Shown piece by piece: positions 1 to 64,000 of a stretch of 64,000 bases of DNA. A program made the position numbers and the translations under genes. Source of the stretch: a virus. The DNA lies in the UHGV virus genome UHGV-0038495. One strand, written 5' to 3'. How positions within the stretch are numbered: position 1 is the first letter of the stretch; every line of letters starts with the position of its first letter. The notes under the pieces were generated by a model, which ran no database searches, had not been told where the DNA came from, and saw only the letters and a list, made by a program, of their open reading frames with translations.

Positions 1-93
1 GTTATACAACCATAGTCTACTAGCTCTTGTGTCTTCAAGTCTTTCAGCGCCCATCCGCTGGACTGTGTAGATAAATCAAGAGCAAGCAATAAT

Positions 94-297
94 TTATTTT
101 GTGCCGGTGCTTCCATGTCCGCCGACGCGAGCTTCATTCTCTGGCTTTACGTTCTCTGGAAGAACATATGGGATAAATAAAGCCTGACCAATGCGGTCGC
201 CCTTCTTTATGAGAATTGGATTAGGGGTCATATTTATGAGCTGGATAAAAATCTCACCCTCGTTCTCAGAATTATTATAGTAGTCCCGATCTATAAT
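94..297 (-). CDS. dut: dUTPase, exon 2 (C-terminal half with motifs III-V)
   Basis: Translation gives IIDRDYY (motif III GxIDxDYRG), RIGQALF (motif IV) and RVGGHGSTG (motif V). Motifs I and II are absent here but present in the ORF at 1784..2110. The reading frame stays open upstream of the listed ATG. Confidence 0.6.
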   Translation of the reverse strand: MIDRDYYNNSENEGEIFIQLINMTPNPILIKKGDRIGQALFIPYVLPENVKPENEARVGGHGSTGTK

Positions 298-1783
298 CAT
301 TTTGTTATCGTAAAAGCTTTTTATCTTTTACTTCTTATAGTTTCCTATAAGTTCGGCGTAACTTTTCATAATTAATATAATTATGTTGCGGCCTCGTGGT
401 AGGATTATATCTTTTCACCTACTACGCTCTGCCCCTGACTAAACTTAGTTTAGCCTTCGGTTCGGATTAGCATATTTATTATAACTTAGCTTTCCCGCTT
501 AATTCCGCAATTTAACCTCGGCATTATGCCTTTCTAAAAGTTGTTTTTTCGAGCAATAAATCAGATAAAGTAATTTTATTCAAATGACTATAAGGAATTC
601 TAATTAAAGGAATGTGGTTATCTTTACACCATTGATTTTTAATATTGTCTCGAATAGGTATTAAATCAGAATAATATTTTGAACTTTTATCAAAATGTTG
701 ATTGCCATCAAATTCAATCAAATATTTATTATCAACATAAAAATCAAATGGTAAAACAAGGATATGTTTACATGTTTCAAATACTTTTTCTCTTTCAAAA
801 GGAATATTATTTTCTTTTAAGATTTGTTCTATCTTTTCTTCTCCTCTTGATTTTCGTTTTTCACATCCACAATTAATGCTACGACCATTTCTTAATGAAG
901 GGCTAGATACTTCTCGAATATTACCACATTTGCATTGACATTTCCAATAAATATTTCCATTATAATCTCTTCTATCAGTTTTTTCTAAAACCGTCCAATC
1001 TCCAAACTTCTTTCCAGTTAAAGGTATTTCTGTAGTATGCTTTTGTATTTTTTCTTTACCGCTCAATCCGGCATCAAGCCAAAGCTTGGTAATCATACCT
1101 CTACTTACTTTAAATTTTTCAGCTAATTCATTTGATGTATGGGTATTATACATTTTACAAATTTCTTCTTTATCTTGTGGAGATAACTTATAATCTTTAC
1201 AGCTTTCTACATCGTACCCTATTTTTTTAGCATAATTTAGGACTGCTGTGGCACTACAGTTATATTTTTCACCCATTTTTTTCGCGTTTTTTAATTCATT
1301 ATAAGATTCAATAAATTCCTCTTTTGAAATTTTTGCTATTTTAGCATTTTTTTCAAAAGAACTTTCAATTAAATAATTATTCTTTTTTAAAAAGTTTCTT
1401 ACTGCCGTACCACTACATCCATATTTCTCTGCAACTTTTTTTAAAGTTCCTAACTGCTCATAATCAGCAATTATTTCTTTTAATTTCTCTTGTGGAAGTT
1501 TTATCTCTTTATGATTAGAATTATCATAACCAATTTTTTTTGCATGAGTTAATACAGTTTTTTTAGAACAACCGTAATAATCTGCTACTTTTTGAGCACT
1601 TTTAAGCTCATTATACTTTTGAATAAAAATTTCATCTGAACCAAAATCAAATGCTTTCATATTTTTTCTCCTTTATTGATTTAATTTTAAAATATAAATA
1701 TTTCTATTATATATAAAAAATATTAATAGCACTTGATAATAATTTGCCCAAACTTTTTAAACTTAGGAGAAAAATCTTCGTCT
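298..1783 (-). mobile_element. Putative group I intron carrying a homing-endonuclease ORF, inserted in dut
   Basis: The two dUTPase halves are separated by 1.49 kb. The upstream exon ends in ...GGT (U before the splice site). The insert ends in ...AAAATG, so G is its last base (omega-G). GC-rich stem-like segments occur at 360-470 in an otherwise AT-rich context. An internal ORF has its own AAAGGAG ribosome-binding site. Confidence 0.5.
524..1660 (-). CDS. Homing-endonuclease-like protein inside the dut intron
   Basis: Four repeated helix-turn-helix modules (VADYYGCSKKTVLTHAKKIGY, VAEKYGCSGTAVRNFLKKNNY, MGEKYNCSATAVLNYAKKIGY, LAEKFKVSRGMITKLW). A Cys cluster (CQCKCG...CGCE). A C-terminal YLIEFDGNQH motif typical of Vsr/DUF559-type PD-(D/E)xK nucleases. 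An AAAGGAG site lies 8 nt upstream of the ATG. Confidence 0.55.
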   Translation of the reverse strand: MKAFDFGSDEIFIQKYNELKSAQKVADYYGCSKKTVLTHAKKIGYDNSNHKEIKLPQEKLKEIIADYEQLGTLKKVAEKYGCSGTAVRNFLKKNNYLIESSFEKNAKIAKISKEEFIESYNELKNAKKMGEKYNCSATAVLNYAKKIGYDVESCKDYKLSPQDKEEICKMYNTHTSNELAEKFKVSRGMITKLWLDAGLSGKEKIQKHTTEIPLTGKKFGDWTVLEKTDRRDYNGNIYWKCQCKCGNIREVSSPSLRNGRSINCGCEKRKSRGEEKIEQILKENNIPFEREKVFETCKHILVLPFDFYVDNKYLIEFDGNQHFDKSSKYYSDLIPIRDNIKNQWCKDNHIPLIRIPYSHLNKITLSDLLLEKTTFRKA

Positions 1784-2110
1784 ACCGAGGGTATTTCCTA
1801 TAAAGAGCCACTGCTTGAGCGGCATTGAGCTTCTTGGGGTAATAGCCAGATAATATCCTTCATCAAGATGGACCTTTAAACCTGTTGAAACCATGGTAAG
1901 TCTACCATCGATTTCTTTAATATTCTTTTCATTTTCTTCGAGTGTATTTGCATCACCCTTTGGATACTGTCCATACTTAGACATAAAAGGTGGAATTATT
2001 GTATCTTTTACTGCGCGCAGGTCAAGTCCCGCAGAACCGGGAGTAGCAGGTTGGGGAAGTGGCAGTCCGCAATCTTTATATTTACTTACAAATTCAAAAT
2101 AATTAGCCAT
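1784..2110 (-). CDS. dut: dUTPase, exon 1 (N-terminal half with motifs I-II)
   Basis: GSAGLDLRA (motif I AGxDL) and ITPRSSM (motif II). The listed ORF reads through into the intron (GRRRFFS*). The predicted splice is after ...GNTLG, which gives ...ANTLG-IIDRDYY, colinear with E. coli Dut NSVGLIDSDY. Confidence 0.6.
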
Positions 2111-2124
2111 TTTAATTCTCCTCT

Positions 2125-2340
2125 CTAATCCCAGAATGTGTCATAGTCTTTAGCTATTTTTACAAGGTAGCCAGAGTCTATGACTTCTCCTTTAGACTTC
2201 TTCTCCTTAAAGGTAGTCCCATAGGACTTTAAGGTGTAACCGCCTTTATTTGCTTCTTCTTTACACTCTTCAATAAAACGAGTTGCTTCTTCTTCTGTAT
2301 CAAGTCTATACTGTTCTACTACGCTAATTAATTTTTTCAT
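2125..2340 (-). CDS. hypothetical small protein
   Basis: ORF tightly packed on the coding strand. No recognisable motif. Confidence 0.35.
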   Translation of the reverse strand: MKKLISVVEQYRLDTEEEATRFIEECKEEANKGGYTLKSYGTTFKEKKSKGEVIDSGYLVKIAKDYDTFWD

Positions 2341-3197
2341 TATTCATTCTCCTTTTGTATTTTATCATCTATATTTTTATATTCCTGCTGCCACCAATCG
2401 GGATGCGCTAATGCTGTGGCGTACGATATGCCGAATGTTTCTAAGAATATTTCATTGATTTTCTGCTCATTTGTTTTTATTGGATGCTCTACAAACCACT
2501 TTTTTAAGATTAATTCAGCTTTTTCAGGATAATTTCTTAAAAAATCCTGGCACGGTATTTGTGTGCCATTGTTATCTGAAGTTAAGGGACAATTTATACA
2601 TTCCGCTGTATTATTACATATTTTTTTATATATTTTTATAGCCTCTTGATAACCTAATGGCTTATCATCTGCTTTTATTTCCACTACTTTCTCCTGTTCT
2701 TTCTTTGGTGGTTCAGTGCTTCTGTAGTCTGACCATTCAAGTATTTGGTCTCCTCTTGCCTTAGACCACTCGATATTCACATATGTACCTCTGTTAAAAC
2801 AATAGCACGTTCGTTCATTATAGACATCAAAACAATTCCATATCGGACTATATGGTGTGCCGCCTTTCCATTTCAATCCTGCTTTATGCATTTCATTGCA
2901 GAAGTCCTCAGCTTCCTCTACAGTTTTACAATGCATAGAAACTTCTTTACCTTTCCAAGCATCAAAGTCAAACGGTGTTTCTGATGCAAGACCGGCGATC
3001 ATGTTGTCATACCAATACCATGCACCTCTATCTTCCACCATTTCGTAATAAAGAGATGTTTCAGAAATAAACGCTCTGTGATGAATATCTTTTATAGTTA
3101 TAACCGTGCCCAAATATTTGTCCATTTTTCCATTAGAATCCATGTCTGTTGTTCTATAAGACACTATCCTTACTCTATCGCCCTTTTTATACTTCAT
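2340..3197 (-). CDS. hypothetical protein
   Basis: 285-aa ORF on the coding strand. Cys-containing C-terminal part (CINCPLT...PCQDF). No family recognised. Confidence 0.45.
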   Translation of the reverse strand: MKYKKGDRVRIVSYRTTDMDSNGKMDKYLGTVITIKDIHHRAFISETSLYYEMVEDRGAWYWYDNMIAGLASETPFDFDAWKGKEVSMHCKTVEEAEDFCNEMHKAGLKWKGGTPYSPIWNCFDVYNERTCYCFNRGTYVNIEWSKARGDQILEWSDYRSTEPPKKEQEKVVEIKADDKPLGYQEAIKIYKKICNNTAECINCPLTSDNNGTQIPCQDFLRNYPEKAELILKKWFVEHPIKTNEQKINEIFLETFGISYATALAHPDWWQQEYKNIDDKIQKENE

Positions 3198-3477
3198 TCT
3201 TATTTATCTCCTGTTTCAGTGTTTTCTTATAATTATCTACTGTTTTTCTGTATGTTTCTAATTTCCAAACTTCTGATTTAATATCATCAAGACATTTATT
3301 ATATAATTCTTCCTCAACGAATTTCTGCCTACTAACAATATTTGCGGTTGAAGATATTACCCATCCACATGGAAAAGTAGCTATAATTGTTATTGCTTTA
3401 TTGTTGGGTGTTGTATATACATCTTTTTTAGCTTTATCAACTAATGAGTCTATATATTCGCTTGTTAATTTCGTCAT
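3187..3477 (-). CDS. hypothetical protein
   Basis: ORF on the coding strand. Confidence 0.35.
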   Translation of the reverse strand: MTKLTSEYIDSLVDKAKKDVYTTPNNKAITIIATFPCGWVISSTANIVSRQKFVEEELYNKCLDDIKSEVWKLETYRKTVDNYKKTLKQEINKNEV

Positions 3478-3501
3478 TTTATTTTAATACTCTTTTCATA
3501 A

Positions 3502-3777
3502 TTATATTATATTTATTAATAACTGATTATAACCATTTCTAATCTTTTCTTCTTTTGCAATTTTTTCTCTTAAACCTTCACAATAAGCTTTGTTACCAAC
3601 TAAAGTAACAACATCACTATTATACTTCTTTGCAAAAGAAAGAGTAACATCTGGCAAATTATCTAATTCAAATGAACCAATTTTTCCTGCAAATCCATTA
3701 TCATTTAGTGTATATAAATCAAAAACATTTTTATCAAACATTTTAACATCAATCATTATTTTCATTCTGTATTTCAC
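3502..3777 (-). CDS. hypothetical protein
   Basis: ORF on the coding strand. Confidence 0.35.
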   Translation of the reverse strand: MKYRMKIMIDVKMFDKNVFDLYTLNDNGFAGKIGSFELDNLPDVTLSFAKKYNSDVVTLVGNKAYCEGLREKIAKEEKIRNGYNQLLINII

Positions 3778-4162
3778 CTACCTTTACAATACCTTTGTCA
3801 TAAGGTATTAATACTATACATTCCGCGCCGCGCTCTGAGCTTTGCTTAACCCAAATTTCAACGCTTTGTTTATTATCAGATATTTGAACATCTAATATTT
3901 CTCCAAGATTTGAAGAACAATCTATTACTTCTGCGCCAAATGAAACAGATAAATTAATTTTAGTATCATTTGGCTTTGTGTCATAAACTGTAAAATATCT
4001 AAGATTATGACATAATGCAATATAATAACGATTTTTATGATTATTATGAAAATCATTAATTATAAATTTAGCCTTATTAATACCCGCCCATTTTAATGGT
4101 GGATAGTTTTTTACAAGACTAGCATTAAAATCATACATGCTGTAACCAGATTTAATGTCCAT
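3749..4162 (-). CDS. hypothetical protein
   Basis: ORF on the coding strand. Confidence 0.35.
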   Translation of the reverse strand: MDIKSGYSMYDFNASLVKNYPPLKWAGINKAKFIINDFHNNHKNRYYIALCHNLRYFTVYDTKPNDTKINLSVSFGAEVIDCSSNLGEILDVQISDNKQSVEIWVKQSSERGAECIVLIPYDKGIVKVGEIQNENND

Positions 4163-4238
4163 TAAATTCTCCTTTATTATTTTTGTTAATTTATTATATC
4201 ATATTTTTTATATTATTAATAATTAATGCTTATGGTTT

Positions 4239-4799
4239 TTATTTTCTTTTTATATTTATTGTAGTTATCTTATCCTTTGCAAAAGCTATTGCAAGTTTAT
4301 ATTCCTTTTCATATTTTGTTCCTTTATGAGTTTCTTCAACAGCTTTTTCAAACTTATCTATATTACCATGAAAACAACCGCAAGATACATATATATTTCC
4401 ACCTCTACCTAAAAAGAATGTTGTAAAATCATCTCTGCTACCTATTGGGCCTACTGTAAACCAGTTCTTTTTGTCACTAATCATTGCATTATTCCCAATC
4501 TCTGCATTGCCGCGAACCCATGCATTATCACAAACTATTGTATTGCCATAAATTTGCGCGTTACCTCCAACTATCGCATTATCACGAATTTTCGCGTTAC
4601 TGTAGACTTTAGCATTATTATATACCCATGCATTACCTCCATGGCTTAAATTATTTTCACTTCCAATATACCCACCTAGTTCACCTGTTTTTACACCATT
4701 GAAATCTTTTAAAGCTTCTATTCTATATAATTTTCTTCCACAGATTGTTTTATAATCTTCAGAGATTAATCTATATTTTTTTATATCTGTATTCATCAT
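4239..4799 (-). CDS. Hexapeptide-repeat (left-handed beta-helix type) protein, short paralog
   Basis: About 8 tandem N-A-x-[IV]-x-x hexapeptides (NAKVYS NAKIRD NAIVGG NAQIYG NTIVCD NAWVRG NAEIGN NAMISD). Conserved N-terminus LYRIxALKDF...TGELGGYI.SE.NLSH.GNAWV. Conserved C-terminus VGPIGSR..TTF..GG.I.VSCGCF.G....FE. Paralog of 43740..44588. Confidence 0.55.
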   Translation of the reverse strand: MMNTDIKKYRLISEDYKTICGRKLYRIEALKDFNGVKTGELGGYIGSENNLSHGGNAWVYNNAKVYSNAKIRDNAIVGGNAQIYGNTIVCDNAWVRGNAEIGNNAMISDKKNWFTVGPIGSRDDFTTFFLGRGGNIYVSCGCFHGNIDKFEKAVEETHKGTKYEKEYKLAIAFAKDKITTINIKRK

Positions 4800-4809
4800 T
4801 ATATCTCCT

Positions 4810-5352
4810 TTAAATTTTACAATAAAATTCTTTATTGTATATTATCATATTATCATATCTTTCAGTATTATCATTATATTCTCCGTCTATTAATTCATAT
4901 ATTCTCTGATTTTTACTGCCGCGCATGGCAATTTCATAGGATTTCTGAGATTCAATAAACGGTCCATCTATTATCATATTCACTTTTAATTTTTTTAAGT
5001 TTTCTATTAATTTCTTTGGGAGTTCTTTAAAGAGATAACCCGTCCAAATCCTAATAATTATATCTGGATAGTGTTTTCTTACTTCCTTTACAATAGAAAG
5101 AACAGGTGCACAATTTGCTGGGGTTAGTGGCTCGCCGCCAAGTATATTAAAGTTACGTACTATATTATTCTTTGCTATTGCTTCTATAATTTCATTTAAT
5201 GTTTCTTCTGTAAATAACTTGCCATAGAGATAATCCCACGTCTCTGGGTTAAAACATCCGGTACAATGGTGTGGGCATCCAGATACGAAGAGGGAAACCG
5301 AAATTCCCTCTCCATTGGCTATATCATTATACTTTATATTAGCGTAATTCAT
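4810..5352 (-). CDS. nrdG: Anaerobic ribonucleotide reductase activating protein (radical SAM)
   Basis: N-terminal GCPHHCTGCFN Cys cluster. Size 180 aa. Lies immediately downstream of nrdD. Confidence 0.8.
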   Translation of the reverse strand: MNYANIKYNDIANGEGISVSLFVSGCPHHCTGCFNPETWDYLYGKLFTEETLNEIIEAIAKNNIVRNFNILGGEPLTPANCAPVLSIVKEVRKHYPDIIIRIWTGYLFKELPKKLIENLKKLKVNMIIDGPFIESQKSYEIAMRGSKNQRIYELIDGEYNDNTERYDNMIIYNKEFYCKI

Positions 5353-7467
5353 TTAATCTCCTAAATGAGTGACTCTGTCGTGAATATCTGCCGCACGACC
5401 CTCGTTAAACGGGTTTGTACTTATATATCCGCAGATTCGGAGCGCGACATTCATTTTATTATAATCATCATTACCACACTGTGGACAATGAAACTTTAAA
5501 TCATCGCCCATATAAATATCAGTACAACCACACTTATGGCAATAACTTGTCATTGTATTTATTTCAGCATACATAATATTTTCATATATATACTTAATAA
5601 CTTCTAATATTGCCGGAATATTTTTTGTCATATTTGGAGTTTCAATATAAGAAATCGCGCCACCCGGACTAAGTTCCTGAAACTCGCTTTCGATCTTTAA
5701 TTTAGAAAAAGCATCTATAGGCTGTGCCGGCGTAATATGATAACTATTAGTCACATAATCTTTATCGGTTATTCCTTTAATAATGCCAAATCTTTTCTTC
5801 AATGCTTTTGCAAACTTATAAGTTGTACTTTCTATTGGAGAACCATAAACTGAAAATCCTATAGTAGTTTCTTCTCTCCATTTAGCACAAGCATCATTTA
5901 AAGCTTGCATGACAGATAAACCGAATTCTTTACCATAATCTTCAAGCTGACTTTCTCCTGTCATATATTTAATACATTCAAATAAACCTGCATATCCAAG
6001 TGAAATTGTAGAATAATTATTATATAAAAGTTTATCTATCTTTTCGCCCGGAGCTAATCTCGCATATGCGCCATGTTGCCAGAGTATAGGAGCTACATCT
6101 GAGACAGTACCCTTTAAACTATTATGTCTTGTCATTAAAGCTCTATAACATAATTCAAGCCTCTCATCAAGAATCTTCCAAAACTTTTCCATGTTTCCAC
6201 CAGAGCTTAAAGCTACATCTGGAAGATTAATGGTAACTACACCTTGATTAAATCGACCCCAATACTTATGCCCTTCTGGGTCTGGGGTTAGGAACGACCT
6301 ACAGCCCATACAACCGTAAACGTCGCCCTTAAGTTCTCGCATCTTCTTCGCAGATATATAATCTGGCACTAAGCGCTTTGCGCTACATTCCGCAGCTAAT
6401 TTTGTAAGATACCAATATTTAGTTCCTTTTTTTATATTATTATCATCAAGACAATAAAGCAACTTAGGAAAAGCTATTGTTATAGGCGCACCTTTTTCAT
6501 TTGGAACTCCTTCAATTCTTTGTTTAAGAATTTCTTCAATTAAAGTTGCTAAATCTTTTTTAGTAACTTCATCTTCAACCTCATTAATCCACATAAAAAC
6601 CGAAGTAAAAGGTGCTTGACCATTGGTTGTACTCATTGTAATAAGCTGATACTGAATAGTTTGAACGCCATCTCTAATCTCTTCTCTTACTAAGGATTCT
6701 ATTTGTTCTGTTGTAAAATCTGGATGCTTTCTTTTTATTTCCTGTCTAGATACGTCTATAAAAGGAGCTAGATGTGCGAGCGTGATGGTATTTCCACCGT
6801 ATTGTGAGCTAGCTACTTGAGTAATAATTTGAGTTGCAATAGTACAAGCAGTTCTAAATGAATGAGGTTTATGTATCTGTACTCCAGAAATAACTGTACC
6901 ATTCTGAAGCATATCCTCAAGATTTATCAAACAACAGTTCGACATAGGCATAACGGGAGAATAGTCAGTGTCGTGGTAATGTATAATACCTGCTTCATGC
7001 GCTTCTATAATGTCTTTGGGAAGAATAACTTTTTCTGCTAATTCTCTACAAGTAAATCCTGCAATATAATCTCTCATGGTAGGAATAATTCTTGTATCTT
7101 TATTACTATTTTCTTTATTACTTTCTTCATCCTGTCCGGTAATTAATTTATGTAAGCGCTGATAACGATTTTCTAAATCACTATTCGTGGCTCTATCCTG
7201 TTCTCTTTTATATCTATATCTAATATACGCGCGAGCTACATCAGTTCTTTCAGAATCCATTAAATAAGTTTCAACTAAATTCTGTATCTCTTCGATAGAA
7301 AGAGAATCTACTGAACGCGCAATCTTTTCTATGTCATCAGCAATATCCATTGCTGTTTCATTCTCATATAATTTGCCATCAACTTCTATAAAAGCTTTAT
7401 TAATAGCTTTTATAATTTTGTTTTTATCAAAATCAACCTTACTACCATTTCTTTTAATAACTTTCAT
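5353..7467 (-). CDS. nrdD: Anaerobic ribonucleoside-triphosphate reductase (class III)
   Basis: 704 aa. C-terminal zinc ribbon (CHKCGC...CPQCG) followed by the glycyl-radical motif ALRICGYISTNPFNEGRAADIHDR. Confidence 0.9.
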   Translation of the reverse strand: MKVIKRNGSKVDFDKNKIIKAINKAFIEVDGKLYENETAMDIADDIEKIARSVDSLSIEEIQNLVETYLMDSERTDVARAYIRYRYKREQDRATNSDLENRYQRLHKLITGQDEESNKENSNKDTRIIPTMRDYIAGFTCRELAEKVILPKDIIEAHEAGIIHYHDTDYSPVMPMSNCCLINLEDMLQNGTVISGVQIHKPHSFRTACTIATQIITQVASSQYGGNTITLAHLAPFIDVSRQEIKRKHPDFTTEQIESLVREEIRDGVQTIQYQLITMSTTNGQAPFTSVFMWINEVEDEVTKKDLATLIEEILKQRIEGVPNEKGAPITIAFPKLLYCLDDNNIKKGTKYWYLTKLAAECSAKRLVPDYISAKKMRELKGDVYGCMGCRSFLTPDPEGHKYWGRFNQGVVTINLPDVALSSGGNMEKFWKILDERLELCYRALMTRHNSLKGTVSDVAPILWQHGAYARLAPGEKIDKLLYNNYSTISLGYAGLFECIKYMTGESQLEDYGKEFGLSVMQALNDACAKWREETTIGFSVYGSPIESTTYKFAKALKKRFGIIKGITDKDYVTNSYHITPAQPIDAFSKLKIESEFQELSPGGAISYIETPNMTKNIPAILEVIKYIYENIMYAEINTMTSYCHKCGCTDIYMGDDLKFHCPQCGNDDYNKMNVALRICGYISTNPFNEGRAADIHDRVTHLGD

Positions 7468-7478
7468 TAAAATACCTC

Positions 7479-8309
7479 CTAATCAAGTAAGTCTGCCATT
7501 GCCGCAGTTTCACTTCTCTCTGTTTTAAGAAGTTTTACATATCCAAAACGTGGATGTCCTTTAAGCCTATCAATCGCAGTCATAAGACCATTATTGCGCT
7601 CGAATATGGCTAAATCGGTCTGCTTAAAGTCTCCATTAATCCAGAGGTTGGAACCTTCACCTACGCGCCCTATGAGAAGCTGAATATGCTCTTTCGTCAA
7701 GTTCTCTGCTTCAGAACAAAGAATAATAGAATTCTTAATATCTCTACCTCTTATAAAGCCTAAATGAACTACTTCAACAACTCCCTTTTCTATCATATAA
7801 CTAAGTCCATCAACTCCACCTACATGGTCAGCAAGACACATCGCAAAAGGCAGAAGTTTTTCATTTGATGAACCCGGTAAATGACCTATCGGTTTAGAGT
7901 TTTTAACCTCTATATTATTTCTAACATAAACAAGTTTATCAAAATAACCTTTTTCAATTAAATCTATAGCGGCTGAACTCATTAATAAATCTTTGCCAGT
8001 ACCAAATTTACCAGTCAGAATTTTAATAGTTGTATCTGTATCATACAACATATCAATTCCTAATTTTTGCTGAATATTGCGCGGTTTGATTTTTCCCGCG
8101 AACTTAGATTCAATCGCCTTATACGGGACCTGTGCGAGCCGCCCATCTTTGCACTTAAATAAATCAATGACCTCTTCTTTTTCGTCTCTTGCGATTAAAT
8201 ATTCATTCTCAAGACAACCAAAAGTTTCATTACTTTTTGGGTCATAAAGTGCATTAATGTCATTAGGATTAGTTAAAACTATATCTTTAAAGCCTGTATA
8301 TTCAGTCAT
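7479..8309 (-). CDS. phoH: PhoH-like ATPase
   Basis: Walker A GKFGTGKD. PhoH signature ...RGRDIKNSIILCSEAENLT...LLIGRVGEGSNLWINGDFKQTDL. Confidence 0.7.
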   Translation of the reverse strand: MTEYTGFKDIVLTNPNDINALYDPKSNETFGCLENEYLIARDEKEEVIDLFKCKDGRLAQVPYKAIESKFAGKIKPRNIQQKLGIDMLYDTDTTIKILTGKFGTGKDLLMSSAAIDLIEKGYFDKLVYVRNNIEVKNSKPIGHLPGSSNEKLLPFAMCLADHVGGVDGLSYMIEKGVVEVVHLGFIRGRDIKNSIILCSEAENLTKEHIQLLIGRVGEGSNLWINGDFKQTDLAIFERNNGLMTAIDRLKGHPRFGYVKLLKTERSETAAMADLLD

Positions 8310-8321
8310 TTACAAAACCTC

Positions 8322-8897
8322 TTATATTTCTTTATTATAAAAATTATTAATATAACTACATACTTCACCTACAGCTGATTTCAACTGTGTCTTACTATTA
8401 TTTTTAATTGAATAATAAGGTAAAGCAAGCATATTGTCTTTGTCATATTTTCTTTCGTCATCTATAAAACGACGAATAATTTCATCAACATCGGGGTCTT
8501 TTTCTCTATTTAATGCACGCAATAATCTTTCCTTTGGAGTAGCTTCAACATATATTACAATAGTGAATAAATCAGGATCACTACAAAGCGCCTCGGCAGC
8601 ATTAAAATCACAAGTCATAATATTGATTAAATCATCTTTTAAAACATCTTTACCAGTTCCATAAAACCAGTTATTAAATTCAGCAGCTTCCGCCATCTCA
8701 CAATTCAAAACTTTTTTAGTAAATTCTTCATTATTTATGAAATAATAATCTTTGCCTTCTATTTCATAATCTCTTTTTGGTCTTGTTGTATATCTTACAA
8801 CAGGTGAACAGATGGAAGATTTCTTTAGAACTTTTTGATAAATAGTATCTTTACCACAGGCGCTTGGACCAATAATACATACAAGTTTCTTTTTCAT
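8322..8897 (-). CDS. Guanylate-kinase-like (d)NMP kinase
   Basis: IGPSACGKDT P-loop. TTRPKRDYEIEGKDYYFI..EEF (GMP-binding TTRPPR..E.DG.DY.FV). NWFYGTGK. Confidence 0.65.
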   Translation of the reverse strand: MKKKLVCIIGPSACGKDTIYQKVLKKSSICSPVVRYTTRPKRDYEIEGKDYYFINNEEFTKKVLNCEMAEAAEFNNWFYGTGKDVLKDDLINIMTCDFNAAEALCSDPDLFTIVIYVEATPKERLLRALNREKDPDVDEIIRRFIDDERKYDKDNMLALPYYSIKNNSKTQLKSAVGEVCSYINNFYNKEI

Positions 8898-9259
8898 ATG
8901 AAAATTACCTCATTTGCGCGACTACACATAAATCCCATATATCTAGTAAATTCAGGTGGAAGGATAGTATTTGTGTCGACATAGACCCTATCTAACGTCT
9001 CATACTCCCTTCGGTCTTTAAGCTGCGGCGCGCATATCCATACTTTATTTCCTTTTGCATAACCTAAATAAGGAAAATCTTCTTTTTTGCTATATACTGT
9101 TACATTATTTCTTATAAATAAATCTCTTATTAAATCAAAATTCCTTGAAAAGATTATTGATACCCTTGCGGGCTTAGGTTTGCTACGACCGCCATAAAGT
9201 GACTGATAATAGTTAATACTATCATCTGTCCATAAAGTAGATTGTCTTTGTATCTTCAC
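8894..9259 (-). CDS. hypothetical protein, translationally coupled to dnaE
   Basis: Its start overlaps the DnaE stop codon. No motif recognised. Confidence 0.4.
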   Translation of the reverse strand: MKIQRQSTLWTDDSINYYQSLYGGRSKPKPARVSIIFSRNFDLIRDLFIRNNVTVYSKKEDFPYLGYAKGNKVWICAPQLKDRREYETLDRVYVDTNTILPPEFTRYMGFMCSRANEVIFI

Positions 9260-12200
9260 TATTCCTCACCTTCTTCTTCTATTCCTCTTGCACGTTCACT
9301 TGTTATCATTATATTACCAAAATCATCTATTTCTGATACTCTATATAAAGTATGTCCACCTTGGCTAGCATATTTTTTAGCTACGAAGTCATTATCTCCT
9401 CTTCTCATACCGTTAATAACTAACATATTTCCTTTTGTAAACCAAGATTTTTCAATTATTTTCTTTTTACCATCTTCGCCCATAATTGAAATCTGTTTGT
9501 CATATATACTATAATAAGCTTTTGGGAATTTAATTGTTACAACAGTTCCGCCGCGAGTTAATAAAGATATAATATTTTTATTTTTATCTTTTGCAATAAC
9601 AGTTCCTATAATTTTACTTAGCTCAAACATATTGATTGTTCTGCCGCCTTTTTCAAACGAATTTGCTACGCGTGGTTCCACTGGAAGAGTTTCAAAATCT
9701 CGTAAACCATATTTACCATTATTTATATTTTTTAATTCATGTTCATGGAAATATAAACAAGTGCTTTCCATTTCCCAAGAACTATAATTAGGACGTTTTA
9801 CATATTTATCCCAATCTTCTTTAAATATCTTTTCATTTAATCTAAATAATACTTCTTCACCATCTTCTTTTAACCATTCTCTTAAATTATCCATTTCTTT
9901 TTGATAAATTTTATCCCATTGCTTTATTTTTAATATTTTATCATAATTTACAATAGAAAACAAGTCAAGATAGTTATTCTCAATAAATGATAAAGCTCTT
10001 TCGTCTAATTTATAATTTTCTGCATCAGATTTACAAATAGCCTTTAAATATCTATTAAATTCAAAAACCGCGCGCTCATGATTAAGGTTACTTGGAACGA
10101 GGTCTTCGAGAATAAGCTTACGCATATTCTGTAAAGTTAAACGTTTCTTTTTATCACAAGTACGCCAAATATACCAACCCATTAATTCCATTCTATTGGG
10201 TTCTAAACTGTCAAAAGCACCACTCTTTATTAATGATAACACTGCTGGTTTTTTTAATTTAACTCTATTTAAAAAATCTGGTACAGATACAAAAGGTCGA
10301 TTACTTATAATCTGTGAGATAACATCATCACCAACACTAACCAAACTTTTAAAACCATAATATATACAATTATTATCTACATCTGGCGCGAATATGGCTT
10401 CTGACTTATTGACATCTGGCGGAATGATTTTAATACCATTCTTTTTCATCTTTCCTATTGCGATAGCTATTTTATTATAGTCTGCACTTTCATTTTCTTT
10501 TGCGGCACCGCTATCTGTTATAAGACACGCGCAGTTCCAAAAAATGATCGGATACTTAAAACATAAGTTCATTTCCTGTAACCCTATGATACTATATGCT
10601 AGAGTATGTGAAAGATTAAAACCATATCCCCTAGATGTAGCTACTAGAACGTTCCATACATAGCGACAAAGATTTGGGCTTAAGTCTTTTTCCTCCACAG
10701 TTTTATAATATTCTTCTTGGAGCTTCATGTATGCTGTTGGATTTTTTTTGGCTATAGATTTACGGAGGGAGTCCGCCCACGTTAATGACATACCACCGCA
10801 CTCAGGAAGTTGAACAAGCATCATGAACCTTTCCTGCGATTCACATATCCCATATGAAGACTTTAAGATTGGTTCTAAAAGTTTTTGTTCTTCTTTGGTC
10901 AGACCATATCGATCCATTTCTGCATACCACAAAAATATATCTTTCTTAAAGCGCGCATATTTGTTTAATGGCTGCTCATCTCCAGGTTCTTGCGCCATAA
11001 GTCTAATTACAGAATTTAATGTTGCTAAATCATCCAAACACTCTGGTTTAGTGAGCGCTATGCCCTGAACTCCTGATTGTTTTTCCATCTGAAATAATGA
11101 TTCAATCTTGTGTGACCAAATCATTTTCCACATATCTTTATTTTCTCTTTCAAGGTTATAAACACCAATCGCCTTTTCATAAGTTTCTTTTAAAGTTGCA
11201 CCCGGTTCTAGATATTTATATTCTACAAGTAGGTCTAAGCACGTATGAATTTTATCAAGAGCTTCGACCGAAAGTAAATCTATCTTGATCAAGCTTACAT
11301 CCTCTGAATCATGGAGATCAAACTGAGTAACCACATCTCCATTTGGAACTCTCATGAGCGCGGTTGATTTTGTAAAAGGCTCGTCTACGAAAATAACACC
11401 ACCTGCATGTTCTCCGATTCCGCATACAAGACCTTCTATCCTTTGCGCAACAGACCAAAGTTCTGGATATAACTTCATCTGTCTTACAAACTCTGGTACT
11501 GGTTTAAAACCATTTTCTTCATCGCCATAATAACACTGTTTTAAAGTACGCGCAATACCTCTATCTACTGGTACAAGAGAAGCAAGATAAAGAGAAATGT
11601 CTACATCTATACCTAACCCACGCGCGGCAGTCTGCAAGGCACTTTTACTTTTTTCAGTTCTAAAAGTAATAACATTAGACACGCGGTCTTGCCCATAAAA
11701 ATCTCTTAAAGCCTGAAGTGTTTGTGCTCGTCTTCCCCCTTCGATATCTGTATCTATATCTAAGACTGATACTCTAGATGGATTAAGGAAGCGCCATGGA
11801 TATAATTTGGTTGTTTCCCAAAGAGGATTTATCTGAATTATATCTAAAAGATATAATAATATAAACCCTACGCCAGAACCACGACCGCATCCTACCAACG
11901 TGCCTGAATCCCAGCACACTTCAATAATTTTTTGAAGATTTAAGAAATATGCGCTCCAGTGCGCGTTGTTTACCTCTGAACTTTCCCAAGTCATCTGTAA
12001 ATTAATTTCAACTTCATCGTATATTCTCTGAGTCTGTAAGCGCACATCAGATTCTAATTTTTCAATGATTGCTCTCGCTAAAACTTTATCGCCATTAAAT
12101 GATGATTCAACGAACTTTTTAAGTGAAGGAATCCTCTTAAAATACACGTCTGGGATTATTTTTAAAGTCGGCTCATTCCATACAAGAGAAGGAATAACTA

Positions 12201-13122
12201 AAGGTTTCATTAAACTATAATCTCGCGCGCGTGCAGCAACTTCTGCGATTGTTTCATTTGCTTTTACGATTATCTCTTCTTCTATAAAATCATTTAATTC
12301 ATTACCAGACATTAAATAAGTTGTAGCATAGAATGATTTTACTTCACGTTCACCTTCTTGTGCATTAAGAAAAGCTTCGTGAATTGGTGCATCTTCAGGT
12401 CTAGCATAATGACTATCGGTCGTGATTATATATGGTATATCTAATTCTTCAGACAATTTTAACAAACCTGCATTTGCTATTTTCTGCTCTTTATATTTAG
12501 AAGGCTGTAATTCTAATAAGAAATTACCTTTACCAAAAATACTCTGCATTGATAAACACCAACCAAGAATATTATTCCAAAGCGTAGGATCTGGATTCTC
12601 ATTATATTGGAGTAGTTTATTATCTAAGAATCCACCCAAGCAGGCTGTCGCGCCAACTACATGACCCGGATTTGCGCTTATAATATCAATTAAATCTTGA
12701 TAGTATGTAGGTCTGCGCGCCATCTTACCTGTTTTCCAACTGCGCATCCAAGCACGTGTTGATAATTCTCTTATTTGTTCATGTCCTGTTGCATCTAAAG
12801 CGAGTAAAATAAAATGGTAAAATTTATCCTGACCTTTAATAAAGTTATCTTTAGTCAATTCATCTCTACAAAGATATATTTCATTACCTCTAATAACTTT
12901 AAAGTCTGGATGCTTTTCTTTGATTTTATTATAATACTTTTCTATTTTTATCGCATTTGATACAGTTTCATGTTCTGTTATGGCTATTACCTTATGTCCA
13001 AGTGCAATCGCTGTATCTATTAACCCTCCTATTGTATTAATAGAATCTCTTAAATACAAATTGCTATAATCGGTATGATTGTGTAATGAGCCTATGTATT
13101 CTATTGTTCTTAAAGAATCCAT
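9259..13122 (-). CDS. dnaE: DNA polymerase III alpha subunit (DnaE-type, family C) with N-terminal PHP domain
   Basis: PHP motifs LHNHTDYS and AITEHET. Finger/palm region with VVTQFDLHDSEDVSLIKIDLLS (compare DnaE DFLGL). 1287 aa. Confidence 0.85.
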   Translation of the reverse strand: MDSLRTIEYIGSLHNHTDYSNLYLRDSINTIGGLIDTAIALGHKVIAITEHETVSNAIKIEKYYNKIKEKHPDFKVIRGNEIYLCRDELTKDNFIKGQDKFYHFILLALDATGHEQIRELSTRAWMRSWKTGKMARRPTYYQDLIDIISANPGHVVGATACLGGFLDNKLLQYNENPDPTLWNNILGWCLSMQSIFGKGNFLLELQPSKYKEQKIANAGLLKLSEELDIPYIITTDSHYARPEDAPIHEAFLNAQEGEREVKSFYATTYLMSGNELNDFIEEEIIVKANETIAEVAARARDYSLMKPLVIPSLVWNEPTLKIIPDVYFKRIPSLKKFVESSFNGDKVLARAIIEKLESDVRLQTQRIYDEVEINLQMTWESSEVNNAHWSAYFLNLQKIIEVCWDSGTLVGCGRGSGVGFILLYLLDIIQINPLWETTKLYPWRFLNPSRVSVLDIDTDIEGGRRAQTLQALRDFYGQDRVSNVITFRTEKSKSALQTAARGLGIDVDISLYLASLVPVDRGIARTLKQCYYGDEENGFKPVPEFVRQMKLYPELWSVAQRIEGLVCGIGEHAGGVIFVDEPFTKSTALMRVPNGDVVTQFDLHDSEDVSLIKIDLLSVEALDKIHTCLDLLVEYKYLEPGATLKETYEKAIGVYNLERENKDMWKMIWSHKIESLFQMEKQSGVQGIALTKPECLDDLATLNSVIRLMAQEPGDEQPLNKYARFKKDIFLWYAEMDRYGLTKEEQKLLEPILKSSYGICESQERFMMLVQLPECGGMSLTWADSLRKSIAKKNPTAYMKLQEEYYKTVEEKDLSPNLCRYVWNVLVATSRGYGFNLSHTLAYSIIGLQEMNLCFKYPIIFWNCACLITDSGAAKENESADYNKIAIAIGKMKKNGIKIIPPDVNKSEAIFAPDVDNNCIYYGFKSLVSVGDDVISQIISNRPFVSVPDFLNRVKLKKPAVLSLIKSGAFDSLEPNRMELMGWYIWRTCDKKKRLTLQNMRKLILEDLVPSNLNHERAVFEFNRYLKAICKSDAENYKLDERALSFIENNYLDLFSIVNYDKILKIKQWDKIYQKEMDNLREWLKEDGEEVLFRLNEKIFKEDWDKYVKRPNYSSWEMESTCLYFHEHELKNINNGKYGLRDFETLPVEPRVANSFEKGGRTINMFELSKIIGTVIAKDKNKNIISLLTRGGTVVTIKFPKAYYSIYDKQISIMGEDGKKKIIEKSWFTKGNMLVINGMRRGDNDFVAKKYASQGGHTLYRVSEIDDFGNIMITSERARGIEEEGEE

Positions 13123-13506
13123 ATACTTTACTCTCTTTCTTTAAAACTAAAATAAGATATATAATAAATAAATTATTATATATCTTATATATATTATTAT
13201 ATAATATATTATTTATATATTATATATATTATTTAGATTTATGATCTTTACTCTACATACACTTTTCTTTTTTGTTTTTCTTTCTTTGTTTTCTTTATTA
13301 TACCATATTTTTTTTCATTTTCCAAATATTTTGAGAATTATTTTTAGCACAGTAATTTGGATTTTCAATTTTCAAAGAATTAAATTGCCTTTTATCAATT
13401 CAATCAAATAATTTTTAATTGAAATGAACACTTTATCACCTCACTTATTTTTATGTTCAGACGACTAAAAATAAATTAGTCTCTGAACATATTTTTTAAT
13501 AAGGAA

Positions 13507-15765
13507 TTAATCTTTTTTTATAATAACAAGTTTATCTATCGCGCGAGTTACTGCGGTATAAAGCCAGCGTTTATGTTCTTCATTTTCGAATGGGAATCCT
13601 TCCTCTATAACAAGGACCTTATCGAACTGGCTACCTTGCGATTTATGGGTCGTGATCACATACCCATAAGCTACGTCATTGGGAAGAGGGCTGTGAAACC
13701 GCTTATTTTTTCTTAACTTATATAAATCCTGCCCAGTTAAAATAGAAGTTCCTGTAGCTAACATCTGTTTCTCAACAATAACATCACGAATAATATCATC
13801 ATTATCTAATCTTAAATCTACTTTATAACAAGGAATAATTCTTTCAGATTCAGATTCTTTTAACCAATAAGGTAAAACAACTTCATATTCTCTAATATTT
13901 TCAACAGTTCCTATCGTACCATTTGTTAAACTTGCTTCTTCACTATCAGAGACTTTATCATCATAATTATGTAAACAAATAAGTCTTTCACCCGGAACTA
14001 ACAACTTGTCTGAATACCCAAGTTGCTTACGCACATTGTTATTATAAGCTATTCTTTTTTTATTAGTTGCGCATAATGTAACATCAGCCCACGTCAACAT
14101 ACCTTCAGTCAAATCCGCCGCATTAAATATTTGTACTTCTTTCCCATGAAATTCTTTTAAAGACTCACCTTCTCGAATTTGCATAGAGACCTGTATTATT
14201 TCACTTTCTTTTGCCTGTCTCATTATCTCATCTAAGAATACATGAGGATGATCTAAGAGATGATTATCATCATTCTTAGAGATTGGAGGTAGCTGTCCGG
14301 GGTCTCCGCAGCATATAAGATAAACAGGATACGAGAGCAAGTCCTGAATCATCTTAGTTGGGACCATAGATACTTCATCTATTACTATAACCTTTGGACC
14401 CAACTCTTTTCTCTTTGTTCTCATATAAGTGCCATTAGGCATTTGTGTGTTATAGTACAAGAGCTTATGAAGTGTAGTTGCGCCTGGATTGCCTTTGTCT
14501 TTTAAAACCTGCGCGGCTTTACCTGTAAATGCACAGTAAGCTACGTCCATTTCATCTAAGTCTAGGGCTGCTATAATAAAATTAACTACAGTGGTATTAT
14601 GAGTAACTATAAAGTCATTTGTAAGATATAAATGCTCTTCATTATCAACATAAATACATATCATTTCTGTACTATAATTTTCTTTTATTATTTCTACTAT
14701 TGAATTCTTATTATAATTTTTATTCTTAATGTAATTCTTAGCCTTTATAGCTATTTCTTTTTTACGAGGTAATCTAAATAATTTATATTTTTCTTCATTT
14801 GGTATATTAATATTTAAATTATAGCATTTTCCAGTGCTATATTTATTACTTCTTTTATCTTCTGTAATGGTTGAGCTATAACTTAAAGATTGTAAAACTT
14901 CTTTTACATCTAAAATTAACTGTAAACTTGTAGACGTATATCGAATATTAAATCTATTATTACTTTCTGTAATAGACCCATCTGTATCTAGTATACCTTG
15001 TAATAAACTTAAACGCTGTTCTATTGACCCCCTTTTATAAATTTCAGGAATTCTTTTATCTTGAGCTGCACAACAAATTTCTTCTTGAAATTCACTAAAA
15101 AATTGATTTGTTTGAAATTTTAAAGTAGTCCAACCATTTCCTTCTATTGGGGCTGGAAGTAAAAAAGTCCAATTATAATTATCCACAGAATTTTTTTCTA
15201 CATCCTTTGCGCCGATTAAATCTTTTATAAAAATTGGAATTTGTTCGTTTTCAGAAGATATAGTTAATTGTCTTTGCTTACAACAACCATCTCCTAGAAA
15301 AGCACCAATAACATACGGGTCTATTTTATAATCTTGTTTTTCATACTGTACGGGTAAATTATTTGGCACAGCATATTTAAAACCTGCCGAATTAGTTAAA
15401 CCTTTGTTAAGAAGTTCTTCTGTCGTTAAAGTCTGCTTCTGATTTTTCTTATTTAAAACTGTCCATAAATGGTCTCCCGCGCACTGAGTTTCTCTTTTGT
15501 CTTTTAACTTTAAAGTATAGACTTTTTTTTCTCCTTGAGGATAAATTCCCATAACTTTTGTAGGTAATCCTTTTCTATCAAAGACATAATCTCCTATTTT
15601 TAATTCTCCTATTTTTCTCCAACCATTAGGAGTAGGGACCATCGTATCTATAGGCTGTGCTTTGCCTGCACCTGCATACCCAGATATCACGGTCATTTTC
15701 TCTCCGTCTCGATACCTTTTAACGGCTATTTTAACCGCTTCTTTCTGCTTTGCTGTTAATTCCAT
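13507..15765 (-). CDS. RecD/Dda-like SF1 helicase interrupted by a LAGLIDADG intein
   Basis: N-extein ...VISGYAGAGK. C-extein TTVVNFIIAA...AYCAFTGKAAQVL...ATTLHKLL...VIVIDEVSMV...GDPGQLPP (helicase motifs I, Ia, II, III). The removed 355 aa restores the GAGKTT P-loop. Confidence 0.8.
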   Translation of the reverse strand: MELTAKQKEAVKIAVKRYRDGEKMTVISGYAGAGKAQPIDTMVPTPNGWRKIGELKIGDYVFDRKGLPTKVMGIYPQGEKKVYTLKLKDKRETQCAGDHLWTVLNKKNQKQTLTTEELLNKGLTNSAGFKYAVPNNLPVQYEKQDYKIDPYVIGAFLGDGCCKQRQLTISSENEQIPIFIKDLIGAKDVEKNSVDNYNWTFLLPAPIEGNGWTTLKFQTNQFFSEFQEEICCAAQDKRIPEIYKRGSIEQRLSLLQGILDTDGSITESNNRFNIRYTSTSLQLILDVKEVLQSLSYSSTITEDKRSNKYSTGKCYNLNINIPNEEKYKLFRLPRKKEIAIKAKNYIKNKNYNKNSIVEIIKENYSTEMICIYVDNEEHLYLTNDFIVTHNTTVVNFIIAALDLDEMDVAYCAFTGKAAQVLKDKGNPGATTLHKLLYYNTQMPNGTYMRTKRKELGPKVIVIDEVSMVPTKMIQDLLSYPVYLICCGDPGQLPPISKNDDNHLLDHPHVFLDEIMRQAKESEIIQVSMQIREGESLKEFHGKEVQIFNAADLTEGMLTWADVTLCATNKKRIAYNNNVRKQLGYSDKLLVPGERLICLHNYDDKVSDSEEASLTNGTIGTVENIREYEVVLPYWLKESESERIIPCYKVDLRLDNDDIIRDVIVEKQMLATGTSILTGQDLYKLRKNKRFHSPLPNDVAYGYVITTHKSQGSQFDKVLVIEEGFPFENEEHKRWLYTAVTRAIDKLVIIKKD
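14596..15660 (-). mobile_element. Intein (Hint domain plus LAGLIDADG homing endonuclease) inside the helicase P-loop
   Basis: Block A-like start AQPIDTMVPTPNGWRKIGELKIGDYV. Block B ..AGDHLWT. Two LAGLIDADG motifs (YVIGAFLGDG and LLQGILDTDGSI). C-terminal FIVTHN followed by +1 Thr. The first intein residue is Ala rather than Cys or Ser. Confidence 0.7.
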
Positions 15766-15893
15766 TCCTTTTTCTCCTTTTAACTTTTCTAATATTCTTT
15801 TTATTTCTTATTTATATTTTATCATATTTTTTATTTTCTTTAAAAATAGAACAAAAAAACAGGAAAATCTACTAGAGACTTTCCTGTTCTTTA

Positions 15894-16721
15894 TTAATTT
15901 ACGAAATAATTATATGCAGCTCGCGCATTTGCTTGACGCTTACTACAAGTACCAAAAGAACCTCTACCATAAGCATATAAATATGCTTTAGCAGCTTCTT
16001 CTGGTGAAGTTAAATTACAAAAGTCTTTATAAGTAAAGCCAGACTTATATAATCTACCATAGGTATTGAAATTTGATTCAAGTGTATTTGCTAAATAATT
16101 TAACTGAACAAGCGTGGACGCGCCATGAATACCATAGGACTTACTCCATTGACATAACCCGTAGTATTTTCCCGTAGGATTATATACATAAGGGTTTAAA
16201 TCTAAAGTTCCGCCGCCACATTCTTGCATCATGTTACCAAGTATTCCAGCTGTAACCGCGTCATTATATCCCTTAGACTTTAAAAAAGCCCAAACCTCGC
16301 CTGCAACAGGAGAAGAAGAAATCTTAGCATACATCTTTTTACCTTCTTCTATTTTCTTCTGTTCAGCATATTTATTTTCATAATGTTGTTTCGCGCTTTT
16401 TGCTTGAGCATATTCATCTTGTGCCAGTTGAATTACAGCATGTTCTTCATCATAAGATAAATTTCTTGCAGCTTCAGCCATATCATGCGCGTCATCCATT
16501 CGTTTCTGACTTTCTTGAATTAAACTATTTAATTTATTTAAATCAGTAGTTTCAACAATCGCATAAGACGCGGAAAGAGGTTTAGGATCTTCAGTCTCAG
16601 CTGTATCTGCATGAGCCCTAATTCCTATGACCGCTATGGCGGCTGCCGCGACTAAACCTATAATAATTATATTCTTTGTTTTCATAATGTTGTTCTTCCT
16701 TTCTCTTGTTTCTAGTAACAA
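15894..16721 (-). CDS. Membrane-anchored coiled-coil protein with C-terminal GH73-like (glucosaminidase/lysozyme-like) domain
   Basis: N-terminal transmembrane/signal segment IIIIGLVAAAAIAVIGI. C-terminal AGILGNMMQECGGGTLDLNP...GLCQW...YLYAYGRG, resembling the A.ESG.G catalytic region of FlgJ/AcmA-type hydrolases. Confidence 0.45.
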   Translation of the reverse strand: MLLETRERKNNIMKTKNIIIIGLVAAAAIAVIGIRAHADTAETEDPKPLSASYAIVETTDLNKLNSLIQESQKRMDDAHDMAEAARNLSYDEEHAVIQLAQDEYAQAKSAKQHYENKYAEQKKIEEGKKMYAKISSSPVAGEVWAFLKSKGYNDAVTAGILGNMMQECGGGTLDLNPYVYNPTGKYYGLCQWSKSYGIHGASTLVQLNYLANTLESNFNTYGRLYKSGFTYKDFCNLTSPEEAAKAYLYAYGRGSFGTCSKRQANARAAYNYFVN

Positions 16722-16845
16722 CTATAAGACAAGAGCCGTTGTTTGGGCATTATGAAATAGCTTGTGCTTACTATTCCATTTTAATTAATCATAATTATAC
16801 CATATTTTTCATTATTAACGACTCTTTTTCATTCAGAACTCTTTC

Positions 16846-18603
16846 TTAGAAATTATATCCGACCGATTCAATGCAATAATCTTCTATAATAATTTGAGGA
16901 TTTATACGACCATTCCATTCGTTCTTTTCACATTTACCTACAACAGTAAGAATTTTAGAAGTGAAATCTGTTAATCCGCTAATTATACTTTCGTATTCCT
17001 CTTGTGAAGCTCTGAACTTAATAAAATTCGTCCCATTTGATAAACTTATCTTTAGAGTTGGGTTTCTATCTGGAGACATTAACTGTATATTGTTTTTAGT
17101 TACTGAAACTCCAGTAACTACAACTAATGGTTCTTCAACCCCATGTGCCCACAGATGATGATACTCTGCTATTTCAAGTATATCTTCTGACTTTAAAGAA
17201 TTTTTATCATAAATAAAATCAACCCTGTATATTGCCGAAAACTGAATGTTCGCAAGAGCAGAATTAGAATATTCAACAAGCGCGCTTAGGTTTTGGTCTT
17301 TTACCGAGGTACCGAATGCCTGAGGATGTCCACTTGCATATTCAACCAATCCAGAATTCGCGAGAAACTGTCTAAAATCATCGAAACCTACATTATTAAT
17401 CCCTCTTCCAGACCCAGACCACATAAGCCCGCCCGCGTCATTATAGCTTTCATGCAGAATTAATGTTGGATGCTGATATTTATTAGCAATTTGAGTTGCT
17501 ACTAAACCAGTAAGACCACGTTCCATTGCGCCATCCGGCAAACATACTATAATTAACTTATTTTCAAATAAGTCTTGCTCTAAGATTTTGCGTTCTATTT
17601 CTTCTGTTGCAACATCTCTGAGCTTCTTTTGTCTATTCTTTACATTTGTCGCAGTTCTAACAGCTTGTTCAACCACTGTTTCAAACTGCCCCTTACAACC
17701 ACGTTTAGTTGAAGGAATTTCTTTATATGCTTTATATTCTAAGAATGATTCAAAAATTAATCTTTTTTCTTCCATTGTTCCAACTCGTGTAACCGCATTT
17801 ACAAAAGGAACAATATAAAAGGAGATTCCAAATGGTGTTAATTCTGGACCAATGCTAAATGAGTTACGTTCAGCCATAGTTATAATGAAAGGATTCTTGA
17901 TATTATCTATGCCTTTTGCTATCATGGCTCTATTTTCTAATGGTCGGACGTCCATTATATCACTTATTTCTGATAGTCCAGCCAAATCAATATAATCATC
18001 TGCTATGTCAGTTTTAAAAAATTCATCTAAGAATTTACAAAACTTGTAAACAACACCACCACCACATAAAAATTTATTTGGATACTCACATATCATTGGG
18101 TTGATTATTACTGCGTCTGTCGCGGGAGTGCCCGTGTAGTGATGATCTAAGATAAGAGTATCAATACCTCGTTCTTTTAAACGAGAGACAATCTCACATT
18201 CATTCGAAGCAGCATCTGGGACTATGAGGAACTGAATATCATCAGTTATAGCTTCCTCAATAATACCATGAGCTTTCTTATTATGAAGCACATAGCGCAC
18301 ACAATTTTCTATATATGTGGGTACAAGTCGATGAAGATAGTTAAGAAGGAGCGCGGCGCTGGCATAACCATCTTGATCCGAGTCCACAACTACTAAAGTC
18401 TGACTTCGCATAGCAATATGTTTAGCTAAAAGCTCTGCACCCTCGCGCATATTATCTAAATCTTCTGGAGGTAAAATAAAAGTATCTTTAGGAAAAAGAT
18501 ACTTACTTATTTCTTCTCTCTTTAAACCTCGGTTTAATAAAATTTTAGTTATAGGGGCATCATCTGATTCAATCTCAGGTGATTCTATTAATTTATATTC
18601 CAT
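16846..18603 (-). CDS. RecJ-like DHH/DHHA1 phosphoesterase (ssDNA exonuclease)
   Basis: DHH motifs VVVDSDQDGYASAALL and LILDHHYTG. DHHA1 GHPQAFG. Confidence 0.7.
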   Translation of the reverse strand: MEYKLIESPEIESDDAPITKILLNRGLKREEISKYLFPKDTFILPPEDLDNMREGAELLAKHIAMRSQTLVVVDSDQDGYASAALLLNYLHRLVPTYIENCVRYVLHNKKAHGIIEEAITDDIQFLIVPDAASNECEIVSRLKERGIDTLILDHHYTGTPATDAVIINPMICEYPNKFLCGGGVVYKFCKFLDEFFKTDIADDYIDLAGLSEISDIMDVRPLENRAMIAKGIDNIKNPFIITMAERNSFSIGPELTPFGISFYIVPFVNAVTRVGTMEEKRLIFESFLEYKAYKEIPSTKRGCKGQFETVVEQAVRTATNVKNRQKKLRDVATEEIERKILEQDLFENKLIIVCLPDGAMERGLTGLVATQIANKYQHPTLILHESYNDAGGLMWSGSGRGINNVGFDDFRQFLANSGLVEYASGHPQAFGTSVKDQNLSALVEYSNSALANIQFSAIYRVDFIYDKNSLKSEDILEIAEYHHLWAHGVEEPLVVVTGVSVTKNNIQLMSPDRNPTLKISLSNGTNFIKFRASQEEYESIISGLTDFTSKILTVVGKCEKNEWNGRINPQIIIEDYCIESVGYNF

Positions 18604-18644
18604 TTAAAACTCCTTATAATATATATAAAAATTCTTCTATAGTG

Positions 18645-19760
18645 CTAGTGTGAAAATGCCCAACCGTAAACAATTCTTGTTTGAAAAAGTTTTAAAAAAG
18701 TATCTAACCCACAATCTATAGGACTATCTTTATACCCCAATAAATCATTTCTATCAAATACAATAGAAATGGTAATTTCATTACCAAATGTTTTAGCTTG
18801 TTTAATTAACTTTTTCTTTACTTTTTTAAATTCTTCACTAGCCTTATCTGTAAAATCTTTATCAAAACATAATACCATTTCTTTCGCGCCAAACTTTTTT
18901 AATAATTCATATTGTCTATTTGATAATGTACTGCCGCAACAGGCAACACTAATATCATTACATGCTCCTACCGCAGTCCGATACTTGAGAACTGACTTTT
19001 CACTCTCAAACACTAATGCTCTACCGGCTCGTTTTATATTCTCTTTACTTTTATCTAAGTTATAGAGATTACCTCCAATTGCGTGATTATAAAGTATACC
19101 ATTTATCCTAAGAGGACGATATTTACCATATTTCTCTGCCTCTGGGATAATTAAGCTGCGTCCGCGCAATCCAATAAATCTACCATTATAATCATAATGA
19201 GGAATAGTAATTTGCTCTCCTCCGGGGTAATACCCAATACGCGCTTCATTCATTACCTCTTGCGAAATACCTTCTTTAAGCCAAGGTACAATAGGAATAT
19301 AAGAAAAACGATTAAGTATACTATCATCATAAGGTTCATATATTATTTCTCTGCCTTTAATACTCTTATGATTTGCGCGCCCAGCATATTTTTGGAAGAT
19401 TTTGGCATCTGCATTATCTAAGGTTTCAAATTCACTTTTCTGTTCTCTTGCAATTCCAAAATAATTTGTAATATAATCAAGTGCTGCACTGATACCTAAG
19501 TCAATATTGCGTTGCACCTTAAAAACTTTACAAGTTAATTCAATTATATCAAATCTATCTTGACACCCAGTAAAACAAGAAAATAATTGAGTATTCTGAT
19601 AATAATATAATTTTTGGCTACCCTCTCCGGGTAGGTTGTGACATATGGTATCAGCGACAAGCCCAAAGGATTTAAAGACTGGGTTGCCGCCAAAGTTATT
19701 AACTAATTCATATATTTGTTCTATTGTAAGAGATTCTTTAACCCTCTGTAGTTCTTCCAT
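18645..19760 (-). CDS. dnaG: DnaG-type DNA primase
   Basis: CHC2 zinc finger CHNLPGEGSQKLYYY....FSCFTGC. TOPRIM with LVFESEKSV (catalytic E) and VLCFDKDFTD (DxD). Confidence 0.7.
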   Translation of the reverse strand: MEELQRVKESLTIEQIYELVNNFGGNPVFKSFGLVADTICHNLPGEGSQKLYYYQNTQLFSCFTGCQDRFDIIELTCKVFKVQRNIDLGISAALDYITNYFGIAREQKSEFETLDNADAKIFQKYAGRANHKSIKGREIIYEPYDDSILNRFSYIPIVPWLKEGISQEVMNEARIGYYPGGEQITIPHYDYNGRFIGLRGRSLIIPEAEKYGKYRPLRINGILYNHAIGGNLYNLDKSKENIKRAGRALVFESEKSVLKYRTAVGACNDISVACCGSTLSNRQYELLKKFGAKEMVLCFDKDFTDKASEEFKKVKKKLIKQAKTFGNEITISIVFDRNDLLGYKDSPIDCGLDTFLKLFQTRIVYGWAFSH

Positions 19761-20004
19761 TTTTTACCTCATACTCTTTACAAAAACGAGGAATATTTTC
19801 ATAATCAATCTTTTTATCTTTTAAAAGACATTCTTTTATCTCTGGTAAGAAAGGAATTGGTAAAGTGCGCGCTCTATAATATTTACAATATTTACAGCGC
19901 TTATGTTTTTGCCTATAAGCAATCATATTTTTGTCCATTAAAAAGCTCCTTTTTCTACGTTTATATTTGTTCCTTTTAAACCTTGAACTATTTGATAATC
20001 CCAA
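19738..20004 (-). CDS. possible small basic Cys-containing protein (uncertain)
   Basis: 88-aa ORF that fills the 177-nt gap between helicase and primase but overlaps both. Very basic; contains CKYCKYY. Confidence 0.25.
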   Translation of the reverse strand: MGLSNSSRFKRNKYKRRKRSFLMDKNMIAYRQKHKRCKYCKYYRARTLPIPFLPEIKECLLKDKKIDYENIPRFCKEYEVKNGRTTEG

Positions 20005-21467
20005 GTTGTTGCTATTGTAAAATCTACTCTACAAACACCTAATCTTTTATATCCAAAAAGATATATACCATTCCAAGGTGAACGTCTGTTTTTATAAATA
20101 GCTAACTTTATATCTGGGATTCTACCATCTGAGAATAAATGTTGCATACTCGTGAGCATATCTCGGTCTCTATCATTGAGAGGTAAAAGATGACATCCAA
20201 AGTCTAGCTTGTCTCCTACTGCCTTAGACCCCCGTAATAATCTCTGGTCTGGGGTGGAAGTATCTAAATCACCTGATAACTGCGTTGAACTTATTATCCA
20301 AACATTATAAAGAACTGCTATTTCTTTTATTTTTGTTGCCAAAAGAAAGAGAATCTGATCTTCTCTGATATTATTGACTTTAGTCCTATTAGATATTTCT
20401 GCTAATATTTTCATTGTACTTTGAATATAATCAAAACAAATATAAGTTGCATTTCTTTCTTCTATATTATATTTAATCCTGCGCTCTATATCTTCTAAGC
20501 TAAAGTCTGGAAGAAATTCAAGATATAATGGAGAATTCTCAAGAATTTGTATTCCTTTTAATATTCTTTCATATTCATCTTCTTCATAGTCACCAGTTAA
20601 TATATGACTTTCATTGACTTCGCATATAAAAGAAAGAAGTAAAGTCTGCGCTTCTGACCTGTCCTGCTCAGTCAAAATAAATAAAGTTGGCGCGGGAGCT
20701 GGATTCTTAACCCATCCACCCTTGGCACTATCATAATATTCTATACATGATAAGAATGCGGCATCCTGCGCTAAGAGTCTTGACTTACCGACTCCGGTCG
20801 GCGCACTACGTAAATAGAACTTACCCAAACGCGCGCCCATTGTTACAGTTGTATATACAGGGTCATAGAATGGAAGACCATATGCCGGATGCTGACGCAA
20901 TTCTTCTACTAAATCTGCCGCGCCCTCAGCAGCCTGGCAAGATAAATCCTCAGAACCGCCGCCATAATTATTTACTACTTTATCTATTTGCTTTTGTATT
21001 CTATCGGAAATGTCTGTCAAACTTGCATTATTTAACCATTCTTCTTGTTTTTCTTTCTTTTTTGTATCTATTAAATTATCTTCATCTAAAATATCAGAAA
21101 CATCAACGCCGATTTTACTGAGCTGGCGCAATAAAGTCATTTTCTGTAATCTTTCAGCATAATAATTAAAACCAGTTTCTTCTGCATTTTCTGCGCAGTT
21201 ACGTATAAAATCTATACCACCACCAGACTTAAATACAGCTTCAGCTTTAGGCTTATTCTCAAGATAATCTAATATTACATTTTCTGAAAAATCTGTTATC
21301 TTATTATTAAAATAAAGATTATATAAAGTACCATAAACTATTTTATGAAATTTATTTGGAAAATCTTCATTAGTTAAATAAACCTTTTCTAAAAGAGAAG
21401 GATTATTATAAATATTTCCTATTACCTGTACAGTACAGGTTGTATCTAAAAACCTAATTCTCTCCAA
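19938..21467 (-). CDS. DnaB-like replicative helicase
   Basis: 509 aa. RecA-fold Walker A RSAPTGVGKSRLLAQDAAF. Walker B-like LFILTEQD. Sits between a putative loader and the primase. Confidence 0.55.
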   Translation of the reverse strand: MERIRFLDTTCTVQVIGNIYNNPSLLEKVYLTNEDFPNKFHKIVYGTLYNLYFNNKITDFSENVILDYLENKPKAEAVFKSGGGIDFIRNCAENAEETGFNYYAERLQKMTLLRQLSKIGVDVSDILDEDNLIDTKKKEKQEEWLNNASLTDISDRIQKQIDKVVNNYGGGSEDLSCQAAEGAADLVEELRQHPAYGLPFYDPVYTTVTMGARLGKFYLRSAPTGVGKSRLLAQDAAFLSCIEYYDSAKGGWVKNPAPAPTLFILTEQDRSEAQTLLLSFICEVNESHILTGDYEEDEYERILKGIQILENSPLYLEFLPDFSLEDIERRIKYNIEERNATYICFDYIQSTMKILAEISNRTKVNNIREDQILFLLATKIKEIAVLYNVWIISSTQLSGDLDTSTPDQRLLRGSKAVGDKLDFGCHLLPLNDRDRDMLTSMQHLFSDGRIPDIKLAIYKNRRSPWNGIYLFGYKRLGVCRVDFTIATTWDYQIVQGLKGTNINVEKGAF

Positions 21468-22137
21468 TATTATCCTCCTCTAAGAACCCGAAAAGTGGTT
21501 TGCGCATTTCTATTTTTATAGGTGTGCGCTCTGGTTCTTTGATTGTTACATTCTTTATCTCTTGCGTGGGATTTGCTTTATATTCCAAATTTTCTTGTTT
21601 ATTGCGCTGTTGCAAAAGCCAAATGTTATAATAGTAATTGTATGCACTATCATAAACATATGGAATAATACCAATGCCACCCGTACTTTTCATTGGGTCA
21701 TTTCCCATTTTTTGATAATAATAAATAAGACTACGCATCATACCGGAATATGTATAACCATATTTCTTTTTATAACTATTAATCTGTCGCATAATACGTG
21801 ACCAAACCGCTTTATTACCAAATAAATCTCTAATAGTATCTTTGAGTCTTTCTAAATCTTCTTTTTCTTTTTGTTCTTCTTTAAGTTGCGCGGATTTTGC
21901 TGTAACCGCGCCGGTCTGCATATTTATAGTTATCTGCTCTTGTTCTTTATTTAAAACAAGTTGTTCATTATTTTGTTTTAAACTTTGCGCTGGGGTTACT
22001 GCTTCCATGGTTTTTATCTCAGGATGTTGGTCCGCGCAAGTTTTATGAGCATATCTACGAGAATTTACTTTAACAGCTTCATATATATCTCTGTCAAATG
22101 TTTGCCCGCAAATTAAACACTTTACATTATGTGCCAT
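21454..22137 (-). CDS. Zinc-ribbon protein, possible helicase loader/replication initiation factor
   Basis: N-terminal CLICG...HKTC. Overlaps the DnaB-like gene start by 14 nt. No catalytic motif. Confidence 0.35.
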   Translation of the reverse strand: MAHNVKCLICGQTFDRDIYEAVKVNSRRYAHKTCADQHPEIKTMEAVTPAQSLKQNNEQLVLNKEQEQITINMQTGAVTAKSAQLKEEQKEKEDLERLKDTIRDLFGNKAVWSRIMRQINSYKKKYGYTYSGMMRSLIYYYQKMGNDPMKSTGGIGIIPYVYDSAYNYYYNIWLLQQRNKQENLEYKANPTQEIKNVTIKEPERTPIKIEMRKPLFGFLEEDNIGEN

Positions 22138-22305
22138 TTTTGTCTATTCTCCTTTCCTTTATATTATAACAAATTTTAAATAAAAACACAAATAGGGTTA
22201 TAAGAAGTAAATCTTATAACCCTAAAATTGGTTTAAAAATTTGTTAAATCACTTTTTGTTTCTGGGGACGGGTTCTACGACCGCTTGCCGCCCAAGGACA
22301 GAAAC

Positions 22306-23310
22306 CTAAACATTTGTATGTTCAGAAACCATAGCCTTTAATTCATCAACAACAAGTGATAAAAGCTCAGCCTGCTCTCTCGAACATTGACTAACTTTCT
22401 TTCCCTTACCAAGAATCTTATCTGTAATCTCTGTTACTCGCGGCGCCCAAAATTCAGCAAAATTCGCTTCCTTTGAGAGAGAAGTTATGATTGTGTTAAA
22501 CTCTTCAAGAATCTTGTCAAAATCATAAGTAACAACTTCTTCTCTTACAATTTTCTTATCTGTTACTGCACCGGCGCCATTCATTTCAGCTTCTTTATCT
22601 ATTGCTTCATTTAAAGCATCAACAAGTGGTTTATAACCAAATGGAATCTTTTCTGCCATATAAGGGAATCTTGTACCACAATCTATTGTACCGTCATTAC
22701 TTCTGAGATACATAACTCTCTCGCCTGTGCGCCAATCCATACAACCATAACCAATAATATCTGCCATATTTTTAATTATGTTATTTACTGAATCAGAAAC
22801 TGTAGGTACAATCTTTGTATACTCCGTTCCATCAGGTCTAGTAATTGTCTTCTCTTTATCATGTCCTATAAAAAGAATCGCATAGCCCTGGAGTGCAAGG
22901 TCTCTAAATGTAGTTTCAATCTCTTTCTTCAACTGAGTCCACCCTCCACCCCAGCTTATATCACCCAGTTTCTCGACTCCGTTCTGAGAACAAACCCATT
23001 TCTCACAAAGGCTAGCCGCAACATCAATAGTATCTATGGCAAGTGCCTTATATCTTTCCTTAAACCTTGGGTCTTTAGCAAGTCTCGCGATTGTTCTTAC
23101 ATCACCCCAAGACTGCATTATCTGCGCGTACGCGCCGGACATTGCCCTAGTACCATCTTCAAAGGATAAGATTAAAGCACCCATGTCCTTAGCCAAAGTG
23201 GATTTACCAACTTTCGGCGCACCAAAGACATAGGTAATATATCCTGAAAGGTCGCGCGATACAACTGACGGCTCCATATTAATTAATGAATCTAATGTAA
23301 AATTTGCCAT
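22306..23310 (-). CDS. Sak4-like (AAA_24) RecA-fold ATPase
   Basis: Walker A VFGAPKVGKST. Walker B ALAIDTID. Size and context typical of phage Sak4. Confidence 0.6.
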   Translation of the reverse strand: MANFTLDSLINMEPSVVSRDLSGYITYVFGAPKVGKSTLAKDMGALILSFEDGTRAMSGAYAQIMQSWGDVRTIARLAKDPRFKERYKALAIDTIDVAASLCEKWVCSQNGVEKLGDISWGGGWTQLKKEIETTFRDLALQGYAILFIGHDKEKTITRPDGTEYTKIVPTVSDSVNNIIKNMADIIGYGCMDWRTGERVMYLRSNDGTIDCGTRFPYMAEKIPFGYKPLVDALNEAIDKEAEMNGAGAVTDKKIVREEVVTYDFDKILEEFNTIITSLSKEANFAEFWAPRVTEITDKILGKGKKVSQCSREQAELLSLVVDELKAMVSEHTNV

Positions 23311-23394
23311 ATATTAAATCTCCTTATTATTAAAGGGGCAAGTTTAACTTACCCCTTATTATTTATTTTAACTAACTTAAATCATATTTAATTA

Positions 23395-24414
23395 TTAAAA
23401 ATTAAAACCGCCCGGTGCAGGAGAAGCCGTAGGAGTTGACTGGAAAGCATTTGCACCATTCTTCTTTGCTTCCTTTCTATCAAGATATCTCTGCTTTAAC
23501 TCAGCAAGATGAAGTTCTCTATCCTGCATAGCCTTCTGAATATCTTCAACTGTTAAATCATCACTTGGGAATTCATAAGGTTCAGCCGCCGCCCAAGTAA
23601 TAATCCAATCTTTTCTCGTAGAAGTAAATTCCTTCACAATAGGTTCACCAAAAGCGCCCTGTTCTTCTCTCTTAGTCTTTACAACACTTGAAATCTGCTT
23701 ACCCTTAATTCTAGTAAATAAAGGATTTGAATTTGAAATATCGCAGTTTTCAAAGTAATTCATCGCAGCTGAGTCAAGAACTGAAAACTCAACCGGCAGA
23801 AGCGCGCCGCTATAATTAAATACTGCACCACTTACAATCATCTTAGCCGGTCTATCATTTTCTTCATCAGCTTCAATCATTCTTGTTCCTTTTGCAAAGA
23901 AATCAACATCAAACATAGCTCTTGAAGATTCATCTTCCGGAAGTTCCTTTATCAGAGAAATAAAACCACCATCATTTATCTTTGTACTAATAAATGTAGG
24001 TTCATCTCCACCTTCTCTATTGTCTATATAAAATTCATTTATACCAACACTTGGAGAACACTTAACCTTTGCAGCTTCTTCCTTTGAGGAATTCATAACA
24101 GTCTTTAAATCACCATCAATAATTCTCTTAAGAATCTTATAAGTACTATTTTCTCTTGGTTCATTACTACCCGGCTTTGGTGGGAAAAATTCTGCTACAT
24201 AAGAATAGTTTATAGTAATTATGTTTGTACAGGCTTCATCTGTTGCAACCTTAATTTCACCACCAATGTATTCAGTTCCCGGATGCTTAGAATTTTCACC
24301 TGTTTTTCTTATCTTAAGTGCGCGGAAGGATTCTGGGTCTGTATCTACTTCATAGAGATAACCCCAAATTCCTGCTACTGAGCCCTTACCATTGTTATTA
24401 ATCATCTTCTTCAT
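23395..24414 (-). CDS. hypothetical protein (possible ssDNA-binding or annealing partner of Sak4)
   Basis: Placed from context only. C-terminal low-complexity tail. Confidence 0.3.
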   Translation of the reverse strand: MKKMINNNGKGSVAGIWGYLYEVDTDPESFRALKIRKTGENSKHPGTEYIGGEIKVATDEACTNIITINYSYVAEFFPPKPGSNEPRENSTYKILKRIIDGDLKTVMNSSKEEAAKVKCSPSVGINEFYIDNREGGDEPTFISTKINDGGFISLIKELPEDESSRAMFDVDFFAKGTRMIEADEENDRPAKMIVSGAVFNYSGALLPVEFSVLDSAAMNYFENCDISNSNPLFTRIKGKQISSVVKTKREEQGAFGEPIVKEFTSTRKDWIITWAAAEPYEFPSDDLTVEDIQKAMQDRELHLAELKQRYLDRKEAKKNGANAFQSTPTASPAPGGFNF

Positions 24415-24477
24415 AAAATTATTTTCTCCTTTAATTATTAAATACTAAACTTATTTTTTTTCTTATTACTATTTTTA

Positions 24478-24849
24478 TTATTCTTCAGTAAACATCTGAG
24501 TCGTATCTACTGCTATGCCCAGTTCTGTTAATACATAAGCAGGAGGTGTAGAACCTTCAACCTTTGTAATATATCCCTTTGTTATTAACTTTCTTGTGCC
24601 ACCAGATGCTGTTCTGCCTGTAACTTCAAAACCAGCTATTGTGCTAACTGCTTCACCAAGCATCTTTGCAGTAAACTCACAGTCTGGGTCTGCCTGCATC
24701 GCGGCAAGTATTCTATATCCAAGTTCCGTAATCTCAGGAACTTCCTTTTCTTTCTTATTCTTGATTGTTTCAAAATACTTAACGGCTTCCTCTGGAGCCT
24801 GTGTCATCATTGGTTCAACATAATTAATAAATACTTCTCTGTTAGTCAT
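24478..24849 (-). CDS. hypothetical protein, possible winged-helix
   Basis: GRTASGGTRKLITKGYITK resembles a MarR-type recognition wing. Weak. Confidence 0.3.
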   Translation of the reverse strand: MTNREVFINYVEPMMTQAPEEAVKYFETIKNKKEKEVPEITELGYRILAAMQADPDCEFTAKMLGEAVSTIAGFEVTGRTASGGTRKLITKGYITKVEGSTPPAYVLTELGIAVDTTQMFTEE

Positions 24850-24926
24850 AGTTATTTCTCCTTTTTTAATTTCTTTAGTAATTCAAATGACTCATTAATT
24901 ATAACAAATTTTTTCTGACTTTCAAA

Positions 24927-25205
24927 TTAATCAACCGCTAATGTGTAGCCGTCCAAATAACCCGGTGCGCAATAGCGAGCAAATAATTCAAGGTCATCTA
25001 TAAGATAATGCTTATCTTCAAATTCTTCTTCATTCTGCAAAAGAAAAGAATAAGTATAAACCTTAATATCTTTATATCCCATAAGTAATGCTTTCATGTA
25101 AATATCCTGCGGATTTGCAGCAAAAATAGGTAAACCGCGGATTGCAGCAAACTCAATAAGTTCCTGCGTCTTTCCAGAACCTCTGCCATTAATAATTCTC
25201 TTCAT
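24927..25205 (-). CDS. hypothetical protein
   Basis: ORF on the coding strand. GRGSGKTQ near the N-terminus. Confidence 0.3.
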   Translation of the reverse strand: MKRIINGRGSGKTQELIEFAAIRGLPIFAANPQDIYMKALLMGYKDIKVYTYSFLLQNEEEFEDKHYLIDDLELFARYCAPGYLDGYTLAVD

Positions 25206-25573
25206 TAATAACCCTCGCTTTCTTTATTAATAAACCGCTGATAGTATTAATTCAATTTCTTCTTCTGATAACTTAAAATTCCATCTTAAAAAATCTTCTA
25301 CTTCATCTTCTTCAATATCTCCTTCTTCTAACACAGTTCTTGCAGTTTCTACCACTTTATCCAAATATTCGCAGCGCGCAGCATACATCATTTCATCACT
25401 ATTCATCTTTAAGTTTTACTCCTTCTTCTTCTAAAACTCTCCTTACCATTTCACTGTCAATGATTGACATTCTATTACTTTCAGCAACTGCTACGCGCCA
25501 TGCCAAAGTTTCAATAATATCAATCATTTCTTCTCTTGTCATAAAATCAATCTTTTTCATTTATTCGTTCCTC

Positions 25574-25617
25574 AACTTTCTATAATTATTATAACAAAAT
25601 TTTTTGAGTTTTTGAAG
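25574..25617 (-). promoter_or_regulatory. Conserved sigma-A-type promoter cassette (TTCAAA-N17-TGTTATAAT)
   Basis: Minus-strand reading is cTTCAAAaactcaaaaaattttgTTATAATaattatagaaagtt, followed by GAGGAA and ATG of an unlisted 52-aa ORF. Confidence 0.55.
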
Positions 25618-25625
25618 TTCATATC

Positions 25626-26546
25626 TTAGCGCGAGCCGCTAACAGTATTAAATCCAGATGCAACAGAGTCATAAAAATCAATCCAATAAGATTCTAAATC
25701 AGCAAGTTCATTAACATTACCAGTTTGTAAAATCTCAAATGTAAAGTTCTCAACACCAAGAGTAAACAAAGTATTATAGAACGGCGCCGTTCCCTTAGAC
25801 GCCCTTAATCCACATCTTATGTGCTGACGGAATCGTTCTGCAATATCTACACTACGTCCTATGTAACATCTACCATCAGGAATATAAGTTATCTTATAAA
25901 TACCTAAAACTCTATCAGAACCAACAACTCTGTCTATCATTTCTCCTGTTAAACTTTGATAATATTCTTTCCAAATAAGTTTATATAAAACATCCGGATT
26001 TTTTAATTCTAAAGCTAAATTTTTAAGCTTCTCTATATCATTCAAATTTGCAATAGGAACACAAACACGATGATAATCGCGGTCGGCATGTTCTTTTTCA
26101 GCTAATTTGCGTGCAGTATTAGCAGCTTTTATTTTCGCGCGCTCCTCGCTTAAAGTTCTTTTTGCCTGGTTTAATTCTTCTACAATCTTACCTGCATCGG
26201 TTGCATACTCAGCGCGCATCCTATCTAACATTTCTTTTTGCTTTTCCTCTTGCTCAATTTCTAATTGCGCGAGCCTTTCTTTATTTTGCTGTCTTTGCGC
26301 GTCTAACTTACCAGATTCGAATAATAGGTTTTTTGAAAGTTCATCTTGTTCTTTTGTTAGTTCATCAACTTTTTCTTTACCTTTTGCAATTAAATCTTCT
26401 ATATCTTTATAAGTAGTTTTTTTACTTTCTAATTCATTATTCATTAAAGTTATATTGTGATGAATTTTTTTAGCTTTTTTATTTAAAAAATAAAACCACG
26501 CGCCAGTTGCCATTGCAAATAAAATACTAAATATTGTTCCCGCCAT
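25626..26546 (-). CDS. Transmembrane, coiled-coil protein with C-terminal GIY-YIG nuclease domain
   Basis: N-terminal transmembrane segment IFSILFAMATGAWFYFL. About 150 aa of heptad-rich E/K/Q sequence. C-terminal GIYKITYIPDGRCYIGRSVDIAERFRQH...E (GIY-10 to 11 residues-YIG, with Arg, His and Glu). Confidence 0.6.
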   Translation of the reverse strand: MAGTIFSILFAMATGAWFYFLNKKAKKIHHNITLMNNELESKKTTYKDIEDLIAKGKEKVDELTKEQDELSKNLLFESGKLDAQRQQNKERLAQLEIEQEEKQKEMLDRMRAEYATDAGKIVEELNQAKRTLSEERAKIKAANTARKLAEKEHADRDYHRVCVPIANLNDIEKLKNLALELKNPDVLYKLIWKEYYQSLTGEMIDRVVGSDRVLGIYKITYIPDGRCYIGRSVDIAERFRQHIRCGLRASKGTAPFYNTLFTLGVENFTFEILQTGNVNELADLESYWIDFYDSVASGFNTVSGSR

Positions 26547-26617
26547 TTATTCCTCCTAAAAAAAATAGAGGGTATTCAAACCCTCTATTTAATTATATAT
26601 TAAGTTATATTAATATC

Positions 26618-26902
26618 TTATTCAGCTGGAGCTGCTTCAAGGTCGTGTGCAAGTCCATCTTCGTTCATTCTCAGGAATTTAACTTCCTTTTCAGTACCAT
26701 CAGACATCTTAACCTTAGCAGGCTCTCTGAAGCCATATTTATTCTGACCCTTTACGTCAATACACATAGTAAATACACCATTTACCTGTCTTACTGAAAG
26801 ACCAGTTTCCTCAGCGATATCTGCCGCAGTAACCTTTTCACCTGCGATTTCATGCTGCTTAATTGCGTTAAAAATTTCCTTAGTTGTAGCCTTTACTGCC
26901 AT
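26618..26902 (-). CDS. Small HTH-containing protein
   Basis: TAADIAEETGLSVRQVNGVF helix-turn-helix. Confidence 0.4.
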   Translation of the reverse strand: MAVKATTKEIFNAIKQHEIAGEKVTAADIAEETGLSVRQVNGVFTMCIDVKGQNKYGFREPAKVKMSDGTEKEVKFLRMNEDGLAHDLEAAPAE

Positions 26903-26972
26903 AATTATTTTCTCCTTTTTAATTAAAAATTTAATGATTTATTGTATAAACATTATATCAAAAGTTTTTATA

Positions 26973-27158
26973 TTAAGCAAAACTTTTCGACATTTTTTCT
27001 TGGATAATTTCATCGAGTTTGATAAAGTCGTAGGCGGTCAGACCTTCGCATAATTCCTCTATCTTTTTCTCCGCATGAGCAAGTTCAACTTTACTGTGTG
27101 AACTGGTAAGAATTTGTTCATACTTAATGATATTATCTGCGATTTCTTGAAGAGTCAT
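26973..27158 (-). CDS. hypothetical small protein
   Basis: ORF on the coding strand. Confidence 0.3.
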   Translation of the reverse strand: MTLQEIADNIIKYEQILTSSHSKVELAHAEKKIEELCEGLTAYDFIKLDEIIQEKMSKSFA

Positions 27159-27246
27159 ATCTTTTTTCTCTCTCCTTAACTTTGTATATTTATTATATCA
27201 AAATTTTTAAGAGCAGTAAACTATTTTTACTGCTCTTTTACTGTGT

Positions 27247-28392
27247 TTATGAAAAAGTTTCTTCAATGGTGCAATCGCGCGCTGGCTTATCATCACGGAA
27301 CTGAACTATAAATGGGTGGCGTAGGGTATGCTCTTTTTTATCTCGACTCATAGCCTGAATAGCTACTACTCTGCCTTCATACTTAGATGGATTCTCCGCA
27401 AGGTCCGCGCGCAGTTCATCAGTAAGTCCACTTGATACAGTTCCAATTTCTTCTATTTCACCTTTGCTATTGTATAAACCTATTCTTATAGCTGTCTTCC
27501 AACCATAATAATAAGCTTTAGTTATCGGGTGATAAATATGAGGATTATGTTGATAATCTTCATAATAATATCCTTTTGTTTTTTCCCATCTATAATTGCC
27601 ATCTTTATCAGCTTCTAAGCGCTCTTCCCAATATTCCCAAGACTCTATATCCTTGCCATTATATTCGCGTGTTGGATCAATGCCTCCAAGGCATATAACA
27701 TCTACATAATCGACACTTTTAACCTTAAAGTTCGTCTGAGGCCTCTTATCACACTCGTATACTCCAGTCTTAAGTTTCATAACGATTCCTTCTCCACCCT
27801 CAGAGATAATTCGCGCAGCGCGACCCTTGAAGTCATCAAAAAATGCTTCAGCTAAATGAATATTAGGATGTTCAAGATTATATTTCTCCCAAACTTTCTG
27901 TAAGATGCAATAGCGTTCAAGATTAGTAGCCTTACCTGTAATTAAATTAATGCCATTATACCAAAGAATATCGTGGACATAATATGAGATATAACCATAT
28001 TCACCCATCTGTCTTTCTTTTGCCTTTTCTGGCAAACATCCCATTATACTTGTGACATTCTTAGAAGTGCCATTAGGATAATAAATTTCACCTAAAAGAA
28101 TCGTACCTTTAGGCAGTACACTCAGAGCATTCATAATATGTGGAACATTTTCAGATTTATCCACAAGCAGACCAGTTTTCTTACTTGGAGTTCTCGAAAA
28201 TAAATAATCACCTTTTTCTGTTAAAGTGGCTAAATACAGCGCACCATCTATTTTCTTTTCTCCAAACCAATCATTAGTTTCACAAGCTCTATCAATCTTT
28301 TCATCAGAAGCTGCATAATACTTCATAGGTGGAAACATCATATTCTCTGCACCCGGATATAATTCTGCTATTTTCTCTTTATCAAATCCCAT
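27247..28392 (-). CDS. ATP-dependent DNA ligase
   Basis: Motif I GEKKIDGA (KxDG). Motif IV/V-like EGIVMK. 381 aa. Confidence 0.75.
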   Translation of the reverse strand: MGFDKEKIAELYPGAENMMFPPMKYYAASDEKIDRACETNDWFGEKKIDGALYLATLTEKGDYLFSRTPSKKTGLLVDKSENVPHIMNALSVLPKGTILLGEIYYPNGTSKNVTSIMGCLPEKAKERQMGEYGYISYYVHDILWYNGINLITGKATNLERYCILQKVWEKYNLEHPNIHLAEAFFDDFKGRAARIISEGGEGIVMKLKTGVYECDKRPQTNFKVKSVDYVDVICLGGIDPTREYNGKDIESWEYWEERLEADKDGNYRWEKTKGYYYEDYQHNPHIYHPITKAYYYGWKTAIRIGLYNSKGEIEEIGTVSSGLTDELRADLAENPSKYEGRVVAIQAMSRDKKEHTLRHPFIVQFRDDKPARDCTIEETFS

Positions 28393-28400
28393 ATTATCTC

Positions 28401-30734
28401 CTATATTTTACTAACACTTTTAATATTTCCACTTTCTACTAACTTATTACCTTTGCTTCCACGATCAAGTGTTGGTAATTCTTTAGCAGGTATTACTATA
28501 TTATTTCTCGCGCAAGAGAAAAGAAGAATATCATCATCTGAAACCATCGCGGCGCCAGCTATCTTAGAGTCCGAATATCTAAGTCCCTTCCCGCCACGCG
28601 ACTGCTGGCGCATTTCTTCTTTACATTTATAACCATAACCATTTTCATTTGCTATTGCAAGCTTATCATTATTATCTCTAACTATAAGCGCGGAAACAAT
28701 ATAATCATCTTTGGTTAATTCTATACCCTTTACACCTATAGTTAATTTACCCATTGGTCTAACTTCTGAGGAAGGAATTCTAATTCCGATACCGTTTTTA
28801 GTTAATAAGATTATATCTTCATCATTTAATAAAGTAACTGCTATAAGTTCATCATTGTCCTTAATCTTAATAGCGGCAATACCTTTCTTACGTCTTGTAG
28901 AAGTATATTCTGAAAGTAAAGACTTCTTTAAAATACCATTCTTGGTTACAAACAGCACATATTCAAAGTTGCTATCATCTGATAATGAATAAATAGTTGC
29001 AACCTTTTCATTAAAGTCCATACCAACTAACATTGCAAGACTTGTACCGCGCGCAGTATTAGTTCCTTCCGGAATATCATTAACTTCTATTTTATATAAC
29101 TTGCCTAAAGAAGAGAATACCAACAATGAATCAACTGTATTAGTTCTAATAGTTATTTTTGTTATATCTTCCTGTGACTTAACGCCTTTTCCGCCACGGT
29201 GCTGTACTTTATAAGAAGATGTTGGAATCCTCTTAATATTTCCAGTTTCAGTTAATACTACCATACAAGGTACTGGTGCGGGCTTTGGTTTAATTGTTTT
29301 CTTTCCTTTTGTAGTAGGCTCTTCAATATCTAATAATTCTGTGCGTCTTGCATCACCATATTTCTTTACTATTGTGTCAAGTCTTGTAATTAATTCTTCT
29401 ATCTGTTTGTCTTTATTGTTTATTAATATATTTAAGCTTTCAATAGAATTTAATAATGCTTTGTATTCATCATTTAAAGCAATTTTTTCAAGATTAGCTA
29501 AGCTACCTAATCTCATACCTACAATCGCTTTTGCTTGATTTTCTGTAAAGTTATACTGAGATATTAAATTATCTTTAGCATCTGCACTACTCTTAGATTT
29601 TTTAATTAAAGCTATAATATTATCAATATCTTCAAGCGCACGCAGTAAACCTTCTAGTATTTCCTGTCTTGCTTTTGCTTTTGCTAAATCAAATTCAGCT
29701 TCTCTTTTAATACAAGAAGTATTATGATTAATATATATTTCAATACACTGCTTTAAATTTAATTCTGTCGGTGTCTTACCCACAAGAGCAACTTGATTAT
29801 AAGATATAGAAGTCTGTAAAGAAGTTTTTTCAAATAGAAGTTTAGCTATATAGTTTGGGTCAGCAGTTTTCTTACATTCAATAACTACTCTAACACCTTT
29901 TTTATTAGTTTCGTCACGAACATCTGAAACTCCTTCAATTTCCTTCTTGTCGCAAACCGCACCAATTTCATTCATTATCTTTTCTATTGAAACGCCATAA
30001 GGTATTTCATAAAAAACAATGTTATTTTTCTCAATTTTATAGCGCCCACGCAGCCTTACACTACCATGACCTGTTGCCATAATCTTTGGAATATCTCTTG
30101 TATTAATAACTATCCCGCCTGTAGGAAAATCTGGACCTGGAAGAGTTGGCTCTTCACCTTTAAGATACATTTTAATAGCTTCAGATACTTCAGTCAAGTT
30201 ATGTGGTAACCACGATGTAGCTATCGCAACCCCGATACCTGAGTTAGGATTACACAAGAGGTTAGGAAAAATGGAAGGTAAATCTACCGGTTCTTCTAAT
30301 GTTTCATCATAATTTGGTTTAAAATCAACATTCTTCTTTTTAATATTTACAAGTAAACCATCTTCTGAAATTTTGCTAAGGCGCGCTTCGGTATAACGAC
30401 TCGCAGCTGGACCATCGCCCGACTGCGTGCCATTAGACCCGTGCCAATCTATAAGAGGATATCTAAGCACCCAATTCTGAGATAAACGAACCATTGCGCC
30501 ATATATAGAACTATCTCCATGAGGATGATACTGACCCATAGTGTTTCCAACAATTCTCGCACTCTTTACGTGAGGTTTAGAGTATGTATACCCAGATTCA
30601 TGAGCTGACCATAATATTCTGCGCGCGACTGGTTTAAGACCGTCGGTCGCGCTTGGGATACTTCTATCTGTATTACAAGCTACAGCATACTCAATAAAGT
30701 TCTTCTTTAATTCATTTTGTACATCATTAAACAC
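28401..30734 (-). CDS. Type IIA topoisomerase, A subunit (T4 gp52/GyrA-like)
   Basis: GLKPVARRILW, YHPHGDSSIYGAMVRLSQ, active-site AASRYTEARL. Confidence 0.85.
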   Translation of the reverse strand: MFNDVQNELKKNFIEYAVACNTDRSIPSATDGLKPVARRILWSAHESGYTYSKPHVKSARIVGNTMGQYHPHGDSSIYGAMVRLSQNWVLRYPLIDWHGSNGTQSGDGPAASRYTEARLSKISEDGLLVNIKKKNVDFKPNYDETLEEPVDLPSIFPNLLCNPNSGIGVAIATSWLPHNLTEVSEAIKMYLKGEEPTLPGPDFPTGGIVINTRDIPKIMATGHGSVRLRGRYKIEKNNIVFYEIPYGVSIEKIMNEIGAVCDKKEIEGVSDVRDETNKKGVRVVIECKKTADPNYIAKLLFEKTSLQTSISYNQVALVGKTPTELNLKQCIEIYINHNTSCIKREAEFDLAKAKARQEILEGLLRALEDIDNIIALIKKSKSSADAKDNLISQYNFTENQAKAIVGMRLGSLANLEKIALNDEYKALLNSIESLNILINNKDKQIEELITRLDTIVKKYGDARRTELLDIEEPTTKGKKTIKPKPAPVPCMVVLTETGNIKRIPTSSYKVQHRGGKGVKSQEDITKITIRTNTVDSLLVFSSLGKLYKIEVNDIPEGTNTARGTSLAMLVGMDFNEKVATIYSLSDDSNFEYVLFVTKNGILKKSLLSEYTSTRRKKGIAAIKIKDNDELIAVTLLNDEDIILLTKNGIGIRIPSSEVRPMGKLTIGVKGIELTKDDYIVSALIVRDNNDKLAIANENGYGYKCKEEMRQQSRGGKGLRYSDSKIAGAAMVSDDDILLFSCARNNIVIPAKELPTLDRGSKGNKLVESGNIKSVSKI

Positions 30735-32636
30735 TTATATATCACCTTCCGCTTCTTCTGAATGATTCTTAATGTATTCTTTTCTTGGAATTGAACTTGT
30801 TCCCATCAAATCATCAAAAAGTTTATTTGTACCTTCTATATCTTCTACAGTTATCTGTTTTATTATTCTATTCGCGGGATCGGTTAAAGTCTCTTCGGTC
30901 TCGTCTGCCGACATTTCGCCCAAGCCTTTGAGTCGGTTCACTAGGTACTTTCCCTTAGGATTAGCTTCTCGGAACTTTTCCAATTCCGCATCATTCTTTA
31001 AGTATTTATATTCTTTACCTATAGTAATTTTATAAAGAGGCGGAACCCCTGCATATATGTAACCTTCAGATATAAGTTCCGGGCAGAAGGTCCAGATAAA
31101 AGTGTAAAAGAGGTTCTTTATGTGACTTCCATCTATATCTCCATCACTCATTATAATGATTTTCCCGTAACGCAAGTCCTCTGAGCGGTAAGTCACCTTC
31201 ATGGTCTTAACATCTATAGTTAAACCAAATGCTTCTATCATAGTCATAATTTCTGCATTCTTCTGAATCTGCTCTAAAGTCGCTTTTCTAGTATTAAGAA
31301 TTTTACCTCGTACCGGAAGGACAGCCTGAAACTCATTATCACGAGCTAACTTAATGTTCCCAGAAGCAGAGTCGCCCTCTACGATATAGATTTCGCACTT
31401 TTTTCTATCCTTGGAATAACAATCAGCCAGCTTCGAGTCAAATTTAAGAACCTTTTCCTTTTTCTTTTTATCAATCGCGCGTGCTGCATCTCGCGCTTTT
31501 TTTGCTGCTTCGCGCGCTTTTCTTGCTCCTATTGCTTTATCTGCAATTATCTTAACTTCTTTTTCATTAGCATGTAACCAATAATTTAAGGCTTCCGCAA
31601 AAGGAGAGGTAAAAGGTTTCATATCTATCTTAGAGACCCTTGACTTAACCTGAGCATCATAAGCCACGCCCGCGCAAGTTAAATTGAAAACAAAATATAA
31701 ACCTTCATTTATATCATCTCCACTTAAATTTTCGTCTTTTTCTTTTAACCATTTCTTTTCCTTAAAGAACTTATTCATTTCTCTTGTAAAAATGGTTTTT
31801 AACTGTGTTATATGCTGTCCACTTTCAGTTAAACCTGCATTTACATATGGTACAATAGTAGAAGAATAATTAGATGTATAAGTTAAAACTAAATCTAACT
31901 TATTTTTACCATCGGTATAATTCATTGCAAATCTATTGTTAATAATCTCTTTATCTTTAATTGCGGCGTCCAGTAAATCTGAGATACCATTCTTAGAATG
32001 ATACTTAATAACTGGTTTATCATCTATATATAAATTAATAGTTAAACCGGGGCAGAGCGCAGCTAAAGTCTTAAATAGGTCTTTTACCTTATTAATTTCA
32101 ACTTCTGTATGAGTAAAAAATTCTTCGCTTGGCGTCCATGTTACTGTAGTACCATGAAGAGTCTTATCAACCTGTTTAACTTCTCTCTTATCAAACACAC
32201 CTTCAACAAAATCAATCTTTTCACTTAAGCCATCGCGGAAAGTGGTTACGGTCAAAGAGTGAGATAAGAAGGTCGCTAACTTAGACCCTATACCGTAACT
32301 TCCTAATGAAGTCCCCTCATAGCTACCATCTTCACGATATTTACCACTAGTATTAAGTACCGAAAATGCAGCTTCAAGGATTGTTTTGCCATCATCACGA
32401 AAAGAATTAGGTATAAAACCCTGACCTTCATCTATGACCGTAACTTTAGATTTATCTATACTAACTTCTATCATAGACCCATGTCCTGCGCGGAATTCAT
32501 CAATAGAGTTAGATATAATCTCTATTAAGAGTTGAGTCGAATACTCACAATCGCCTACATAGACCTGTGGTCTAAGTCTTGTAAATTCAAGAGGTGAAAG
32601 TGATTCAATAGATTTTTCATCGTATAACTTTCCCAA
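30735..32636 (-). CDS. Type IIA topoisomerase, B subunit (ATPase plus TOPRIM; T4 gp39/GyrB-like)
   Basis: GHKL ATPase region. TOPRIM IYIVEGDSASG. PVRGKILN. Stop abuts the A-subunit start. Confidence 0.85.
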   Translation of the reverse strand: MGKLYDEKSIESLSPLEFTRLRPQVYVGDCEYSTQLLIEIISNSIDEFRAGHGSMIEVSIDKSKVTVIDEGQGFIPNSFRDDGKTILEAAFSVLNTSGKYREDGSYEGTSLGSYGIGSKLATFLSHSLTVTTFRDGLSEKIDFVEGVFDKREVKQVDKTLHGTTVTWTPSEEFFTHTEVEINKVKDLFKTLAALCPGLTINLYIDDKPVIKYHSKNGISDLLDAAIKDKEIINNRFAMNYTDGKNKLDLVLTYTSNYSSTIVPYVNAGLTESGQHITQLKTIFTREMNKFFKEKKWLKEKDENLSGDDINEGLYFVFNLTCAGVAYDAQVKSRVSKIDMKPFTSPFAEALNYWLHANEKEVKIIADKAIGARKAREAAKKARDAARAIDKKKKEKVLKFDSKLADCYSKDRKKCEIYIVEGDSASGNIKLARDNEFQAVLPVRGKILNTRKATLEQIQKNAEIMTMIEAFGLTIDVKTMKVTYRSEDLRYGKIIIMSDGDIDGSHIKNLFYTFIWTFCPELISEGYIYAGVPPLYKITIGKEYKYLKNDAELEKFREANPKGKYLVNRLKGLGEMSADETEETLTDPANRIIKQITVEDIEGTNKLFDDLMGTSSIPRKEYIKNHSEEAEGDI

Positions 32637-32864
32637 TTATTCTTCCTCCACTATTTCTATAATTTTTTCTATATGTTTATTAACTTCTTCGCCATAATCT
32701 TGTTTAAAAGGACATCTATAATTATCATTAAAATCATCAAAAAAATTGCAACTTAAATCATCTGTTAGTTGTCTATACATTGCAATAGGACAATCAGCAT
32801 AACAGTCTGGTGCATCCGAAATGAAATATTCTGACAAATCTTTAAATATTATTACCTTTGTCAT
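32637..32864 (-). CDS. Small acidic Cys-containing protein
   Basis: DCYADCP...CNFF...C. Confidence 0.35.
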   Translation of the reverse strand: MTKVIIFKDLSEYFISDAPDCYADCPIAMYRQLTDDLSCNFFDDFNDNYRCPFKQDYGEEVNKHIEKIIEIVEEE

Positions 32865-33064
32865 TAGTTTAACCGTCCTTTCACATATTCCAATAAAGTT
32901 TCTAACGCGTGAACCTGCTCTGTTAAAAAAATAGCAAAATCAGTTCCCTTTGCCTCTTTCTTTATTAACTGTTTATCTGTATCTATAATAGATTCAACTA
33001 TTTTAACTGCCTGCATAATCGTCATTTTTATCACCTCTCATTTCATATATATTATAACAAAATT

Positions 33065-33571
33065 TTAAAGGTTTTTATAATATTCTTCCAATATCTCATA
33101 CGACTTAAAAACATCCTCAGATTTGAGCAATTTTTCAAGTTTCTGAGTGTTTTTTGAGGCAAGAGCATCACATAATTCGTTGTCAAGAACACCATTATGA
33201 CCTTTGACCTTGATTACATCGCAAGAGCAAAGGAATGAAAGGTCGTAAAGTTCCTTAACTAAATCTAAATTTTCAACGCGCGCGCCCTTGCTTCGAGTCC
33301 AGTCAGCTCTAGCCCATTTGAACATCCAGTCATTATAAAGATTTACGACGTAGGCTGAGTCACTATAAATCGGAACCGCGAATAAATTTTCACTGCGCGC
33401 CCACTTTAAAGCTTCTATTAGAGCTTTCATTTCCATTCTATTATTTGTAGTATTTTCTTCATAATCAAACCAATACCAAACAATTCCTTTTTCATTGTCT
33501 CTTGCTATCGCGGCAGCGCCTCCTGGTCCAGGGTTTGGAGCTGCGCTTCCATCTGTATATATTTCAATCAT
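33065..33571 (-). CDS. RNase H (RNase HI-like)
   Basis: IYTDGS....GPGG, TNNRMEMKALIEAL, IYSDS. Confidence 0.8.
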   Translation of the reverse strand: MIEIYTDGSAAPNPGPGGAAAIARDNEKGIVWYWFDYEENTTNNRMEMKALIEALKWARSENLFAVPIYSDSAYVVNLYNDWMFKWARADWTRSKGARVENLDLVKELYDLSFLCSCDVIKVKGHNGVLDNELCDALASKNTQKLEKLLKSEDVFKSYEILEEYYKNL

Positions 33572-33763
33572 TTAATTTTCCTCGCATCGTATACAATCAA
33601 TATTAATGACATTAATAAGATTGTTTGTTATATGTTCATCTTGCCAATCGACAATATAAGAGAGTAAATCTGCTACATTTTCTGCATATTTACAAATATC
33701 TTGATTTTTACAATGGTCGCATTTAATAAATAACATTTTTTGATGAATCACTTTCTGTGCCAA
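33572..33763 (-). CDS. Small Cys-rich protein (CxxC...CK[YF] / DCxxCEEN family)
   Basis: CDHCKNQDICKY ... IDCIRCEEN. Paralog of the next two ORFs. Confidence 0.4.
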   Translation of the reverse strand: MAQKVIHQKMLFIKCDHCKNQDICKYAENVADLLSYIVDWQDEHITNNLINVINIDCIRCEEN

Positions 33764-34046
33764 CTACAGGAGAAGTTCCGCTATAAAACTTTACAGGACT
33801 TGATTCTATATTTTTATCTATATATGATTTATTTTTATTTTCCTCACAATGACAAATATCAACACTAATTATATGTAATTTATTTTTATTTTCTTCGCAA
33901 CCCTGGCAATCAATATCAATATTAATTATATCGTCTGCTTCATAACTCTCTATCCAATCGTTCGTATAAAGCTGTAATTTTCTTAAAGGTTCTATAAATT
34001 TACAAAATTTTTTATGGTTACAATGTTCACATTTATTAAAATTCAT
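33723..34046 (-). CDS. Small Cys-rich protein (same family, duplicated CxxCEEN module)
   Basis: CEHCNHKKFCKF ... IDCQGCEEN ... ICHCEEN. Confidence 0.4.
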   Translation of the reverse strand: MNFNKCEHCNHKKFCKFIEPLRKLQLYTNDWIESYEADDIINIDIDCQGCEENKNKLHIISVDICHCEENKNKSYIDKNIESSPVKFYSGTSPVVGTESDSSKNVIY

Positions 34047-34262
34047 TTATCTTAATAACACCTCACTTATAGGGTTTAGCTCATTTAATTTAGAAGTTCT
34101 TATCTCGGAATAGACTTGCTTCGGTTCAAAATAAATACATTTTAAAGTAATCGTATAAATAGGTGAATTACCCTTTAATTCATTGACCTTATTTTCTATA
34201 TCTGTAATTTCCGAAATATACTTACAAATAGATACATTTTTACATTTAGAACAATATTCCAT
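34047..34262 (-). CDS. Small Cys-rich protein (same family)
   Basis: CSKCKNVSICKY. Confidence 0.4.
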   Translation of the reverse strand: MEYCSKCKNVSICKYISEITDIENKVNELKGNSPIYTITLKCIYFEPKQVYSEIRTSKLNELNPISEVLLR

Positions 34263-34408
34263 TTTTCACTCCTTTTACTTTCTTCATTAACTTATATAAA
34301 TATTATAACAAATTTTTTATAAGAATGATAATTTATACGTATAACTTCTTAAAAAAGTCAGAATAATAAAAAAAAGAGGAAAATCTATTGAAAGATTTTC
34401 CTCTTTTT

Positions 34409-34777
34409 TTAAATCGGTGGGTTTGTATCATCTATATAACCATTATCTTCTAAAGTAAAGTCCATAGCTTTAGCTTGAGCATACTTAATTCCATCTCCAT
34501 CAGATGAAGTATTTTCATCTCTATTCTTATCTACAACGCGCGCGAGTACAACTGAAACCCCTATGCCTAATGGAGAAAAGATCGCGGTCCAGCAAATTAA
34601 AGAACCTACATAATCCATTTGTATACTTAAAACTGCGAGTCGATATCCTCCGGCTAGTCCAAGCGCGAGAAAAAGTGTAAGGTAAAGCGCGAGACGGTTA
34701 GTAAAACCTAACTTTTTTAAATGTCTAAAAGGCGCGGTTATAGCTCGACGTATCTTATGTTTAGACTTTTTGCTCAT
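34409..34777 (-). CDS. Holin-like membrane protein
   Basis: Two hydrophobic segments (LALYLTLFLALGLAGG and ICWTAIFSPLGIGVSVVLA). Basic N-terminus. Lies immediately downstream of the endolysin. Confidence 0.45.
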   Translation of the reverse strand: MSKKSKHKIRRAITAPFRHLKKLGFTNRLALYLTLFLALGLAGGYRLAVLSIQMDYVGSLICWTAIFSPLGIGVSVVLARVVDKNRDENTSSDGDGIKYAQAKAMDFTLEDNGYIDDTNPPI

Positions 34778-35580
34778 TATGCTTTACCCATGAGTTTTGC
34801 GAAGCGATAAAAGATCGTGACAGCTTGTTCTCTGGAGAGTTGGTCTGCCCACATATAGTTTGGCTCTCCCTTCGCGTCCTTACCCGAACCCGTGACAATG
34901 CCATTCTTGATGGCCCACTCGCGCGCCTCTGCCGAATAAACATTGCAGTCATTATCTTGAAGAGTTTTTCTATACTCTTTCATCATTGAATTGAATTGCT
35001 CTTGTGTCATTTCTTCTTCCTCCTTTTGCGGCGTTTGATTTACGCCCTTTACTCTATTCATAAAATTTTCCCATCTAGCATTACCCTCTGAGGTATGGCA
35101 CATTGGTGCTGGGCATAGCTTCCCGGTCACGGACCAATGTCTTGTCACATTAGAGCTAGGTATATGGTACTTCGACATAAGTGCGCGCGTCAATTCAACA
35201 GCGTGGTTAATAGTTGCTTCCGGTATATAATAATTACCTTTTGAATCAGTATGGCTAACCATTTCTATTGATATTGAATTGCCGTTTGTACATTTTCCTT
35301 TAAGTTGCGCACCACCATTAGTATACTTTTGTCTATCTCCCACCGCATATGCGGCATGGGTATCGGGTACACATTGGTAGATTATATTACCTTCATCACA
35401 AATGTAATGCGCACTAGCCTTGCGGTCTGTGGTGTGGAAATAGTTTGCGTTACCCTTGGCCGTAGCCTTCAGACCGCTATTCGCGGTGTAGTGAAGGACT
35501 ATATACTTGATACTTGATGTAGAGCGAGGGGTTTGGTTATAGTACCTCGCGCGGATTGAGCTGTTTATAGTATAACTCAA
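34777..35580 (-). CDS. Endolysin: N-acetylmuramoyl-L-alanine amidase (Amidase_2/PGRP) with C-terminal SLH-like wall-binding module
   Basis: IVLHYTA, HY.CDEGNIIYQCVPD, AYAVG, ISIEMV, CP. C-terminus AREWAIKNGIVTGSG....MWADQLSREQAVTIFYRF resembles an SLH repeat. Confidence 0.75.
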   Translation of the reverse strand: MSYTINSSIRARYYNQTPRSTSSIKYIVLHYTANSGLKATAKGNANYFHTTDRKASAHYICDEGNIIYQCVPDTHAAYAVGDRQKYTNGGAQLKGKCTNGNSISIEMVSHTDSKGNYYIPEATINHAVELTRALMSKYHIPSSNVTRHWSVTGKLCPAPMCHTSEGNARWENFMNRVKGVNQTPQKEEEEMTQEQFNSMMKEYRKTLQDNDCNVYSAEAREWAIKNGIVTGSGKDAKGEPNYMWADQLSREQAVTIFYRFAKLMGKA

Positions 35581-35603
35581 ATTATATTAACCTCCTTTAT
35601 TGT

Positions 35604-36533
35604 TTATTTAATAGTTTTATATAAAATCCAATCTAAATTAAGATTATCTTTGATTAAATCATAATTCAAATCTTCTCTATTCTTATGCGCTATATTAAAC
35701 TCTGGTTTATATTTATTAATAAGAATAGCTTCTAATAAGTCTAATTCTTTTTTAGAGCCGCAAGTTGTATAGTATATTTCGCCTTTAAAATTATATAATT
35801 TATCTTGAGTATGCTGCTGGACTCTTCTTTTTAGAGAAATTGTCTGTCCAATATAAACAATATTGTCATTAGATACATATTTATATAAATAAAAATTATC
35901 ATTAGAAATATTAGAAACTTCTTCCAAAGAGTTAGGATTTTCATAAAAAGTAAAAGTTTTAGTTGTTTTATCTAAAATAAGAAAACCTTTGTTTATAAGT
36001 TCTTTGAGAACAGTTCTATATGTTGTATGAGAAAAATTACATTTATCAAGAATATCTTTTGTACTTAATGGTTGAGAAAGTTGAGAACTTAAAGAAGAAA
36101 AATAACACCATGCTTTGAATTCATTAGCAGATAATATTTTCATAGCATAGAACATTGCTTGATAAGAAAAAACAATGTTCTGAACATTTTCTTCTTTATT
36201 TATACAAATACTTCTTTGATTTGGCACTTTCTTTGTAATAATATTAAAAGGATCTTCATAAAAATTCCAAATTTTCATTCGTTTTTCTATAGTACTTTCA
36301 GAAGTTTCTTTTAAAAACCCTTTTTCAATCAGCTCTTTAATCGCTTTATTATATTTATATTCAGTTAATCCAGAATTTTTATTAGATAAAGCAAAATCAG
36401 TTGATTGATTCTTAATATAAGAATATAAAACAAATCCTTCAGGAGAAAGACTATTTAAAATTACACTTATATCTTTTATTTCTCCTCTTATAATTCTTAT
36501 AAATTTTTGGTTGTTGAAATTTGTTGTAGCCAT
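35604..36533 (-). CDS. GIY-YIG endonuclease with N-terminal winged-helix repeats (free-standing homing-endonuclease-like)
   Basis: C-terminal FYLYKYVSNDNIVYIGQTISLKRRVQQH....E. Two KxIKELIxKGFL wHTH-like repeats in the N-terminal half. Confidence 0.55.
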   Translation of the reverse strand: MATTNFNNQKFIRIIRGEIKDISVILNSLSPEGFVLYSYIKNQSTDFALSNKNSGLTEYKYNKAIKELIEKGFLKETSESTIEKRMKIWNFYEDPFNIITKKVPNQRSICINKEENVQNIVFSYQAMFYAMKILSANEFKAWCYFSSLSSQLSQPLSTKDILDKCNFSHTTYRTVLKELINKGFLILDKTTKTFTFYENPNSLEEVSNISNDNFYLYKYVSNDNIVYIGQTISLKRRVQQHTQDKLYNFKGEIYYTTCGSKKELDLLEAILINKYKPEFNIAHKNREDLNYDLIKDNLNLDWILYKTIK

Positions 36534-36846
36534 TCTCTGCTACCTCCTTTTATTTTTTAAATTTTGAAATATATAATTGTAGATTATCACTATCCTCAAA
36601 ATAAAATACATTCATCCAAGGTCTATCTCTATTAGGAGAAATTTTAACTATTTGGAAGTGATTATCTGTTAAAAACCTTGCAAGAGCAAGTGAGAAGCAA
36701 GGGAATAATTTTTTTTTCATTCTTTCACTCCTTTTTATTGGTATAATTTGCCTACTTTGTCTTTTTAAATTTTAAAATCTTAAAATAATAGGGAAGTAGA
36801 ATCAACCACTTCCCTAAAATATATAAAAATTATTTACAGCGCCTTA

Positions 36847-37317
36847 TTATTCATTGACCTTAATATTTTTACTACGGCGGGCGCGCACTTTATCATATAG
36901 ATCTGTTTTACTCTCTATATACTCCTTTAATTCTTTTCTCATTACCGTAACCTCTTCATTAATAAACTTTATTTCATCTCTACAGCGATTTGCTGCGCGA
37001 TAAATCATATAACCATTCTTATCTTTTTCTTCTTTTGCATTAACTCCATTCTCTAAATGCTCAAGAATCTTTAACTGCTGACTAAGCTCTATGTCTCTTA
37101 TCCAAGTAAGATAATTAATCATAGCTCTTGTTTCTGCAATAGCAAGACCGGTCTTTTCAGAACAAAACTCCATATCTTCAGGCGCGCACTGTGCTGTGCC
37201 TATAAAAACATTATCTGCAACACAAATAGTTACTGAAGCAAAGCCATCCTCATCAAACTGATACTCTTTCTTAATTCTTCTAATGTCTAACATTCTGTTT
37301 CCTTTCATTAATATCAT
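36847..37317 (-). CDS. hypothetical protein
   Basis: ORF on the coding strand. Last gene of the kinase/phosphoesterase operon. Confidence 0.35.
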   Translation of the reverse strand: MILMKGNRMLDIRRIKKEYQFDEDGFASVTICVADNVFIGTAQCAPEDMEFCSEKTGLAIAETRAMINYLTWIRDIELSQQLKILEHLENGVNAKEEKDKNGYMIYRAANRCRDEIKFINEEVTVMRKELKEYIESKTDLYDKVRARRSKNIKVNE

Positions 37318-37822
37318 TTAAAATTGTTTCTATATTAACTGGACAACAATCATGCGCCTCCAGTGAAACACAATATATCTTCTTATCTTTTATCTCAAAC
37401 TTTTCTTTGCTATGTGTATGCGCTGAAATATTCCATACATTAACGGGGTCGTCAAAATTATTGACAAAAGTAGGGTAATGTGACAGATAAAAACGCGTGT
37501 TCTTAGATGCTTTAAGCCTAGCTCCAAACTGTACGTCCTCAAATATACCTTCTTCAACATAGGTTTTTATCCTTTGGTCTGTGTCATGGTTACCGATAAT
37601 TAAGACCTTATGACCATTCATCTGTTTTATATATTCTATAGCGACAGCTGTATTACCTAGCGCGCAATCTCCTAGTACATAGACCGTATCCTCTGGAGTC
37701 ACGCGCGCGTTATGTCTTTCTACTATTGCTTCATTCATTTCTTCAATAGAATTAAATCCACGTGTTTTCCATATAAAATCTTTATCGTGACAAAAATGCC
37801 AGTCTCCGCAAAACCAAATCAT
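37280..37822 (-). CDS. Calcineurin-like metallophosphoesterase
   Basis: GDWH, VLGDCALG, IIGNHD, SAHTH motifs. Confidence 0.7.
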   Translation of the reverse strand: MIWFCGDWHFCHDKDFIWKTRGFNSIEEMNEAIVERHNARVTPEDTVYVLGDCALGNTAVAIEYIKQMNGHKVLIIGNHDTDQRIKTYVEEGIFEDVQFGARLKASKNTRFYLSHYPTFVNNFDDPVNVWNISAHTHSKEKFEIKDKKIYCVSLEAHDCCPVNIETILNDINERKQNVRH

Positions 37823-37845
37823 AATTTATACCTCCTCTCTTTTTT

Positions 37846-38364
37846 CTAAAAAGTAATACTCCAATACTCCATATTAAAGAATTCTTTCCAAAAGCGCTTT
37901 TCACTATCAGTTACTGGTTCAATAGAATCGGTCTGTTTTGAGATTACTTCAGAACCAACCTGCTCGCGCCCTAATCTTTTCTTGTCTCTTGCAATAGAAA
38001 TAGAAGGTTTTGTATCTATATGCATTACAATAACTTTATAACCATGTTCCTGCAAAGGTTCTTTAATAGCATTTAAAATTTTCTGTCTACTTGAGAAGTT
38101 TAAATGAGTTGCATCTAAAATAACATTATTTATTTCTGCTTTTATAGCTTCACAAGCCAAATGTGCGAACGTCTTAAATACTTTCTTTTCTTTTGCAAAA
38201 TATGCTTCATTCTCTTTTACAAGAGAAAAACGGACTGCATCGCGCGAAATCACTATAGAGTCCGAAAACTTAGACTGAAAATCACGTACCCAGGTAGACT
38301 TCCCCGAGCCACTTATTCCCATCATTAAATATAATTTTTTCATTAATGAAATACCTCTTTCCAT
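37846..38364 (-). CDS. P-loop polynucleotide-kinase-like kinase
   Basis: MMGISGSGKST Walker A. ISRDAVR. Size 172 aa. Operon with the metallophosphoesterase. Confidence 0.55.
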   Translation of the reverse strand: MERGISLMKKLYLMMGISGSGKSTWVRDFQSKFSDSIVISRDAVRFSLVKENEAYFAKEKKVFKTFAHLACEAIKAEINNVILDATHLNFSSRQKILNAIKEPLQEHGYKVIVMHIDTKPSISIARDKKRLGREQVGSEVISKQTDSIEPVTDSEKRFWKEFFNMEYWSITF

Positions 38365-38687
38365 TCATTTTTTTTAATAATTCTTCTCATATTTTCTCTT
38401 CCTACTGGATTAGCAGTATGGAGATGAATTGATATATTGTTTATTCCTTTTTCTTCCATTTTATCAAGTATCTTTATATAATCACCGCCATAAGCTACAT
38501 ATTCTCCTGCATCATGGTCTAAAGATATTTCTTCAATATCATTACGGAAAGCGAGAATTGTTTTTATTGCTTCTTTTGTGGTTATAATCCACATATAACC
38601 CTGTGGAGCAGGTCTTACATCATCTATCCAAAGTTTCATCATTTTATTTTTTCCTCTCTTTAACTTCTGATTGCTATTGCATAGCAA
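38343..38687 (-). CDS. hypothetical protein (first gene after a promoter-operator module)
   Basis: ORF on the coding strand. No motif recognised. Confidence 0.35.
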   Translation of the reverse strand: MLCNSNQKLKRGKNKMMKLWIDDVRPAPQGYMWIITTKEAIKTILAFRNDIEEISLDHDAGEYVAYGGDYIKILDKMEEKGINNISIHLHTANPVGRENMRRIIKKNEWKEVFH

Positions 38688-38691
38688 TCAC

Positions 38692-38735
38692 ACTTTCTAT
38701 AATAATTATAACAAAAAATTTACTGTTTTTGAAAA
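38692..38735 (-). promoter_or_regulatory. Conserved promoter cassette copy, followed by an 18-nt perfect palindrome
   Basis: Minus-strand reading TTTTCAAAAACAGTAAATTTTTTGTTATAATTATTATAGAAAGTG. Downstream lies TTGCTATtgcATAGCAA (38670..38688), then the ribosome-binding site of the 38687 gene. Confidence 0.5.
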
Positions 38736-38771
38736 TAGAAAAAGTCCTACTGTTAAGTAGGACTTAATTTA

Positions 38772-40094
38772 TTACATTTCTTCAAGTATATCTTCTGAAA
38801 GATTGGTCGCGCTTTCTGCTGTTTTTTCTACAATAATACCAGAAATTAACTTAAACAAATAATTTTTTAACTTATATGCTTCAAATTTTGGTGAATTTAC
38901 CTTACGTACAACTACACCTTCTCTTACATGAGTTCCATCTATTGGATCTGGGCCACTAGCATACTGTTCCGCCATCTGATAAACCCAATTACCCGCAGTC
39001 TTAAAACCTAACTGGTCTAAGGTTTCTTGGTCTGGAATAAATGTGCGCAGAAAAAGAGGCGGAGTCTTTATATTCATACGCTCACAATAAATTCTCATTA
39101 CATCTGGTGGTATTTCTATAACATCTTTATCCTCGTTAGTCATTGTCATTCTATAAACATAAATATCATGTTCTGCTGGCGTGCAACCATATGAGAATAT
39201 TATTTTATTACCATACTGCTTCTGATAATCCTTTGGAACTTTTGCTTCTCCCATAATAGGAGTTCCATCATTAGTATAACCAACAATTTCATAATAAGCA
39301 GTTACATCTTTAAATAACTTATCTGCAAATTCCTTTTCGCAATCTATTCTAAATGTATTATCATTATAGTAACCATCGCCTTCTTTGCGCGGATCCAGTA
39401 CCGTTCTCCTAGTACCAGATACATACCCCCAATCATAAACTGGCTTACCTTCGCGCTTAAAGATATGATCTAAGAACGACTTCTTAAATCCCTTTAATGT
39501 TGGAAGATGCGCAGTTCTACCTGAAGTACCATGGAGCTTAAGTGTAATCTCTATAAGGTCGCCTGGCGCGAACCTATCAAGATTATAAGCCAACTGCTGT
39601 GTATCTACATGCTCTTCAAACAAAGGCGCAATAGGAACAGAAAACTTCTTCTTTTTTGGAGTATAAGTACCTTCACGATGCTGGCGGCGCGGAACATACT
39701 TAGTTGCAATAACATGACCATTTAAAGTATCTACACAATCACCTATATTTACTTCGTCAAGATTTATACCTGTATACACAAGAGCAGACAATGGTAAGAA
39801 TAAGCCATCTGATTTTTCTCCTCTCAGTGCGATTGTTTTTACATTTCTCTTGTTAGGGTCTAAGTAACCTCCAATATTATTACCTGCGGCGTCCTTCTTT
39901 CTGCAAAGATTATTTTCTTCACAGAATTCCTCAGAAAGCTGTGCGCCTTCTGAGATATAAACACCTATTTCTCCTTCAGCGTAAGAAAGGTCTACACAAA
40001 TAGTATTACCAAAACATTCACCAAGCTGTAGTCTATCTGCATTTGGATGTTTTCTAAGATTCTTTAATGTTGTTACATAAGCATAATTAGACAT
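38772..40094 (-). CDS. Rnl2/Rnl5-like ATP-dependent RNA ligase with N-terminal tRNA-binding-type OB domain
   Basis: N-terminus LKNLRKHPNADRLQLGECFGNTICVDLS....GVYISEGAQL (Myf/Trbp111-type tRNA-binding OB signature). Motif I ITLKLHGTSG (KxHGxN as in T4 Rnl2). Motif IV REGVVVRK. Motif V YKLKN. Confidence 0.55.
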   Translation of the reverse strand: MSNYAYVTTLKNLRKHPNADRLQLGECFGNTICVDLSYAEGEIGVYISEGAQLSEEFCEENNLCRKKDAAGNNIGGYLDPNKRNVKTIALRGEKSDGLFLPLSALVYTGINLDEVNIGDCVDTLNGHVIATKYVPRRQHREGTYTPKKKKFSVPIAPLFEEHVDTQQLAYNLDRFAPGDLIEITLKLHGTSGRTAHLPTLKGFKKSFLDHIFKREGKPVYDWGYVSGTRRTVLDPRKEGDGYYNDNTFRIDCEKEFADKLFKDVTAYYEIVGYTNDGTPIMGEAKVPKDYQKQYGNKIIFSYGCTPAEHDIYVYRMTMTNEDKDVIEIPPDVMRIYCERMNIKTPPLFLRTFIPDQETLDQLGFKTAGNWVYQMAEQYASGPDPIDGTHVREGVVVRKVNSPKFEAYKLKNYLFKLISGIIVEKTAESATNLSEDILEEM

Positions 40095-40098
40095 TATA

Positions 40099-40917
40099 TC
40101 ACTCTCCTATCATTCTCCAAGATTTATAATACTTATTTCTTTTCTTTGCGGCTTCTAATATTTTTTCTGCAATTTCACTCTCTTCCTTATCTTCGATTTT
40201 CTTCTCAGATATAAGCCATTTTGCTGCTTCATTTGCTGTTTTAAAGGAATGTGTGACCTTCTTTTTAGTTGAAATCGTAACAATGGTTCCGCGCGGCAGG
40301 TCAGATTCAGTCCACTTAGGCTTAGGTTTAGCCTCTTCAAATTCGGTCAAGCGTGCCACTATCTTTTTTATTTCTGCTTTTTTATATTTCTCTTCACAAG
40401 AGTGAATAAACTGTAAAAGTATAGCATCATTTAAAGCATTATGATCCTGTTCTTTTGTATGGTCAAATGCCTGTGCAACTCTTAATAAACCACGCTGCTT
40501 AATATTATATCGCTGACAAAATCTCGTACCATAATCAGTAAGTCCGCCCGCTATATCGCCTAAAATCAGTCTTGCGCACGGGTCACTGGCACAATCCTTA
40601 AACGTACCTTTTACAAAATGAATATCTTCTGAACCCCAACAAAACCATTCGGGATTCCAATTTACTTCATTTTCTTTTGCCTCTTCCTCCTGTGCAAGTA
40701 CCCAATTATAAAATTCATTGAATACTTCTATTGCGCCTTTAGCATTATCAATATCTTCAATAGTAATTCCTGTAAGCTCTGTAATCATTTTACTAATTTT
40801 ATACCTACTCTCTGGCTTTACGAGAGAATAAAAAAAGTGACCATTCTCACAAACCGCGCCAATGGATATAATTCTATGACTAAACTGTGTTCCTTCAAAA
40901 TCTAAAAAATATTTCAT
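40099..40917 (-). CDS. DEDDh (DnaQ-like) 3'-5' exonuclease with C-terminal extension
   Basis: Exo I FLDFEGT. Exo II-like. Exo III HNALNDA. Confidence 0.7.
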   Translation of the reverse strand: MKYFLDFEGTQFSHRIISIGAVCENGHFFYSLVKPESRYKISKMITELTGITIEDIDNAKGAIEVFNEFYNWVLAQEEEAKENEVNWNPEWFCWGSEDIHFVKGTFKDCASDPCARLILGDIAGGLTDYGTRFCQRYNIKQRGLLRVAQAFDHTKEQDHNALNDAILLQFIHSCEEKYKKAEIKKIVARLTEFEEAKPKPKWTESDLPRGTIVTISTKKKVTHSFKTANEAAKWLISEKKIEDKEESEIAEKILEAAKKRNKYYKSWRMIGE

Positions 40918-41666
40918 TATCTATCTCCCTTTGCTAAAATATTCTTAAATAAATCTATAAATGCTTCCTTATTTCTTTCGTTTATATTTGTTGAAGTCAA
41001 AGTTGTTTTACAATCATATAACTCATATGGAATTTCGCGCGGACCTACTTTGAAAACTTCAGAACTATTCTTTATATTCATTAAAACTATGCTGCGCGCA
41101 GCAGATAATTCATATAAATTAGCATAGTTATTATTACAATATTTTTCAGCAGAATCTATTAATCTTAAATGATTTGCTAATGACTTGCCGTTAGAAACTT
41201 CCTTCTTTTCTTTTTCTCTTGCATCATCTAAATAAGATTTAGCTTGACCTAATATAGAGTTTATAGTCTTATTTGGATTTCCCTGTAAAAAAGAAAATCT
41301 CATATTTCTTAATTTTTCCCATTCTTCTATATATTTTTCATTTATTATTACATAGGACGTAAATAATAATTCGATAGTTGAAAAGTTACCTTTATCTAAT
41401 TCTTTAAAGAAGTCTATTAAATTCTTTGTAGTAATTTTATTATCATTAGCAGCTCCTATTTTAAATGTTGCATTTTTATTATAGCCAAACAAAACTTCTT
41501 TATAAGATGGTACTGTTATACAATACATATCTATATCAGAATTTTCATCTGCAAGACCATAATTCTGGCTTCCATAAAGAAAATATCCAAAGACTTCTTT
41601 ACTAGCTTCTATATTCGCCATTTCAGCCATGTGTTTCATATTTTCTATTATTGTTTTTCTTTCCAT
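40917..41666 (-). CDS. Pol-beta-superfamily nucleotidyltransferase (ANT/KNTase-like)
   Basis: FLYGSQNYGLADENSDIDMY matches GS-x9-13-SDID of minimal nucleotidyltransferases (AadA/LinB/KNTase-like). About 150 aa of helical C-terminus. 249 aa. Confidence 0.5.
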   Translation of the reverse strand: MERKTIIENMKHMAEMANIEASKEVFGYFLYGSQNYGLADENSDIDMYCITVPSYKEVLFGYNKNATFKIGAANDNKITTKNLIDFFKELDKGNFSTIELLFTSYVIINEKYIEEWEKLRNMRFSFLQGNPNKTINSILGQAKSYLDDAREKEKKEVSNGKSLANHLRLIDSAEKYCNNNYANLYELSAARSIVLMNIKNSSEVFKVGPREIPYELYDCKTTLTSTNINERNKEAFIDLFKNILAKGDR

Positions 41667-41686
41667 TTTATTTTCCTTTCTTCCTT

Positions 41687-41730
41687 AACTTTCTATAATT
41701 ATTATAACAAATTTTTTTGAGATTTTGAAA
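41687..41730 (-). promoter_or_regulatory. Conserved promoter cassette copy
   Basis: aactttctataattattataacaaatttttttgagattttgaaa (plus strand). Minus-strand reading gives TTCAAA-N17-TGTTATAAT. Confidence 0.5.
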
Positions 41731-41808
41731 AGTGAAAAAATGGCTTGTATAAAACAAGCCATTTAAAAGAAATTTATGTTTAACACTAATACTAATTAGT
41801 GATTTTAA

Positions 41809-42705
41809 CTATTTTTCAGTTATAAAAGCATTATAGCCTTTAACTCTTAAATCATCTACAACTTTCTGCGCATTTGCTTTTTTGCTAAAAACGCCAACCT
41901 GACATTTATAAAGTCCATTTATAAGTTTACAATAAGCATTTTTATACCCTGCACCAATAGTATCTTCTAATCTTTTTATTCTATCTACAAGAGCAAGGCA
42001 ATTAGTCTGAGATTTAAATGCGCCAACCTGTACTGTATATAAAACCTTTTTAACTGGTTCTTCAATAGGACTAATAGTTGTCTTTCTATAAAAGCAAATT
42101 ACATTATCAACTGCGCGATTGTAGTTCTCTGAGGTTATAGATTCACCTTTGACTAAAATTTTTGTACTGCCGCCGCCATCTAAGTTTATTGCATGAGTAC
42201 AGTGTAAACCAAGCATAATATTAGTTAAGCCAGTAAAAGTTAGACCTCTGCCTTCAACAGCGACAAGAAATATCTTATTAGCATTATAACCAAGTGCAGT
42301 TCTGCGCGCCTTATAATCGAGTTCTTTAGCTATATCAGTCGAAACTCTTACACCATTGCACACAAGTGGAGGATATCCACTGATAAAATCAATGAATTTA
42401 CCTTCATCAATATTACCATATTCTAATTCACCTGTTGCGCGATTAATACCCATACCAATCTTATATTTTACTGTAGTAGAAATTGCTTTATCACCTGTTC
42501 TATACTCAAACATAGTAACGCCGTCAGCCATATTAAACAAGCCGCCATTACATATAACGTCTGGTTTTATTGTCTGCCTCTTGTAAAAAGAGCTTAAAGT
42601 CTCGCGCGGCTGCTGACATAAAGCAAAATGAATCTTTGAAAGTTCTGATTTTTCAAACTCTACTACAGTTATATCCGCATTATTTACATATTTATATGTT
42701 TTCAA
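41809..42705 (-). CDS. Phosphodiester glycosidase (NAGPA/DUF2233) fused to C-terminal SPOR domain
   Basis: CNGGLFNM, RTALGYN, AINLDGGGST (NAGPA core). The C-terminal ~75 aa YTVQVGAFKSQTNCLALVDRIK....GYNAFI is a SPOR-type fold signature. Confidence 0.55.
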   Translation of the reverse strand: MKTYKYVNNADITVVEFEKSELSKIHFALCQQPRETLSSFYKRQTIKPDVICNGGLFNMADGVTMFEYRTGDKAISTTVKYKIGMGINRATGELEYGNIDEGKFIDFISGYPPLVCNGVRVSTDIAKELDYKARRTALGYNANKIFLVAVEGRGLTFTGLTNIMLGLHCTHAINLDGGGSTKILVKGESITSENYNRAVDNVICFYRKTTISPIEEPVKKVLYTVQVGAFKSQTNCLALVDRIKRLEDTIGAGYKNAYCKLINGLYKCQVGVFSKKANAQKVVDDLRVKGYNAFITEK

Positions 42706-42716
42706 TTATTGTCTCC

Positions 42717-43082
42717 TTAATAGCTATCATAAAAGATAACTTCTAAATCTGATTCTTTTTTCATTCTTTTAATTAATTTATTAAGTGTTTTAATATCTCT
42801 TTTAAGACTTTTTCTTATTTCTTCCCATTCCCAAATACTACCACCATTCTCGCTCCAATTTTCTTTATTAAGAGTCTTTAAAGCATAGTATATATCTACT
42901 AAATTATCAAGAGAAAGGGAATATTCAAACAACATTTCATTTGGATCTATACATTCAAAAATCAATCTTCTTATATTCCAACACTTACGCCAGTAACAAA
43001 TTTCTTTTTTTTCTATACCATTTTTATTTTTTATAATAATACCATTATCCAGTCCCATATTTATTCTCCCATTAATCTGCAA
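42717..43082 (-). CDS. hypothetical protein
   Basis: ORF on the coding strand. Confidence 0.3.
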   Translation of the reverse strand: MQINGRINMGLDNGIIIKNKNGIEKKEICYWRKCWNIRRLIFECIDPNEMLFEYSLSLDNLVDIYYALKTLNKENWSENGGSIWEWEEIRKSLKRDIKTLNKLIKRMKKESDLEVIFYDSY

Positions 43083-43226
43083 AAGCTAAGCAAAAAGCAA
43101 AAAGCATAGTTAAAAATTCAGATATTATTATACGGTGCGTAGGAATTTCTTTATCAGATATTGCATCTGAAATACCAAGGAATCCCCATATTAAACCAAC
43201 CGCTATCCATATCATTTTTGTTATCA

Positions 43227-43412
43227 TTAATATGTCTCCTTTTCTCTTAATTTTCTAATCTTTTCTTTCTTTTCATTTAATATCTTTACTCTGGCGCGCG
43301 GCTTATAAAGATTGCAGTGCTGGCAATATCCCGTCATCTCTGCCTCCCTGCCCTTTAAGCAGTTCCCGCGACTTTCATAATAAATGCAAGGTATTAATTT
43401 ATCCTTTGCCAT
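43227..43412 (-). CDS. Small Cys-containing basic protein
   Basis: CIYYESRGNCLKG....CQHCNLY. Confidence 0.3.
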   Translation of the reverse strand: MAKDKLIPCIYYESRGNCLKGREAEMTGYCQHCNLYKPRARVKILNEKKEKIRKLREKETY

Positions 43413-43636
43413 TAATAATTCATCCCCTCTTCTACTAAATCTGCAATGTCCTTGCTATCAACTGGCAGAACATCATTATCTGTAATGTATTTTAAAGTAA
43501 TATATTCAGTTTCATTTTCGCCATAATACCCCATAGCCTGTTCCATTGCATTTTTATAATTATCTGCTATAATAAAACCATATTCAACATTATTTTCTTC
43601 ATATTCTTTTACTTCTACTCTATAAATATTTTTCAT
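43412..43636 (-). CDS. Small acidic protein
   Basis: ORF on the coding strand. Confidence 0.3.
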   Translation of the reverse strand: MKNIYRVEVKEYEENNVEYGFIIADNYKNAMEQAMGYYGENETEYITLKYITDNDVLPVDSKDIADLVEEGMNY

Positions 43637-43659
43637 TTTTTTTATTATCCTCTCTCAAT

Positions 43660-43701
43660 AACTTTATAATTATTATAACAAAATTTTTTGAGTTTTTGAA
43701 G
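43660..43701 (-). promoter_or_regulatory. Conserved promoter cassette copy
   Basis: actttataattattataacaaaattttttgagtttttgaag. Confidence 0.5.
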
Positions 43702-43739
43702 TTATAATTTTATCCTTTTTTACTGCAATTGTTATTATT

Positions 43740-44588
43740 CTATAAACTCCTGTACTTCATTTTTCTTTTTGCGAACTCTATTGCAAGCATATAATCTTCC
43801 TCATGTCTAGTACCAGAATGTTCTTTATGAACTTTATTTTCAAATTCCTGTAAACTACCACTAAAACATCCGCAAGAAACAATAATTTCACCTCCACCAT
43901 TTGTTGCAAATGTTGTATATCCTTCTCTACTGCCTATTGGACCAACTACAAAATAATCAGTCATTTTTTCAACATATGCTTTACCTGATAGATGTGCATT
44001 GCCAGATATTCTTACAGACCCACTTACCTGTGCTTCACCAGTAACCTGTGCGAAACCAAGTATAGTTGCTTTATCAGACACCTTGGAGTTACCATATATC
44101 CGTGCTTTATCTAATAAAAACACATTTCCAGATACTTGGGCATTATCATATATACGAGAATCGTCATGTATATGTGCATAATCACGAACTATTGCACAGC
44201 CGCAAACACATGAATTTTCATACAGCTGGGCATTTTCTAAAATCTGTGCATTACCATAAACTATAGCACCATTATGGATTTTAGCATTACCAGATATTTG
44301 AGCATTACCGGCTATTCTTACGTCATCTGAGAGTGATGCATTTCCGAAAACTCGTGCATACTGAGATACTAATGCATTATCACGAACTATTGCATTTTCA
44401 CAAACCCAAGCACTATTAGCTACCCAAGCATTACCTTCATGACTTAAATTATCTTCACTTTCAATATACCCACCTAGTTCACCTGTTATGATATTTCTAA
44501 AATCTTTTAATGCTACTATTCGATATAATCTATGTCCAAAAATTTCTATAAAATCATCTTTAAGTAACTCATATTTCCTGTTTACCAT
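43740..44588 (-). CDS. Hexapeptide-repeat (left-handed beta-helix type) protein, long paralog (about 25 repeats)
   Basis: Same N-terminal (LYRIVALKDF..ITGELGGYIESEDNLSHEGNAWV) and C-terminal (VGPIGSREGYTTFATNGGGEIIVSCGCFSG) modules as 4239..4799, with an expanded NAxIxx array. Confidence 0.55.
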   Translation of the reverse strand: MVNRKYELLKDDFIEIFGHRLYRIVALKDFRNIITGELGGYIESEDNLSHEGNAWVANSAWVCENAIVRDNALVSQYARVFGNASLSDDVRIAGNAQISGNAKIHNGAIVYGNAQILENAQLYENSCVCGCAIVRDYAHIHDDSRIYDNAQVSGNVFLLDKARIYGNSKVSDKATILGFAQVTGEAQVSGSVRISGNAHLSGKAYVEKMTDYFVVGPIGSREGYTTFATNGGGEIIVSCGCFSGSLQEFENKVHKEHSGTRHEEDYMLAIEFAKRKMKYRSL

Positions 44589-44592
44589 ATTA

Positions 44593-45024
44593 TTAATTTC
44601 CTTCTATTTCCCAAGTAAGCATTTTTTCAACACTAAATCTTGTATAATTAGGGTCGCAAAAACCAAATAGCCCTTTATGTAACTCATACGTCAGCATATA
44701 TTCTGTTTCATTTTCACTTGGTTGCCAAAATATGTTTCCAAGTGTATCTCTATAAATCTCTCCATGCTGTAATACTTCTAAAAAATGCCATTCTCTTTTT
44801 GTTAATGTAGGTGTCTCTTCATGCTCTTTATAAAACCATTCATAGCGTTTTTGGATACAAGGTTTATCTTCTTCTTCATAACTATCAAAGATACAATCTT
44901 TACAATTCGAGAGCGAACAAGTTTTTATACAATTATCTGCTGGTGCATTTCGTATAACTGCTATACTCTGACATTTACTTGCATTTTCTAATATAATATC
45001 TTTAAAAAACTTAAAATTTGTCAT
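44593..45024 (-). CDS. Cys-rich small protein
   Basis: CQS...C..C.L..CKDCIFD.....KPC....W. Confidence 0.4.
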   Translation of the reverse strand: MTNFKFFKDIILENASKCQSIAVIRNAPADNCIKTCSLSNCKDCIFDSYEEEDKPCIQKRYEWFYKEHEETPTLTKREWHFLEVLQHGEIYRDTLGNIFWQPSENETEYMLTYELHKGLFGFCDPNYTRFSVEKMLTWEIEGN

Positions 45025-45089
45025 TTTTTTTCTCCTTTTCTTTTTTTTCTATAATTATTATAGCAAATTTTTTTAAAAAATTTTAATAG

Positions 45090-45656
45090 TTATTTTTTAT
45101 CAGACTTTTCTTTGCAGTCACAGCAATCTCCGCATGGAACTGTAGATGAAACTGTTTTTGTACTATGGTCATGGTTGTCATAAGTATTGCATTGATCAGG
45201 GTGAAACATTAATGTTTCCGCTTCATTTATTAATTGTTGCAAATAAGAACCATAAATTAAATCATCTTTCTCTACATGAATTGAAGCACTGCCATTTGCA
45301 CTTTCTGTTGGCAAGACTCCTCCTTTATTTAAAGCTTTTGCAACAGCATTAAAAGATTCTGCTGTTAGAAATTGTTCATTTGGAAAAGAAGAATCTTCAA
45401 TAAAACGCCACCTCGTAACGTGTGTTTTTTTACTTTTATTATATCTAGCGTCATCAATATATTTCATAAGAGCAATCCAATCTTTTCTACTCCAATAACC
45501 AGACTCTCCATGTCCAATAACTTCATTGAATTGAACGCATCCCCATTCTGGTAAAGAAATTTGACTTTTTACAGTTTGCCCATGTTCGCAAAGATTTTGA
45601 CATGAATCACAACGAGTACAAATTTCTTCTGTTACTGTTTTGCCTTGGTCGCCCAT
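45090..45656 (-). CDS. Cys-rich protein
   Basis: N-terminal CTRCDSCQNLCEHGQTV. C-terminal CGDCCDCKEK. Immediately downstream of the radical-SAM gene. Confidence 0.45.
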   Translation of the reverse strand: MGDQGKTVTEEICTRCDSCQNLCEHGQTVKSQISLPEWGCVQFNEVIGHGESGYWSRKDWIALMKYIDDARYNKSKKTHVTRWRFIEDSSFPNEQFLTAESFNAVAKALNKGGVLPTESANGSASIHVEKDDLIYGSYLQQLINEAETLMFHPDQCNTYDNHDHSTKTVSSTVPCGDCCDCKEKSDKK

Positions 45657-45657
45657 A

Positions 45658-46893
45658 TTATAACCTCCTTGCTATAATACTATTGAAATACCTTATAAAA
45701 GAATCACTATTACTATCTCGCATATTTTCTATTAAATTGCGCGCCAAGTAAAAATTCATTAACTTCCAAGAGCAATCCATATTTGCATGAGTATATAAGT
45801 TACCAAACAAATCCATATTAGTAGAAGGACAAGATTTATTCTTACATATTTCTTTTCTTGGACAATCTATACATAAAGAAGGCGTTTCGCAGATTACAAT
45901 AGAAGAAGAATTAATAAATCTATTTATAAGATTAATATGTCTTGCTTTCTTATATCCAGTTTCTATGTTTCCTAAGTAAAACTTACTTCTCTTACCATGC
46001 GTGGCTTGTTCTTGACATCCATAGATAGAACCATCATAACCTATTCCCACGCAATCTTCACCCATTCCACAGTGATGCGCGCTGCGGCTATAAAATATTT
46101 CCTGCTCGCACTGAATATTTTCCTTAATAGCATCTGAAATTTGAATAAAATCTATAAATGGCTTCTTATTATCACTAAAGACTTTATCATAAAATTCATA
46201 AATCATGCCTAATTGTTCAAAAAGTATCATTTTACTCTCAGCCGTCCAGTTTTCTCGAACGTTTGGGGTAAAAAAGCAGTTAGAAAAACCCATTCGTAAA
46301 GCATAAATAAAATTATCATAAAGAAAACATGCACTTTGCGGGGTTATTGTAGCTCGGAAAGTAACTTCTGGGAATAATTTTATCATTGCAGGAATAATAT
46401 CTTGTAACTTCTCAAAGCTACTATTACCATCTTTACAAGGTCTGTTCATATCCTGAGTCTGCTTCGCGCCATCCATTGAAAAATGAGGATAAATATTATG
46501 TTCTTTCATCCATAAAAGACGTTTATAAGTTAATAAAATTCCATTTGTAGTAATAGAAAATGTGAACATCTTAGGATATGTTTGCTCAGCATAGTTTACA
46601 ACAGGAACAATAATAGAATCCCAGCAAAGTAATGGCTCACCACCGAAGAAGGTTATTCTACCTTCAGCTTTATTTTGCTCTTGTATATTATTAGCTAAAT
46701 AATCTACCGCGCTTTTTGCTGTGTCTAAAGTCATATAATGAGGATTCTGCTCAGTAAAACAATAAACACAACAATTATTACAATCATCTGTTACATTAAA
46801 AACAGCATTTGTAGGTTTATGTTTTAATTTATCATTTTGCTGCGCTTTTTGCTGGCGCGCGCCTATAATCTTTTTTCTTTCTTCTTTTGTCAT
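45658..46893 (-). CDS. Radical SAM enzyme with C-terminal SPASM/twitch-like Cys clusters
   Basis: DDCNNCCVYC contains Cx3Cx2C. GGEPLL. C-terminus CGMGEDCVGIGYDGSIYGC and CIDCPRKEICKNKSCP auxiliary-cluster-like motifs. Confidence 0.7.
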   Translation of the reverse strand: MTKEERKKIIGARQQKAQQNDKLKHKPTNAVFNVTDDCNNCCVYCFTEQNPHYMTLDTAKSAVDYLANNIQEQNKAEGRITFFGGEPLLCWDSIIVPVVNYAEQTYPKMFTFSITTNGILLTYKRLLWMKEHNIYPHFSMDGAKQTQDMNRPCKDGNSSFEKLQDIIPAMIKLFPEVTFRATITPQSACFLYDNFIYALRMGFSNCFFTPNVRENWTAESKMILFEQLGMIYEFYDKVFSDNKKPFIDFIQISDAIKENIQCEQEIFYSRSAHHCGMGEDCVGIGYDGSIYGCQEQATHGKRSKFYLGNIETGYKKARHINLINRFINSSSIVICETPSLCIDCPRKEICKNKSCPSTNMDLFGNLYTHANMDCSWKLMNFYLARNLIENMRDSNSDSFIRYFNSIIARRL

Positions 46894-47013
46894 ATTCTAC
46901 CACTTTCCTTTTTTCTTTTTTAACTTTCTTTCTTTTAATATATTATAACATAAATTTTACTGTTTCCAAATTTACTATAAAAAAAAAGGCTACCTTTCAA
47001 AGTAGCCTTTATA

Positions 47014-47436
47014 TTAAAATGTTTCAATAACCATTAAAGTAAGTATTGCGCTTGTTGCAGCAGACAATGTAAATGTAAGTGTATTAGTGGTCGCACTTAC
47101 TGCTGTAATTTTCGCATAATCTTCATCAGAACCACTTGCTTTTGCAATTAGTGGCGGCTGTGCAAACTGCGCGCCAGTTACTGTAATTACCTTAGAGCCT
47201 GAAGAGCCAGAAGGTAAAGCCACTGTCCAATTTCTACAATAAGCCCCTTTTGGTTGATAAGCCTCATCTGCAACGGGTTTTGTTAATGTGCCATCATACA
47301 ATTGTTTTCTTTCTGATGAACTTACATCCATAAAGATTTTCCCAGTATCTGTAGTAAAATAAATAGAACCTTCATCTTTCGCAGTTGGCAGATTGGCTTC
47401 TTTACCTTTTTTAAATTTTACTTTTACTTTTGCCAT
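47014..47436 (-). CDS. Virion structural protein (short fibre-like)
   Basis: Its N-terminus MAKVKVKFKKG....YFTTDTGKIFMD is shared with the tail-fibre ORF 47613..48896. Ala/Thr/Ser-rich. Confidence 0.4.
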   Translation of the reverse strand: MAKVKVKFKKGKEANLPTAKDEGSIYFTTDTGKIFMDVSSSERKQLYDGTLTKPVADEAYQPKGAYCRNWTVALPSGSSGSKVITVTGAQFAQPPLIAKASGSDEDYAKITAVSATTNTLTFTLSAATSAILTLMVIETF

Positions 47437-47612
47437 TTTATAAACTCCTTTTTACAAAGGTTGGAATATAAACATAAAAAACGTTTTTTATAATTGTATT
47501 CATGCTCTATAATTGAATTATCATTACCGGCTAATTTTAATTCAAGAGCAATAATTCCTTAAAAAGAAAGGGCGCATTTTACTGCACCCTTTGTATAGAT
47601 ATTACTTATTGA

Positions 47613-48896
47613 TTAAAAAGTACCCCAAGCCATAGCTTTATCAGTATATGCTTTTGCATTTGTTTCAGCGGTGCCAGCTTTAGTAGTTGCATCAGTTGCT
47701 GCGGCTTTTACCGCTTCAGTCTTAGCTGTTGCAATAAGACCCGCAACATCAAGTTCTCCGATTGCTGTGATTACACCATCAACTTGAGTTATCTTATTGA
47801 TAGCTTTGCCAGTAGCAGCAGTCTTTACAGCATCAAGTTTACCAATAGCAGTCTTAATCTGAGTTGCTACATTACCACCATCACCAAGTGCATCATTAAC
47901 CTTAGTTTCTAATGCTGTAATTTTACCAGTTGCGCCCTCGACAGCTTTCTTCACGCCACGGATAGTTTCAGCAGCTGGAGTAGTTTCATCACCGAGTAAT
48001 TCAGTCTTAACGCCTGCGGCTGTGCCTGCTCCATCAAATGCTTCTGAATTTTGATATGCAGCAGAACCAAGACCATGAATCTTTACACCTTCACCGTCTA
48101 CAAGGATTTCACCATTCACAGTACCTTCTGCAACAGTCTGAACTGCTGAGTCAGCTTTACCAAGTGAATCCTGTACAGCTTGTTCAAGCTTAGCCTTAGT
48201 TACATTCTTATCAGCAATCTTACCAGTAGTAACTGCTGCATCAGCAATCTTATCTGTTGAAACGCCGCCATCTACTAAAGTTGCAGAAACTTCATGACCA
48301 TTGGCGCCACCAAATGCAAGCTGAACTTCTGTAGCACCTTCAGCGGCAGTATAAATATCAACCAGACCAGCTACATTAATATAAATCTTATCTTGCGTAG
48401 TATTTGCAAGAGTTAAGCAAATATAAGTACCTGGCTCCTGCCCTTTTGGATCTTTAACAACTTCACCCCTAGATACTACCATATCCTTTGGAATATCAAT
48501 AACTGTAATCTGCTTACCATTCTGAGAGAATGTATAAGACTTAGACATTCCTTCTGTAGTTGTTTCTGTTGAAACTGTTACTGCGCCAGCGCTCTGAGCG
48601 TTTTTAATGTCATTTGCTAACTTTACAATAGCCGCAGAAACAGTTGCGCCTACCTTAGCAAAATCACCTACTGTACCGATATTATCTTCAACAATCTTTA
48701 CTCTTGCATCATTATCAGTCTTATAAGTTTCAAGCGCATTTTTAAGAGTTTCTACTTCTGGGTGGTTAGAAAGAAGCTGTTTACCTAAGTAAAGTTCATC
48801 AGTATCTGTAAGATAATAGAAAGTCTTATTATCAGGAGCTGCTATAGCCTTAAAAGCTGTTGAAGTACCACGTAAAAATTTTACATCATATGCCAT
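47613..48896 (-). CDS. Tail fibre protein
   Basis: Ala/Gly/Thr-rich. Repeated ..TDKIADAAVTTGKIADKNVTKAKL.. fibre repeats. N-terminal domain shared with 47014..47436. Confidence 0.55.
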   Translation of the reverse strand: MAYDVKFLRGTSTAFKAIAAPDNKTFYYLTDTDELYLGKQLLSNHPEVETLKNALETYKTDNDARVKIVEDNIGTVGDFAKVGATVSAAIVKLANDIKNAQSAGAVTVSTETTTEGMSKSYTFSQNGKQITVIDIPKDMVVSRGEVVKDPKGQEPGTYICLTLANTTQDKIYINVAGLVDIYTAAEGATEVQLAFGGANGHEVSATLVDGGVSTDKIADAAVTTGKIADKNVTKAKLEQAVQDSLGKADSAVQTVAEGTVNGEILVDGEGVKIHGLGSAAYQNSEAFDGAGTAAGVKTELLGDETTPAAETIRGVKKAVEGATGKITALETKVNDALGDGGNVATQIKTAIGKLDAVKTAATGKAINKITQVDGVITAIGELDVAGLIATAKTEAVKAAATDATTKAGTAETNAKAYTDKAMAWGTF

Positions 48897-48929
48897 ATAT
48901 GTATTTTCCTACCTTTCAAAAATAAAGAA

Positions 48930-49643
48930 CTAACCTTCCAAATATGGAAGTTGTGTAAGTACACCATCAATATAAACTTTACCTCTCGATTCTACAGTTA
49001 CAAGAGGTGTATCATTAGAACCCACGTAGTAATAAGCTACTTGTTCACTTGGAATTGTTAAATTATTGATATTTACTGTCATATTCGCAAAACTTGTTGT
49101 TTGTCTTCCATACGGTTGTATACAAATTAATCCCGCCCATTCATCATCTGTAGTTTTGAGAACAGTATTACCCTTTACGTTTATTGTGCAAACAGGTTCT
49201 TGTTTAATACCAATGCGCACTCCACCAGTAAGTTCAAAAACATTATTATTTATGTCAATAGTCGCGCCTTCTGCTGCGCCATATAGATTAATATGGTTGT
49301 GAGTGCAACTATTTTCAACAAAATAATTATTAGAGAATGACGAACCATTTTTCAGTTTAGTATTTAATTCAAGCATATTATAAACTGTATTATTGTTCGT
49401 ACCAAAGAAACAATAGGTAACAGAAATCTTTGTTTCTTTGTCTCCTAAAGTTTTTAACCAATAACCCTTAGAAGTGGTTGAGTCTGGGTCGTTAGAAAGA
49501 TTATAAATTCTACAGTTAGTTATCACTAATTCTTCAGCATTTATAACTCTTATATACCCTTCTTCAGTAAAATCAAAACCATCCAAAATTACTGTTTTAC
49601 CTTCTCCATTAATGGTAATTGGTTTGGTGATTTTTGTTGCCAC
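48930..49643 (-). CDS. Right-handed beta-helix protein (tailspike or depolymerase-like)
   Basis: Asn-rich. Repeated ..N..V.N../..NN.F. strands typical of pectate-lyase-like folds. Within the structural block. Confidence 0.4.
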   Translation of the reverse strand: MATKITKPITINGEGKTVILDGFDFTEEGYIRVINAEELVITNCRIYNLSNDPDSTTSKGYWLKTLGDKETKISVTYCFFGTNNNTVYNMLELNTKLKNGSSFSNNYFVENSCTHNHINLYGAAEGATIDINNNVFELTGGVRIGIKQEPVCTINVKGNTVLKTTDDEWAGLICIQPYGRQTTSFANMTVNINNLTIPSEQVAYYYVGSNDTPLVTVESRGKVYIDGVLTQLPYLEG

Positions 49644-49982
49644 TTACATCACCTCCTGCTTGAAATTTTGTTTTACGCCCGCGGCGCTACCAGCAAACTT
49701 AGCGCTTGCTGCAACCGCAAGAGGTCGTGAAACATCACAATTACAAGTTATTTCTACAGGATCTTCTGCAAAAGTGGCTTCTGACAGAATAGAAGAAATG
49801 TCGTCAACTGAATTCGCGGTATATGTATTGCCAAAACTGCCCCACTGGCGCGTTTCTTCTAAGCTATCTATTGCTTTTTTTAAATCTGCTATTGTTGTAT
49901 CATCTAATTTAGCTAAAAGCGCATCAACGAATTGCTTATTAACTAAATCAGTATTATCATTAATTCTTGCATTTAATCTCAA
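49644..49982 (-). CDS. structural-module hypothetical protein
   Basis: ORF in the tail gene block. Confidence 0.35.
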   Translation of the reverse strand: MRLNARINDNTDLVNKQFVDALLAKLDDTTIADLKKAIDSLEETRQWGSFGNTYTANSVDDISSILSEATFAEDPVEITCNCDVSRPLAVAASAKFAGSAAGVKQNFKQEVM

Positions 49983-49995
49983 ATTAATTCACTCC

Positions 49996-50592
49996 TTAGT
50001 TTAAATAAGCAGTTCCCTTAACAGGTTCATCAAAATGAATTGTTAAAGTATTATCGTTTACATATTCTATATCACCTAAAACACTCTCGCGTCCATTATC
50101 AAAATCACCTATGATAGTAACAGAAGGATATTTCTTCATATCATGTTTGATAGTCCAAACATCTGCGGCTTCCGTTTGAGCGTAAATAAATGTTTTATCA
50201 GAACCATCTGGAATACCTTCAAGGAAAATCTTATAATAATTTTCATCTGTAACTGGTGTTCCTGCTGGCGTATCCTTTAAAGTGATATAAACATTACCAT
50301 TAAAACTAACAGTAGTCATTGCCTCATATGCCTTAGTCGGATCATAAACACCGCCGGCTTTGATTGTGGCGATAGAACCTGGAGTATCAGATCCTCCACT
50401 AGTGCTCGTATTTTTTACATGCCACTGCGCATCATGTCCTAAGATATATTCGGTAGAATTAGCGATACAATAAGCTGTGCTACCCGGTTGAATTTTTACT
50501 GGGAGCGCGTTCAAATCTTCAAGAGTATCACAAGTGTAATGTTTTAAACCATACACCGGATGACCATTTTGATAAGAAATTGATGAAGCCAT
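49996..50592 (-). CDS. structural-module hypothetical protein
   Basis: ORF in the tail gene block. Preceded by a 24-nt conserved upstream element. Confidence 0.4.
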   Translation of the reverse strand: MASSISYQNGHPVYGLKHYTCDTLEDLNALPVKIQPGSTAYCIANSTEYILGHDAQWHVKNTSTSGGSDTPGSIATIKAGGVYDPTKAYEAMTTVSFNGNVYITLKDTPAGTPVTDENYYKIFLEGIPDGSDKTFIYAQTEAADVWTIKHDMKKYPSVTIIGDFDNGRESVLGDIEYVNDNTLTIHFDEPVKGTAYLN

Positions 50593-50678
50593 TGTATAAC
50601 TCCTTGCTTATGTTGTTTATTATTTCCTATTGTATATAAAAAATAATTTCAGCAGCTTATAGAAGAATGCCCAAAAAA

Positions 50679-51434
50679 TTAATCTGTCGTTGATTCAACA
50701 AAAGGAAAGACATAATAATAAGAATCGTCTCCCGTAGATTTTAAAGTTTTTCCTGTTGTAGAGTCGTATTCATAAGTAATTTTTGAGGTTAAATTATCAA
50801 TTAAAACAGTTGGACTGTGTGTTGTTTGTGCGGTAAAAGGTTTTAACCATAAAATTCTTAAACCGGGTTCAGAAGCCGCCCATAAACTTCCAATAACTAT
50901 TATATAAGATTTTGTCGGGTCTAAAGAAATTGTTGCATTAGTATTATCATCACCCTCAATATATCCCTTTAATGTTTGCGCAGTTCCCACTACGCCCGCT
51001 ATTGTATTACCTTTTGCTATTTTATCTGCGGTAATTTTATATCCTTGTGTGACTGCTCCAACTGGAATTCCTATTTGAGTTGTTTGGTCAATAAGCCATC
51101 TTTGAGAAGTATCTTGATAAAACAATCTTGCTTCAAGATTGTTCGTAGAAGGTGAAACAGTGCAAGTTATTTGAGGTGCTAAGAAAATATCTTTATGTGT
51201 TGGAAAGCATCCATCTTTAATAGTTCCAGTTACTTTCTCTGGTCCATTAGTATAAGCAGTTTTACCCTCTACAATATCTGCGGCAGTAGCAGTACCATCA
51301 AAATTAAAAGTTGCAGTATTATCTATAGCATCAATAGCGCTTGGAAAGTCAGAAGCTTTTATTTTATCAGCTGAACCTGTTTTATTTCTAATCGCAGCCG
51401 CAATAGAAGAAAAGAGTGTTGTTAAATCAGTCAT
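50679..51434 (-). CDS. structural-module hypothetical protein
   Basis: ORF in the tail gene block. Confidence 0.4.
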   Translation of the reverse strand: MTDLTTLFSSIAAAIRNKTGSADKIKASDFPSAIDAIDNTATFNFDGTATAADIVEGKTAYTNGPEKVTGTIKDGCFPTHKDIFLAPQITCTVSPSTNNLEARLFYQDTSQRWLIDQTTQIGIPVGAVTQGYKITADKIAKGNTIAGVVGTAQTLKGYIEGDDNTNATISLDPTKSYIIVIGSLWAASEPGLRILWLKPFTAQTTHSPTVLIDNLTSKITYEYDSTTGKTLKSTGDDSYYYVFPFVESTTD

Positions 51435-51631
51435 TAATAACTCGCCTCCATTGCTGCACCAACCGCTGTAGAAATAGCTTTATCTACATATTCCTTAGTT
51501 ACTATACTATTTATATTTCCTAAAGCTTTATTAAAATCTTCTTCTGTACCAGTATAACCACCTGCAAGAGCATAAAGATAAGCAGACTTACCACTACCGG
51601 CAACTTGAATACCATTTACTGTAAAAGCCAT
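51434..51631 (-). CDS. structural-module small protein
   Basis: AAGGAGG ribosome-binding site. Preceded by the same 24-nt conserved upstream element. Confidence 0.4.
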   Translation of the reverse strand: MAFTVNGIQVAGSGKSAYLYALAGGYTGTEEDFNKALGNINSIVTKEYVDKAISTAVGAAMEASY

Positions 51632-51806
51632 TTTATCCTCCTTTATTTTATTTCCTATTGTATATAAAAAATGTGTTGCGTGCTTTGCAGTAAAATGACC
51701 AGAAAAATTTACTAAACCACTTTTCGTTCTGAGAAGTCGGTTTAAGTGGTCGTCTGCCGCGCGAGCATTTGCCTAAAGATCTCGCACCTACTTTCGCGCA
51801 TAATAA

Positions 51807-51832
51807 AAGAGCTATCAATTAAGATAGCTCTT
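51807..51832 (-). terminator. Intrinsic terminator (10-bp stem, loop AATTAA, T-tract) after the tRNA cluster
   Basis: Minus strand AAGAGCTATC-TTAATT-GATAGCTCTT followed by TTTATTA. Confidence 0.5.
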
Positions 51833-51866
51833 TAAATAAAGAGGGACTAAAGATGTGTAAACAAAC

Positions 51867-51958
51867 TGGAGGAAGGAGTGAGATTCGAACTCACATGCCG
51901 AAGAACTTCGACCTAACGCTTTAGCAGAGCGCCCTCTTTACCATTTGAGTACCCTTCC
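51867..51958 (-). tRNA. tRNA-Ser (GCU), class II with long variable arm, CCA encoded
   Basis: Acceptor GGAAGGG/TCCTTCC. Anticodon stem GCGCU/AGCGU, loop CU-GCU-AA. 7-bp variable-arm hairpin GTCGAAG-TT-CTTCGGC. T arm GTGAG-TTCGAAT-CTCAC. Ends TCCA. Confidence 0.8.
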
Positions 51959-52312
51959 TTATCTATATCCTACTTTATCATACATTGGCGCGAATGTCTT
52001 TACTCTATTATGAGTTACAATACCTAACAATTTCTTTTTATTATCTTTTTCTTTAATATAAATCTTGGATTCATCTGTACTGACCGCGCCTCTACCTTTA
52101 GGGTACGTAAACCGCTTCGCGCATTTTTCAAGATATTTCATATCAACCGTTGGTATTTCCATGCGCCCAGCAGAACTAATTATAATGAATACTGGTAAGC
52201 CATCCTTGTTAAAATAAGGATTGGCTTCAGCAATCTTACCACACCAATCTATATGAAATTCAGAATGAACATCTGTAGTTATAAGGTGTGTCTTTATCTT
52301 TACCTCTTGCAT
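51959..52312 (-). CDS. hypothetical protein
   Basis: ORF on the coding strand between tRNAs. Confidence 0.35.
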   Translation of the reverse strand: MQEVKIKTHLITTDVHSEFHIDWCGKIAEANPYFNKDGLPVFIIISSAGRMEIPTVDMKYLEKCAKRFTYPKGRGAVSTDESKIYIKEKDNKKKLLGIVTHNRVKTFAPMYDKVGYR

Positions 52313-52314
52313 AT

Positions 52315-52521
52315 TTATCTCCTTTGTAAGTTTGCGAAAAAATCTGTTATATCTTTATTTTCTTTTCTTGTTTCTATTGTTTCACTTGGTTCTATACTAT
52401 TTGTTTTATGATTTGGATTATTTTCTTTCCAACATTTCAAAAAATGTCTTGACATTCTACTTTCTTTTTCATTTTCAAATTCGCATTTACATATTGGGCA
52501 AATATACATTTTATTCTCCAT
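52315..52521 (-). CDS. Small zinc-ribbon protein
   Basis: CPICKC....H..C. Confidence 0.35.
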   Translation of the reverse strand: MENKMYICPICKCEFENEKESRMSRHFLKCWKENNPNHKTNSIEPSETIETRKENKDITDFFANLQRR

Positions 52522-52875
52522 TTTAAGTTTTCAGGTTTAGATTAAATTGGCGGCGGATGAAGGTAACGCTCCTTCTCTTTTTGGGTCAAAGCCAAATGTA
52601 CTAACTTTTATACGAATCCGCTATATTAAAGCGGGTTCTAAGGTCAACCCGCAGACCGTTCAGAAAGGGGACAAAAAATGAATAAAAAAATATCTTCAAA
52701 TGGAAACTTAAGCCTTTCTAAGTTTCCTCTCTAATTTTCTCTTTACTCCCGGAGATTTCATATTAATTTCTCTCGCGTTAAGTTTTGCAAGTCGCGCACT
52801 ATAAATTGCTTTCTTCTGTTCTCTTGTCATAATCTTTCTCCTTTAGTATATCTTCAAATTCTTTCCTTTTTTTAT

Positions 52876-52950
52876 TGGTGCGCCCGGACGGTTACGATCC
52901 GACCTAATCGAAATTAAAAGTTTCGTGCCTCTCCACTAGGCTACGGGCAC
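52876..52950 (-). tRNA. tRNA-Lys (UUU), non-canonical T arm
   Basis: Perfect 7-bp acceptor GTGCCCG/CGGGCGC plus ACCA. D stem GCCT/AGGC. Anticodon stem CGAAA/TTTCG, loop CU-UUU-AA. T stem has one T-T mismatch and the T loop is ATCGTAA rather than TTCRANY. Confidence 0.5.
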
Positions 52951-52954
52951 ATGT

Positions 52955-53030
52955 TGGTGGAGGTTAAGAGATTCGAACTCTTGACCTTCTGCGTGCAAAG
53001 CAGATGCTCTCCCAACTGAGCTAAACCCCC
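52955..53030 (-). tRNA. tRNA-Ala (UGC), CCA encoded
   Basis: Acceptor GGGGGTT/AACCTCC with the G3-U70 Ala identity pair. D arm GCTCAGTTGGGAGAGC. Anticodon loop UU-UGC-AC. T arm AAGAG-TTCGAAT-CTCTT. Confidence 0.8.
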
Positions 53031-53367
53031 ATTTATTCCTTTTTCCTCCGTCAGAGCAGATTAAGGATAACTGGCACGCGTACTATAAGGATTTTCTCCC
53101 TCAAGCGGAAAACCCGTTAGAAAATAACTACTTCTAATTTAGCAAATCTATACCTTAGACCTATCGAAGAAACATTTTAAAGCAATCGACTTCCGCGGGT
53201 GCAACTACTTTGCAATGCTACCGTATCTTTAGTGATGTGTATAAATCAGTATCCGAGAGACGCCACGAGGAGGCATTAGAAGACTTTTTATCTCTCATAA
53301 GTGGAAGCTGCAATCTCCCACTTTATCTATCATAATGTGAGGAGGTGAATTATGATACATTTCATGC

Positions 53368-53441
53368 TGGAGCCAATAACGAGAATCGAACTCATAACTA
53401 AGCCTTACCATGGCTTTGTTTTACCTTTAAACTATATCGGC
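53368..53441 (-). tRNA. tRNA-Thr (GGU), CCA encoded
   Basis: Acceptor GCCGATA/TATTGGC (one G-U). D arm GTTT-AAAGGTA-AAAC. Anticodon stem AAGCC/GGCTT, loop AU-GGU-AA. T arm ATGAG-TTCGATT-CTCGT. Confidence 0.7.
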
Positions 53442-53861
53442 ATTTCTGATATTAGTCATTCAAATGAATGTGCAGGTTGAACCACGTGCAGGTTTCAGAT
53501 TTCTCAACCCTTACGGGCTTTTTGCAAGCCCGCATTTGAAAGGAAGGTAATTTAAAAATGTTTATCTATATAAAAGGATTTTTGCATGATAAGCGGCTAA
53601 GGGTTAATTATTTAACACTTTTGCATCTTAGCCGCATCAACCTTTTTTTATAAAATTAAAAGCGGGCGTTAAAACGAAAGTTAATCAGACTTTTAATAAA
53701 AAGGAAACGCCTTTGCTTTTAAAGTTGCGTTTTGCGGAAGGTAAGTAAAATATTTTCTAAGCCTATAAAAAGGAACCTTCTATGCAAAACTCTATATTTA
53801 TAAAAAGCGAAGAGTAAAACACTTGCAACAATAATATCCCGAAAAGGAACTCTTTATGCTT

Positions 53862-53905
53862 TTTATTACATATTTATTATAACAAAATTTTTTATATTTG
53901 TAAAA
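53862..53905 (-). promoter_or_regulatory. Promoter cassette copy upstream of the tRNA cluster (first of two tandem copies)
   Basis: ttattacatatttattataacaaaattttttatatttg. The same 30-nt core recurs at 53966..54008. Confidence 0.45.
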
Positions 53906-53965
53906 AGCGAAGAGTAGGATTTTAATATTTTAAGTATTATAATAAAGGAACTCTTTGTGCTTTTA

Positions 53966-54008
53966 TTACATATTTATTATAACAAAATTTTTGAAGTTTT
54001 TAAACAAA
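53966..54008 (-). promoter_or_regulatory. Promoter cassette copy upstream of the tRNA cluster (second tandem copy)
   Basis: ttattacatatttattataacaaaatttttgaagtttt. Confidence 0.45.
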
Positions 54009-54176
54009 CACTTTTTTCTTTGCTACAAGCACTTGTTTTAGTTGATGAACAGTTATTCGCTGCCGAAAGTTTTTTTCGTCTTGGTTAAGTCGAAACTTTG
54101 TAGCGCACTTTCAAAACCTCACTTACCATACCTTCTTTGATTTAAAAGAGTGAAGCATAAGTAGTAACTTCTCTTT

Positions 54177-54220
54177 AACTTTCTATAATTATTATAACAA
54201 AATTTTTATTATTTTTCAAT
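54177..54220 (-). promoter_or_regulatory. Conserved promoter cassette copy
   Basis: aactttctataattattataacaaaatttttattatttttcaa. Confidence 0.5.
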
Positions 54221-54247
54221 TAAGTTCTTTTTCTACAGCAAGCGCCA

Positions 54248-54913
54248 TTACCAATAAATACTTAACTGATTATTTGTTATTTCATATTCATATCCCTGCT
54301 CAGCAAGAATCTTTATTAAATCATTTAAGTGTTCCATAATACATTTTCCTACTACTACGCCACACTCCTCAAAATTCATGGAAGCACTTCTCTCACCTTC
54401 ATTTGCTTTGCCCATAATCAATATTCCGATATATGTTATAATAGAATCAAAATTGTTAAGTCTATTATTCGCAAGATTAATCATTTCATCTACGGATTTG
54501 ATATTATAATATTCTTCCATTGTTTCTTCCATTCTTACATTTAATAATAAATTATCTTCATCTTTTAACCATGCATCTAACACCTTACCACAACTCCAAT
54601 TATATACATTATGAAGTGCACAGTAATCGCAATCTATATCTTCATCTAGACATTTACATATGCCTAATTTAATATTTTCTTTTCTTTTATCTATTGCGAC
54701 ATTATCAACAAGAAGAGAGAGAATTTTATCTTCCCACTCTTTATCATTCCACTTAGACAATAACCATTCAAGAGAAATATCTTCAACATCTAAAGTATTT
54801 TCTTCTTCATCTAATATTAATATATCTTTCTTGAAGAAATCTTTTCCATCTGTTCTATATGTCTGTATTATTATATCTGCCAAAGCATCTTTATATTTAT
54901 CATAATTTCTCAT
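54248..54913 (-). CDS. Cys-x2-Cys family protein, intact two-module copy
   Basis: N-module M.NYDKYK..LADI.IQ.Y.TDG.....LGICKCLDEDIDCDYCA....W.CG....WLKDED. C-module MEEYYNIKSVDEMINL....NFDSIITYIGILIMGKANEG. Colinear with the split pair 55652..56038 plus 55471..55671. Confidence 0.5.
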   Translation of the reverse strand: MRNYDKYKDALADIIIQTYRTDGKDFFKKDILILDEEENTLDVEDISLEWLLSKWNDKEWEDKILSLLVDNVAIDKRKENIKLGICKCLDEDIDCDYCALHNVYNWSCGKVLDAWLKDEDNLLLNVRMEETMEEYYNIKSVDEMINLANNRLNNFDSIITYIGILIMGKANEGERSASMNFEECGVVVGKCIMEHLNDLIKILAEQGYEYEITNNQLSIYW

Positions 54914-55094
54914 GTTATTTTCCTTTTATTTTTCTTTCTATAATTATTATAGCAAAATTTTTAAAGTTTTAAAAATGAGAGAATTTTGGTTGACGGTATT
55001 CACAGGTTTCTCTCAGAACCACCGGTAAAGTAATCTCTCAACCTTACAAATATATTATATCAAAAATTTTAAAGTTTTTGCAATAGAAAACAAA

Positions 55095-55337
55095 TTAATA
55101 ATTCATTGATAACTCAGCCTTTTTATGCGCCAGCGATACTGTGCGCTCTGCAATATCCAGTTCCATAATAGCACAATCAATAAACTCTTCATCAGCATAA
55201 TTAAATCTCTGTTCTGCCGCTTTCTTTTCTGCTATTGCAAATCTAAAATCTCTTACAGCTATATCATATACAGTTGGCACACTTTTCTTCTTAAACAATC
55301 TCATAAAAAGTCTCCTTTTTTCTATAAAAACAATCAT
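55095..55337 (-). CDS. hypothetical small protein
   Basis: ORF between the two duplicate copies. Confidence 0.3.
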   Translation of the reverse strand: MIVFIEKRRLFMRLFKKKSVPTVYDIAVRDFRFAIAEKKAAEQRFNYADEEFIDCAIMELDIAERTVSLAHKKAELSMNY

Positions 55338-55470
55338 CTAAATAGATTCTGAAATTACTATCTTCATACGTAAATAATATCTGTTTTAGTTATTATATTA
55401 ACTCCTTACCAGTGAATATGTAAGTAATGAGCTTCTATTTCACACTTGTATCCCTACTCAATGAGAATCT

Positions 55471-55671
55471 TTATTCACCTAAGTAACGCGTAAAGCATCT
55501 TCTTATAGATACACCATATTCTTCAAGATTTATATAAATTTCTTGCCCGCCTTCGTTTGCTTTACCTTCAATTAATCTTCCTATATATTTTATAATAGAA
55601 TCAAAATTATCAAGTTTATCATGCATAATTTCAACCATTTTATCAGCGGATTTAATATAATTCTGTTCCAT
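55471..55671 (-). pseudogene. C-module fragment of the duplicated Cys-x2-Cys gene (truncated)
   Basis: MEQNYIKSADKMVEIMHDKLDNFDSIIKYIGRLIEGKANEG... aligns with residues ~130-195 of the 221-aa copy. The downstream DNA still resembles the C-terminus of copy 1 but is out of frame and has a stop. Confidence 0.45.
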
Positions 55672-56038
55672 TGTCTATTACCTCATTACTTTCATCTTCT
55701 AGCCAGTGTCTTATTGAACGACTGCATCCCCAGTCAGACATATTAGCAAACGCGCAATGATTACAATTTATCTCATCGCAAGAGCATAAACCTAATGCAA
55801 TATCATTATCCTCACGGCTGTCTAATGCTATTGTATCTACAAGTTTACAAAGAATTTCAGGCTTCCACCAGAATTTTTCATCCCATCTTAAAAGAAGCCA
55901 ATCAAGCGGAATACTCTCAATACACTCAAAATCTTTTAATATTAAGTTATCTTTACTCCATAAAGATTCTCCATCTGTCTTATAATTCTGTATTACTATA
56001 TCTGCTAAAACTTCTTTATATTTATCATAATTCGTCAT
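55652..56038 (-). CDS. N-module fragment of the duplicated Cys-x2-Cys gene
   Basis: MTNYDKYKEVLADIVIQNYKTDGE....LGLCSCDEINCNHCAFANMSDWGCSRSIRHWLEDES. Overlaps the next ORF by 20 nt in another frame. Confidence 0.45.
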   Translation of the reverse strand: MTNYDKYKEVLADIVIQNYKTDGESLWSKDNLILKDFECIESIPLDWLLLRWDEKFWWKPEILCKLVDTIALDSREDNDIALGLCSCDEINCNHCAFANMSDWGCSRSIRHWLEDESNEVIDNGTELY

Positions 56039-56062
56039 ATTTATCCTCCAATTTATTTCTTT

Positions 56063-56395
56063 TTAAACAAACTCATAACCACCACATTCTATTTCTTCTT
56101 TTGTAAAATATTCTTCTATAACGACTCTTCTTTTATATACTTCTGAAATTGAAGTATATATTGAATAATCATTTTCCTGCATTTCAGTTTTACCCTCTAA
56201 CCAGTTTACTTCAAAATATCTATTTCCTATTTTTATAATAGTTCCTTTTACATTCTCCCAACGACTAGCTTCGTCTATAGTTTTCTCTTTTATAGTTTCC
56301 ATACCGGGAATTTTTTCCCAAACTATCTGCTGTATTTCATAAGGAGTAAATTCATTTGTCATTTCATATCTTTCAATTATTTCTTTCGCTGTCAT
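56063..56395 (-). CDS. hypothetical protein (paralog of 56598..56945)
   Basis: TIIKIGNRYFEVNW aligns with TVVKVKNRFFEIFW in the other ORF. Confidence 0.35.
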   Translation of the reverse strand: MTAKEIIERYEMTNEFTPYEIQQIVWEKIPGMETIKEKTIDEASRWENVKGTIIKIGNRYFEVNWLEGKTEMQENDYSIYTSISEVYKRRVVIEEYFTKEEIECGGYEFV

Positions 56396-56589
56396 TATGG
56401 TCTTGCCCTCAACACATTCTTTATTCTTTCAATTTTATAATTATATTCTCTAAGCGTTCTAAATAAGTGACGGATTTCATCCGAGGTTATATCTGGCTTA
56501 ATCTTCGTAAGGTCCATTTCTACCTTCTCTAAACCTGCTTCGCGCGCCTGCGCTATATTAATGATTACTGTCTCAATTACCTTTTGCAT
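56395..56589 (-). CDS. hypothetical small protein
   Basis: ORF on the coding strand. Confidence 0.3.
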   Translation of the reverse strand: MQKVIETVIINIAQAREAGLEKVEMDLTKIKPDITSDEIRHLFRTLREYNYKIERIKNVLRARP

Positions 56590-56597
56590 AGCTTCTC

Positions 56598-56945
56598 CTA
56601 ATAATATATTACAGTTTCTACTGTATGTGGGAATACTTCATTGACATCGTCAACATAAAAATTAAGTTCACTAAAATTTCCAAATAATACTTCACATTTC
56701 ATATCCCAAAATATTTCAAAAAATCTGTTCTTTACTTTTACTACTGTTATATAAGTTTTTTTATAGATAGATTCAATATCATTTTCAGCTCTTTCTGCTA
56801 CGATTTCAAAATTATCTATTGCATATTTTAAATCTTTTTCTGAAAACTTTTCATCTAAATTATCATATATTTCTATAAACCTATCTTCTGTCATTAAGTT
56901 CACTCTCCAATCCATATCTACAAACATCACATGCGCAAGAGCCAA
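56598..56945 (-). CDS. hypothetical protein (paralog of 56063..56395)
   Basis: See 56063..56395. Confidence 0.35.
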   Translation of the reverse strand: MALAHVMFVDMDWRVNLMTEDRFIEIYDNLDEKFSEKDLKYAIDNFEIVAERAENDIESIYKKTYITVVKVKNRFFEIFWDMKCEVLFGNFSELNFYVDDVNEVFPHTVETVIYY

Positions 56946-57014
56946 GTTTTATACAGTACTTTGCGCAACAATTTTCTCCAAATAAATTCATTAATAATTC
57001 TTTCATATTATTTC

Positions 57015-57071
57015 CCTCAACTTTCTATAATTATTATAACAAATTTTTTGAGAATTTGAAAGTCGGAGCCG
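57015..57071 (-). promoter_or_regulatory. Promoter cassette copy (long variant, near-identical to 61935..61991)
   Basis: caactttctataattattataacaaattttttgagaatttgaaagtcgga. Confidence 0.5.
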
Positions 57072-57087
57072 CGCAATGGCAAAAAAG

Positions 57088-57113
57088 AAAGCACACTAAT
57101 TAAAGTGTGCTTT
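57088..57113 (-). terminator. Intrinsic terminator with AATTAA loop directly upstream of a promoter cassette
   Basis: Minus strand AAAGCACACT-TTAATT-AGTGTGCTTT followed by CTTTTTTGCC. Confidence 0.5.
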
Positions 57114-57129
57114 GAAAAAATATTTTTAT

Positions 57130-57471
57130 TTAAAACTTACTTAAATCTATACCAAGATTTGTAAGTAAAGTATCAACATTCTTTCTTTCTTCATCTGATA
57201 TTTCTAACTTTTCCTTTTCTTTAGCCGCAGCTTCCGCTGTAACAAACGCGCCAGCATTAGACGAAGGCGTCGTAATAGTAGGGCTTGGAGTACCCTGACG
57301 AGGAATTAAGGTCTTTGGACAGCTTAAAGCTACAGCAACCTGGATTGGTTCTCCATCTTCCACGAACTCGAATACCGCGCGCTTCTTATCGTCCATACCA
57401 ACCCAGTGTTCAGGGAGTGCAGCCTTGAGCGCGTCTATAATTTTATCCTTTGATGTTCCACCTTTTGCCAT
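57130..57471 (-). CDS. hypothetical protein
   Basis: ORF on the coding strand. Confidence 0.35.
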   Translation of the reverse strand: MAKGGTSKDKIIDALKAALPEHWVGMDDKKRAVFEFVEDGEPIQVAVALSCPKTLIPRQGTPSPTITTPSSNAGAFVTAEAAAKEKEKLEISDEERKNVDTLLTNLGIDLSKF

Positions 57472-57995
57472 TAGTGCACCTCCTTTTCGAGTTCGTCAAT
57501 TTCTGCTGTAAGGTCAGCAAGCTCATTATATAACTTCATCTTCTTAGTTAAATCAGATTCATAAATAAGATGTGTTGTCTTAGAAAGAAATTCCTTCTGA
57601 AGCTTAAATAATCTCTTTTCTTTTTCTTCTTTTGTATCCTCAGATTCTGTACAATTACAGTCACAATTGTTACTGCAATGGGATTCATACTCTTCATTTT
57701 CTATTGTATCGTCAAACATATCGAAATCTATAGCTCGCGCGCAATCATCCATCTTATAATAATTATAAGAGGTATCATATTCATCTTCTATTGCAACACA
57801 CCATTCTCTATCATCAAAAACAATAGATGGGTCTAAATGGAAAGTTTCCATACCTACACCATCTTTCATAACTAAAACAGCGTCATCCATTTCCTCTATA
57901 TCAACTAATCCTATAGCTGTGCCCATCTTTCTCATTGCATCATCAGCAACAAAATAACCATTCTTAATAAATTCAATAGCTGTTGAAAATTTCAT
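57471..57995 (-). CDS. Acidic Cys-containing protein
   Basis: CSNNCDCNCTESED. Confidence 0.35.
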   Translation of the reverse strand: MKFSTAIEFIKNGYFVADDAMRKMGTAIGLVDIEEMDDAVLVMKDGVGMETFHLDPSIVFDDREWCVAIEDEYDTSYNYYKMDDCARAIDFDMFDDTIENEEYESHCSNNCDCNCTESEDTKEEKEKRLFKLQKEFLSKTTHLIYESDLTKKMKLYNELADLTAEIDELEKEVH

Positions 57996-58071
57996 ATTTA
58001 TTGTTCCTTTCTACTGTGATTTTTAATCACCTTTAACTTACAAATATATTATAACAAAAAATTTATTGTTT

Positions 58072-58854
58072 TTAATCTGAGAGAATATCTTTCATTTTTT
58101 CTGCAATAGCCGCAACAGAAGAACAGAAATTACAAGGCTTATTCTCAGTAATACAAGCCAATTTACAGTTCCTGCGCCTGACTCCAAATTCATTATATAT
58201 TAAACAATTATTCGCGCGCGGCATACGAGGTCCGAGCATCTCAAGGTCAAAAAACCATTCTCCATTAAAATAGATTTTTGTGAGCGTTTTTTCTATAGTT
58301 ATATTGTTTACATGTGAGAAATCAATCGTCTTAAAAACATCCTCATATAAGTCAATATCTTCCGGTCTAATAAAGCAAGATTCTAACTTATCTTCCGCAC
58401 TTAAAATTGGTGAGCATCTAAGCTCAACCATACTTGCAAAAGGAAGTAAATCATCATGCGATAAAAGAAGCGCGCCAGCCACTCCGACTGAAATAACGCC
58501 CATAGAGATATATCGCTCTATATCTTTGATACTTATGGCAGGCGCCGCGCAATAAAACTTGTTTGTAACTTTTCTATTGTTTTTAAAAAATACCTCTGCT
58601 TTCTGAGGCGTGTCAAAGCGCAAAGGTACTATCTCAGCAAAATCCGCGAGTAATTTTGTATCTTCTTCATTAAGCGGATTCTGCGGGCAGTCGAGTGTGA
58701 ACCTAATCTTAGGGTACGTCGTCATAAAGTCAGGCAACTTACGGCGACTGCGCCATGGCACTATAACTTCTCTCACCAAATGAGAGTCTAAATTTTTTCT
58801 ATCTTTCTTTTTCTTTGGAAGATTAATACAAAAAGTAATCTTCTTATTCGTCAT
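58072..58854 (-). CDS. hypothetical protein
   Basis: 260-aa ORF with C-terminal Cys cluster (CKLACITENKPCNFC). Confidence 0.4.
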   Translation of the reverse strand: MTNKKITFCINLPKKKKDRKNLDSHLVREVIVPWRSRRKLPDFMTTYPKIRFTLDCPQNPLNEEDTKLLADFAEIVPLRFDTPQKAEVFFKNNRKVTNKFYCAAPAISIKDIERYISMGVISVGVAGALLLSHDDLLPFASMVELRCSPILSAEDKLESCFIRPEDIDLYEDVFKTIDFSHVNNITIEKTLTKIYFNGEWFFDLEMLGPRMPRANNCLIYNEFGVRRRNCKLACITENKPCNFCSSVAAIAEKMKDILSD

Positions 58855-60154
58855 CTGGTTCTAACCACCCTTCTGTTACTTCTTTCTCTTGCCAGCAATC
58901 TATATGATATTCATTATTGTTACGATCAGATATAGTATATTCTGATGGATTTATAACTCCACCACAATAAGGACATAACTTAGGCGCGCGGCATTTGGTA
59001 CAAACTCTTAAGGTTACACCGTCAATATTTTTACCCACTTCTCCGGGTTTAATCACATCCCCGCATTTTAAACAGTGAACCTCGTTATCAAATAAAATAT
59101 TCTCATATTTACTATACTGCTGTTGCGCATTAATCCAGTAAGTTAATTTGCCATAGAAATCATTATATCCATTGGCATTGGATATAATTAAAGATACTGG
59201 ACATTCATTTGTCGCTCTTGTAATAGAATGGTCAACATGACTTTTAGCAATATCTGCTTCTATTTTTGTATAAGGTATATTTATATTATTATTGCTTAAT
59301 AATTCCCTTAAATAACCAACAATTTTTTCAGTAAGCTGTTCGCTGTCATATGGATACGCGCGCCCAGGTACAATGAAATCTTGGTCTATGTAAACGAGCT
59401 GGCGCCACATCTTAGAATTCCATTCTCCTACGCCATCCCAATCATAGTTCTTTTTATCATCTTTTAAATAAGCTACTATAGTATTAGGTGCGCCAATATA
59501 TGCAAGAGTAGAAGCATGATATAAACCATTGTCATGCCAATTATAACAAGACTTCCAATTGGAGCTATTATCTGATAAAGTTAAATAGTCCATCGGTAAT
59601 GCGCTCAAGCACAAAGTACCGCGCAAAGTCTTGGTTGAGAGGATTTTAGCGTGCTCACGCCTGAACTCCTCAAACTCTTCCATGTCAAGGCCCAAGGCCT
59701 CAGATACTTTACGCAGCGCGCGCATTATCTTCATTCCTTCTTTTATCTGGATTTCTACACCATTAAGGCATATATTATCTTTTACTTTAGAAGTATTACC
59801 AATTAAGTTATTTACTTCCACAAAATCTAAAAGCAAACCTTTAATCTGTTCCGCTGTTGCACCATCTAAGTTTGTCGTTGATATATAGTAATGTACTGCC
59901 GCGGTATAATTAGAAACAAACTTATTATTATCTAAAAGCTGAGTCATATTATAATCAAGACTTGCTGAGTTTGCATTAATTATAAAATTAGGATATTCTT
60001 TATACATATTGGGTCCAAGCAAGAGCTGAATAAAATCAGACTTCTTCCAAAAGTTTTTTAAATAACTTTCTGCGCCCATAAAATCCTGTTCATAGAATGA
60101 AATATATTTATCTACAAGTTCAATCTGTTCCTTTAAAGTATTATTATCAATCAT
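58844..60154 (-). CDS. hypothetical protein with C-terminal zinc ribbon
   Basis: 436 aa. C-terminus CLKCGD....CTKC....CPYCGG. Confidence 0.4.
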   Translation of the reverse strand: MIDNNTLKEQIELVDKYISFYEQDFMGAESYLKNFWKKSDFIQLLLGPNMYKEYPNFIINANSASLDYNMTQLLDNNKFVSNYTAAVHYYISTTNLDGATAEQIKGLLLDFVEVNNLIGNTSKVKDNICLNGVEIQIKEGMKIMRALRKVSEALGLDMEEFEEFRREHAKILSTKTLRGTLCLSALPMDYLTLSDNSSNWKSCYNWHDNGLYHASTLAYIGAPNTIVAYLKDDKKNYDWDGVGEWNSKMWRQLVYIDQDFIVPGRAYPYDSEQLTEKIVGYLRELLSNNNINIPYTKIEADIAKSHVDHSITRATNECPVSLIISNANGYNDFYGKLTYWINAQQQYSKYENILFDNEVHCLKCGDVIKPGEVGKNIDGVTLRVCTKCRAPKLCPYCGGVINPSEYTISDRNNNEYHIDCWQEKEVTEGWLEPDDE

Positions 60155-60232
60155 TCTGTCATAAGCCTTCCTTTAATTATTAATTTATTTTATACAAATA
60201 TTATAACAAGTTTTTTAAAAAATTTGAAAAAG

Positions 60233-60430
60233 TTAAATTAATAAATGGAGTGTGTATTTTCCTAATGTATAAATCGCAAGAGCAAAGATGACTGCGAATA
60301 CTGAATCAAGAACCAATTTTAATATGCCATCATAATAAGTAATATCATATATAAAAGCAAACATTAAAAAAGCAGTGCTAAACAATAAGAATAACATCAT
60401 AACTGCATTAAGAATAATTATAAAGGACAT
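60233..60430 (-). CDS. Small membrane protein (two predicted transmembrane segments)
   Basis: Hydrophobic throughout. Confidence 0.35.
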   Translation of the reverse strand: MSFIIILNAVMMLFLLFSTAFLMFAFIYDITYYDGILKLVLDSVFAVIFALAIYTLGKYTLHLLI

Positions 60431-60582
60431 ATTATCACCCCACTAAACACCTACTCATAATATACAAAAGTATACATTCTAATATAAAGATACAAGTTTT
60501 ATTAAAAAGATCTTCCTGCACGATTATCTGGTAAAGTAAAAAACTTATTAAAGATACAAGAATAACAAAGAATAACAGCGCG

Positions 60583-60771
60583 CTAAACATTAGTCACCTC
60601 ACCTATCATTTTAAAAATAGTAAACATAATAAACATAGACATAATAATAGATATAAGAATATTAACATCTATCTCCTCTCCAAACTCAAATATATCTACA
60701 ATAATGCTACAAAGATTCATAAGCAGCAATCCTAAGATAACTATAAGAGTATATACAATTACTAATCCCAT
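60583..60771 (-). CDS. Small membrane protein
   Basis: Hydrophobic throughout. Confidence 0.35.
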   Translation of the reverse strand: MGLVIVYTLIVILGLLLMNLCSIIVDIFEFGEEIDVNILISIIMSMFIMFTIFKMIGEVTNV

Positions 60772-60885
60772 TTTTCATTCCTTTCTATTGCGCAATAAGT
60801 TATTCCAAAATATAATATCGCGGTAGTCAGCGCGCCAAATAATGGATATATAAACTCAAACATTAAAAAGCTCCAATCTAAGCTG

Positions 60886-61365
60886 CTATAATACAGCTTT
60901 CTTCATACTGTCTATCATGTAAGTAACGTGTCTATCACTTTTTAAAGTTCCATCTTCATTACCTATAAAACTCCAAGGTAAATCTATTGAAACAATACCT
61001 TTTCCTTCCATTGGGTCTTCTTCACCATAAGGCACATACCAACCCCAAAGTTTATGGAAGCGCGCGTGACTAGATTTGAGCGGCTCAAAATTCAAATCCT
61101 TAGCGCAAGAGCCGCAATAAATACGAATAGTATCCCTTGGTCCGCCGAATCCTAAGACATCATGTACTTTATGCGCCGCCCCAGCAGACACAGTAAAAGC
61201 GCATTTCTCCTTTGGATATGCTCTTGCATATTCTAATTCAGTATACCATCTTGCATCTCTTGTATTGCCAGTTCTATTATGCTTAATCTTTACGTAATTT
61301 TTTCCATTCTTCTTGAATGGTTCACTTTCTATTGTATAATTTTTCTGATATGAAGGTGCTATCAT
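60886..61365 (-). CDS. hypothetical protein
   Basis: ORF on the coding strand. Confidence 0.35.
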   Translation of the reverse strand: MIAPSYQKNYTIESEPFKKNGKNYVKIKHNRTGNTRDARWYTELEYARAYPKEKCAFTVSAGAAHKVHDVLGFGGPRDTIRIYCGSCAKDLNFEPLKSSHARFHKLWGWYVPYGEEDPMEGKGIVSIDLPWSFIGNEDGTLKSDRHVTYMIDSMKKAVL

Positions 61366-61368
61366 TTT

Positions 61369-61908
61369 TTACTTATCCTCTCTATTATTAGGGTCTATAC
61401 CCATTTCAAAGTCATATACTATAGGTTTATTATTTTCACAATAGGAAACAATGCTATCAACCGGCGGCTTCTGCATTTCACTTGCTATACGATTTATCTG
61501 ATTCTGCGCTTCTACCTGTAAAGTCTGTGCGTCCTTTAAAACATACTGTAGATAATCTCTAGTATGAGCATTATTTTTAGCAGTAATCTTATTATGTTTT
61601 ATCTGTCTGATAAACCACAAACTTCTTAACCAAGTTATATAATTATTACCCATTATATATTCTTTTTCATACATCATATAATTATCAGGTATATAAGTAA
61701 AAACTCCTTTTAAATCATATGGATTAGTAATTTTGTACTTTTCAGGTGCTAAATTATAAAAATCTTGTATTTTTTCAAGCGGCAATCTTATTGGTGCTAA
61801 ATCTTGTGCTTCCTTATAATCTATAAATTTTACAATAAGATACCCCATACCTACTGCGCCAGTAGCAAAAGCAATAACTCCTGATATCACTAAACTTACC
61901 ATTATCAT
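61369..61908 (-). CDS. Membrane-anchored hypothetical protein
   Basis: N-terminal transmembrane segment MIMVSLVISGVIAFATGAVGMGYLIV. Confidence 0.35.
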   Translation of the reverse strand: MIMVSLVISGVIAFATGAVGMGYLIVKFIDYKEAQDLAPIRLPLEKIQDFYNLAPEKYKITNPYDLKGVFTYIPDNYMMYEKEYIMGNNYITWLRSLWFIRQIKHNKITAKNNAHTRDYLQYVLKDAQTLQVEAQNQINRIASEMQKPPVDSIVSYCENNKPIVYDFEMGIDPNNREDK

Positions 61909-61934
61909 ATAAAATCCCTCTTTTCTTTTTTTCC

Positions 61935-61991
61935 TTCCTTTAACTTATATATATATTATAACAAATTTTTTTGAGAATTTGAAAGTCGGAA
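61935..61991 (-). promoter_or_regulatory. Promoter cassette copy (long variant)
   Basis: ttataacaaatttttttgagaatttgaaagtcgga. Confidence 0.5.
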
Positions 61992-62003
61992 ATATAAATA
62001 GAA

Positions 62004-62033
62004 AAAGAGTTATCTAATTAAAGATAACTCTTT
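62004..62033 (-). terminator. Intrinsic terminator with AATTAA loop directly upstream of a promoter cassette
   Basis: Minus strand AAAGAGTTATC-TTTAATT-AGATAACTCTTT followed by TTCTATTTATATTT. Confidence 0.5.
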
Positions 62034-62228
62034 ATAAGGAGTAAGCATTATATGTATATTAAAGGCGCTGCGCGCCTTGGTTTATGTTATATTATCATAT
62101 ATTTATTAATAATATAAATATTTATAATATATTAATATAATATATTATATTATATATTTATTATCTAGGTCTTTCCTCTTAATCCTCCACACACTTTTGG
62201 CTTTTTTGTTTTTGTTTTTTCTGTAAGA

Positions 62229-62260
62229 AAATTATAACACAAATTTTTTGTTTGTCAAAT
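62229..62260 (-). promoter_or_regulatory. Promoter copy with perfect TTGACA -35 and TGTGTTATAAT extended -10
   Basis: Minus strand gaTTTGACAaacaaaaaatttgtgTTATAATttt. Confidence 0.5.
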
Positions 62261-62494
62261 CAACAGTGAAATACTGTAAAAACGCAATAGCAAACAGAAA
62301 AAGAACGGTCAGCGCGCAGCAAAAAATTTTTTTGGGATTTATACTGCCGCAAACGCGCACTTTTAAAAATGAGAGGGCGACTAAAAACGAATCTCAGACG
62401 CTTTTATTTTTTTAGTTATTTTATTACAAAAATGCCTTATATGAGAAAAATATAAGGCATGATATTTTTGAGATTTATTTTTAGTTACGCGTCA

Positions 62495-62731
62495 TTATAT
62501 TTCTTCCATTAACCAATCGTACATTGCGCTCAGACAATCCTCTTCTTCCCAGAATCTACAATCTTCACAATATAGATCGTTACAAATTATTCCTTCTCCC
62601 TTTGCAGTCGCGCCATGGTCTTTAGAATATATGTGCGCCATTACTTCATCTTGAGTTTTTTCAGAAAGACTATTGTCTCCTTCAAATGTTTTATACATTT
62701 CTTCTGAGAACACTTTTCTAATTCTTTTCAT
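62495..62731 (-). CDS. Cys-x2-Cys small-protein family member (tandem array 1 of 5 or more)
   Basis: LYCEDCRFWEEEDC....WLMEEI-COOH. Confidence 0.45.
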   Translation of the reverse strand: MKRIRKVFSEEMYKTFEGDNSLSEKTQDEVMAHIYSKDHGATAKGEGIICNDLYCEDCRFWEEEDCLSAMYDWLMEEI

Positions 62732-62733
62732 AG

Positions 62734-63135
62734 TTATACCTCTTCATTAAGATACTCTTTCTTTAATTCAGTACAGGAGCCATATTTATCAAAAAGACAG
62801 TTATGACAACTTAGTAAATTACACTTAGCATAGTTATCCCATTTATCTACTGTTATTGTATCATAGATATAGTCCATAATATCTTCATTCTGCTTCTCAA
62901 AATTTGTTGTTATCCATTTATGTGTTGCCCGAATAGCTTCAGCTATATTTTTATGACAAGCAGAATTTATTAAACAATCGTCACAGTAAAGTTCCCTACA
63001 AAAATATATTTTATTATCACCAATACCTATACCAGTATCTTCAGCCAATAAATCAAACAATACTTCTTTATCTCTCTCAAATCTTGTCATTATATCTCCT
63101 CCTCTAACCAAGCTATTAATGTAGGCGTACAGCAA
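62734..63135 (-). CDS. Cys-x2-Cys small-protein family member (two modules)
   Basis: LYCDDCLINSAC ... LSCHNCLFDKYGSC....YLNEEV-COOH. Confidence 0.45.
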   Translation of the reverse strand: MLYAYINSLVRGGDIMTRFERDKEVLFDLLAEDTGIGIGDNKIYFCRELYCDDCLINSACHKNIAEAIRATHKWITTNFEKQNEDIMDYIYDTITVDKWDNYAKCNLLSCHNCLFDKYGSCTELKKEYLNEEV

Positions 63136-63470
63136 AAATAAGAATCTTCAAACCCAAAGAGTTTACATGTTTTAGAAGTACAAGGCACAGTTCTACACCT
63201 CTGAAGCGCGCCATCTTTATCTATCGCTATAACTTCTAATATAAGTTCATATATCTGCGCGCGTTTTAGTTTGTACTGCCAATTACGCTTAAGCCAATCA
63301 AGTTTCATTTCTTTGCCATTAAGACATTTAGACTCAAAAGCGCAATCATCGCACTCTATCTCTCTATCGACGCAGAGAAAAGGCTGATTAGTCTTTGCAT
63401 CTACACCCAATTCTTTCTGTAATAGTTCAAAAATTCTATTCAGTATCTGTGGATTCTCTATTCTCTTCAT
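63090..63470 (-). CDS. Cys-x2-Cys small-protein family member (two modules)
   Basis: ECDDCAFESKC ... CTSKTC......CC....WLEEEI-COOH. Confidence 0.45.
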   Translation of the reverse strand: MKRIENPQILNRIFELLQKELGVDAKTNQPFLCVDREIECDDCAFESKCLNGKEMKLDWLKRNWQYKLKRAQIYELILEVIAIDKDGALQRCRTVPCTSKTCKLFGFEDSYFCCTPTLIAWLEEEI

Positions 63471-63804
63471 CTATTTTCTCCCATATAAAATGATTTGCAA
63501 GATTGCTACACTCACCTGTAAAACTAAAAATACATTCATAGCAATCCATGTCTGTGCAACCACCTATAATATATTTTATGGTAAGTCCAACTGCCGGGCG
63601 CGTTCTATTTACTTTCTTTGTAAATATTTCATCAAAATGTTCCTCATAATAGTTTGCACGATTCACTGCATCACAATGAGCAAAACTTTGAAATACACAA
63701 TCCTTACAGAGTGTTTCTTCACAAAGATTTACTTCATTTACATCTTTATCTATTGCATAGGGCACAAGCGCAAGAGCTTCACAGTATTTAGTTTTCCAGC
63801 TCAT
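63436..63804 (-). CDS. Cys-x2-Cys small-protein family member (two modules)
   Basis: LCKDCVFQSFAHC ... CTDMDCYECIFSFTGEC.....W. Confidence 0.45.
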   Translation of the reverse strand: MSWKTKYCEALALVPYAIDKDVNEVNLCEETLCKDCVFQSFAHCDAVNRANYYEEHFDEIFTKKVNRTRPAVGLTIKYIIGGCTDMDCYECIFSFTGECSNLANHFIWEKIDEENRESTDTE

Positions 63805-63805
63805 A

Positions 63806-64000
63806 TTAAACCTCCTCCAGTAAATAATCTATTCTGCGCTGCGCACAGTTTCCATCTTCAGTGTAGAACATGCAAGAGGAACAGAAATCATCATCCCGTA
63901 CATTGCGGCAGTACCTTACTTTATTGTTCTGAATAGCTAAGTCATAGCTACCTTCGCGCACTATCTGGTCTATGTAGTCTTTGATATTATGTTTATCTAA
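63806..64000 (-). CDS. Cys-x2-Cys small-protein family member, partial (runs off the window)
   Basis: Minus-strand translation ends ...YCRNVRDDDFCSSCMFYTEDGNCAQRRIDYLLEEV*. GGAGGAGG ribosome-binding site for the downstream member. Confidence 0.4.
   Translation of the reverse strand, partial: LDKHNIKDYIDQIVREGSYDLAIQNNKVRYCRNVRDDDFCSSCMFYTEDGNCAQRRIDYLLEEV

Follow-up and report, generated by a model that had tools for sequence, protein, structure and literature searches.

The group I introns in the td, nrdB, and nrdD genes of phage T4 are self-splicing, interrupt genes of nucleotide metabolism, and encode homing endonucleases that have their own expression signals. Their ORFs lie in the P6 or P9 loops and specify GIY-YIG or HNH enzymes, and the T4 ribozymes contain a P2 helix as well as both P7.1 and P7.2. 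The phage IA-type introns, including those in td, nrdB, and nrdD (sunY), have been reviewed (PMC3984707). The recA gene of Bacillus phage 0305phi8-36 contains a group I intron that encodes I-Bth0305I, the prototype of the EDxHD homing endonucleases (PMC3239194), and in fungal mitochondria there are group I introns, such as Hypomyces cox3-i2, with an endonuclease gene in the P1 loop (PMC4964425). Here, we analyzed an interrupted dut gene in a 64,000-nucleotide stretch of virus genome UHGV-0038495 (the window). We conclude that the insert in dut is very probably a mobile group I intron, phage IA-like, that carries an EDxHD homing endonuclease and would be spliced out to restore the dUTPase. The gene and its insert are arranged as follows.

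1784..2110, minus strand: dut exon 1, with its ATG at 2110..2108, the 3' end ...GGA AAT ACC CTC GGT, and U1784 as its last base
298..1783, minus strand: group I intron of 1486 nt, with omega-G at 298
94..297, minus strand: dut exon 2, starting AUU AUA GAU CGG GAC UAC (IIDRDY), with its stop TAA at 96..94

An earlier interpretation made from the letters alone (the sequence-only reading) had placed dUTPase motifs I-II and III-V on two ORFs divided by a 1486-nt insert, and we recovered exactly this arrangement on the minus strand. The ORF at 2110..1763 (115 aa, minus strand) carries AGLDL and PRSS and extends 7 codons (RRRFFS and a stop) past exon 1, while the ORF at 300..94 (68 aa, minus strand) carries IDRDY, RIGQALF, and GGHGSTG and takes its ATG from the final three insert bases (300..298). 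The insert, 1783..298, is preceded by U and ends in G, both as that reading had noted, and the U forms part of the U·G pair of P1. Joining T1784 to A297, the junction it had proposed (GNTLG to IIDRDYY), gives a 176-aa protein with all five dUTPase motifs collinear, which matches Pfam dUTPase PF00692 at 2.3e-20 (73 bits, versus 37 and 28 bits for the separate halves) and PHROG 135 dUTPase at 6.5e-39. The ligated-exon junction expected from the window is ...ACCCUCGGU followed by AUUAUAGAUCGG, and the 30-mer for read searches in samples that hold the phage (e.g., ERR14760798) is GGAAATACCCTCGGTATTATAGATCGGGAC.

We also found a closely related IMG/VR phage contig (L010) with an uninterrupted dut of the same length, 176 codons, whose protein is 93% identical to the joined Dut and with which both exons are collinear. 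The flanks of the two genes are also collinear, with 90 to 98% nucleotide identity and an alignment interrupted only across 1789..291; divergence at the insertion site is confined to 12 nt, and the boundaries of the insert are base-exact relative to L010. Because L010 has an intact dut in collinear surroundings, the interruption is not a chance split, and the insert is a precise presence/absence polymorphism in dut. Nine more IMG/VR contigs have an uninterrupted dut, in which the junction GTCGGT/ATHATT equals the flanks of introns elsewhere; the site sequence is ACCCAAGCAGTTGTCGATAGG in L010 and GCGGTCGGTATTATTGATGC in L224-type dut genes. The window's own junction without an intron, CTCGGT/ATTATA, was not found in IMG/VR or JGI metagenomes.

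Within the insert, we identified a guide and a complete set of group I core helices.

516..527, minus strand: internal guide, with AUAAU (527..523) complementary to AUUAU at the start of exon 2 (P10) and GCCGAGG (522..516) complementary to CCUCGGU at the end of exon 1 (P1)
510..505/391..386, minus strand: P3, enclosing P4 to P7.1 (whole block 386..510)
497..494/466..463, minus strand: P4, within P3
491..489/471..469, minus strand: P5, within P3
485..483/476..474, minus strand: P5a, within P3
460..459/433..432, minus strand: P6, within P3
455..448/444..437, minus strand: P6a, within P3
427..423/360..356, minus strand: P7, GCGUA with UACGC, forming a pseudoknot with P3
422..418/403..399, minus strand: P7.1 hairpin, within P3
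385..378/374..367, minus strand: P8 hairpin, followed by J8/7 and the P7 3' strand (block 356..385)
351..345/340..334, minus strand: P9, with a GAAA tetraloop (block 298..351)
331..325/316..310, minus strand: P9.1, followed by the conserved tail GAUAACAAAAUG, which ends at omega-G 298

The guide, ATAATGCCGAGG, occurs once in the 64 kb, compared to 0.02 expected occurrences, and is separated by 5 nt from P3 downstream, a position that the guide also occupies in the ORF-less relatives L004, L006, and L007. With the exons it forms a 7-bp P1 (CCUCGGU/GCCGAGG), with U1784·G522 at the 5' splice site, and a 5-bp P10 (AUUAU/AUAAU). Across 12 orthologous dut introns, P1 is 6 to 8 bp long and the splice-site pair is U·G in every one. 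P1 covaries at two positions in this set: position 6 is C:G in the window and G:C in all other dut introns (12 compared), and position 7 occurs as C:G, G:C, A:U, U:A, and G:U. P10 also covaries, tracking exon changes in the orthologues, with a mean of 4.75 contiguous pairs when the 12 guides are paired with their own exons and 2.36 when they are cross-paired. A second conserved sequence, AAUACCGAG in L001-L003 and L005-L008, was considered as a guide like GCCGAGG and proved to be J5/4 plus P4'; in the introns that bear it, the ORF appears to be placed in the P5 loop.

All core helices are completely paired in the window, and the minimum free energy fold recovers P5, P6a, P7.1, P8, P9, and P9.1 (z = -2.9). 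The intron is of a phage IA-like class, with P7.1 between P7 and P3', no P2, and P9.1 present. A covariance model (R1) built from L021, L022, and L024 only, with the window excluded, matches 528..299 over its full length (226.8 bits, E 6e-66). Among 45 sequences, the P3-P9.1 core, including the P3/P7 pseudoknot, is paired in 97.5% of cells, a percentage inflated by counting on an alignment fitted to the model structure; when the 3' partners are shifted by 1 to 3 columns, 30 to 41% are paired. Compensatory double changes are seen in 46 of the 55 core pairs in these sequences, including P7, where GCGUA/UACGC becomes GCAUA/UAUGC. The claim of a group I intron in dut is thus borne out, more firmly than in the sequence-only reading, by a two-sided 12-nt guide, P1 and P10 covariation, the R1-supported P3-P9.1 core, and an intron-less allele, and the anatomy of the intron and the conservation and covariation of its RNA are plain in these alignments.

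The sequence-only reading had proposed a search with the Rfam group I model and would have given up the intron if no group I core was detectable. This search gave no match at the gathering score in the whole window, nor at E≤10 in positions 1..2400; on the isolated 256-nt core alone, RF00028 reached 19.2 bits (E 0.007; gathering score, 50 bits), with the same helix assignment. No orthologous dut intron matched RF00028 even at E≤1 (ten loci). The RF00028 model spans P1-P2, which are absent or split in the window intron, and R1 scores 92 bits against L009, an intron that itself passes the RF00028 gathering score with 59.8 bits. Since the Rfam score is below threshold, that condition, taken literally, would have wrongly discarded the intron.

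The remaining features of the insert concern its ORF and the leader that precedes it.

524..1660, minus strand: endonuclease ORF, 378 aa, with its stop UAA at 526..524
Residues ~9-196 of the endonuclease ORF: four HTH units
Residues ~222-266 of the endonuclease ORF: Cys4 beta module
Residues ~272-378 of the endonuclease ORF: predicted Vsr-like EDxHD nuclease
1661..1783, minus strand: 5' arm of the P1 loop, a 123-nt A+T-rich leader
1751..1746, minus strand: conserved TTGGGC in the intron leader
1711..1706, minus strand: TATAAT, 34 nt downstream of TTGGGC, with a putative promoter role
1671..1668, minus strand: GGAG ribosome-binding site in the intron leader

The composition first described for this ORF (four HTH repeats, a Cys cluster, LIEFDGNQH, and its own ribosome-binding site) held up. 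GGAG lies 8 nt 5' of the ATG, the AlphaFold2 model contains four three-helix units, the sequence has weak matches to Pfam HTH_50, HTH_11, and HTH_23, the C241/C243/C245/C264 cluster is invariant, and the LIEFDGNQH block is at the C terminus. The PHROG matches of the protein carry the names "intron encoded nuclease" and "homing endonuclease." In contrast, the judgment that this is an unusual architecture did not hold. A fold search on the predicted structure gave the C-terminal nuclease domain a fold like those of I-Bth0305I and Vsr, and because of this predicted fold we assign the 378-aa ORF to the known EDxHD homing endonuclease family rather than to a new architecture. Six candidate catalytic residues, E291, D306, E316, D318, H322, and D338, do not vary among 26 homologs, and their order fits the EDxHD motif. 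Sequence searches of the PDB, whether with the whole protein, a profile of 26 sequences, or the C-terminal domain by itself, gave no I-Bth0305I or Vsr match and thus no alignment to D196, H213, and D222 of I-Bth0305I (3r3p).

We found more than 1,000 homologs of the endonuclease, in which the number of HTH units ranges from two to four and that of Cys modules is one or two. All eight homologs that were looked up, and all four IMG/VR loci that were read through, are preceded, at the same site, by a fragment encoding the Dut N terminus. The intron is not an isolated case: many phages from metagenomes have it, with its endonuclease, at this dut position. Among deposited phages, megablast with 20 kb of the window found no relative, tblastn with the endonuclease found no full-length relative, and the best matches listed by tblastn with the joined Dut, ahead of 796 further records, were all uninterrupted. 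The suggestion that dut is not a described intron target agrees with our searches, which found no dut intron among deposited phage genomes or in such literature as could be searched; the lineage of this intron is a common one among uncultured phages. The window endonuclease is 50 to 58% identical to all those compared, a range that does not tell a type-A from a type-B origin of the intron. In addition, the window combines a "YYNN" dut with a core type otherwise found in "YRGE" dut genes. Because the same endonuclease and insertion site occur with two different P3-P6 core types, these data suggest that ribozyme cores may be exchanged as modules.

From these sequence features, we infer the following course of splicing and homing. 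After transcription, P1 would form between guide 527..516 (AUAAU-GCCGAGG) and the seven bases that end exon 1, with U·G at the cleavage site, and P10 would form between the guide and the five bases that begin exon 2. The P3-P9 core just downstream of the guide would fold and bind guanosine, and two transesterifications would ligate ...GNTLG to IIDRDYY..., yielding a 176-aa trimeric-type dUTPase. By analogy with I-Bth0305I, the endonuclease would cut intron-less dut beside the insertion site, and repair from an intron-bearing copy would transfer the intron with a few flanking exon bases.

The leader contains a conserved intron-internal element, TTGGRC, 31 to 35 nt, and TATAAT, which may give a separate endonuclease transcript that lacks the 5' splice site. 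A sigma-70 scan called no promoter in the leader, and the TTGGGCAAA element is not a repeated motif elsewhere in the window (4 matches versus 3.6 expected). The ORF occupies the P1 loop, so P1 must close over ~1.26 kb. In the 11 distinct dut introns in which ORF ends were read (L024 was left out), the endonuclease stop falls within the guide, beyond it, or no more than ~10 nt before it. In the window, the UAA belongs to the P10 portion of the guide and is 1 nt away from the P1 strand; in L016 and L096, the ORF continues through P3-P5. With a stop codon at the guide, a terminating ribosome would cover the guide and keep P1 and P10 from forming. It is conceivable, but less likely than not, that this placement is a regulatory device rather than an accident; if it is, endonuclease translation and dut splicing would be mutually exclusive on one RNA. 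Because P1 spans 1.26 kb and its guide strand would be hidden under ribosomes that are completing the ORF, splicing in vivo may be less than efficient.

The same placement bears on a different reading, that the insert is a true group I intron by descent that no longer splices or depends on a helper, leaving dut a pseudogene or expressed at a trickle. An ORF in the P1 loop and a stop inside the guide could both hinder P1, the window P1 and exon junction are unlike those of all 11 other dut introns, and the Rfam core score is far under threshold. However, both exons are intact, at 93% identity to the uninterrupted homologue with the five motifs kept, each core helix is completely paired, the single P1 difference is compensated on both strands, and L011, from a second sample, has the same intact arrangement; we consider this loss of splicing improbable. 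The nrdA gene of Aeromonas phage Aeh1, which is split by mobE, is the model for another reading, in which a free-standing endonuclease was inserted in dut and two separately translated dUTPase fragments assemble. Gene callers do give two dut ORFs, the second starting at ATG 300..298, but this triplet (UUG in relatives) simply belongs to ...AWUG, the conserved sequence with which the ribozyme ends, and no Shine-Dalgarno sequence precedes it. A split gene would also leave unexplained why the 231 nt between the ORF and exon 2 form a conserved RNA core with covariation and why a guide is complementary to both exon ends, so we regard it as very unlikely. Other intervening elements (intein, group II intron, insertion sequence) are scarcely credible; nothing speaks for them beyond the presence of an insert with a nuclease ORF. 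In-frame stops 7 codons past exon 1, and an ORF that forms its own cistron and has a ribosome-binding site, argue against an intein, and we found neither a reverse transcriptase nor a group II Rfam match; the boundaries of the insert are base-exact relative to L010.

The spliced group I intron that we favor represents a familiar type of selfish element, but its target gene is one for which no earlier report was found, and dut joins the phage nucleotide-metabolism genes colonized by group I introns (td, nrdB, nrdD, nrdE/F, recA, and pol). Intron-split dUTPases are routinely called as two fragments plus a "hypothetical protein," and introns of this entire class escape the one group I model in Rfam, so phage metagenome surveys that rely on it will undercount. 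The EDxHD enzymes are among the least studied homing endonuclease families, with one characterized prototype; the more than 1,000 homologs form a large coherent set, all of those with examined context being at the same site, that is usable for specificity studies or engineering.

The window intron and the 0305phi8-36 recA intron are both group I introns of phages that interrupt genes of DNA metabolism, dut in the one case and recA in the other, and the window endonuclease resembles I-Bth0305I in combining N-terminal HTH/NUMOD repeats with a predicted C-terminal Vsr-like nuclease. The window protein is longer (378 versus 266 aa), with four HTH units and an extra Cys4 module, and is linked to 3r3p by predicted fold only, with no detectable sequence similarity; its ORF lies in the P1 loop, whereas that of the recA intron interrupts P5 (PMC3239194). 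The window intron shares with T4 and other phage IA-type introns the extra pairing between P7 and P3' (P7.1) and P9.1 but differs from those of T4 in lacking P2 and having one P7.1 hairpin. Ribozymes of the same RNA family occur in cultured phages, in the portal gene of Streptococcus phage Javan576 (L009), the tape-measure gene of Clostridium phage phiCP13O (L002), the terminase gene of Exiguobacterium phage vB_EauM-23 (L004), and the capsid gene of crAss-like cr128_1 (L007), with ~70 to 92% identity to the window 3' core (blastn) and R1 scores of 57 to 92 bits. These relatives are in other host genes and have different endonucleases or none, and where an ORF is present it lies in other loops (e.g., L5) rather than in P1. 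Hypomyces cox3-i2 has an organellar LAGLIDADG enzyme and an unrelated ribozyme subgroup and host, but like the window intron it places its endonuclease gene in the P1 loop and closes P1 over a long distance.

The interruption of dut in the window is real, and the sequence-only reading of it as a group I intron that carries a homing endonuclease was borne out by guide pairing, by a covarying core, and by the intron-less allele in L010, an IMG/VR contig. The relevant features of the window are as follows.

2110..1763, minus strand: dut N-terminal ORF, 108 dUTPase residues (AGLDL, PRSS) followed by seven that the insert encodes
1783..298, minus strand: insert between the dut halves, 1486 nt
1751..1746 + 1711..1706, minus strand: leader element, conserved in introns
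1660..524, minus strand: endonuclease ORF, 378 aa, in the insert, with GGAG upstream
300..94, minus strand: dut C-terminal ORF, with motifs IDRDY, RIGQALF, and GGHGSTG
51867..53441, minus strand: cluster of five tRNA genes, Ser-GCU, Gln-UUG, Lys-UUU, Ala-UGC, and Thr-GGU

The separate dut halves have weak Pfam dUTPase scores (37 and 28 bits); joined from T1784 to A297, dut scores 73 bits (E 2.3e-20) and matches PHROG 135 at 6.5e-39. The frame 3' of the dut stop (window 1..~110, minus strand), which starts ...LLALDLSTQSSGWALKD, is one that we take to be RuvC-like. It starts at or within the end of dut exon 2 and continues past the window edge, and in relatives a Pfam RuvC gene comes after the dut intron.

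In L010 (123 kb), dut is unbroken, with 176 codons and 93% protein identity, and the DNA is 90% identical to the window over 3484..1789 and 98% identical over 291..1, with the alignment broken only across the insert. At the sequence level, the dut split is a base-exact insertion. The junction alleles are equal in length, with about 8 of 12 bases different (CAAGCAGTTGTC in L010 versus CTCGGT|ATTATA in the window). The window junction is similar to the exon flanks of other intron-carrying dut genes (GTCGGT|ATTATC and the like), which we infer is what co-conversion in homing would leave behind. Nine further IMG/VR contigs have an unbroken dut gene with the exact sequence GTCGGT|ATHATT at the site, and these genes are natural empty sites.

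Immediately 3' of the endonuclease ORF, at 527..516, is the guide AUAAU|GCCGAGG, a 12-mer that occurs once in the 64-kb window, compared to 0.02 expected occurrences, and lies 5 nt 5' of P3, matching the guide location in the ORF-less relatives L004, L006, and L007. The GCCGAGG part pairs with the end of exon 1 (CCUCGGU) to form P1, with U1784·G522 at the splice site, and AUAAU pairs with the start of exon 2 (AUUAU) to form P10. Across 12 orthologous dut introns, P1 is 6 to 8 bp long and the splice-site U·G is found in all 12; the window alone has C:G at P1 position 6, where the other introns have G:C, and position 7 shows five pair types. P10 tracks the exon (AUAAUU/AAUUAU, GUUUG/CAAAU, and GUUAUA/UAUAAU), with 4.75 contiguous pairs on average to the cognate exon versus 2.36 when cross-paired. 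On the basis of P1/P10 pairing compared over these 12 introns, we set the splice sites at 1784|1783 and 298|297, which places the entire endonuclease ORF within the predicted P1 loop.

By blastn against deposited phages, the 3' end of the insert (430..296, ~135 nt) is about 70 to 92% identical to unannotated gaps that interrupt tape-measure, capsid, portal, and terminase genes in Staphylococcus, Clostridium, Streptococcus, and crAss-like phages, and this likeness ends at the 3' junction. Since the similar portal intron of Streptococcus phage Javan576 (L009, 296 nt, without an ORF) passes RF00028, the Rfam group I model, at 59.8 bits, and another comparison locus, L002, scores 35.8 bits, similarity places the 3' region in a bona fide group I family. 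The Rfam search to which the sequence-only reading had looked for a group I core was almost blind here: there was no match in the window at the gathering score, nor at E<=10 over 2.4 kb, and none in the orthologous dut introns, and only the isolated 256-nt core gave a sub-threshold match (19.2 bits, E 0.007, model positions 38-253, correct strand), with a helix assignment that equals ours by hand. R1, a covariance model made from only three dut introns (L021, L022, and L024) and a P3-P9.1 structure drawn by hand, matched 528..299 over its full length (226.8 bits, E 6e-66), had no second match in the 64-kb window, and matched Rfam-positive L009 at 92 bits. An IMG/VR pattern scan yielded 91 strong R1 matches in 80 further viral contigs (L101-L180), with several per contig in some (three each in L101 and L155, for example); judging by downstream reading frames, these ribozymes are spread over many different genes, and most are probably missed by RF00028.

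Among 45 aligned sequences, with P7 included as a pseudoknot, 97.5% of cells were paired, a percentage inflated by fitting of the alignment to the model, and 46 of 55 pairs had two-sided changes; control pairing was 74% when shuffled and 30 to 41% when slid. From the slid controls and from how many pair types occur, we argue that the covariation signal is real. Compared to its nearest relatives, the window has compensated changes in P3, P6a, P7 (GCGUA/UACGC versus GCAUA/UAUGC), P8, and P9.1, and an energy fold of 231 nt recovered P5, P6a, P7.1, P8, P9, and P9.1 (z = -2.9). The architecture is IA-like, since it is without P2, has a single hairpin between P7 and P3', and contains P9.1. Two versions of the P3-P6 half occur with one endonuclease lineage and insertion site: type A (UUGCGG...GCGGG/UCCGA) in the window (528..432), L021, L022, L024, L096, L221, and L222, and type B (UCGAGC...UCGGUG/UACCGA) in L012, L013, L015, L016, and L019. 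The type A core of the window sits with a dut of the 'DYYNN..NEGE' kind, elsewhere found with a type B core, which suggests that the ribozyme core was transferred or exchanged.

A decayed intron that no longer splices is unlikely: neither exon is damaged, and all helices in the window are paired. A gene that is genuinely split, and expressed without splicing, would leave the covarying core and guide unexplained, and no ribosome-binding site precedes exon 2. Three other elements, an intein, a group II intron, and an insertion sequence, are each argued against by the sequence.

For the group I intron, we propose standard splicing, in which the guide at 527..516 and catalysis by 510..298 would restore dut, and the EDxHD enzyme would promote homing to empty dut sites. 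Unlike the textbook case, P1 would have to close across 1.26 kb, and the guide contains the ORF stop codon; among relatives, stop positions range from 8 nt 5' of the guide to deep in P5. Given these stop positions, we hypothesize that ribosomes completing the endonuclease ORF would cover the guide. The leader element, TTGGRC(AAA) followed after 31 to 35 nt (34 nt in five introns) by TATAAT, is common to the window, L012, L013, L015, L016, L021, L022, L096, and L221 and may be a candidate internal promoter; this spacing is over-long for a sigma-70 promoter, and a sigma-70 scan did not call the element. The window shows no further repeats of the motif (4 matches versus 3.6 expected), and the element is similar to J1/3-P3 sequence in some cores.

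A dut N-terminal fragment broken at the same site precedes the endonuclease in all eight homologs checked (P0001, P0002, P0009, P0035, P0058, P0084, P0115, and P0118; 36 to 99% identity, contigs of about 2 to 176 kb), and the same site is used in IMG/VR loci L021, L022, L024, and L096. We found no full-length relative of the endonuclease in deposited phages, where each of the best dut matches is unbroken. For the 378-aa ORF, more than 1000 homologs were found, most of them 370 to 380 aa long with 50 to 59% identity, and a 26-sequence alignment shows invariant cysteines (C241, C243, C245, and C264) and C-terminal residues (E291, D306, E316, D318, H322, D338, and K341).

Module content varies among endonucleases at the same dut site: a 247-aa enzyme in L024 (971-1711) is without HTH repeats, P0118 (276 aa) has about two, and P0115 (346 aa) has a duplicated Cys module. 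The L096 dut intron has two endonuclease ORFs (1013-1873 and 1996-2481); the EDxHD-type ORF is in the P1 loop and continues through the guide, P3, and P4, and a 161-aa HNH-like ORF lies between P7.1 and P3', with the core divided into 1831-1998 and 2507-2629. The endonuclease gene is at 1501-2331 in L221 and 1501-2541 in L222. In-frame stops occur in the orthologous genes of L013 (2501-3625), L015 (2501-3610), L222, and L016 (2501-3664), for which the source databases translate TAG as Q (L013, L015, and L222) or TGA as W (L016, at tryptophans conserved among homologs); from their codons, these four phages appear to use reassigned stop codons. There are no in-frame stops in the window endonuclease ORF and no suppressor tRNA among the window's five tRNAs.

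The EDxHD family, whose prototype is I-Bth0305I of the recA intron of Bacillus phage 0305phi8-36, combines, by definition, NUMOD/HTH repeats at the N terminus with a Vsr-like nuclease (PMC3239194). The window enzyme belongs to this known sixth homing-endonuclease family, and its architecture, which the sequence-only reading had held to be unusual, is thus that of a known family. The endonuclease/intron lineage is large and uncharacterised, with a ribozyme subtype missed by Rfam. What is new is dut as the target gene, no report of a dut intron having been found in the literature searched; a mobile group I intron with an EDxHD homing endonuclease is of a kind already known. Compared to the EDxHD family, the window enzyme has four HTH units and an additional Cys4 module.

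Follow-up and report, generated by a model that had tools for sequence, protein, structure and literature searches.

The literature already covers class 3 inteins, their preference for the P-loops of phages and helicases, and the way in which they spread into P-loops of non-homologous proteins: Anaeramoeba cluster 1 inteins and related inteins of phages home to such sites (PMC10710043), and TerL1-a has been called a 'classic P-loop insertion' (PMC5050341). The locus described here lies in a 64,000-nucleotide stretch of virus genome UHGV-0038495 (referred to as the window), which comes from a metagenome-assembled, ~140-kb SPbeta-like phage. A megablast of positions 13000-17000 against 50,697 phage records returned no match, so that close relatives of this phage are lacking among cultured phages; metagenomic contigs supplied the genomic context.

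The window intein resembles the class 3 prototype, the 'DnaB' intein of mycobacteriophage Bethlehem (MP-Be; Tori et al. 2010, PMC2807308), in being full-length (355 aa, 341 aa in Bethlehem), phage-encoded and equipped with a LAGLIDADG endonuclease domain, and the two share a non-nucleophilic residue 1, a His-x-Trp block B, a Cys at block F position 4, a terminal THN and Thr+1. Their overall identity is 24%, however, residue 1 is Pro in Bethlehem but Ala in the window, and the Bethlehem intein occupies a non-P-loop site in the large terminase (VSQDQ|TKNTF), whereas the window intein occupies the Walker A motif of an SF1B helicase. Published primers place the prototype in gp11, the large terminase gene (TerL, AY500153); a location in gp62, annotated as DnaB-like, was also considered and rejected, as no intein is present there.

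Mycobacterium smegmatis (Msm) DnaBi1 (6BS8) and Mycobacterium chimaera (Mch) DnaB1 (6RIX/6RIY) belong to class 3, as the window intein most probably does, and they share with it the WCT triplet and a helicase P-loop site, Lys|Ser/Thr (PMC6195587). These are mini-inteins devoid of an endonuclease in the cellular DnaB (SF4), in contrast to the phage RecD/Dda-like (SF1B) host of the window intein, and the Cys48 that serves as their redox partner is not part of any splicing block, whilst the extra Cys of the window family is Cys60, at block B position 6. The best PDB sequence matches of the window intein are the cyanophage-like split intein gp41-1 (6QAZ) and its WCT-engineered form 6RIZ (E=1.6e-8 and 4.8e-11), together with the class 3 structures 6BS8, 6RIX and 6RIY (Msm and Mch DnaB inteins, 6.9e-8 and 3e-5). 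Block A, the block F core I[D/C]I, THN and an ..C..EHL[F/W] block B are common to it and gp41-1, but the latter belongs to class 1, is split in nature and has Cys1, a Phe at B:12 and an Asp at F:4. Finally, the class 2 KlbA intein of Methanococcus jannaschii also has Ala as residue 1 and a terminal Asn, but it is archaeal, has no WCT triplet and is followed by Cys+1, unlike the window intein with its WCT triplet and Thr+1 in a phage P-loop helicase. The window intein is an ordinary addition to the established class 3 group, which leaves current understanding unchanged.

A phage helicase gene interrupted in its Walker A motif

The gene and its parts are as follows.

13507..15765, minus strand: precursor open-reading frame, RecD/Dda-like SF1B helicase plus intein, 752 aa, 86.0 kDa (ORF listing)
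15661..15765, minus strand: N-extein, residues 1-35, ending ...ISGYAGAGK, the first part of Walker A (translation; 57% identity to the intein-free VRE9_4 helicase)
14596..15660, minus strand: intein, predicted class 3, residues 36-390, 355 aa, 41.0 kDa, with a LAGLIDADG homing endonuclease nested in a Hint splicing domain (Pfam/NCBIfam, PDB and database matches, AF2/Foldseek)
13507..14595, minus strand: C-extein, residues 391-752 and stop codon, beginning TTVVNF (ORF, alignment, translation)
14593-14595, minus strand: Thr+1 (Thr391), the Walker A Thr and predicted second nucleophile (translation; family conservation)

Inspection of the sequence revealed an AAGGAG ribosome-binding site upstream of the precursor ATG. 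The host protein contains AAA_30 (1.8e-21), AAA_19 and UvrD_C_2 (2e-14) domains in Pfam, the precursor matches RecD2 in NCBIfam (1.3e-35), and the host protein is 35-39% identical, along 99% of its length, to helicases annotated as Dda-like/RecD-like in Enterococcus and Bacillus phages. The AAA_30/AAA_19 core, the UvrD_C_2 domain at the C-terminus and the Walker A motif, which is restored upon removal of the intein, identify it as a RecD/Dda-like SF1B helicase. The identical precursor protein is encoded on six metagenomic contigs. A plus-strand open-reading frame (15662..15991, 109 aa), which overlaps the helicase start in antisense, was dismissed as a mechanical ORF.

In Enterococcus phage VRE9_4 the Dda-like helicase has no intein and aligns with the precursor in two blocks, precursor residues 1-35 with 1-35 and 391-748 with 36-382, which puts the insertion point at precisely K35|T36; intein-free homologues align on either side of it with neither gain nor loss of a residue. 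The intein starts with AQPIDTMVPTPNGW and finishes with DFIVTHN, so that Walker A is split as GYAGAGK|TT, the C-terminal junction reads THN|T and excision yields GYAGAGKTT; an in-frame insert whose removal restores a collinear host sequence is what defines an intein. The original prediction, made from the letters of the window, had placed an intein within the Walker A motif of a RecD/Dda-like helicase, between an N-extein ending GYAGAGK and a C-extein beginning TTVVNF, with removal of 355 aa recreating GAGKTT. The translation agrees in each particular, and the two-block alignment and the Pfam and database matches bear the placement out.

Splicing motifs and the class 3 signature

The splicing motifs, numbered within the intein, are located as follows.

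15619..15660, minus strand: block A (AQPIDTMVPTPNGW); residue 1 is Ala, a non-nucleophile (translation; Ala1 in 95/98 relatives)
15457..15498, minus strand: block B (KRETQCAGDHLWTV), aligned to His65/Trp67 of the MP-Be intein and HQW of Msm DnaBi1
15481-15483, minus strand: conserved Cys60, block B position 6 (93/99 aligned sequences)
15469-15471, minus strand: block B His64, aligned to His65 of the MP-Be intein
15463-15465, minus strand: WCT Trp66, two residues past His64, aligned to Trp67 of the MP-Be intein and W67 of Msm DnaBi1
14620..14667, minus strand: block F (EMICIYVDNEEHLYLT), aligned to MP-Be, Msm DnaBi1 and Mch DnaB1
14656-14658, minus strand: WCT Cys335, block F position 4, predicted first nucleophile, aligned to Cys320 of MP-Be, Cys118 of Msm DnaBi1 and Cys124 of Mch DnaB1
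14596..14616, minus strand: block G (DFIVTHN), including His354 (alignment, conservation, translation)
14602-14604, minus strand: WCT Thr353, block G position 5 (alignment to prototype, translation)
14596-14598, minus strand: terminal Asn355 (alignment to prototype, translation)

The block B His and the terminal HN followed by Thr had been read correctly from the sequence (His64 and THN|T), as had the first intein residue, Ala36 of the precursor. The AF2 model of the intein (pLDDT 96.1, pTM 0.93) matches PI-SceI (2e-16), TliVMA and PI-PfuI over its full length in Foldseek, its Hint part superposes on 6BS8, 6RIX and 6RIY at ~1.9-2.0 Å, and the mini-intein 6QAZ is also among the fold matches. 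At the sequence level the resemblance is not fortuitous, as the insert matches 245 database proteins at E<=1e-5 (best 5e-130). The profile comparison proposed alongside the original prediction returned LAGLIDADG_3 at E=6.6e-13, whilst the Hint and intein_Nterm matches (Pfam, NCBIfam) were weaker and below the curated cut-offs, yet correctly placed. The Hint fold, the splicing blocks (A, B, F and G) and the Asn at the C-terminus are again those of an intein.

Taking the definition of class 3 from PMC2807308 and PMC5050341, we find a residue 1 other than Cys, Ser or Thr, a Trp at block B position 12, a Cys at block F position 4, a Thr at block G position 5 and Thr391 at +1; the intein thus carries the full signature (Ala1, His64, Trp66, Cys335, Thr353, His354, Asn355 and Thr+1). 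Over its whole length it aligns with the MP-Be prototype (E=8e-31), H64/W66/C335/T353/H354/N355/T+1 corresponding to H65/W67/C320/T339/H340/N341/T+1, and in block F EMIC335IYVDNEEHLY pairs with VKC320IGIDTEDHLF of MP-Be and VRCVEVDN of 6BS8/6RIX. These alignments and the fold model make it very probable that a class 3 intein of full length occupies the classic P-loop site of a RecD/Dda-like helicase, where it separates the invariant Lys of Walker A from the Thr, its activity being predicted by homology. The gene would then be annotated as an intein-containing Dda/RecD-like helicase, with a mature product of 397 aa and an intein labelled class 3.

Predicted splicing pathway and alternative readings

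By analogy with characterised inteins, we infer splicing, a block F thioester intermediate and endonuclease activity for the window intein. As in the Bethlehem, Msm DnaBi1 and Mch DnaB1 systems, the 86-kDa precursor with its split P-loop would be incapable of proper ATP binding. The block F Cys335, activated by His64, would attack the Lys35-Ala36 peptide bond to give a thioester-linked block F branched intermediate, from which the N-extein would be handed to the Thr+1 side chain to yield the block G branched intermediate; cyclisation of Asn355 would set the 41-kDa intein free, and an O-to-N acyl shift would restore GAGKTT in an active 45-kDa helicase (45.0 kDa predicted). During co-infection, the endonuclease of the free intein would cleave helicase alleles that lack the insert and so spread the intein by homing. 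In the prototype, mutants of C320 abolished both splicing and N-terminal cleavage with Thr+1 intact (PMC2807308). A WCT triplet alone is no guarantee of activity, as the triplet grafted onto the related class 1 gp41-1 intein gave no productive splicing (PMC7664689).

The insert could instead be a decayed or non-splicing remnant, a dead passenger in a helicase that is either permanently inactive or functional with the insert retained. Splicing is a prediction here, and decay does occur within the family, as some relatives have lost the endonuclease domain (232-289 aa inteins: P0120, P0118, P0086). We nevertheless regard a remnant as improbable: no catalytic or signature residue has been lost, both LAGLIDADG motifs retain their acidic residues, the precursor frame is unbroken through 2256 nt of AT-rich DNA, and the intein fold is predicted with very high confidence. 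Each intein part also has a dN/dS of ~0.1 (~0.12 for the Hint and endonuclease parts, ~0.13 for the endonuclease part, against the 74%-identical L009 intein), rough values with dS near saturation. Moreover, a 355-aa insert in GK|T would abolish nucleotide binding, yet the exteins are strongly constrained (dN/dS ~0.07 vs. L008).

Less probable still is the KlbA-like, class 2 mechanism that the original prediction favoured, in which direct attack of the +1 residue on the N-terminal junction gives a standard branched intermediate, with no block F intermediate. Residue 1 is indeed Ala, as in KlbA inteins, but in class 2 inteins the WCT triplet is absent and it is Cys+1 that attacks the N-terminal junction (PMC2807308), whereas here Trp66, Cys335 and Thr353 align with the triplet of the prototype and of the DnaB structures, and the +1 residue is Thr, which is poorly suited as a nucleophile to attack an amide directly. 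In all 99 aligned sequences Cys stands in place of the usual Asp at block F position 4, and the characterised inteins nearest to it, by sequence as by fold, are gp41-1 and those of class 3 rather than KlbA. The full WCT triplet with Thr+1 led us to reject class 2. As a fallback, the prediction had offered a variant worth testing; the intein is a variant, but one already described in 2009, and Ala1 is usual in its clade.

We give next to no weight to mis-assigned boundaries and a class 1 intein that begins at a nearby Cys or Ser with a canonical N-S/N-O acyl shift, and rejected this reading, since the junction K35|T36 is set exactly by the intein-free homologues, precursor Ser28-Thr41 has no Cys, Ser or Thr beyond those fixed by the alignment, and any shift would leave extra residues within Walker A.

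Endonuclease domain and probable acquisition by homing

The endonuclease region is laid out as follows.

14701..15363, minus strand: LAGLIDADG homing endonuclease domain, intein ~100-320 (Pfam PF14528, LAGLIDADG_3, E=6.6e-13; Foldseek)
15280-15315, minus strand: LAGLIDADG motif 1, YVIGAFLGDGCC, intein 116-127 (sequence)
14974-15006, minus strand: LAGLIDADG motif 2, LLQGILDTDGS, intein 219-229 (sequence)

Both motifs contain acidic residues (YVIGAFLGD124G and LLQGILDTD227G), as befits a two-motif LAGLIDADG enzyme, and Asp225 and Asp227 are found in 98/99 and 96/99 aligned sequences, respectively. The endonuclease fold matches PI-SceI (2e-16), as well as PI-PfuI and I-DmoI (Foldseek), so that the two-motif endonuclease of the original prediction holds in both profile and fold. 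The intein-free helicase alleles of L007 and L008 are candidate substrates; their junctions read GGCAAA|TCTACAGTTGTG (L007) and GGTAAG|TCTACGGTTGTA (L008), and that of the window gene after deletion of the intein reads GGCAAA|ACCACTGTAGTT.

Intein-free helicase alleles that are 94% and 91% identical to the window gene are present on syntenic sibling contigs, and the nearest exteins (80-94% identical) are likewise intein-free. In the distant phage L009, however, the intein shares 73.7% identity with that of the window, vs. 47.5-57% for the exteins. As siblings with 91-94% identical helicases are without the intein, whilst a distant phage carries one that is 74% identical, the sequences indicate that the intein probably reached the window phage lineage by homing. 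The start of the C-extein in the window (TTVVN) is near that of the intein-bearing L009 (TTLVN), unlike that of the siblings (STVVS), and GC and GC3 are 0.28 and 0.152 in the intein vs. 0.357 and 0.275 in the C-extein. One sibling contig has an intein in DNA polymerase III alpha, not in the helicase. The locus represents a natural presence/absence polymorphism of an intein among sibling ~140-kb SPbeta-like phages, in which intein and extein histories disagree.

A family of relatives at P-loops

We counted junction conservation in 98 metagenomic relatives with both junctions resolved, and took residue columns from a 99-sequence alignment. Ala1 was present in 95/98 relatives, GK at -2/-1 and Thr+1 in all 98, and a THN end in 96/98; the block F Cys and block B His were invariant (99/99 each), whilst the Trp of block B was Trp in 92/99 and Phe in 7/99. 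An HMM built from the 98 relatives and run against all six-frame ORFs of the window gave no second intein of the same family. The relatives come from ENA and Logan metagenome contigs, some of them large (~130-140 kb) phage contigs, and occupy GK|T in AAA_30, AAA_33, PhoH, UvrD, AAA_24, RuvB-like and guanylate-kinase-like proteins. They share this position in unrelated NTPases with the published P-loop class 3 inteins, but hosts and environment differ, and the AQP...THN clade with its ~350-aa LAGLIDADG inteins is not named in PMC10710043 or PMC5050341.

A speculative proposal, which we consider unlikely overall, is that the AQP...C60...H-x-W...C335...THN clade may be a specialised and promiscuous P-loop homing lineage, moving between the non-homologous NTPase genes of large gut phages through recognition of GK|T-coding DNA, and that Cys60-Cys335 may act as a redox switch. 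If so, Cys60 would pair with Cys335 and maturation of the helicase would be conditional on the redox state of the host (cf. Cys48-Cys118 in Msm DnaBi1). The clade is also a possible source of Thr+1-compatible inteins for protein engineering, and its ~250 relatives, invariably at GK|T and from at least seven P-loop families, could provide a data set on class 3 movement among non-homologous P-loop genes.

An intein within the Walker A motif of a Dda-like helicase

The helicase precursor is encoded by a single uninterrupted open-reading frame whose ends resemble RecD/Dda-like SF1B helicases (Pfam AAA_30, 1.8e-21; AAA_19; UvrD_C_2, 2e-14; NCBIfam RecD2, 1.3e-35). The ORF listing and translation confirmed every sequence statement and coordinate of the original prediction.

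13507..15765, minus strand: helicase precursor, 752 aa, AAGGAG upstream
Precursor residues 1-35: N-extein, last residues GYAGAGK
15660..14596, minus strand: intein, 355 aa, precursor residues 36-390, starting AQPIDTMVPTPNGW and finishing DFIVTHN
From precursor residue 391: C-extein, first residues TTVVNF

An intein-free Dda-like helicase from Enterococcus phage VRE9_4 aligned in two blocks (precursor 1-35 to 1-35, 391-748 to 36-382), and the conceptually spliced 397-aa protein matched annotated Dda-like/RecD-like helicases of Enterococcus, Bacillus, Listeria and Staphylococcus phages in one piece over 98-99% of its length; intein-free metagenomic proteins shared 94, 94, 91, 83 and 82% identity with it. 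This places the insert between Walker A's invariant Lys and its Thr, the 'classic' P-loop intein site (Kelley et al., PMC5050341). A 109-aa antisense ORF (15662..15991, plus strand, TTG start) overlaps the start of the helicase gene and the intergenic stretch before it; its hydrophobic, low-complexity content makes it most likely a mechanical ORF and not a gene.

The intein matched LAGLIDADG_3 (Pfam, E=6.6e-13), with weaker matches to Intein_splicing, Hom_end_hint and intein_Nterm (Pfam/NCBIfam) at the expected intein ends. Its AlphaFold2 model, built on 48 homologues (mean pLDDT 96.1, pTM 0.93), matched bifunctional inteins along its whole length (PI-SceI, 2e-16; TliVMA; PI-PfuI), and gp41-1 (6QAZ/6RIZ), Msm DnaBi1 (6BS8) and Mch DnaB1 (6RIX/6RIY) over the Hint part at ~1.9-2.5 Å (Foldseek against PDB). 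The acidic residues are retained in both LAGLIDADG motifs (YVIGAFLGD124G, LLQGILDTD227G). The Pfam match, the weaker Hint-type matches and the PI-SceI-like fold bear out the prediction of an intein with a LAGLIDADG endonuclease; the feature is real and its annotation correct.

Against L009, a more distant 130-kb contig with an intein at the same helicase position, intein dN/dS was ~0.12 overall (Hint N-terminal part 0.11, endonuclease 0.13, Hint C-terminal part 0.08), rough values as dS is near saturation. These low ratios in both the Hint and endonuclease parts argue that both activities have been maintained. A dead, non-splicing intein is unlikely, as the catalytic residues are intact, the intein is under purifying selection, the exteins are constrained (dN/dS ~0.07 against L008, a sibling contig with an intein-free allele) and an insert inside Walker A occupies a lethal position.

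Mechanistic class and proposed splicing route

Tori et al. define class 3 inteins by a residue 1 other than Cys, Ser or Thr together with a WCT triplet, whose Trp occupies position 12 of block B, two residues past the block B His, its Cys position 4 of block F and its Thr position 5 of block G; nearly all carry Ser or Thr at +1, whilst the triplet is absent from class 2 (KlbA-like) inteins, which rely on Cys+1 (PMC2807308). The helicase intein carries Ala1, His64-Leu-Trp66, Cys335 within EMICIYVDNEEHLY, Thr353-His354-Asn355 and Thr+1. We extracted the class 3 prototype MP-Be from Mycobacterium phage Bethlehem (gp11 of AY500153, large terminase) using the primers and extein residues in PMC2807308 (VSQDQ/P...THN/TKNTF, slashes at the junctions). 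BLASTP aligned the intein, from its residue 4 right through to the C-terminus, with MP-Be (E=8e-31), pairing H64/H65, W66/W67, C335/C320, T353/T339, H354/H340 and N355/N341, and in phmmer searches of PDB sequences the same residues paired with the class 3 structures 6BS8, 6RIX and 6RIY and with WCT-engineered gp41-1.

At the sequence level, all defining features of class 3 are present. The element is typical of class 3 inteins in P-loops and will hold little surprise for the specialist. The original prediction was right that Ala1 needs explaining; the KlbA-like class 2 mechanism it offered was wrong, since class 3 features are found and two of class 2 are not, the triplet being present and +1 being Thr and not Cys. 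A class 2 route, without the class 3 block F step, is highly improbable given the triplet and Thr+1, and a class 1 intein with a shifted boundary, contradicted by the alignments to intein-free homologues, has next to no chance of being correct.

By homology, the class 3 route would begin with His64-assisted attack of Cys335 on the Lys35-Ala36 amide (precursor numbering for the amide and Thr391), giving a thioester block F branched intermediate; the N-extein would pass to the Thr391 hydroxyl (block G branched intermediate), Asn355 cyclisation would free the intein (41.0 kDa, computed) and an O-to-N shift would restore GAGKTT in the helicase (45.0 kDa, computed). Until splicing, ATP should be unable to bind to the split P-loop, following the argument for P-loop inteins in PMC6195587.

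A clade of class 3 inteins in P-loop NTPases

The intein alone retrieved 245 proteins at E<=1e-5, the best at 51-58% identity (5e-130). Both junctions were resolved in 98 of the 120 matches listed; residue 1 was Ala in 95 of these (Ser in 2, Pro in 1), GK directly preceded the intein and Thr occupied +1 in all 98, and 96 ended in THN. When these were aligned with the window's intein (99 sequences), all 99 had the Cys of block F and the His of block B, and 92 had the WCT Trp, with Phe in the other 7. Host proteins among the matches listed span AAA_30, AAA_33, PhoH, UvrD, AAA_24, RuvB-type AAA and guanylate kinase domains. The relatives are one class 3 clade at the same GK/T position in non-homologous NTPases, a distribution known for class 3 inteins (PMC10710043; PMC2807308), and RecD inteins appear among listed bacterial intein hosts (PMC4760082). 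It is mildly interesting how widely this AQP...THN clade ranges over P-loop families, on metagenomic contigs that are largely phage-like. Some relatives (232-289 aa) have lost the endonuclease, a loss in line with the usual life cycle of inteins.

One further residue was well conserved, in 93/99 aligned sequences, which is of some slight interest:

15481..15483, minus strand: Cys60, block B position 6, four residues before the catalytic His

This second Cys, in block B, is shared by gp41-1 (ICSEEHL) and could in principle form a redox pair with catalytic Cys335, like the Cys48-Cys118 pair described for Msm DnaBi1 (PMC6195587).

Relatives at roughly 30-36% identity occurred in 725 cultured-phage records, 300 of them Mycobacterium phages. 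Those in Vibrio phage 424E50-1 (GSGK/AQPIF...FIVTHN/TT) and Proteus phage 10 (GKGK/LQPLS...FIVTHN/TF) lie in proteins annotated merely as 'helicase'. The 931-aa Vibrio protein has another ...LITHN/TYLKLY motif ~170 residues downstream of its P-loop intein, which may be a second intein or a remnant.

Probable homing and the distribution of inteins between sibling phages

The identical 752-aa protein was found on six metagenomic contigs, the longest (139,874 bp) encoding SPbeta-type YorF and YorH, DnaB, a RecJ-like exonuclease, DNA polymerase III alpha, NrdD/NrdG, PhoH and guanylate kinase. A syntenic 141-kb sibling, L007, has the same gene order and a 396-aa helicase that carries no intein; DNA polymerase III alpha in L007 (11583..16745) reaches 1720 aa and matches Hint_2 and LAGLIDADG_3, against an intein-free 1287 aa in the window (9259..13122, minus strand). 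The siblings' inteins are therefore in different replication genes, a presence/absence mosaic of modest interest.

Between the window and L009, the inteins were 73.7% identical, far more alike than the C-exteins (47.5%) or N-exteins (57%), so the intein and extein histories disagree, as homing predicts. The first residues past the junction are TTVVN in the window, close to TTLVN in L009; four of the five intein-free relatives (94, 94, 91 and 83% identity) have STVVS, and TTVVN would fit a short co-conversion tract or selection for Thr+1. GC content is 0.28 in the intein vs. 0.357 in the host gene (GC3 0.152 vs. 0.275). In L009 one open frame (3311..5572, ~753 aa) spans the whole helicase together with its intein, yet the public gene call (P0104, 523 aa) begins inside the intein, with a separate 90-aa call upstream; such inteins thus cause mis-annotation.

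Gene lengths and an HMM scan detected no intein in four further genes of the window, which are potential targets for non-allelic homing:

7479..8309: PhoH
8322..8897: guanylate kinase
19938..21467: DnaB
22306..23310: AAA_24 protein

[quoted passage not shown]

Two ORFs (~306-309 aa) with C-terminal GIY-YIG nuclease domains are probably free-standing homing endonucleases, the second within the window's most AT-rich kilobase (GC ~0.235 around 35600). Nearly all ORFs of at least 120 aa in the 64-kb window lie on the minus strand, which also carries the tRNA genes.

25626..26546, minus strand: GIY-YIG ORF
35604..36533, minus strand: GIY-YIG ORF with HTH/winged-helix matches
27247..32636, minus strand: type II topoisomerase subunits, GyrB-like (633 aa) and GyrA-like (777 aa), and ATP-dependent DNA ligase
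51867..53441, minus strand: five-tRNA cluster (Ser-GCT, Gln-TTG, Lys-TTT, Ala-TGC, Thr-GGT)

Follow-up and report, generated by a model that had tools for sequence, protein, structure and literature searches.

Repeated, predicted host-type promoter cassettes in the replication arm of an uncultured SPbeta-related phage

In the viral genome UHGV-0038495, a promoter-like block recurs about twenty times in a single orientation, and its conservation extends across its -35 and its -10 element and on into the predicted start region. What reads this block, and why is so much of it conserved? The original prediction had judged the conservation at +1 to be more than RNA polymerase (RNAP) needs, and had proposed an additional shared factor or a leader function. 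Here we describe the block copy by copy in the whole stretch of DNA that was analysed (64,000 nt, the window), compare it with related genomes, other phages and documented promoter families, and weigh the explanations. From their sequence, the cassettes are probably strong promoters read by the host RNAP with its primary sigma factor (sigma-A/sigma-70 type), and the arrangement of repeated strong host-type promoters in a phage is well known.

The source phage and its cassette family

The window has 30-37% G+C and a GC skew that is negative throughout. Virtually all credible ORFs are read from the minus strand, and the plus strand has no genes. A DnaE-type polymerase has SPbeta YorL as its closest protein relative (38.7% identity), and DnaB-type, RecJ-like, AAA_24/Sak4-like and primase-like proteins are encoded in the gene order of SPbeta yorF to yorL, forming an SPbeta-like replication module (YorF, YorG, YorH, YorI, YorJ, YorK and YorL). 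The window also encodes both subunits of a type II topoisomerase, NrdD, an RNA ligase, a kinase, a phosphoesterase, RNase H, a DNA ligase, two GIY-YIG proteins and five tRNAs. The small ORFs near the cassettes mostly have no family in Pfam/PHROG scans, which yielded no regulator candidate among them, and the proteins behind the 54-62 kb cassettes have no Pfam or PHROG family. At the DNA level, 20 kb of the window had no relative among 50,697 INPHARED phage records (megablast). Close relatives (85-95% identity) are IMG/VR contigs, one 'Clostridium sp.' MAG and one 94.7-kb Logan contig, and include IMGVR_UViG_3300045988_127377, CAMGAZ01 contigs and Logan ERR7738938_1133. The source is an uncultured large phage of at least 95 kb, with one transcription direction and an SPbeta-like replication module, and its host is probably a low-GC, Clostridia-type Firmicute. 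Gene content and relatives therefore mark the window as that arm of an uncultured large low-GC Firmicute phage which holds the presumed early genes together with those for nucleotide metabolism and replication.

The cassettes were scored with a log-odds weight matrix covering -24 to +16, numbered from the first T of TATAAT. On the minus strand of the window, 25 sites reach at least 15 bits, namely the 22 strong copies, every one of which the original prediction had listed and every one of which is real, and three weaker sites at 15821, 13302 and 4198; a further copy of the weaker type, at 16799, was noticed by eye. The plus strand has no match of at least 15 bits, which bears out the claim that all copies face the same way. 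Thirty second-order Markov simulations gave a mean of 0.1 matches of at least 10 bits and none at 12 or 15, and a looser IUPAC search of the window returned 17 matches against 0.08 expected. The cassette carries about 35 bits of information in total, and 22 near-consensus copies lie within 40 kb. A generic sigma-70 scan found 102 sites against 94 expected, the AT-rich DNA making such a scan uninformative; in it the cassettes are singled out only by TG-containing matches of 10-11/12. A literature search for the literal TTTGTTATAAT returned nothing relevant.

Every copy is intergenic (the lone assignment to an ORF involves a spurious 42-aa GTG ORF), and between 22.0 and 62.5 kb at least one copy is present in 17 of the 26 intergenic gaps of at least 45 nt. 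The motif is thus not equally common inside ORFs or in the opposite orientation, the outcome that would have spoken against the prediction. All copies are co-oriented with the minus-strand genes. Seventeen have predicted leaders of 19-56 nt, mostly 19-46 nt, running directly into a strong Shine-Dalgarno sequence before the start codon, and the remaining copies precede a tRNA or non-coding block. This placement agrees with the predicted sigma-70/sigma-A-type promoter family with a TG extended -10. An intrinsic-terminator hairpin with a T-run lies within 45 nt upstream of 8 of the 22 copies and one more hairpin overlaps a -35, leaving 13 copies that lack an upstream hairpin.

The copy first flagged, at 25574-25617, reads on the plus strand exactly as the prediction had it. 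Scored on the minus strand, as are all copies below, it occupies 25577..25617 (anchor 25593) and has the top score of 47.6 bits. It consists of cTTCAAA-17-TATAAT with a TG extended -10, an AATTA discriminator and a TAG start triplet, followed by a 21-nt leader (AGAAAGTTGAGGAACGAATAA) and the ATG of a 53-aa ORF (25399-25560). All 41 nt are unchanged in three relatives (L003, L005 and L014).

The other main copies are described from the high-coordinate end. The cassette at 62220..62260 (anchor 62236, TGTTATAAT) would drive a non-coding AT-repeat unit of ∼230 nt with no gene; the perfect TTGACA attributed to this copy is present at 62236, but the spacer there is 16 nt. The cassette at 61944..61984 (43.6 bits) has a terminator hairpin 20 nt upstream and a 179-aa ORF (61369-61908) downstream. 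It is followed by cassettes at 60189..60229 (38.5 bits), ahead of a 436-aa ORF (58844-60154) with no family match, and at 58037..58077 (34.3 bits), ahead of a 174-aa ORF (57471-57995); directly upstream of the latter, the relative L012 has an 833-bp insertion. The cassette at 57022..57062 (42.3 bits) has a terminator 26 nt upstream and two small ORFs downstream (56881-57006 and 56598-56894). The cassette at 55043..55083 (38.9 bits, TGATATAAT) is followed by ∼75 nt of non-coding DNA, closed by a T-run right ahead of the next cassette, at 54935..54975 (44.3 bits). The latter precedes a 221-aa ORF (54248-54913) and forms the upstream edge of a cassette-bounded indel, whose downstream edge is the cassette at 54180..54220 (43.9 bits), leading into a non-coding and tRNA block. 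Upstream of the tRNA cluster stands a tandem pair 100 nt apart, the first at 53965..54005 (44.6 bits) and the second at 53865..53905 (42.5 bits).

Further along, the cassette at 46931..46971 (27.8 bits) has a terminator 14 nt upstream and precedes a radical-SAM-like 411-aa ORF (45658-46893). Those at 45046..45086 (34.7 bits, TGCTATAAT) and 43661..43701 (43.4 bits) precede a 143-aa ORF (44593-45024) and a 74-aa ORF (43412-43636), respectively. The cassette at 41690..41730 (46.7 bits) has its terminator 8 nt upstream; downstream come a nucleotidyltransferase-like ORF (40917-41666), a protein with an RNase_T-type exonuclease domain (40099-40917) and RNA ligase. At 38694..38734 (40.0 bits) the terminator is again 8 nt upstream, a stable hairpin opens the leader, and the genes downstream encode cREC_REC, a kinase-like protein (AAA_33) and a phosphoesterase. 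The cassette at 34291..34331 (36.7 bits), with a terminator 43 nt upstream, precedes small ORFs and then RNase H, while that at 33040..33080 (40.0 bits) is followed by the two genes for the topoisomerase II subunits (30735-32636 and 28401-30734), with two small ORFs in between.

Two variant copies with TGATATAAT lie at 27181..27221 (34.9 bits), where a hairpin overlaps the -35 and a 61-aa ORF (26973-27158) follows, and at 26941..26981 (28.8 bits), ahead of a 94-aa ORF (26618-26902). The copy at 24887..24927 (26.2 bits) has a TTGAAA -35, lacks the TAT-R start block and precedes a 123-aa ORF (24478-24849). A degenerate copy at 22152..22192 (20.0 bits), with a terminator abutting its -35, heads the predicted promoters of the SPbeta-like replication module, which encodes YorH, DnaB, a primase-like protein and RecJ. 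Genes below 17 kb are served by a second promoter variant, AAAAAATATGRTATAAT, at 16799, 15821, 13302 and 4198, which can also be abbreviated ATATGRTATAAT. Its copies lie at 16783..16823 (AAAAATATGGTATAAT), upstream of a lysozyme-domain ORF (15894-16685); at 15805..15845 (ATATGATAAAAT, 15.2 bits), between a terminator and a helicase gene (13507-15765) that it precedes; at 13286..13326 (AAAAAATATGGTATAAT, 15.0 bits), where it would drive a non-coding AT-repeat unit that precedes the DnaE-type polymerase gene; and at 4182..4222 (AAAAAATATGATATAAT, 24.0 bits), upstream of an ORF at 3749-4162.

Anatomy of the cassette from -35 to leader

On the transcribed strand the consensus is TTyAAAAAC(t/c)..AAAAAtTTTGTTATAAT AwwTATR.AA. 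The elements follow one another as TTyAAA, a 17-nt spacer ending in AAAAAtTTTG, TATAAT, AwwTA, a T-R-N triplet and a purine-rich leader with a Shine-Dalgarno sequence. The -10 hexamer is an exact TATAAT in all 22 copies, T at -3 and G at -2 are likewise invariant (22/22), and TTTG is present in 20-21 of 22. The -35 consists of a conserved TT (21/22 and 18/22) at 17-nt spacing with an A-rich run after it. Its typical agreement with TTGACA is 4/6, and the -35 G occurs in only 3 copies, against 4.4 expected at this position (-21) from the strand composition. Whether sigma region 4 would recognise this upstream half is uncertain on sequence grounds. The spacer combines an A/T tract and an A5T4 tract with a C/T position; the prediction had placed N17 between TTCAAA and TGTTATAAT, and the actual order is TTCAAA-N14-TGT-TATAAT, the 17 nt being the distance from TTCAAA to TATAAT.

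Downstream of the -10, the discriminator is 5 nt long and AT-rich. All 22 copies have a purine at +12, 7 nt beyond the final T of the -10, and a YRY/YRR triplet is centred on this position in 19 of 22, against a background of 23%. Purines make up 50-100% of the next 16 nt, the predicted initial transcribed region, and reach a fraction of 0.69 or more in 19 of 22 copies; the whole strand has 57%. A 13-nt palindrome (TATAATAATTATA) is present in 8 of the 22 copies. An antisense promoter arising from the palindromic TATAAT-A-ATTATA was considered and set aside: the palindrome is confined to those 8 copies, a conserved plus-strand -35 is absent, and there are no plus-strand genes. TATRNA at +9..+14 was considered as a second, -10-like, sigma-dependent pause element and was rejected, the final base being A in 21 of 22 copies where the hexamer needs T.

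The conserved AGAAAGTTRAGG opens a 5' UTR that is short, purine-rich and unstructured and in which the Shine-Dalgarno sequence lies. The proposed leader function holds to this extent, a short Shine-Dalgarno leader starting at AGAAAGTTRAGG, but nothing beyond an ordinary leader is seen. Covariation in the +1 block, which the prediction had proposed as a check, and RNA structure there were likewise rejected: the standard 21-nt leader is unstructured and the only Rfam matches are the five tRNAs.

Constraint in relatives, recurrence elsewhere and known systems

Comparison of orthologous copies separates the constrained positions from the free ones. Substitutions are confined to -19, -15..-12, +6, +7 and +10 (41/216 comparisons), while the -35 TT and A-run, the A-tract, TTTG, TATAAT and +11..+15 change in <1% of several hundred comparisons. 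Constraint thus falls where RNAP contact or a fixed start would demand it, and the mid-spacer and part of the discriminator are free. A point against the preferred explanation is that orthologous cassettes are 93-99% identical, only slightly above other intergenic DNA (90-98%). TTCAAA is retained by the more distant relatives L017 and L050.

The same comparison reveals rearrangements at the cassettes. The gene at 54248-54913, together with one cassette, is present in the window and absent from L012 and L008, and both ends of this indel lie in cassettes; it is one of about five indels against the relatives, at least three others of which are not cassette-bounded. At 53981/53881 the cassette-plus-leader unit is tandemly duplicated, whereas relatives, L012 and L008 among them, have a single copy there. 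One leader hairpin trails different cassettes in different relatives. The cassettes anchored at 57038 and 61960 had been described as near-identical over ∼57 nt; their identity extends over only ∼36-37 nt, from TCCGAC (upstream of the -35) to TATAATA, with one 1-nt indel, and they diverge downstream of the -10. CTC at -15..-13 is common to the cassettes anchored at 25593, 43677, 41706, 57038 and 61960, at positions that are unconstrained between orthologues. Such subfamily-shared, unconstrained bases indicate, as far as sequence can, common descent of copies within the genome, and a role of the cassettes in recombination is suggested. Neither terminal inverted repeats nor target-site duplications were found at the cassettes.

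The architecture recurs outside the window. The pattern AAAWTTTGTTATAATAWWTAT is matched by at least 120 stretches in other contigs of IMG/VR, a set picked with patterns from the window itself, so that its constrained positions are biased. At positions that the pattern leaves free, the other viral contigs have TTGA at the 17-nt spacing, with the G in 98 of 115, as well as a purine at +12 in 109 of 115 and A at +14/+15. In multi-copy loci of these contigs, 98% of copies lie on one strand. The upstream halves differ: the -35 G (-21) is present in 3 of 22 window cassettes versus ∼95% of the equivalent cassettes of other phages, and the sequence after TT is A-rich in the window versus T-rich elsewhere (TTGAyTTTT). 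The exact 23-mer TTTGTTATAATAATTATAGAAAG, which spans the -10 and the start, also stands in three different Firmicutes MAGs, 20-45 nt ahead of the cellular genes for FtsW/RodA, transketolase and YajC. The host polymerase alone must therefore cope with TTTGTTATAATAATTATAGAAAG, and the presence of the architecture in other phages and before cellular genes makes a phage-specific extra factor unneeded.

The elements of the cassette can be compared with those described by Kuo et al. 2025 (PMC12641261) in a 49-species analysis anchored on mapped start sites. That work describes a four-region spacer (two A/T tracts separated by a slightly GC-enriched stretch, then a G-rich end with TG/TRTG), a Firmicutes -35 that is less conserved where an extended -10 is present, and a discriminator that is AT- or AG-rich in Terrabacteria. 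It further describes a 3-bp start element, YRY (YRR in Terrabacteria), that sets the start site when its centre lies 7-8 nt past the -10 and that increases promoter strength, and an initial transcribed region that is AG-rich in Firmicutes (PMC12641261). With Firmicutes extended -10 sigma-A promoters the cassettes share TATAAT, TG at -15/-14, 17-nt spacing and a putative, weaker -35; A/T tracts around a slightly GC-enriched mid-spacer and an AT-rich discriminator; and Y-R-N centred 7 nt past the -10 with a purine-rich initial transcribed region. They differ in being far more conserved (∼35 bits) than a typical cellular set, in having TTTG rather than TRTG as the -16 motif, and in that most of their -35s lack the G; the yardstick is that of Firmicutes at large, whose consensus may not be the host's. 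Firmicutes extended -10 sigma-A promoters are reportedly treated by Graves and Rabinowitz in 1986, Helmann in 1995 and Voskuil and Chambliss in 1998. The claim that conservation at +1 exceeds the needs of RNAP finds no support in this comparison, the +1 block consisting of documented features read by Firmicutes RNAP (PMC12641261). Judged by sequence, every conserved block would map to a promoter element known to be read by bacterial RNAP, with no new mechanism.

Repeated phage promoters offer a second set of comparisons. The highly conserved early promoters of lytic phages such as T4 (the consensus of Wilkens and Rueger) and T5 (Gentz and Bujard, 1985) are reportedly of this kind. With the cassettes they share a host-RNAP type, conservation into the spacer, +1 and downstream region, and many same-orientation repeats ahead of early genes; their consensus is specific to E. 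coli RNAP, whereas the extended -10 and AG-rich leader of the window cassettes are typical of Firmicutes. T4-type phages carry PeSL (promoter-early stem-loop) cassettes (Arbiol et al. 2010, PMC2839356; Comeau et al. 2014, PMC4122927), which resemble the window cassettes in several ways: both are dozens of repeated, strong sigma-70-like early promoters concentrated upstream of ORFans and with a Shine-Dalgarno sequence at the end. The stem-loop terminator often paired with the promoter, and the indels between close relatives with cassettes at both ends, may also have counterparts in the window. The window phage is of a different lineage (SPbeta-like replication module and Firmicutes host, not a T4-like myovirus), its hairpin is a separate upstream terminator found at only 8-9 of 22 copies rather than embedded in the promoter, and it has a single clear cassette-bounded indel.

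SPbeta itself carries SPBRE, the operator of its master repressor MrpR/YopR, at ∼10 promoters (Kohm et al. 2023, PMC10516654). Like the window, SPbeta repeats a short conserved element at promoter regions, and its YorF-YorL replication module is syntenic with that of the window. The SPBRE derived from SPbeta (caaatAYAAAWAATATGTAT) is an element distinct from the promoters, at varying positions relative to them, whereas the window cassette is the predicted promoter itself. The 15-bp SPBRE motif is not enriched in the window (11 matches with at most 2 mismatches versus 5.8 expected) and is not found at the cassettes as a class. YopR, YonR and AimR homologues were not found by tblastn in the window, which is part of the genome (best E = 0.77). 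The operator analogy was rejected on these grounds, SPBRE being distinct and unenriched and the window having no MrpR, YonR or AimR homologue.

Explanations for the long conserved block and their meaning

Under the preferred reading, host-read promoters, each copy would be a complete expression unit, often with an upstream intrinsic terminator. A weak -35 (TTyAAA) would stand 17 nt from a perfect TATAAT, tolerable because of the TG extended -10 (TTTGnTATAAT). The pyrimidine-purine-N triplet centred 7 nt past the -10 would fix the start at A or G, and the short unstructured purine-rich leader would supply the Shine-Dalgarno sequence. The length of the conserved block would have two causes: selection for near-optimal elements read by RNAP together with a ribosome-binding leader, and common descent through duplication and recombination between cassettes, the latter also yielding gene-sized indels as in the T4-type PeSL cassettes. 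The second cause could be taken further, with the long conservation being mainly historical, much of the shared sequence hitch-hiking unselected in one PeSL-like mobile cassette that multiplied through duplication, gene conversion and recombination, whether illegitimate or homologous. This account is complementary to promoter selection rather than exclusive of it, and is quite plausible, though we lean slightly against it. It is favoured by the CTC subfamily, by the identity of the cassettes anchored at 57038 and 61960 reaching through TCCGAC, by the cassette-bounded indel and the tandem duplication, by the leader hairpin found behind different cassettes in different relatives, and by the PeSL precedent (PMC2839356, PMC4122927). 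However, the constraint between orthologues coincides with the RNAP contact elements, at unconstrained positions unrelated phages arrive at this consensus too, most indels are not cassette-bounded, and terminal inverted repeats and target-site duplications are missing.

The additional shared factor of the original prediction would make each cassette a promoter plus the binding site of a phage regulator (repressor, activator or sigma appropriator) acting on all copies, on the model of SPbeta SPBRE/MrpR or the T4 MotA box. Its site would be either the +1 block, with its partial palindrome TATAAT-A-ATTATA, or the lineage-specific upstream half, TTCAAAAAC(T)C without the -35 G. Such a regulator is improbable. 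The upstream half is systematically unlike that of other phages, both at -21 and in the A-rich run after TT, distant relatives keep TTCAAA, 8 copies have the palindrome, and syntenic SPbeta controls ∼10 promoters by one repeated operator (PMC10516654). Nevertheless, the same +1 block stands in unrelated phage contigs and, as an exact 23-mer, before cellular housekeeping genes, and it drifts freely at +6, +7 and +10 between orthologues, as does the mid-spacer, CTC included; the count of G at -21 makes that position look unselected rather than specifically recognised; and in the window SPBRE-like sequences are not enriched and no homologue of MrpR/YopR, YonR or AimR was found. Slightly less probable again is the specific form in which the upstream half TTyAAAAAC(T)C would be the site of a phage MotA/AsiA-like sigma appropriator or global temporal regulator, not a degenerate -35; if true, the ∼22 units would be a phage-controlled middle regulon, not host-read early promoters. 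The least credible reading, and a very improbable one, has the cassettes read by a phage-encoded sigma factor or RNAP instead of the host sigma. The weak -35 would fit it, as would a 378-aa multi-HTH protein (524-1660) with weak, sub-threshold matches to sigma-70 region 4. SPbeta, too, presumably encodes its own RNAP, YonO, for late genes. Against this, a perfect host-type TGnTATAAT is present in 22 of 22 copies, the identical sequence stands before cellular housekeeping genes, no RNAP or credible sigma was found within the window, and the cassettes would drive what are presumed to be the earliest genes (ORFans, tRNAs, nucleotide and DNA metabolism), which are needed before any phage factor.

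Host-read promoters remain the preferred reading, and the element is best described as a set of near-consensus, putatively host-type early promoters, repeated across a phage region of lytic style and showing PeSL-like traits; we infer promoter activity, the start site, the use of host sigma-A and the early or middle timing. The cassettes serve mainly annotation, by marking the predicted transcription units of an uncultured SPbeta-related phage of at least 95 kb: the main cassette precedes ORFans, tRNAs, RNA repair, topoisomerase and DNA ligase genes and the start of the replication module, and the variant promoter precedes the lysozyme-domain ORF, the helicase, the DnaE-type polymerase and nucleotide metabolism. 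As a compact, near-optimal promoter-plus-leader, likely strong in low-GC Clostridia, the cassette could serve as a genetic part. It also adds one case beyond the T4-like phages in which gene-sized indels coincide with repeated promoter cassettes.

Leader and non-coding elements

Behind the promoter cassette copy at 38694-38734 (cassette 38710) lies a stable leader hairpin of 10 bp (38660-38692, minus strand; z = -4.2), formed by GUGAUUGCUAU-GCA-AUAGCAAUCA, with its first base 6-8 nt downstream of the predicted transcription start. An identical hairpin is present in the related contigs L012 (~4730-4760), L008 (~1700-1730) and the more distant L017 (~4580-4610), where it sits behind other cassettes than in the window. 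Because the preceding cassette differs among relatives, the hairpin behaves as a movable leader module, with a possible role in stabilising the mRNA from its 5' end.

The cassette copy at 55043-55083 (cassette 55059) is followed by an ORF-free stretch of ~75 nt (54972-55047, minus strand), which is kept in L012 and L008 and whose 3' end, UCUCUCAUUUU, directly abuts the next cassette. This stretch is a candidate small RNA; its fold is no better than that of shuffled sequence (z = -0.8), and an Rfam search of it gave no match.

Two paralogous non-coding units on the minus strand (61985-62260 and 13118-13326) align with a mean column identity of 72%. Both are ordered as promoter, A-rich leader (with the 3' end AAAAGTGT.TG.AG) and then ~100 nt of 'TATAAT/ATATTA' repeats consisting only of A and T. 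The unit at 61985-62260 ends 3' in a GC hairpin and terminator; that at 13118-13326 lies immediately 5' of the gene for a DnaE-type polymerase. Possible functions of the units are as transcription-activated origins of replication or as another kind of cis element.

Possible regulator and likely homing endonuclease genes, and gene-sized indels

The arm, which is the early, nucleotide-metabolism and replication part of the genome, has at its downstream end a minus-strand gene for a 378-aa multi-HTH protein (524-1660, matching HTH_50, HTH_11 and HTH_23; its sigma-70 region 4 match is below threshold), a possible transcription regulator. Two GIY-YIG proteins of ~306-309 aa (25626-26546 and 35604-36533, both minus strand), with the nuclease domain C-terminal, are likely homing endonucleases; winged-helix/HTH matches in the second are below the gathering cut-off. 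The end of the first gene lies shortly upstream of the best-scoring cassette (25577-25617, minus strand).

Gene-sized indels distinguish the window from its close relatives L052, L012 and L008 at 33584-34252, 55307-56056 and 56591-56898, with junctions at gene starts or short microhomologies, not at cassettes. A further insertion, of 833 bp, lies in L012 shortly upstream of the cassette copy at 58037-58077 (cassette 58053).

tRNA cluster and RNA-repair-like genes

Three cassettes lie upstream of a minus-strand tRNA cluster (51867-54180; Thr-GGU, Ala-UGC, Lys-UUU, Gln-UUG and Ser-GCU). The last of these is separated from the first tRNA by ~740 nt without an ORF, and a second ORF-free gap of 340 nt (53030-53370) lies between tRNA-Thr and tRNA-Ala; Rfam searches gave no match in either stretch.

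The cassette copy at 41690-41730 (cassette 41706) and cassette 38710 serve an RNA-repair-like gene set (37280-41666, minus strand), encoding a nucleotidyltransferase-like ORF, an RNase_T-type exonuclease domain protein, a 440-aa RNA ligase, a cREC_REC domain protein, an AAA_33 kinase-like protein and a metallophosphoesterase. This gene set is reminiscent of phage tRNA-repair counter-defence.
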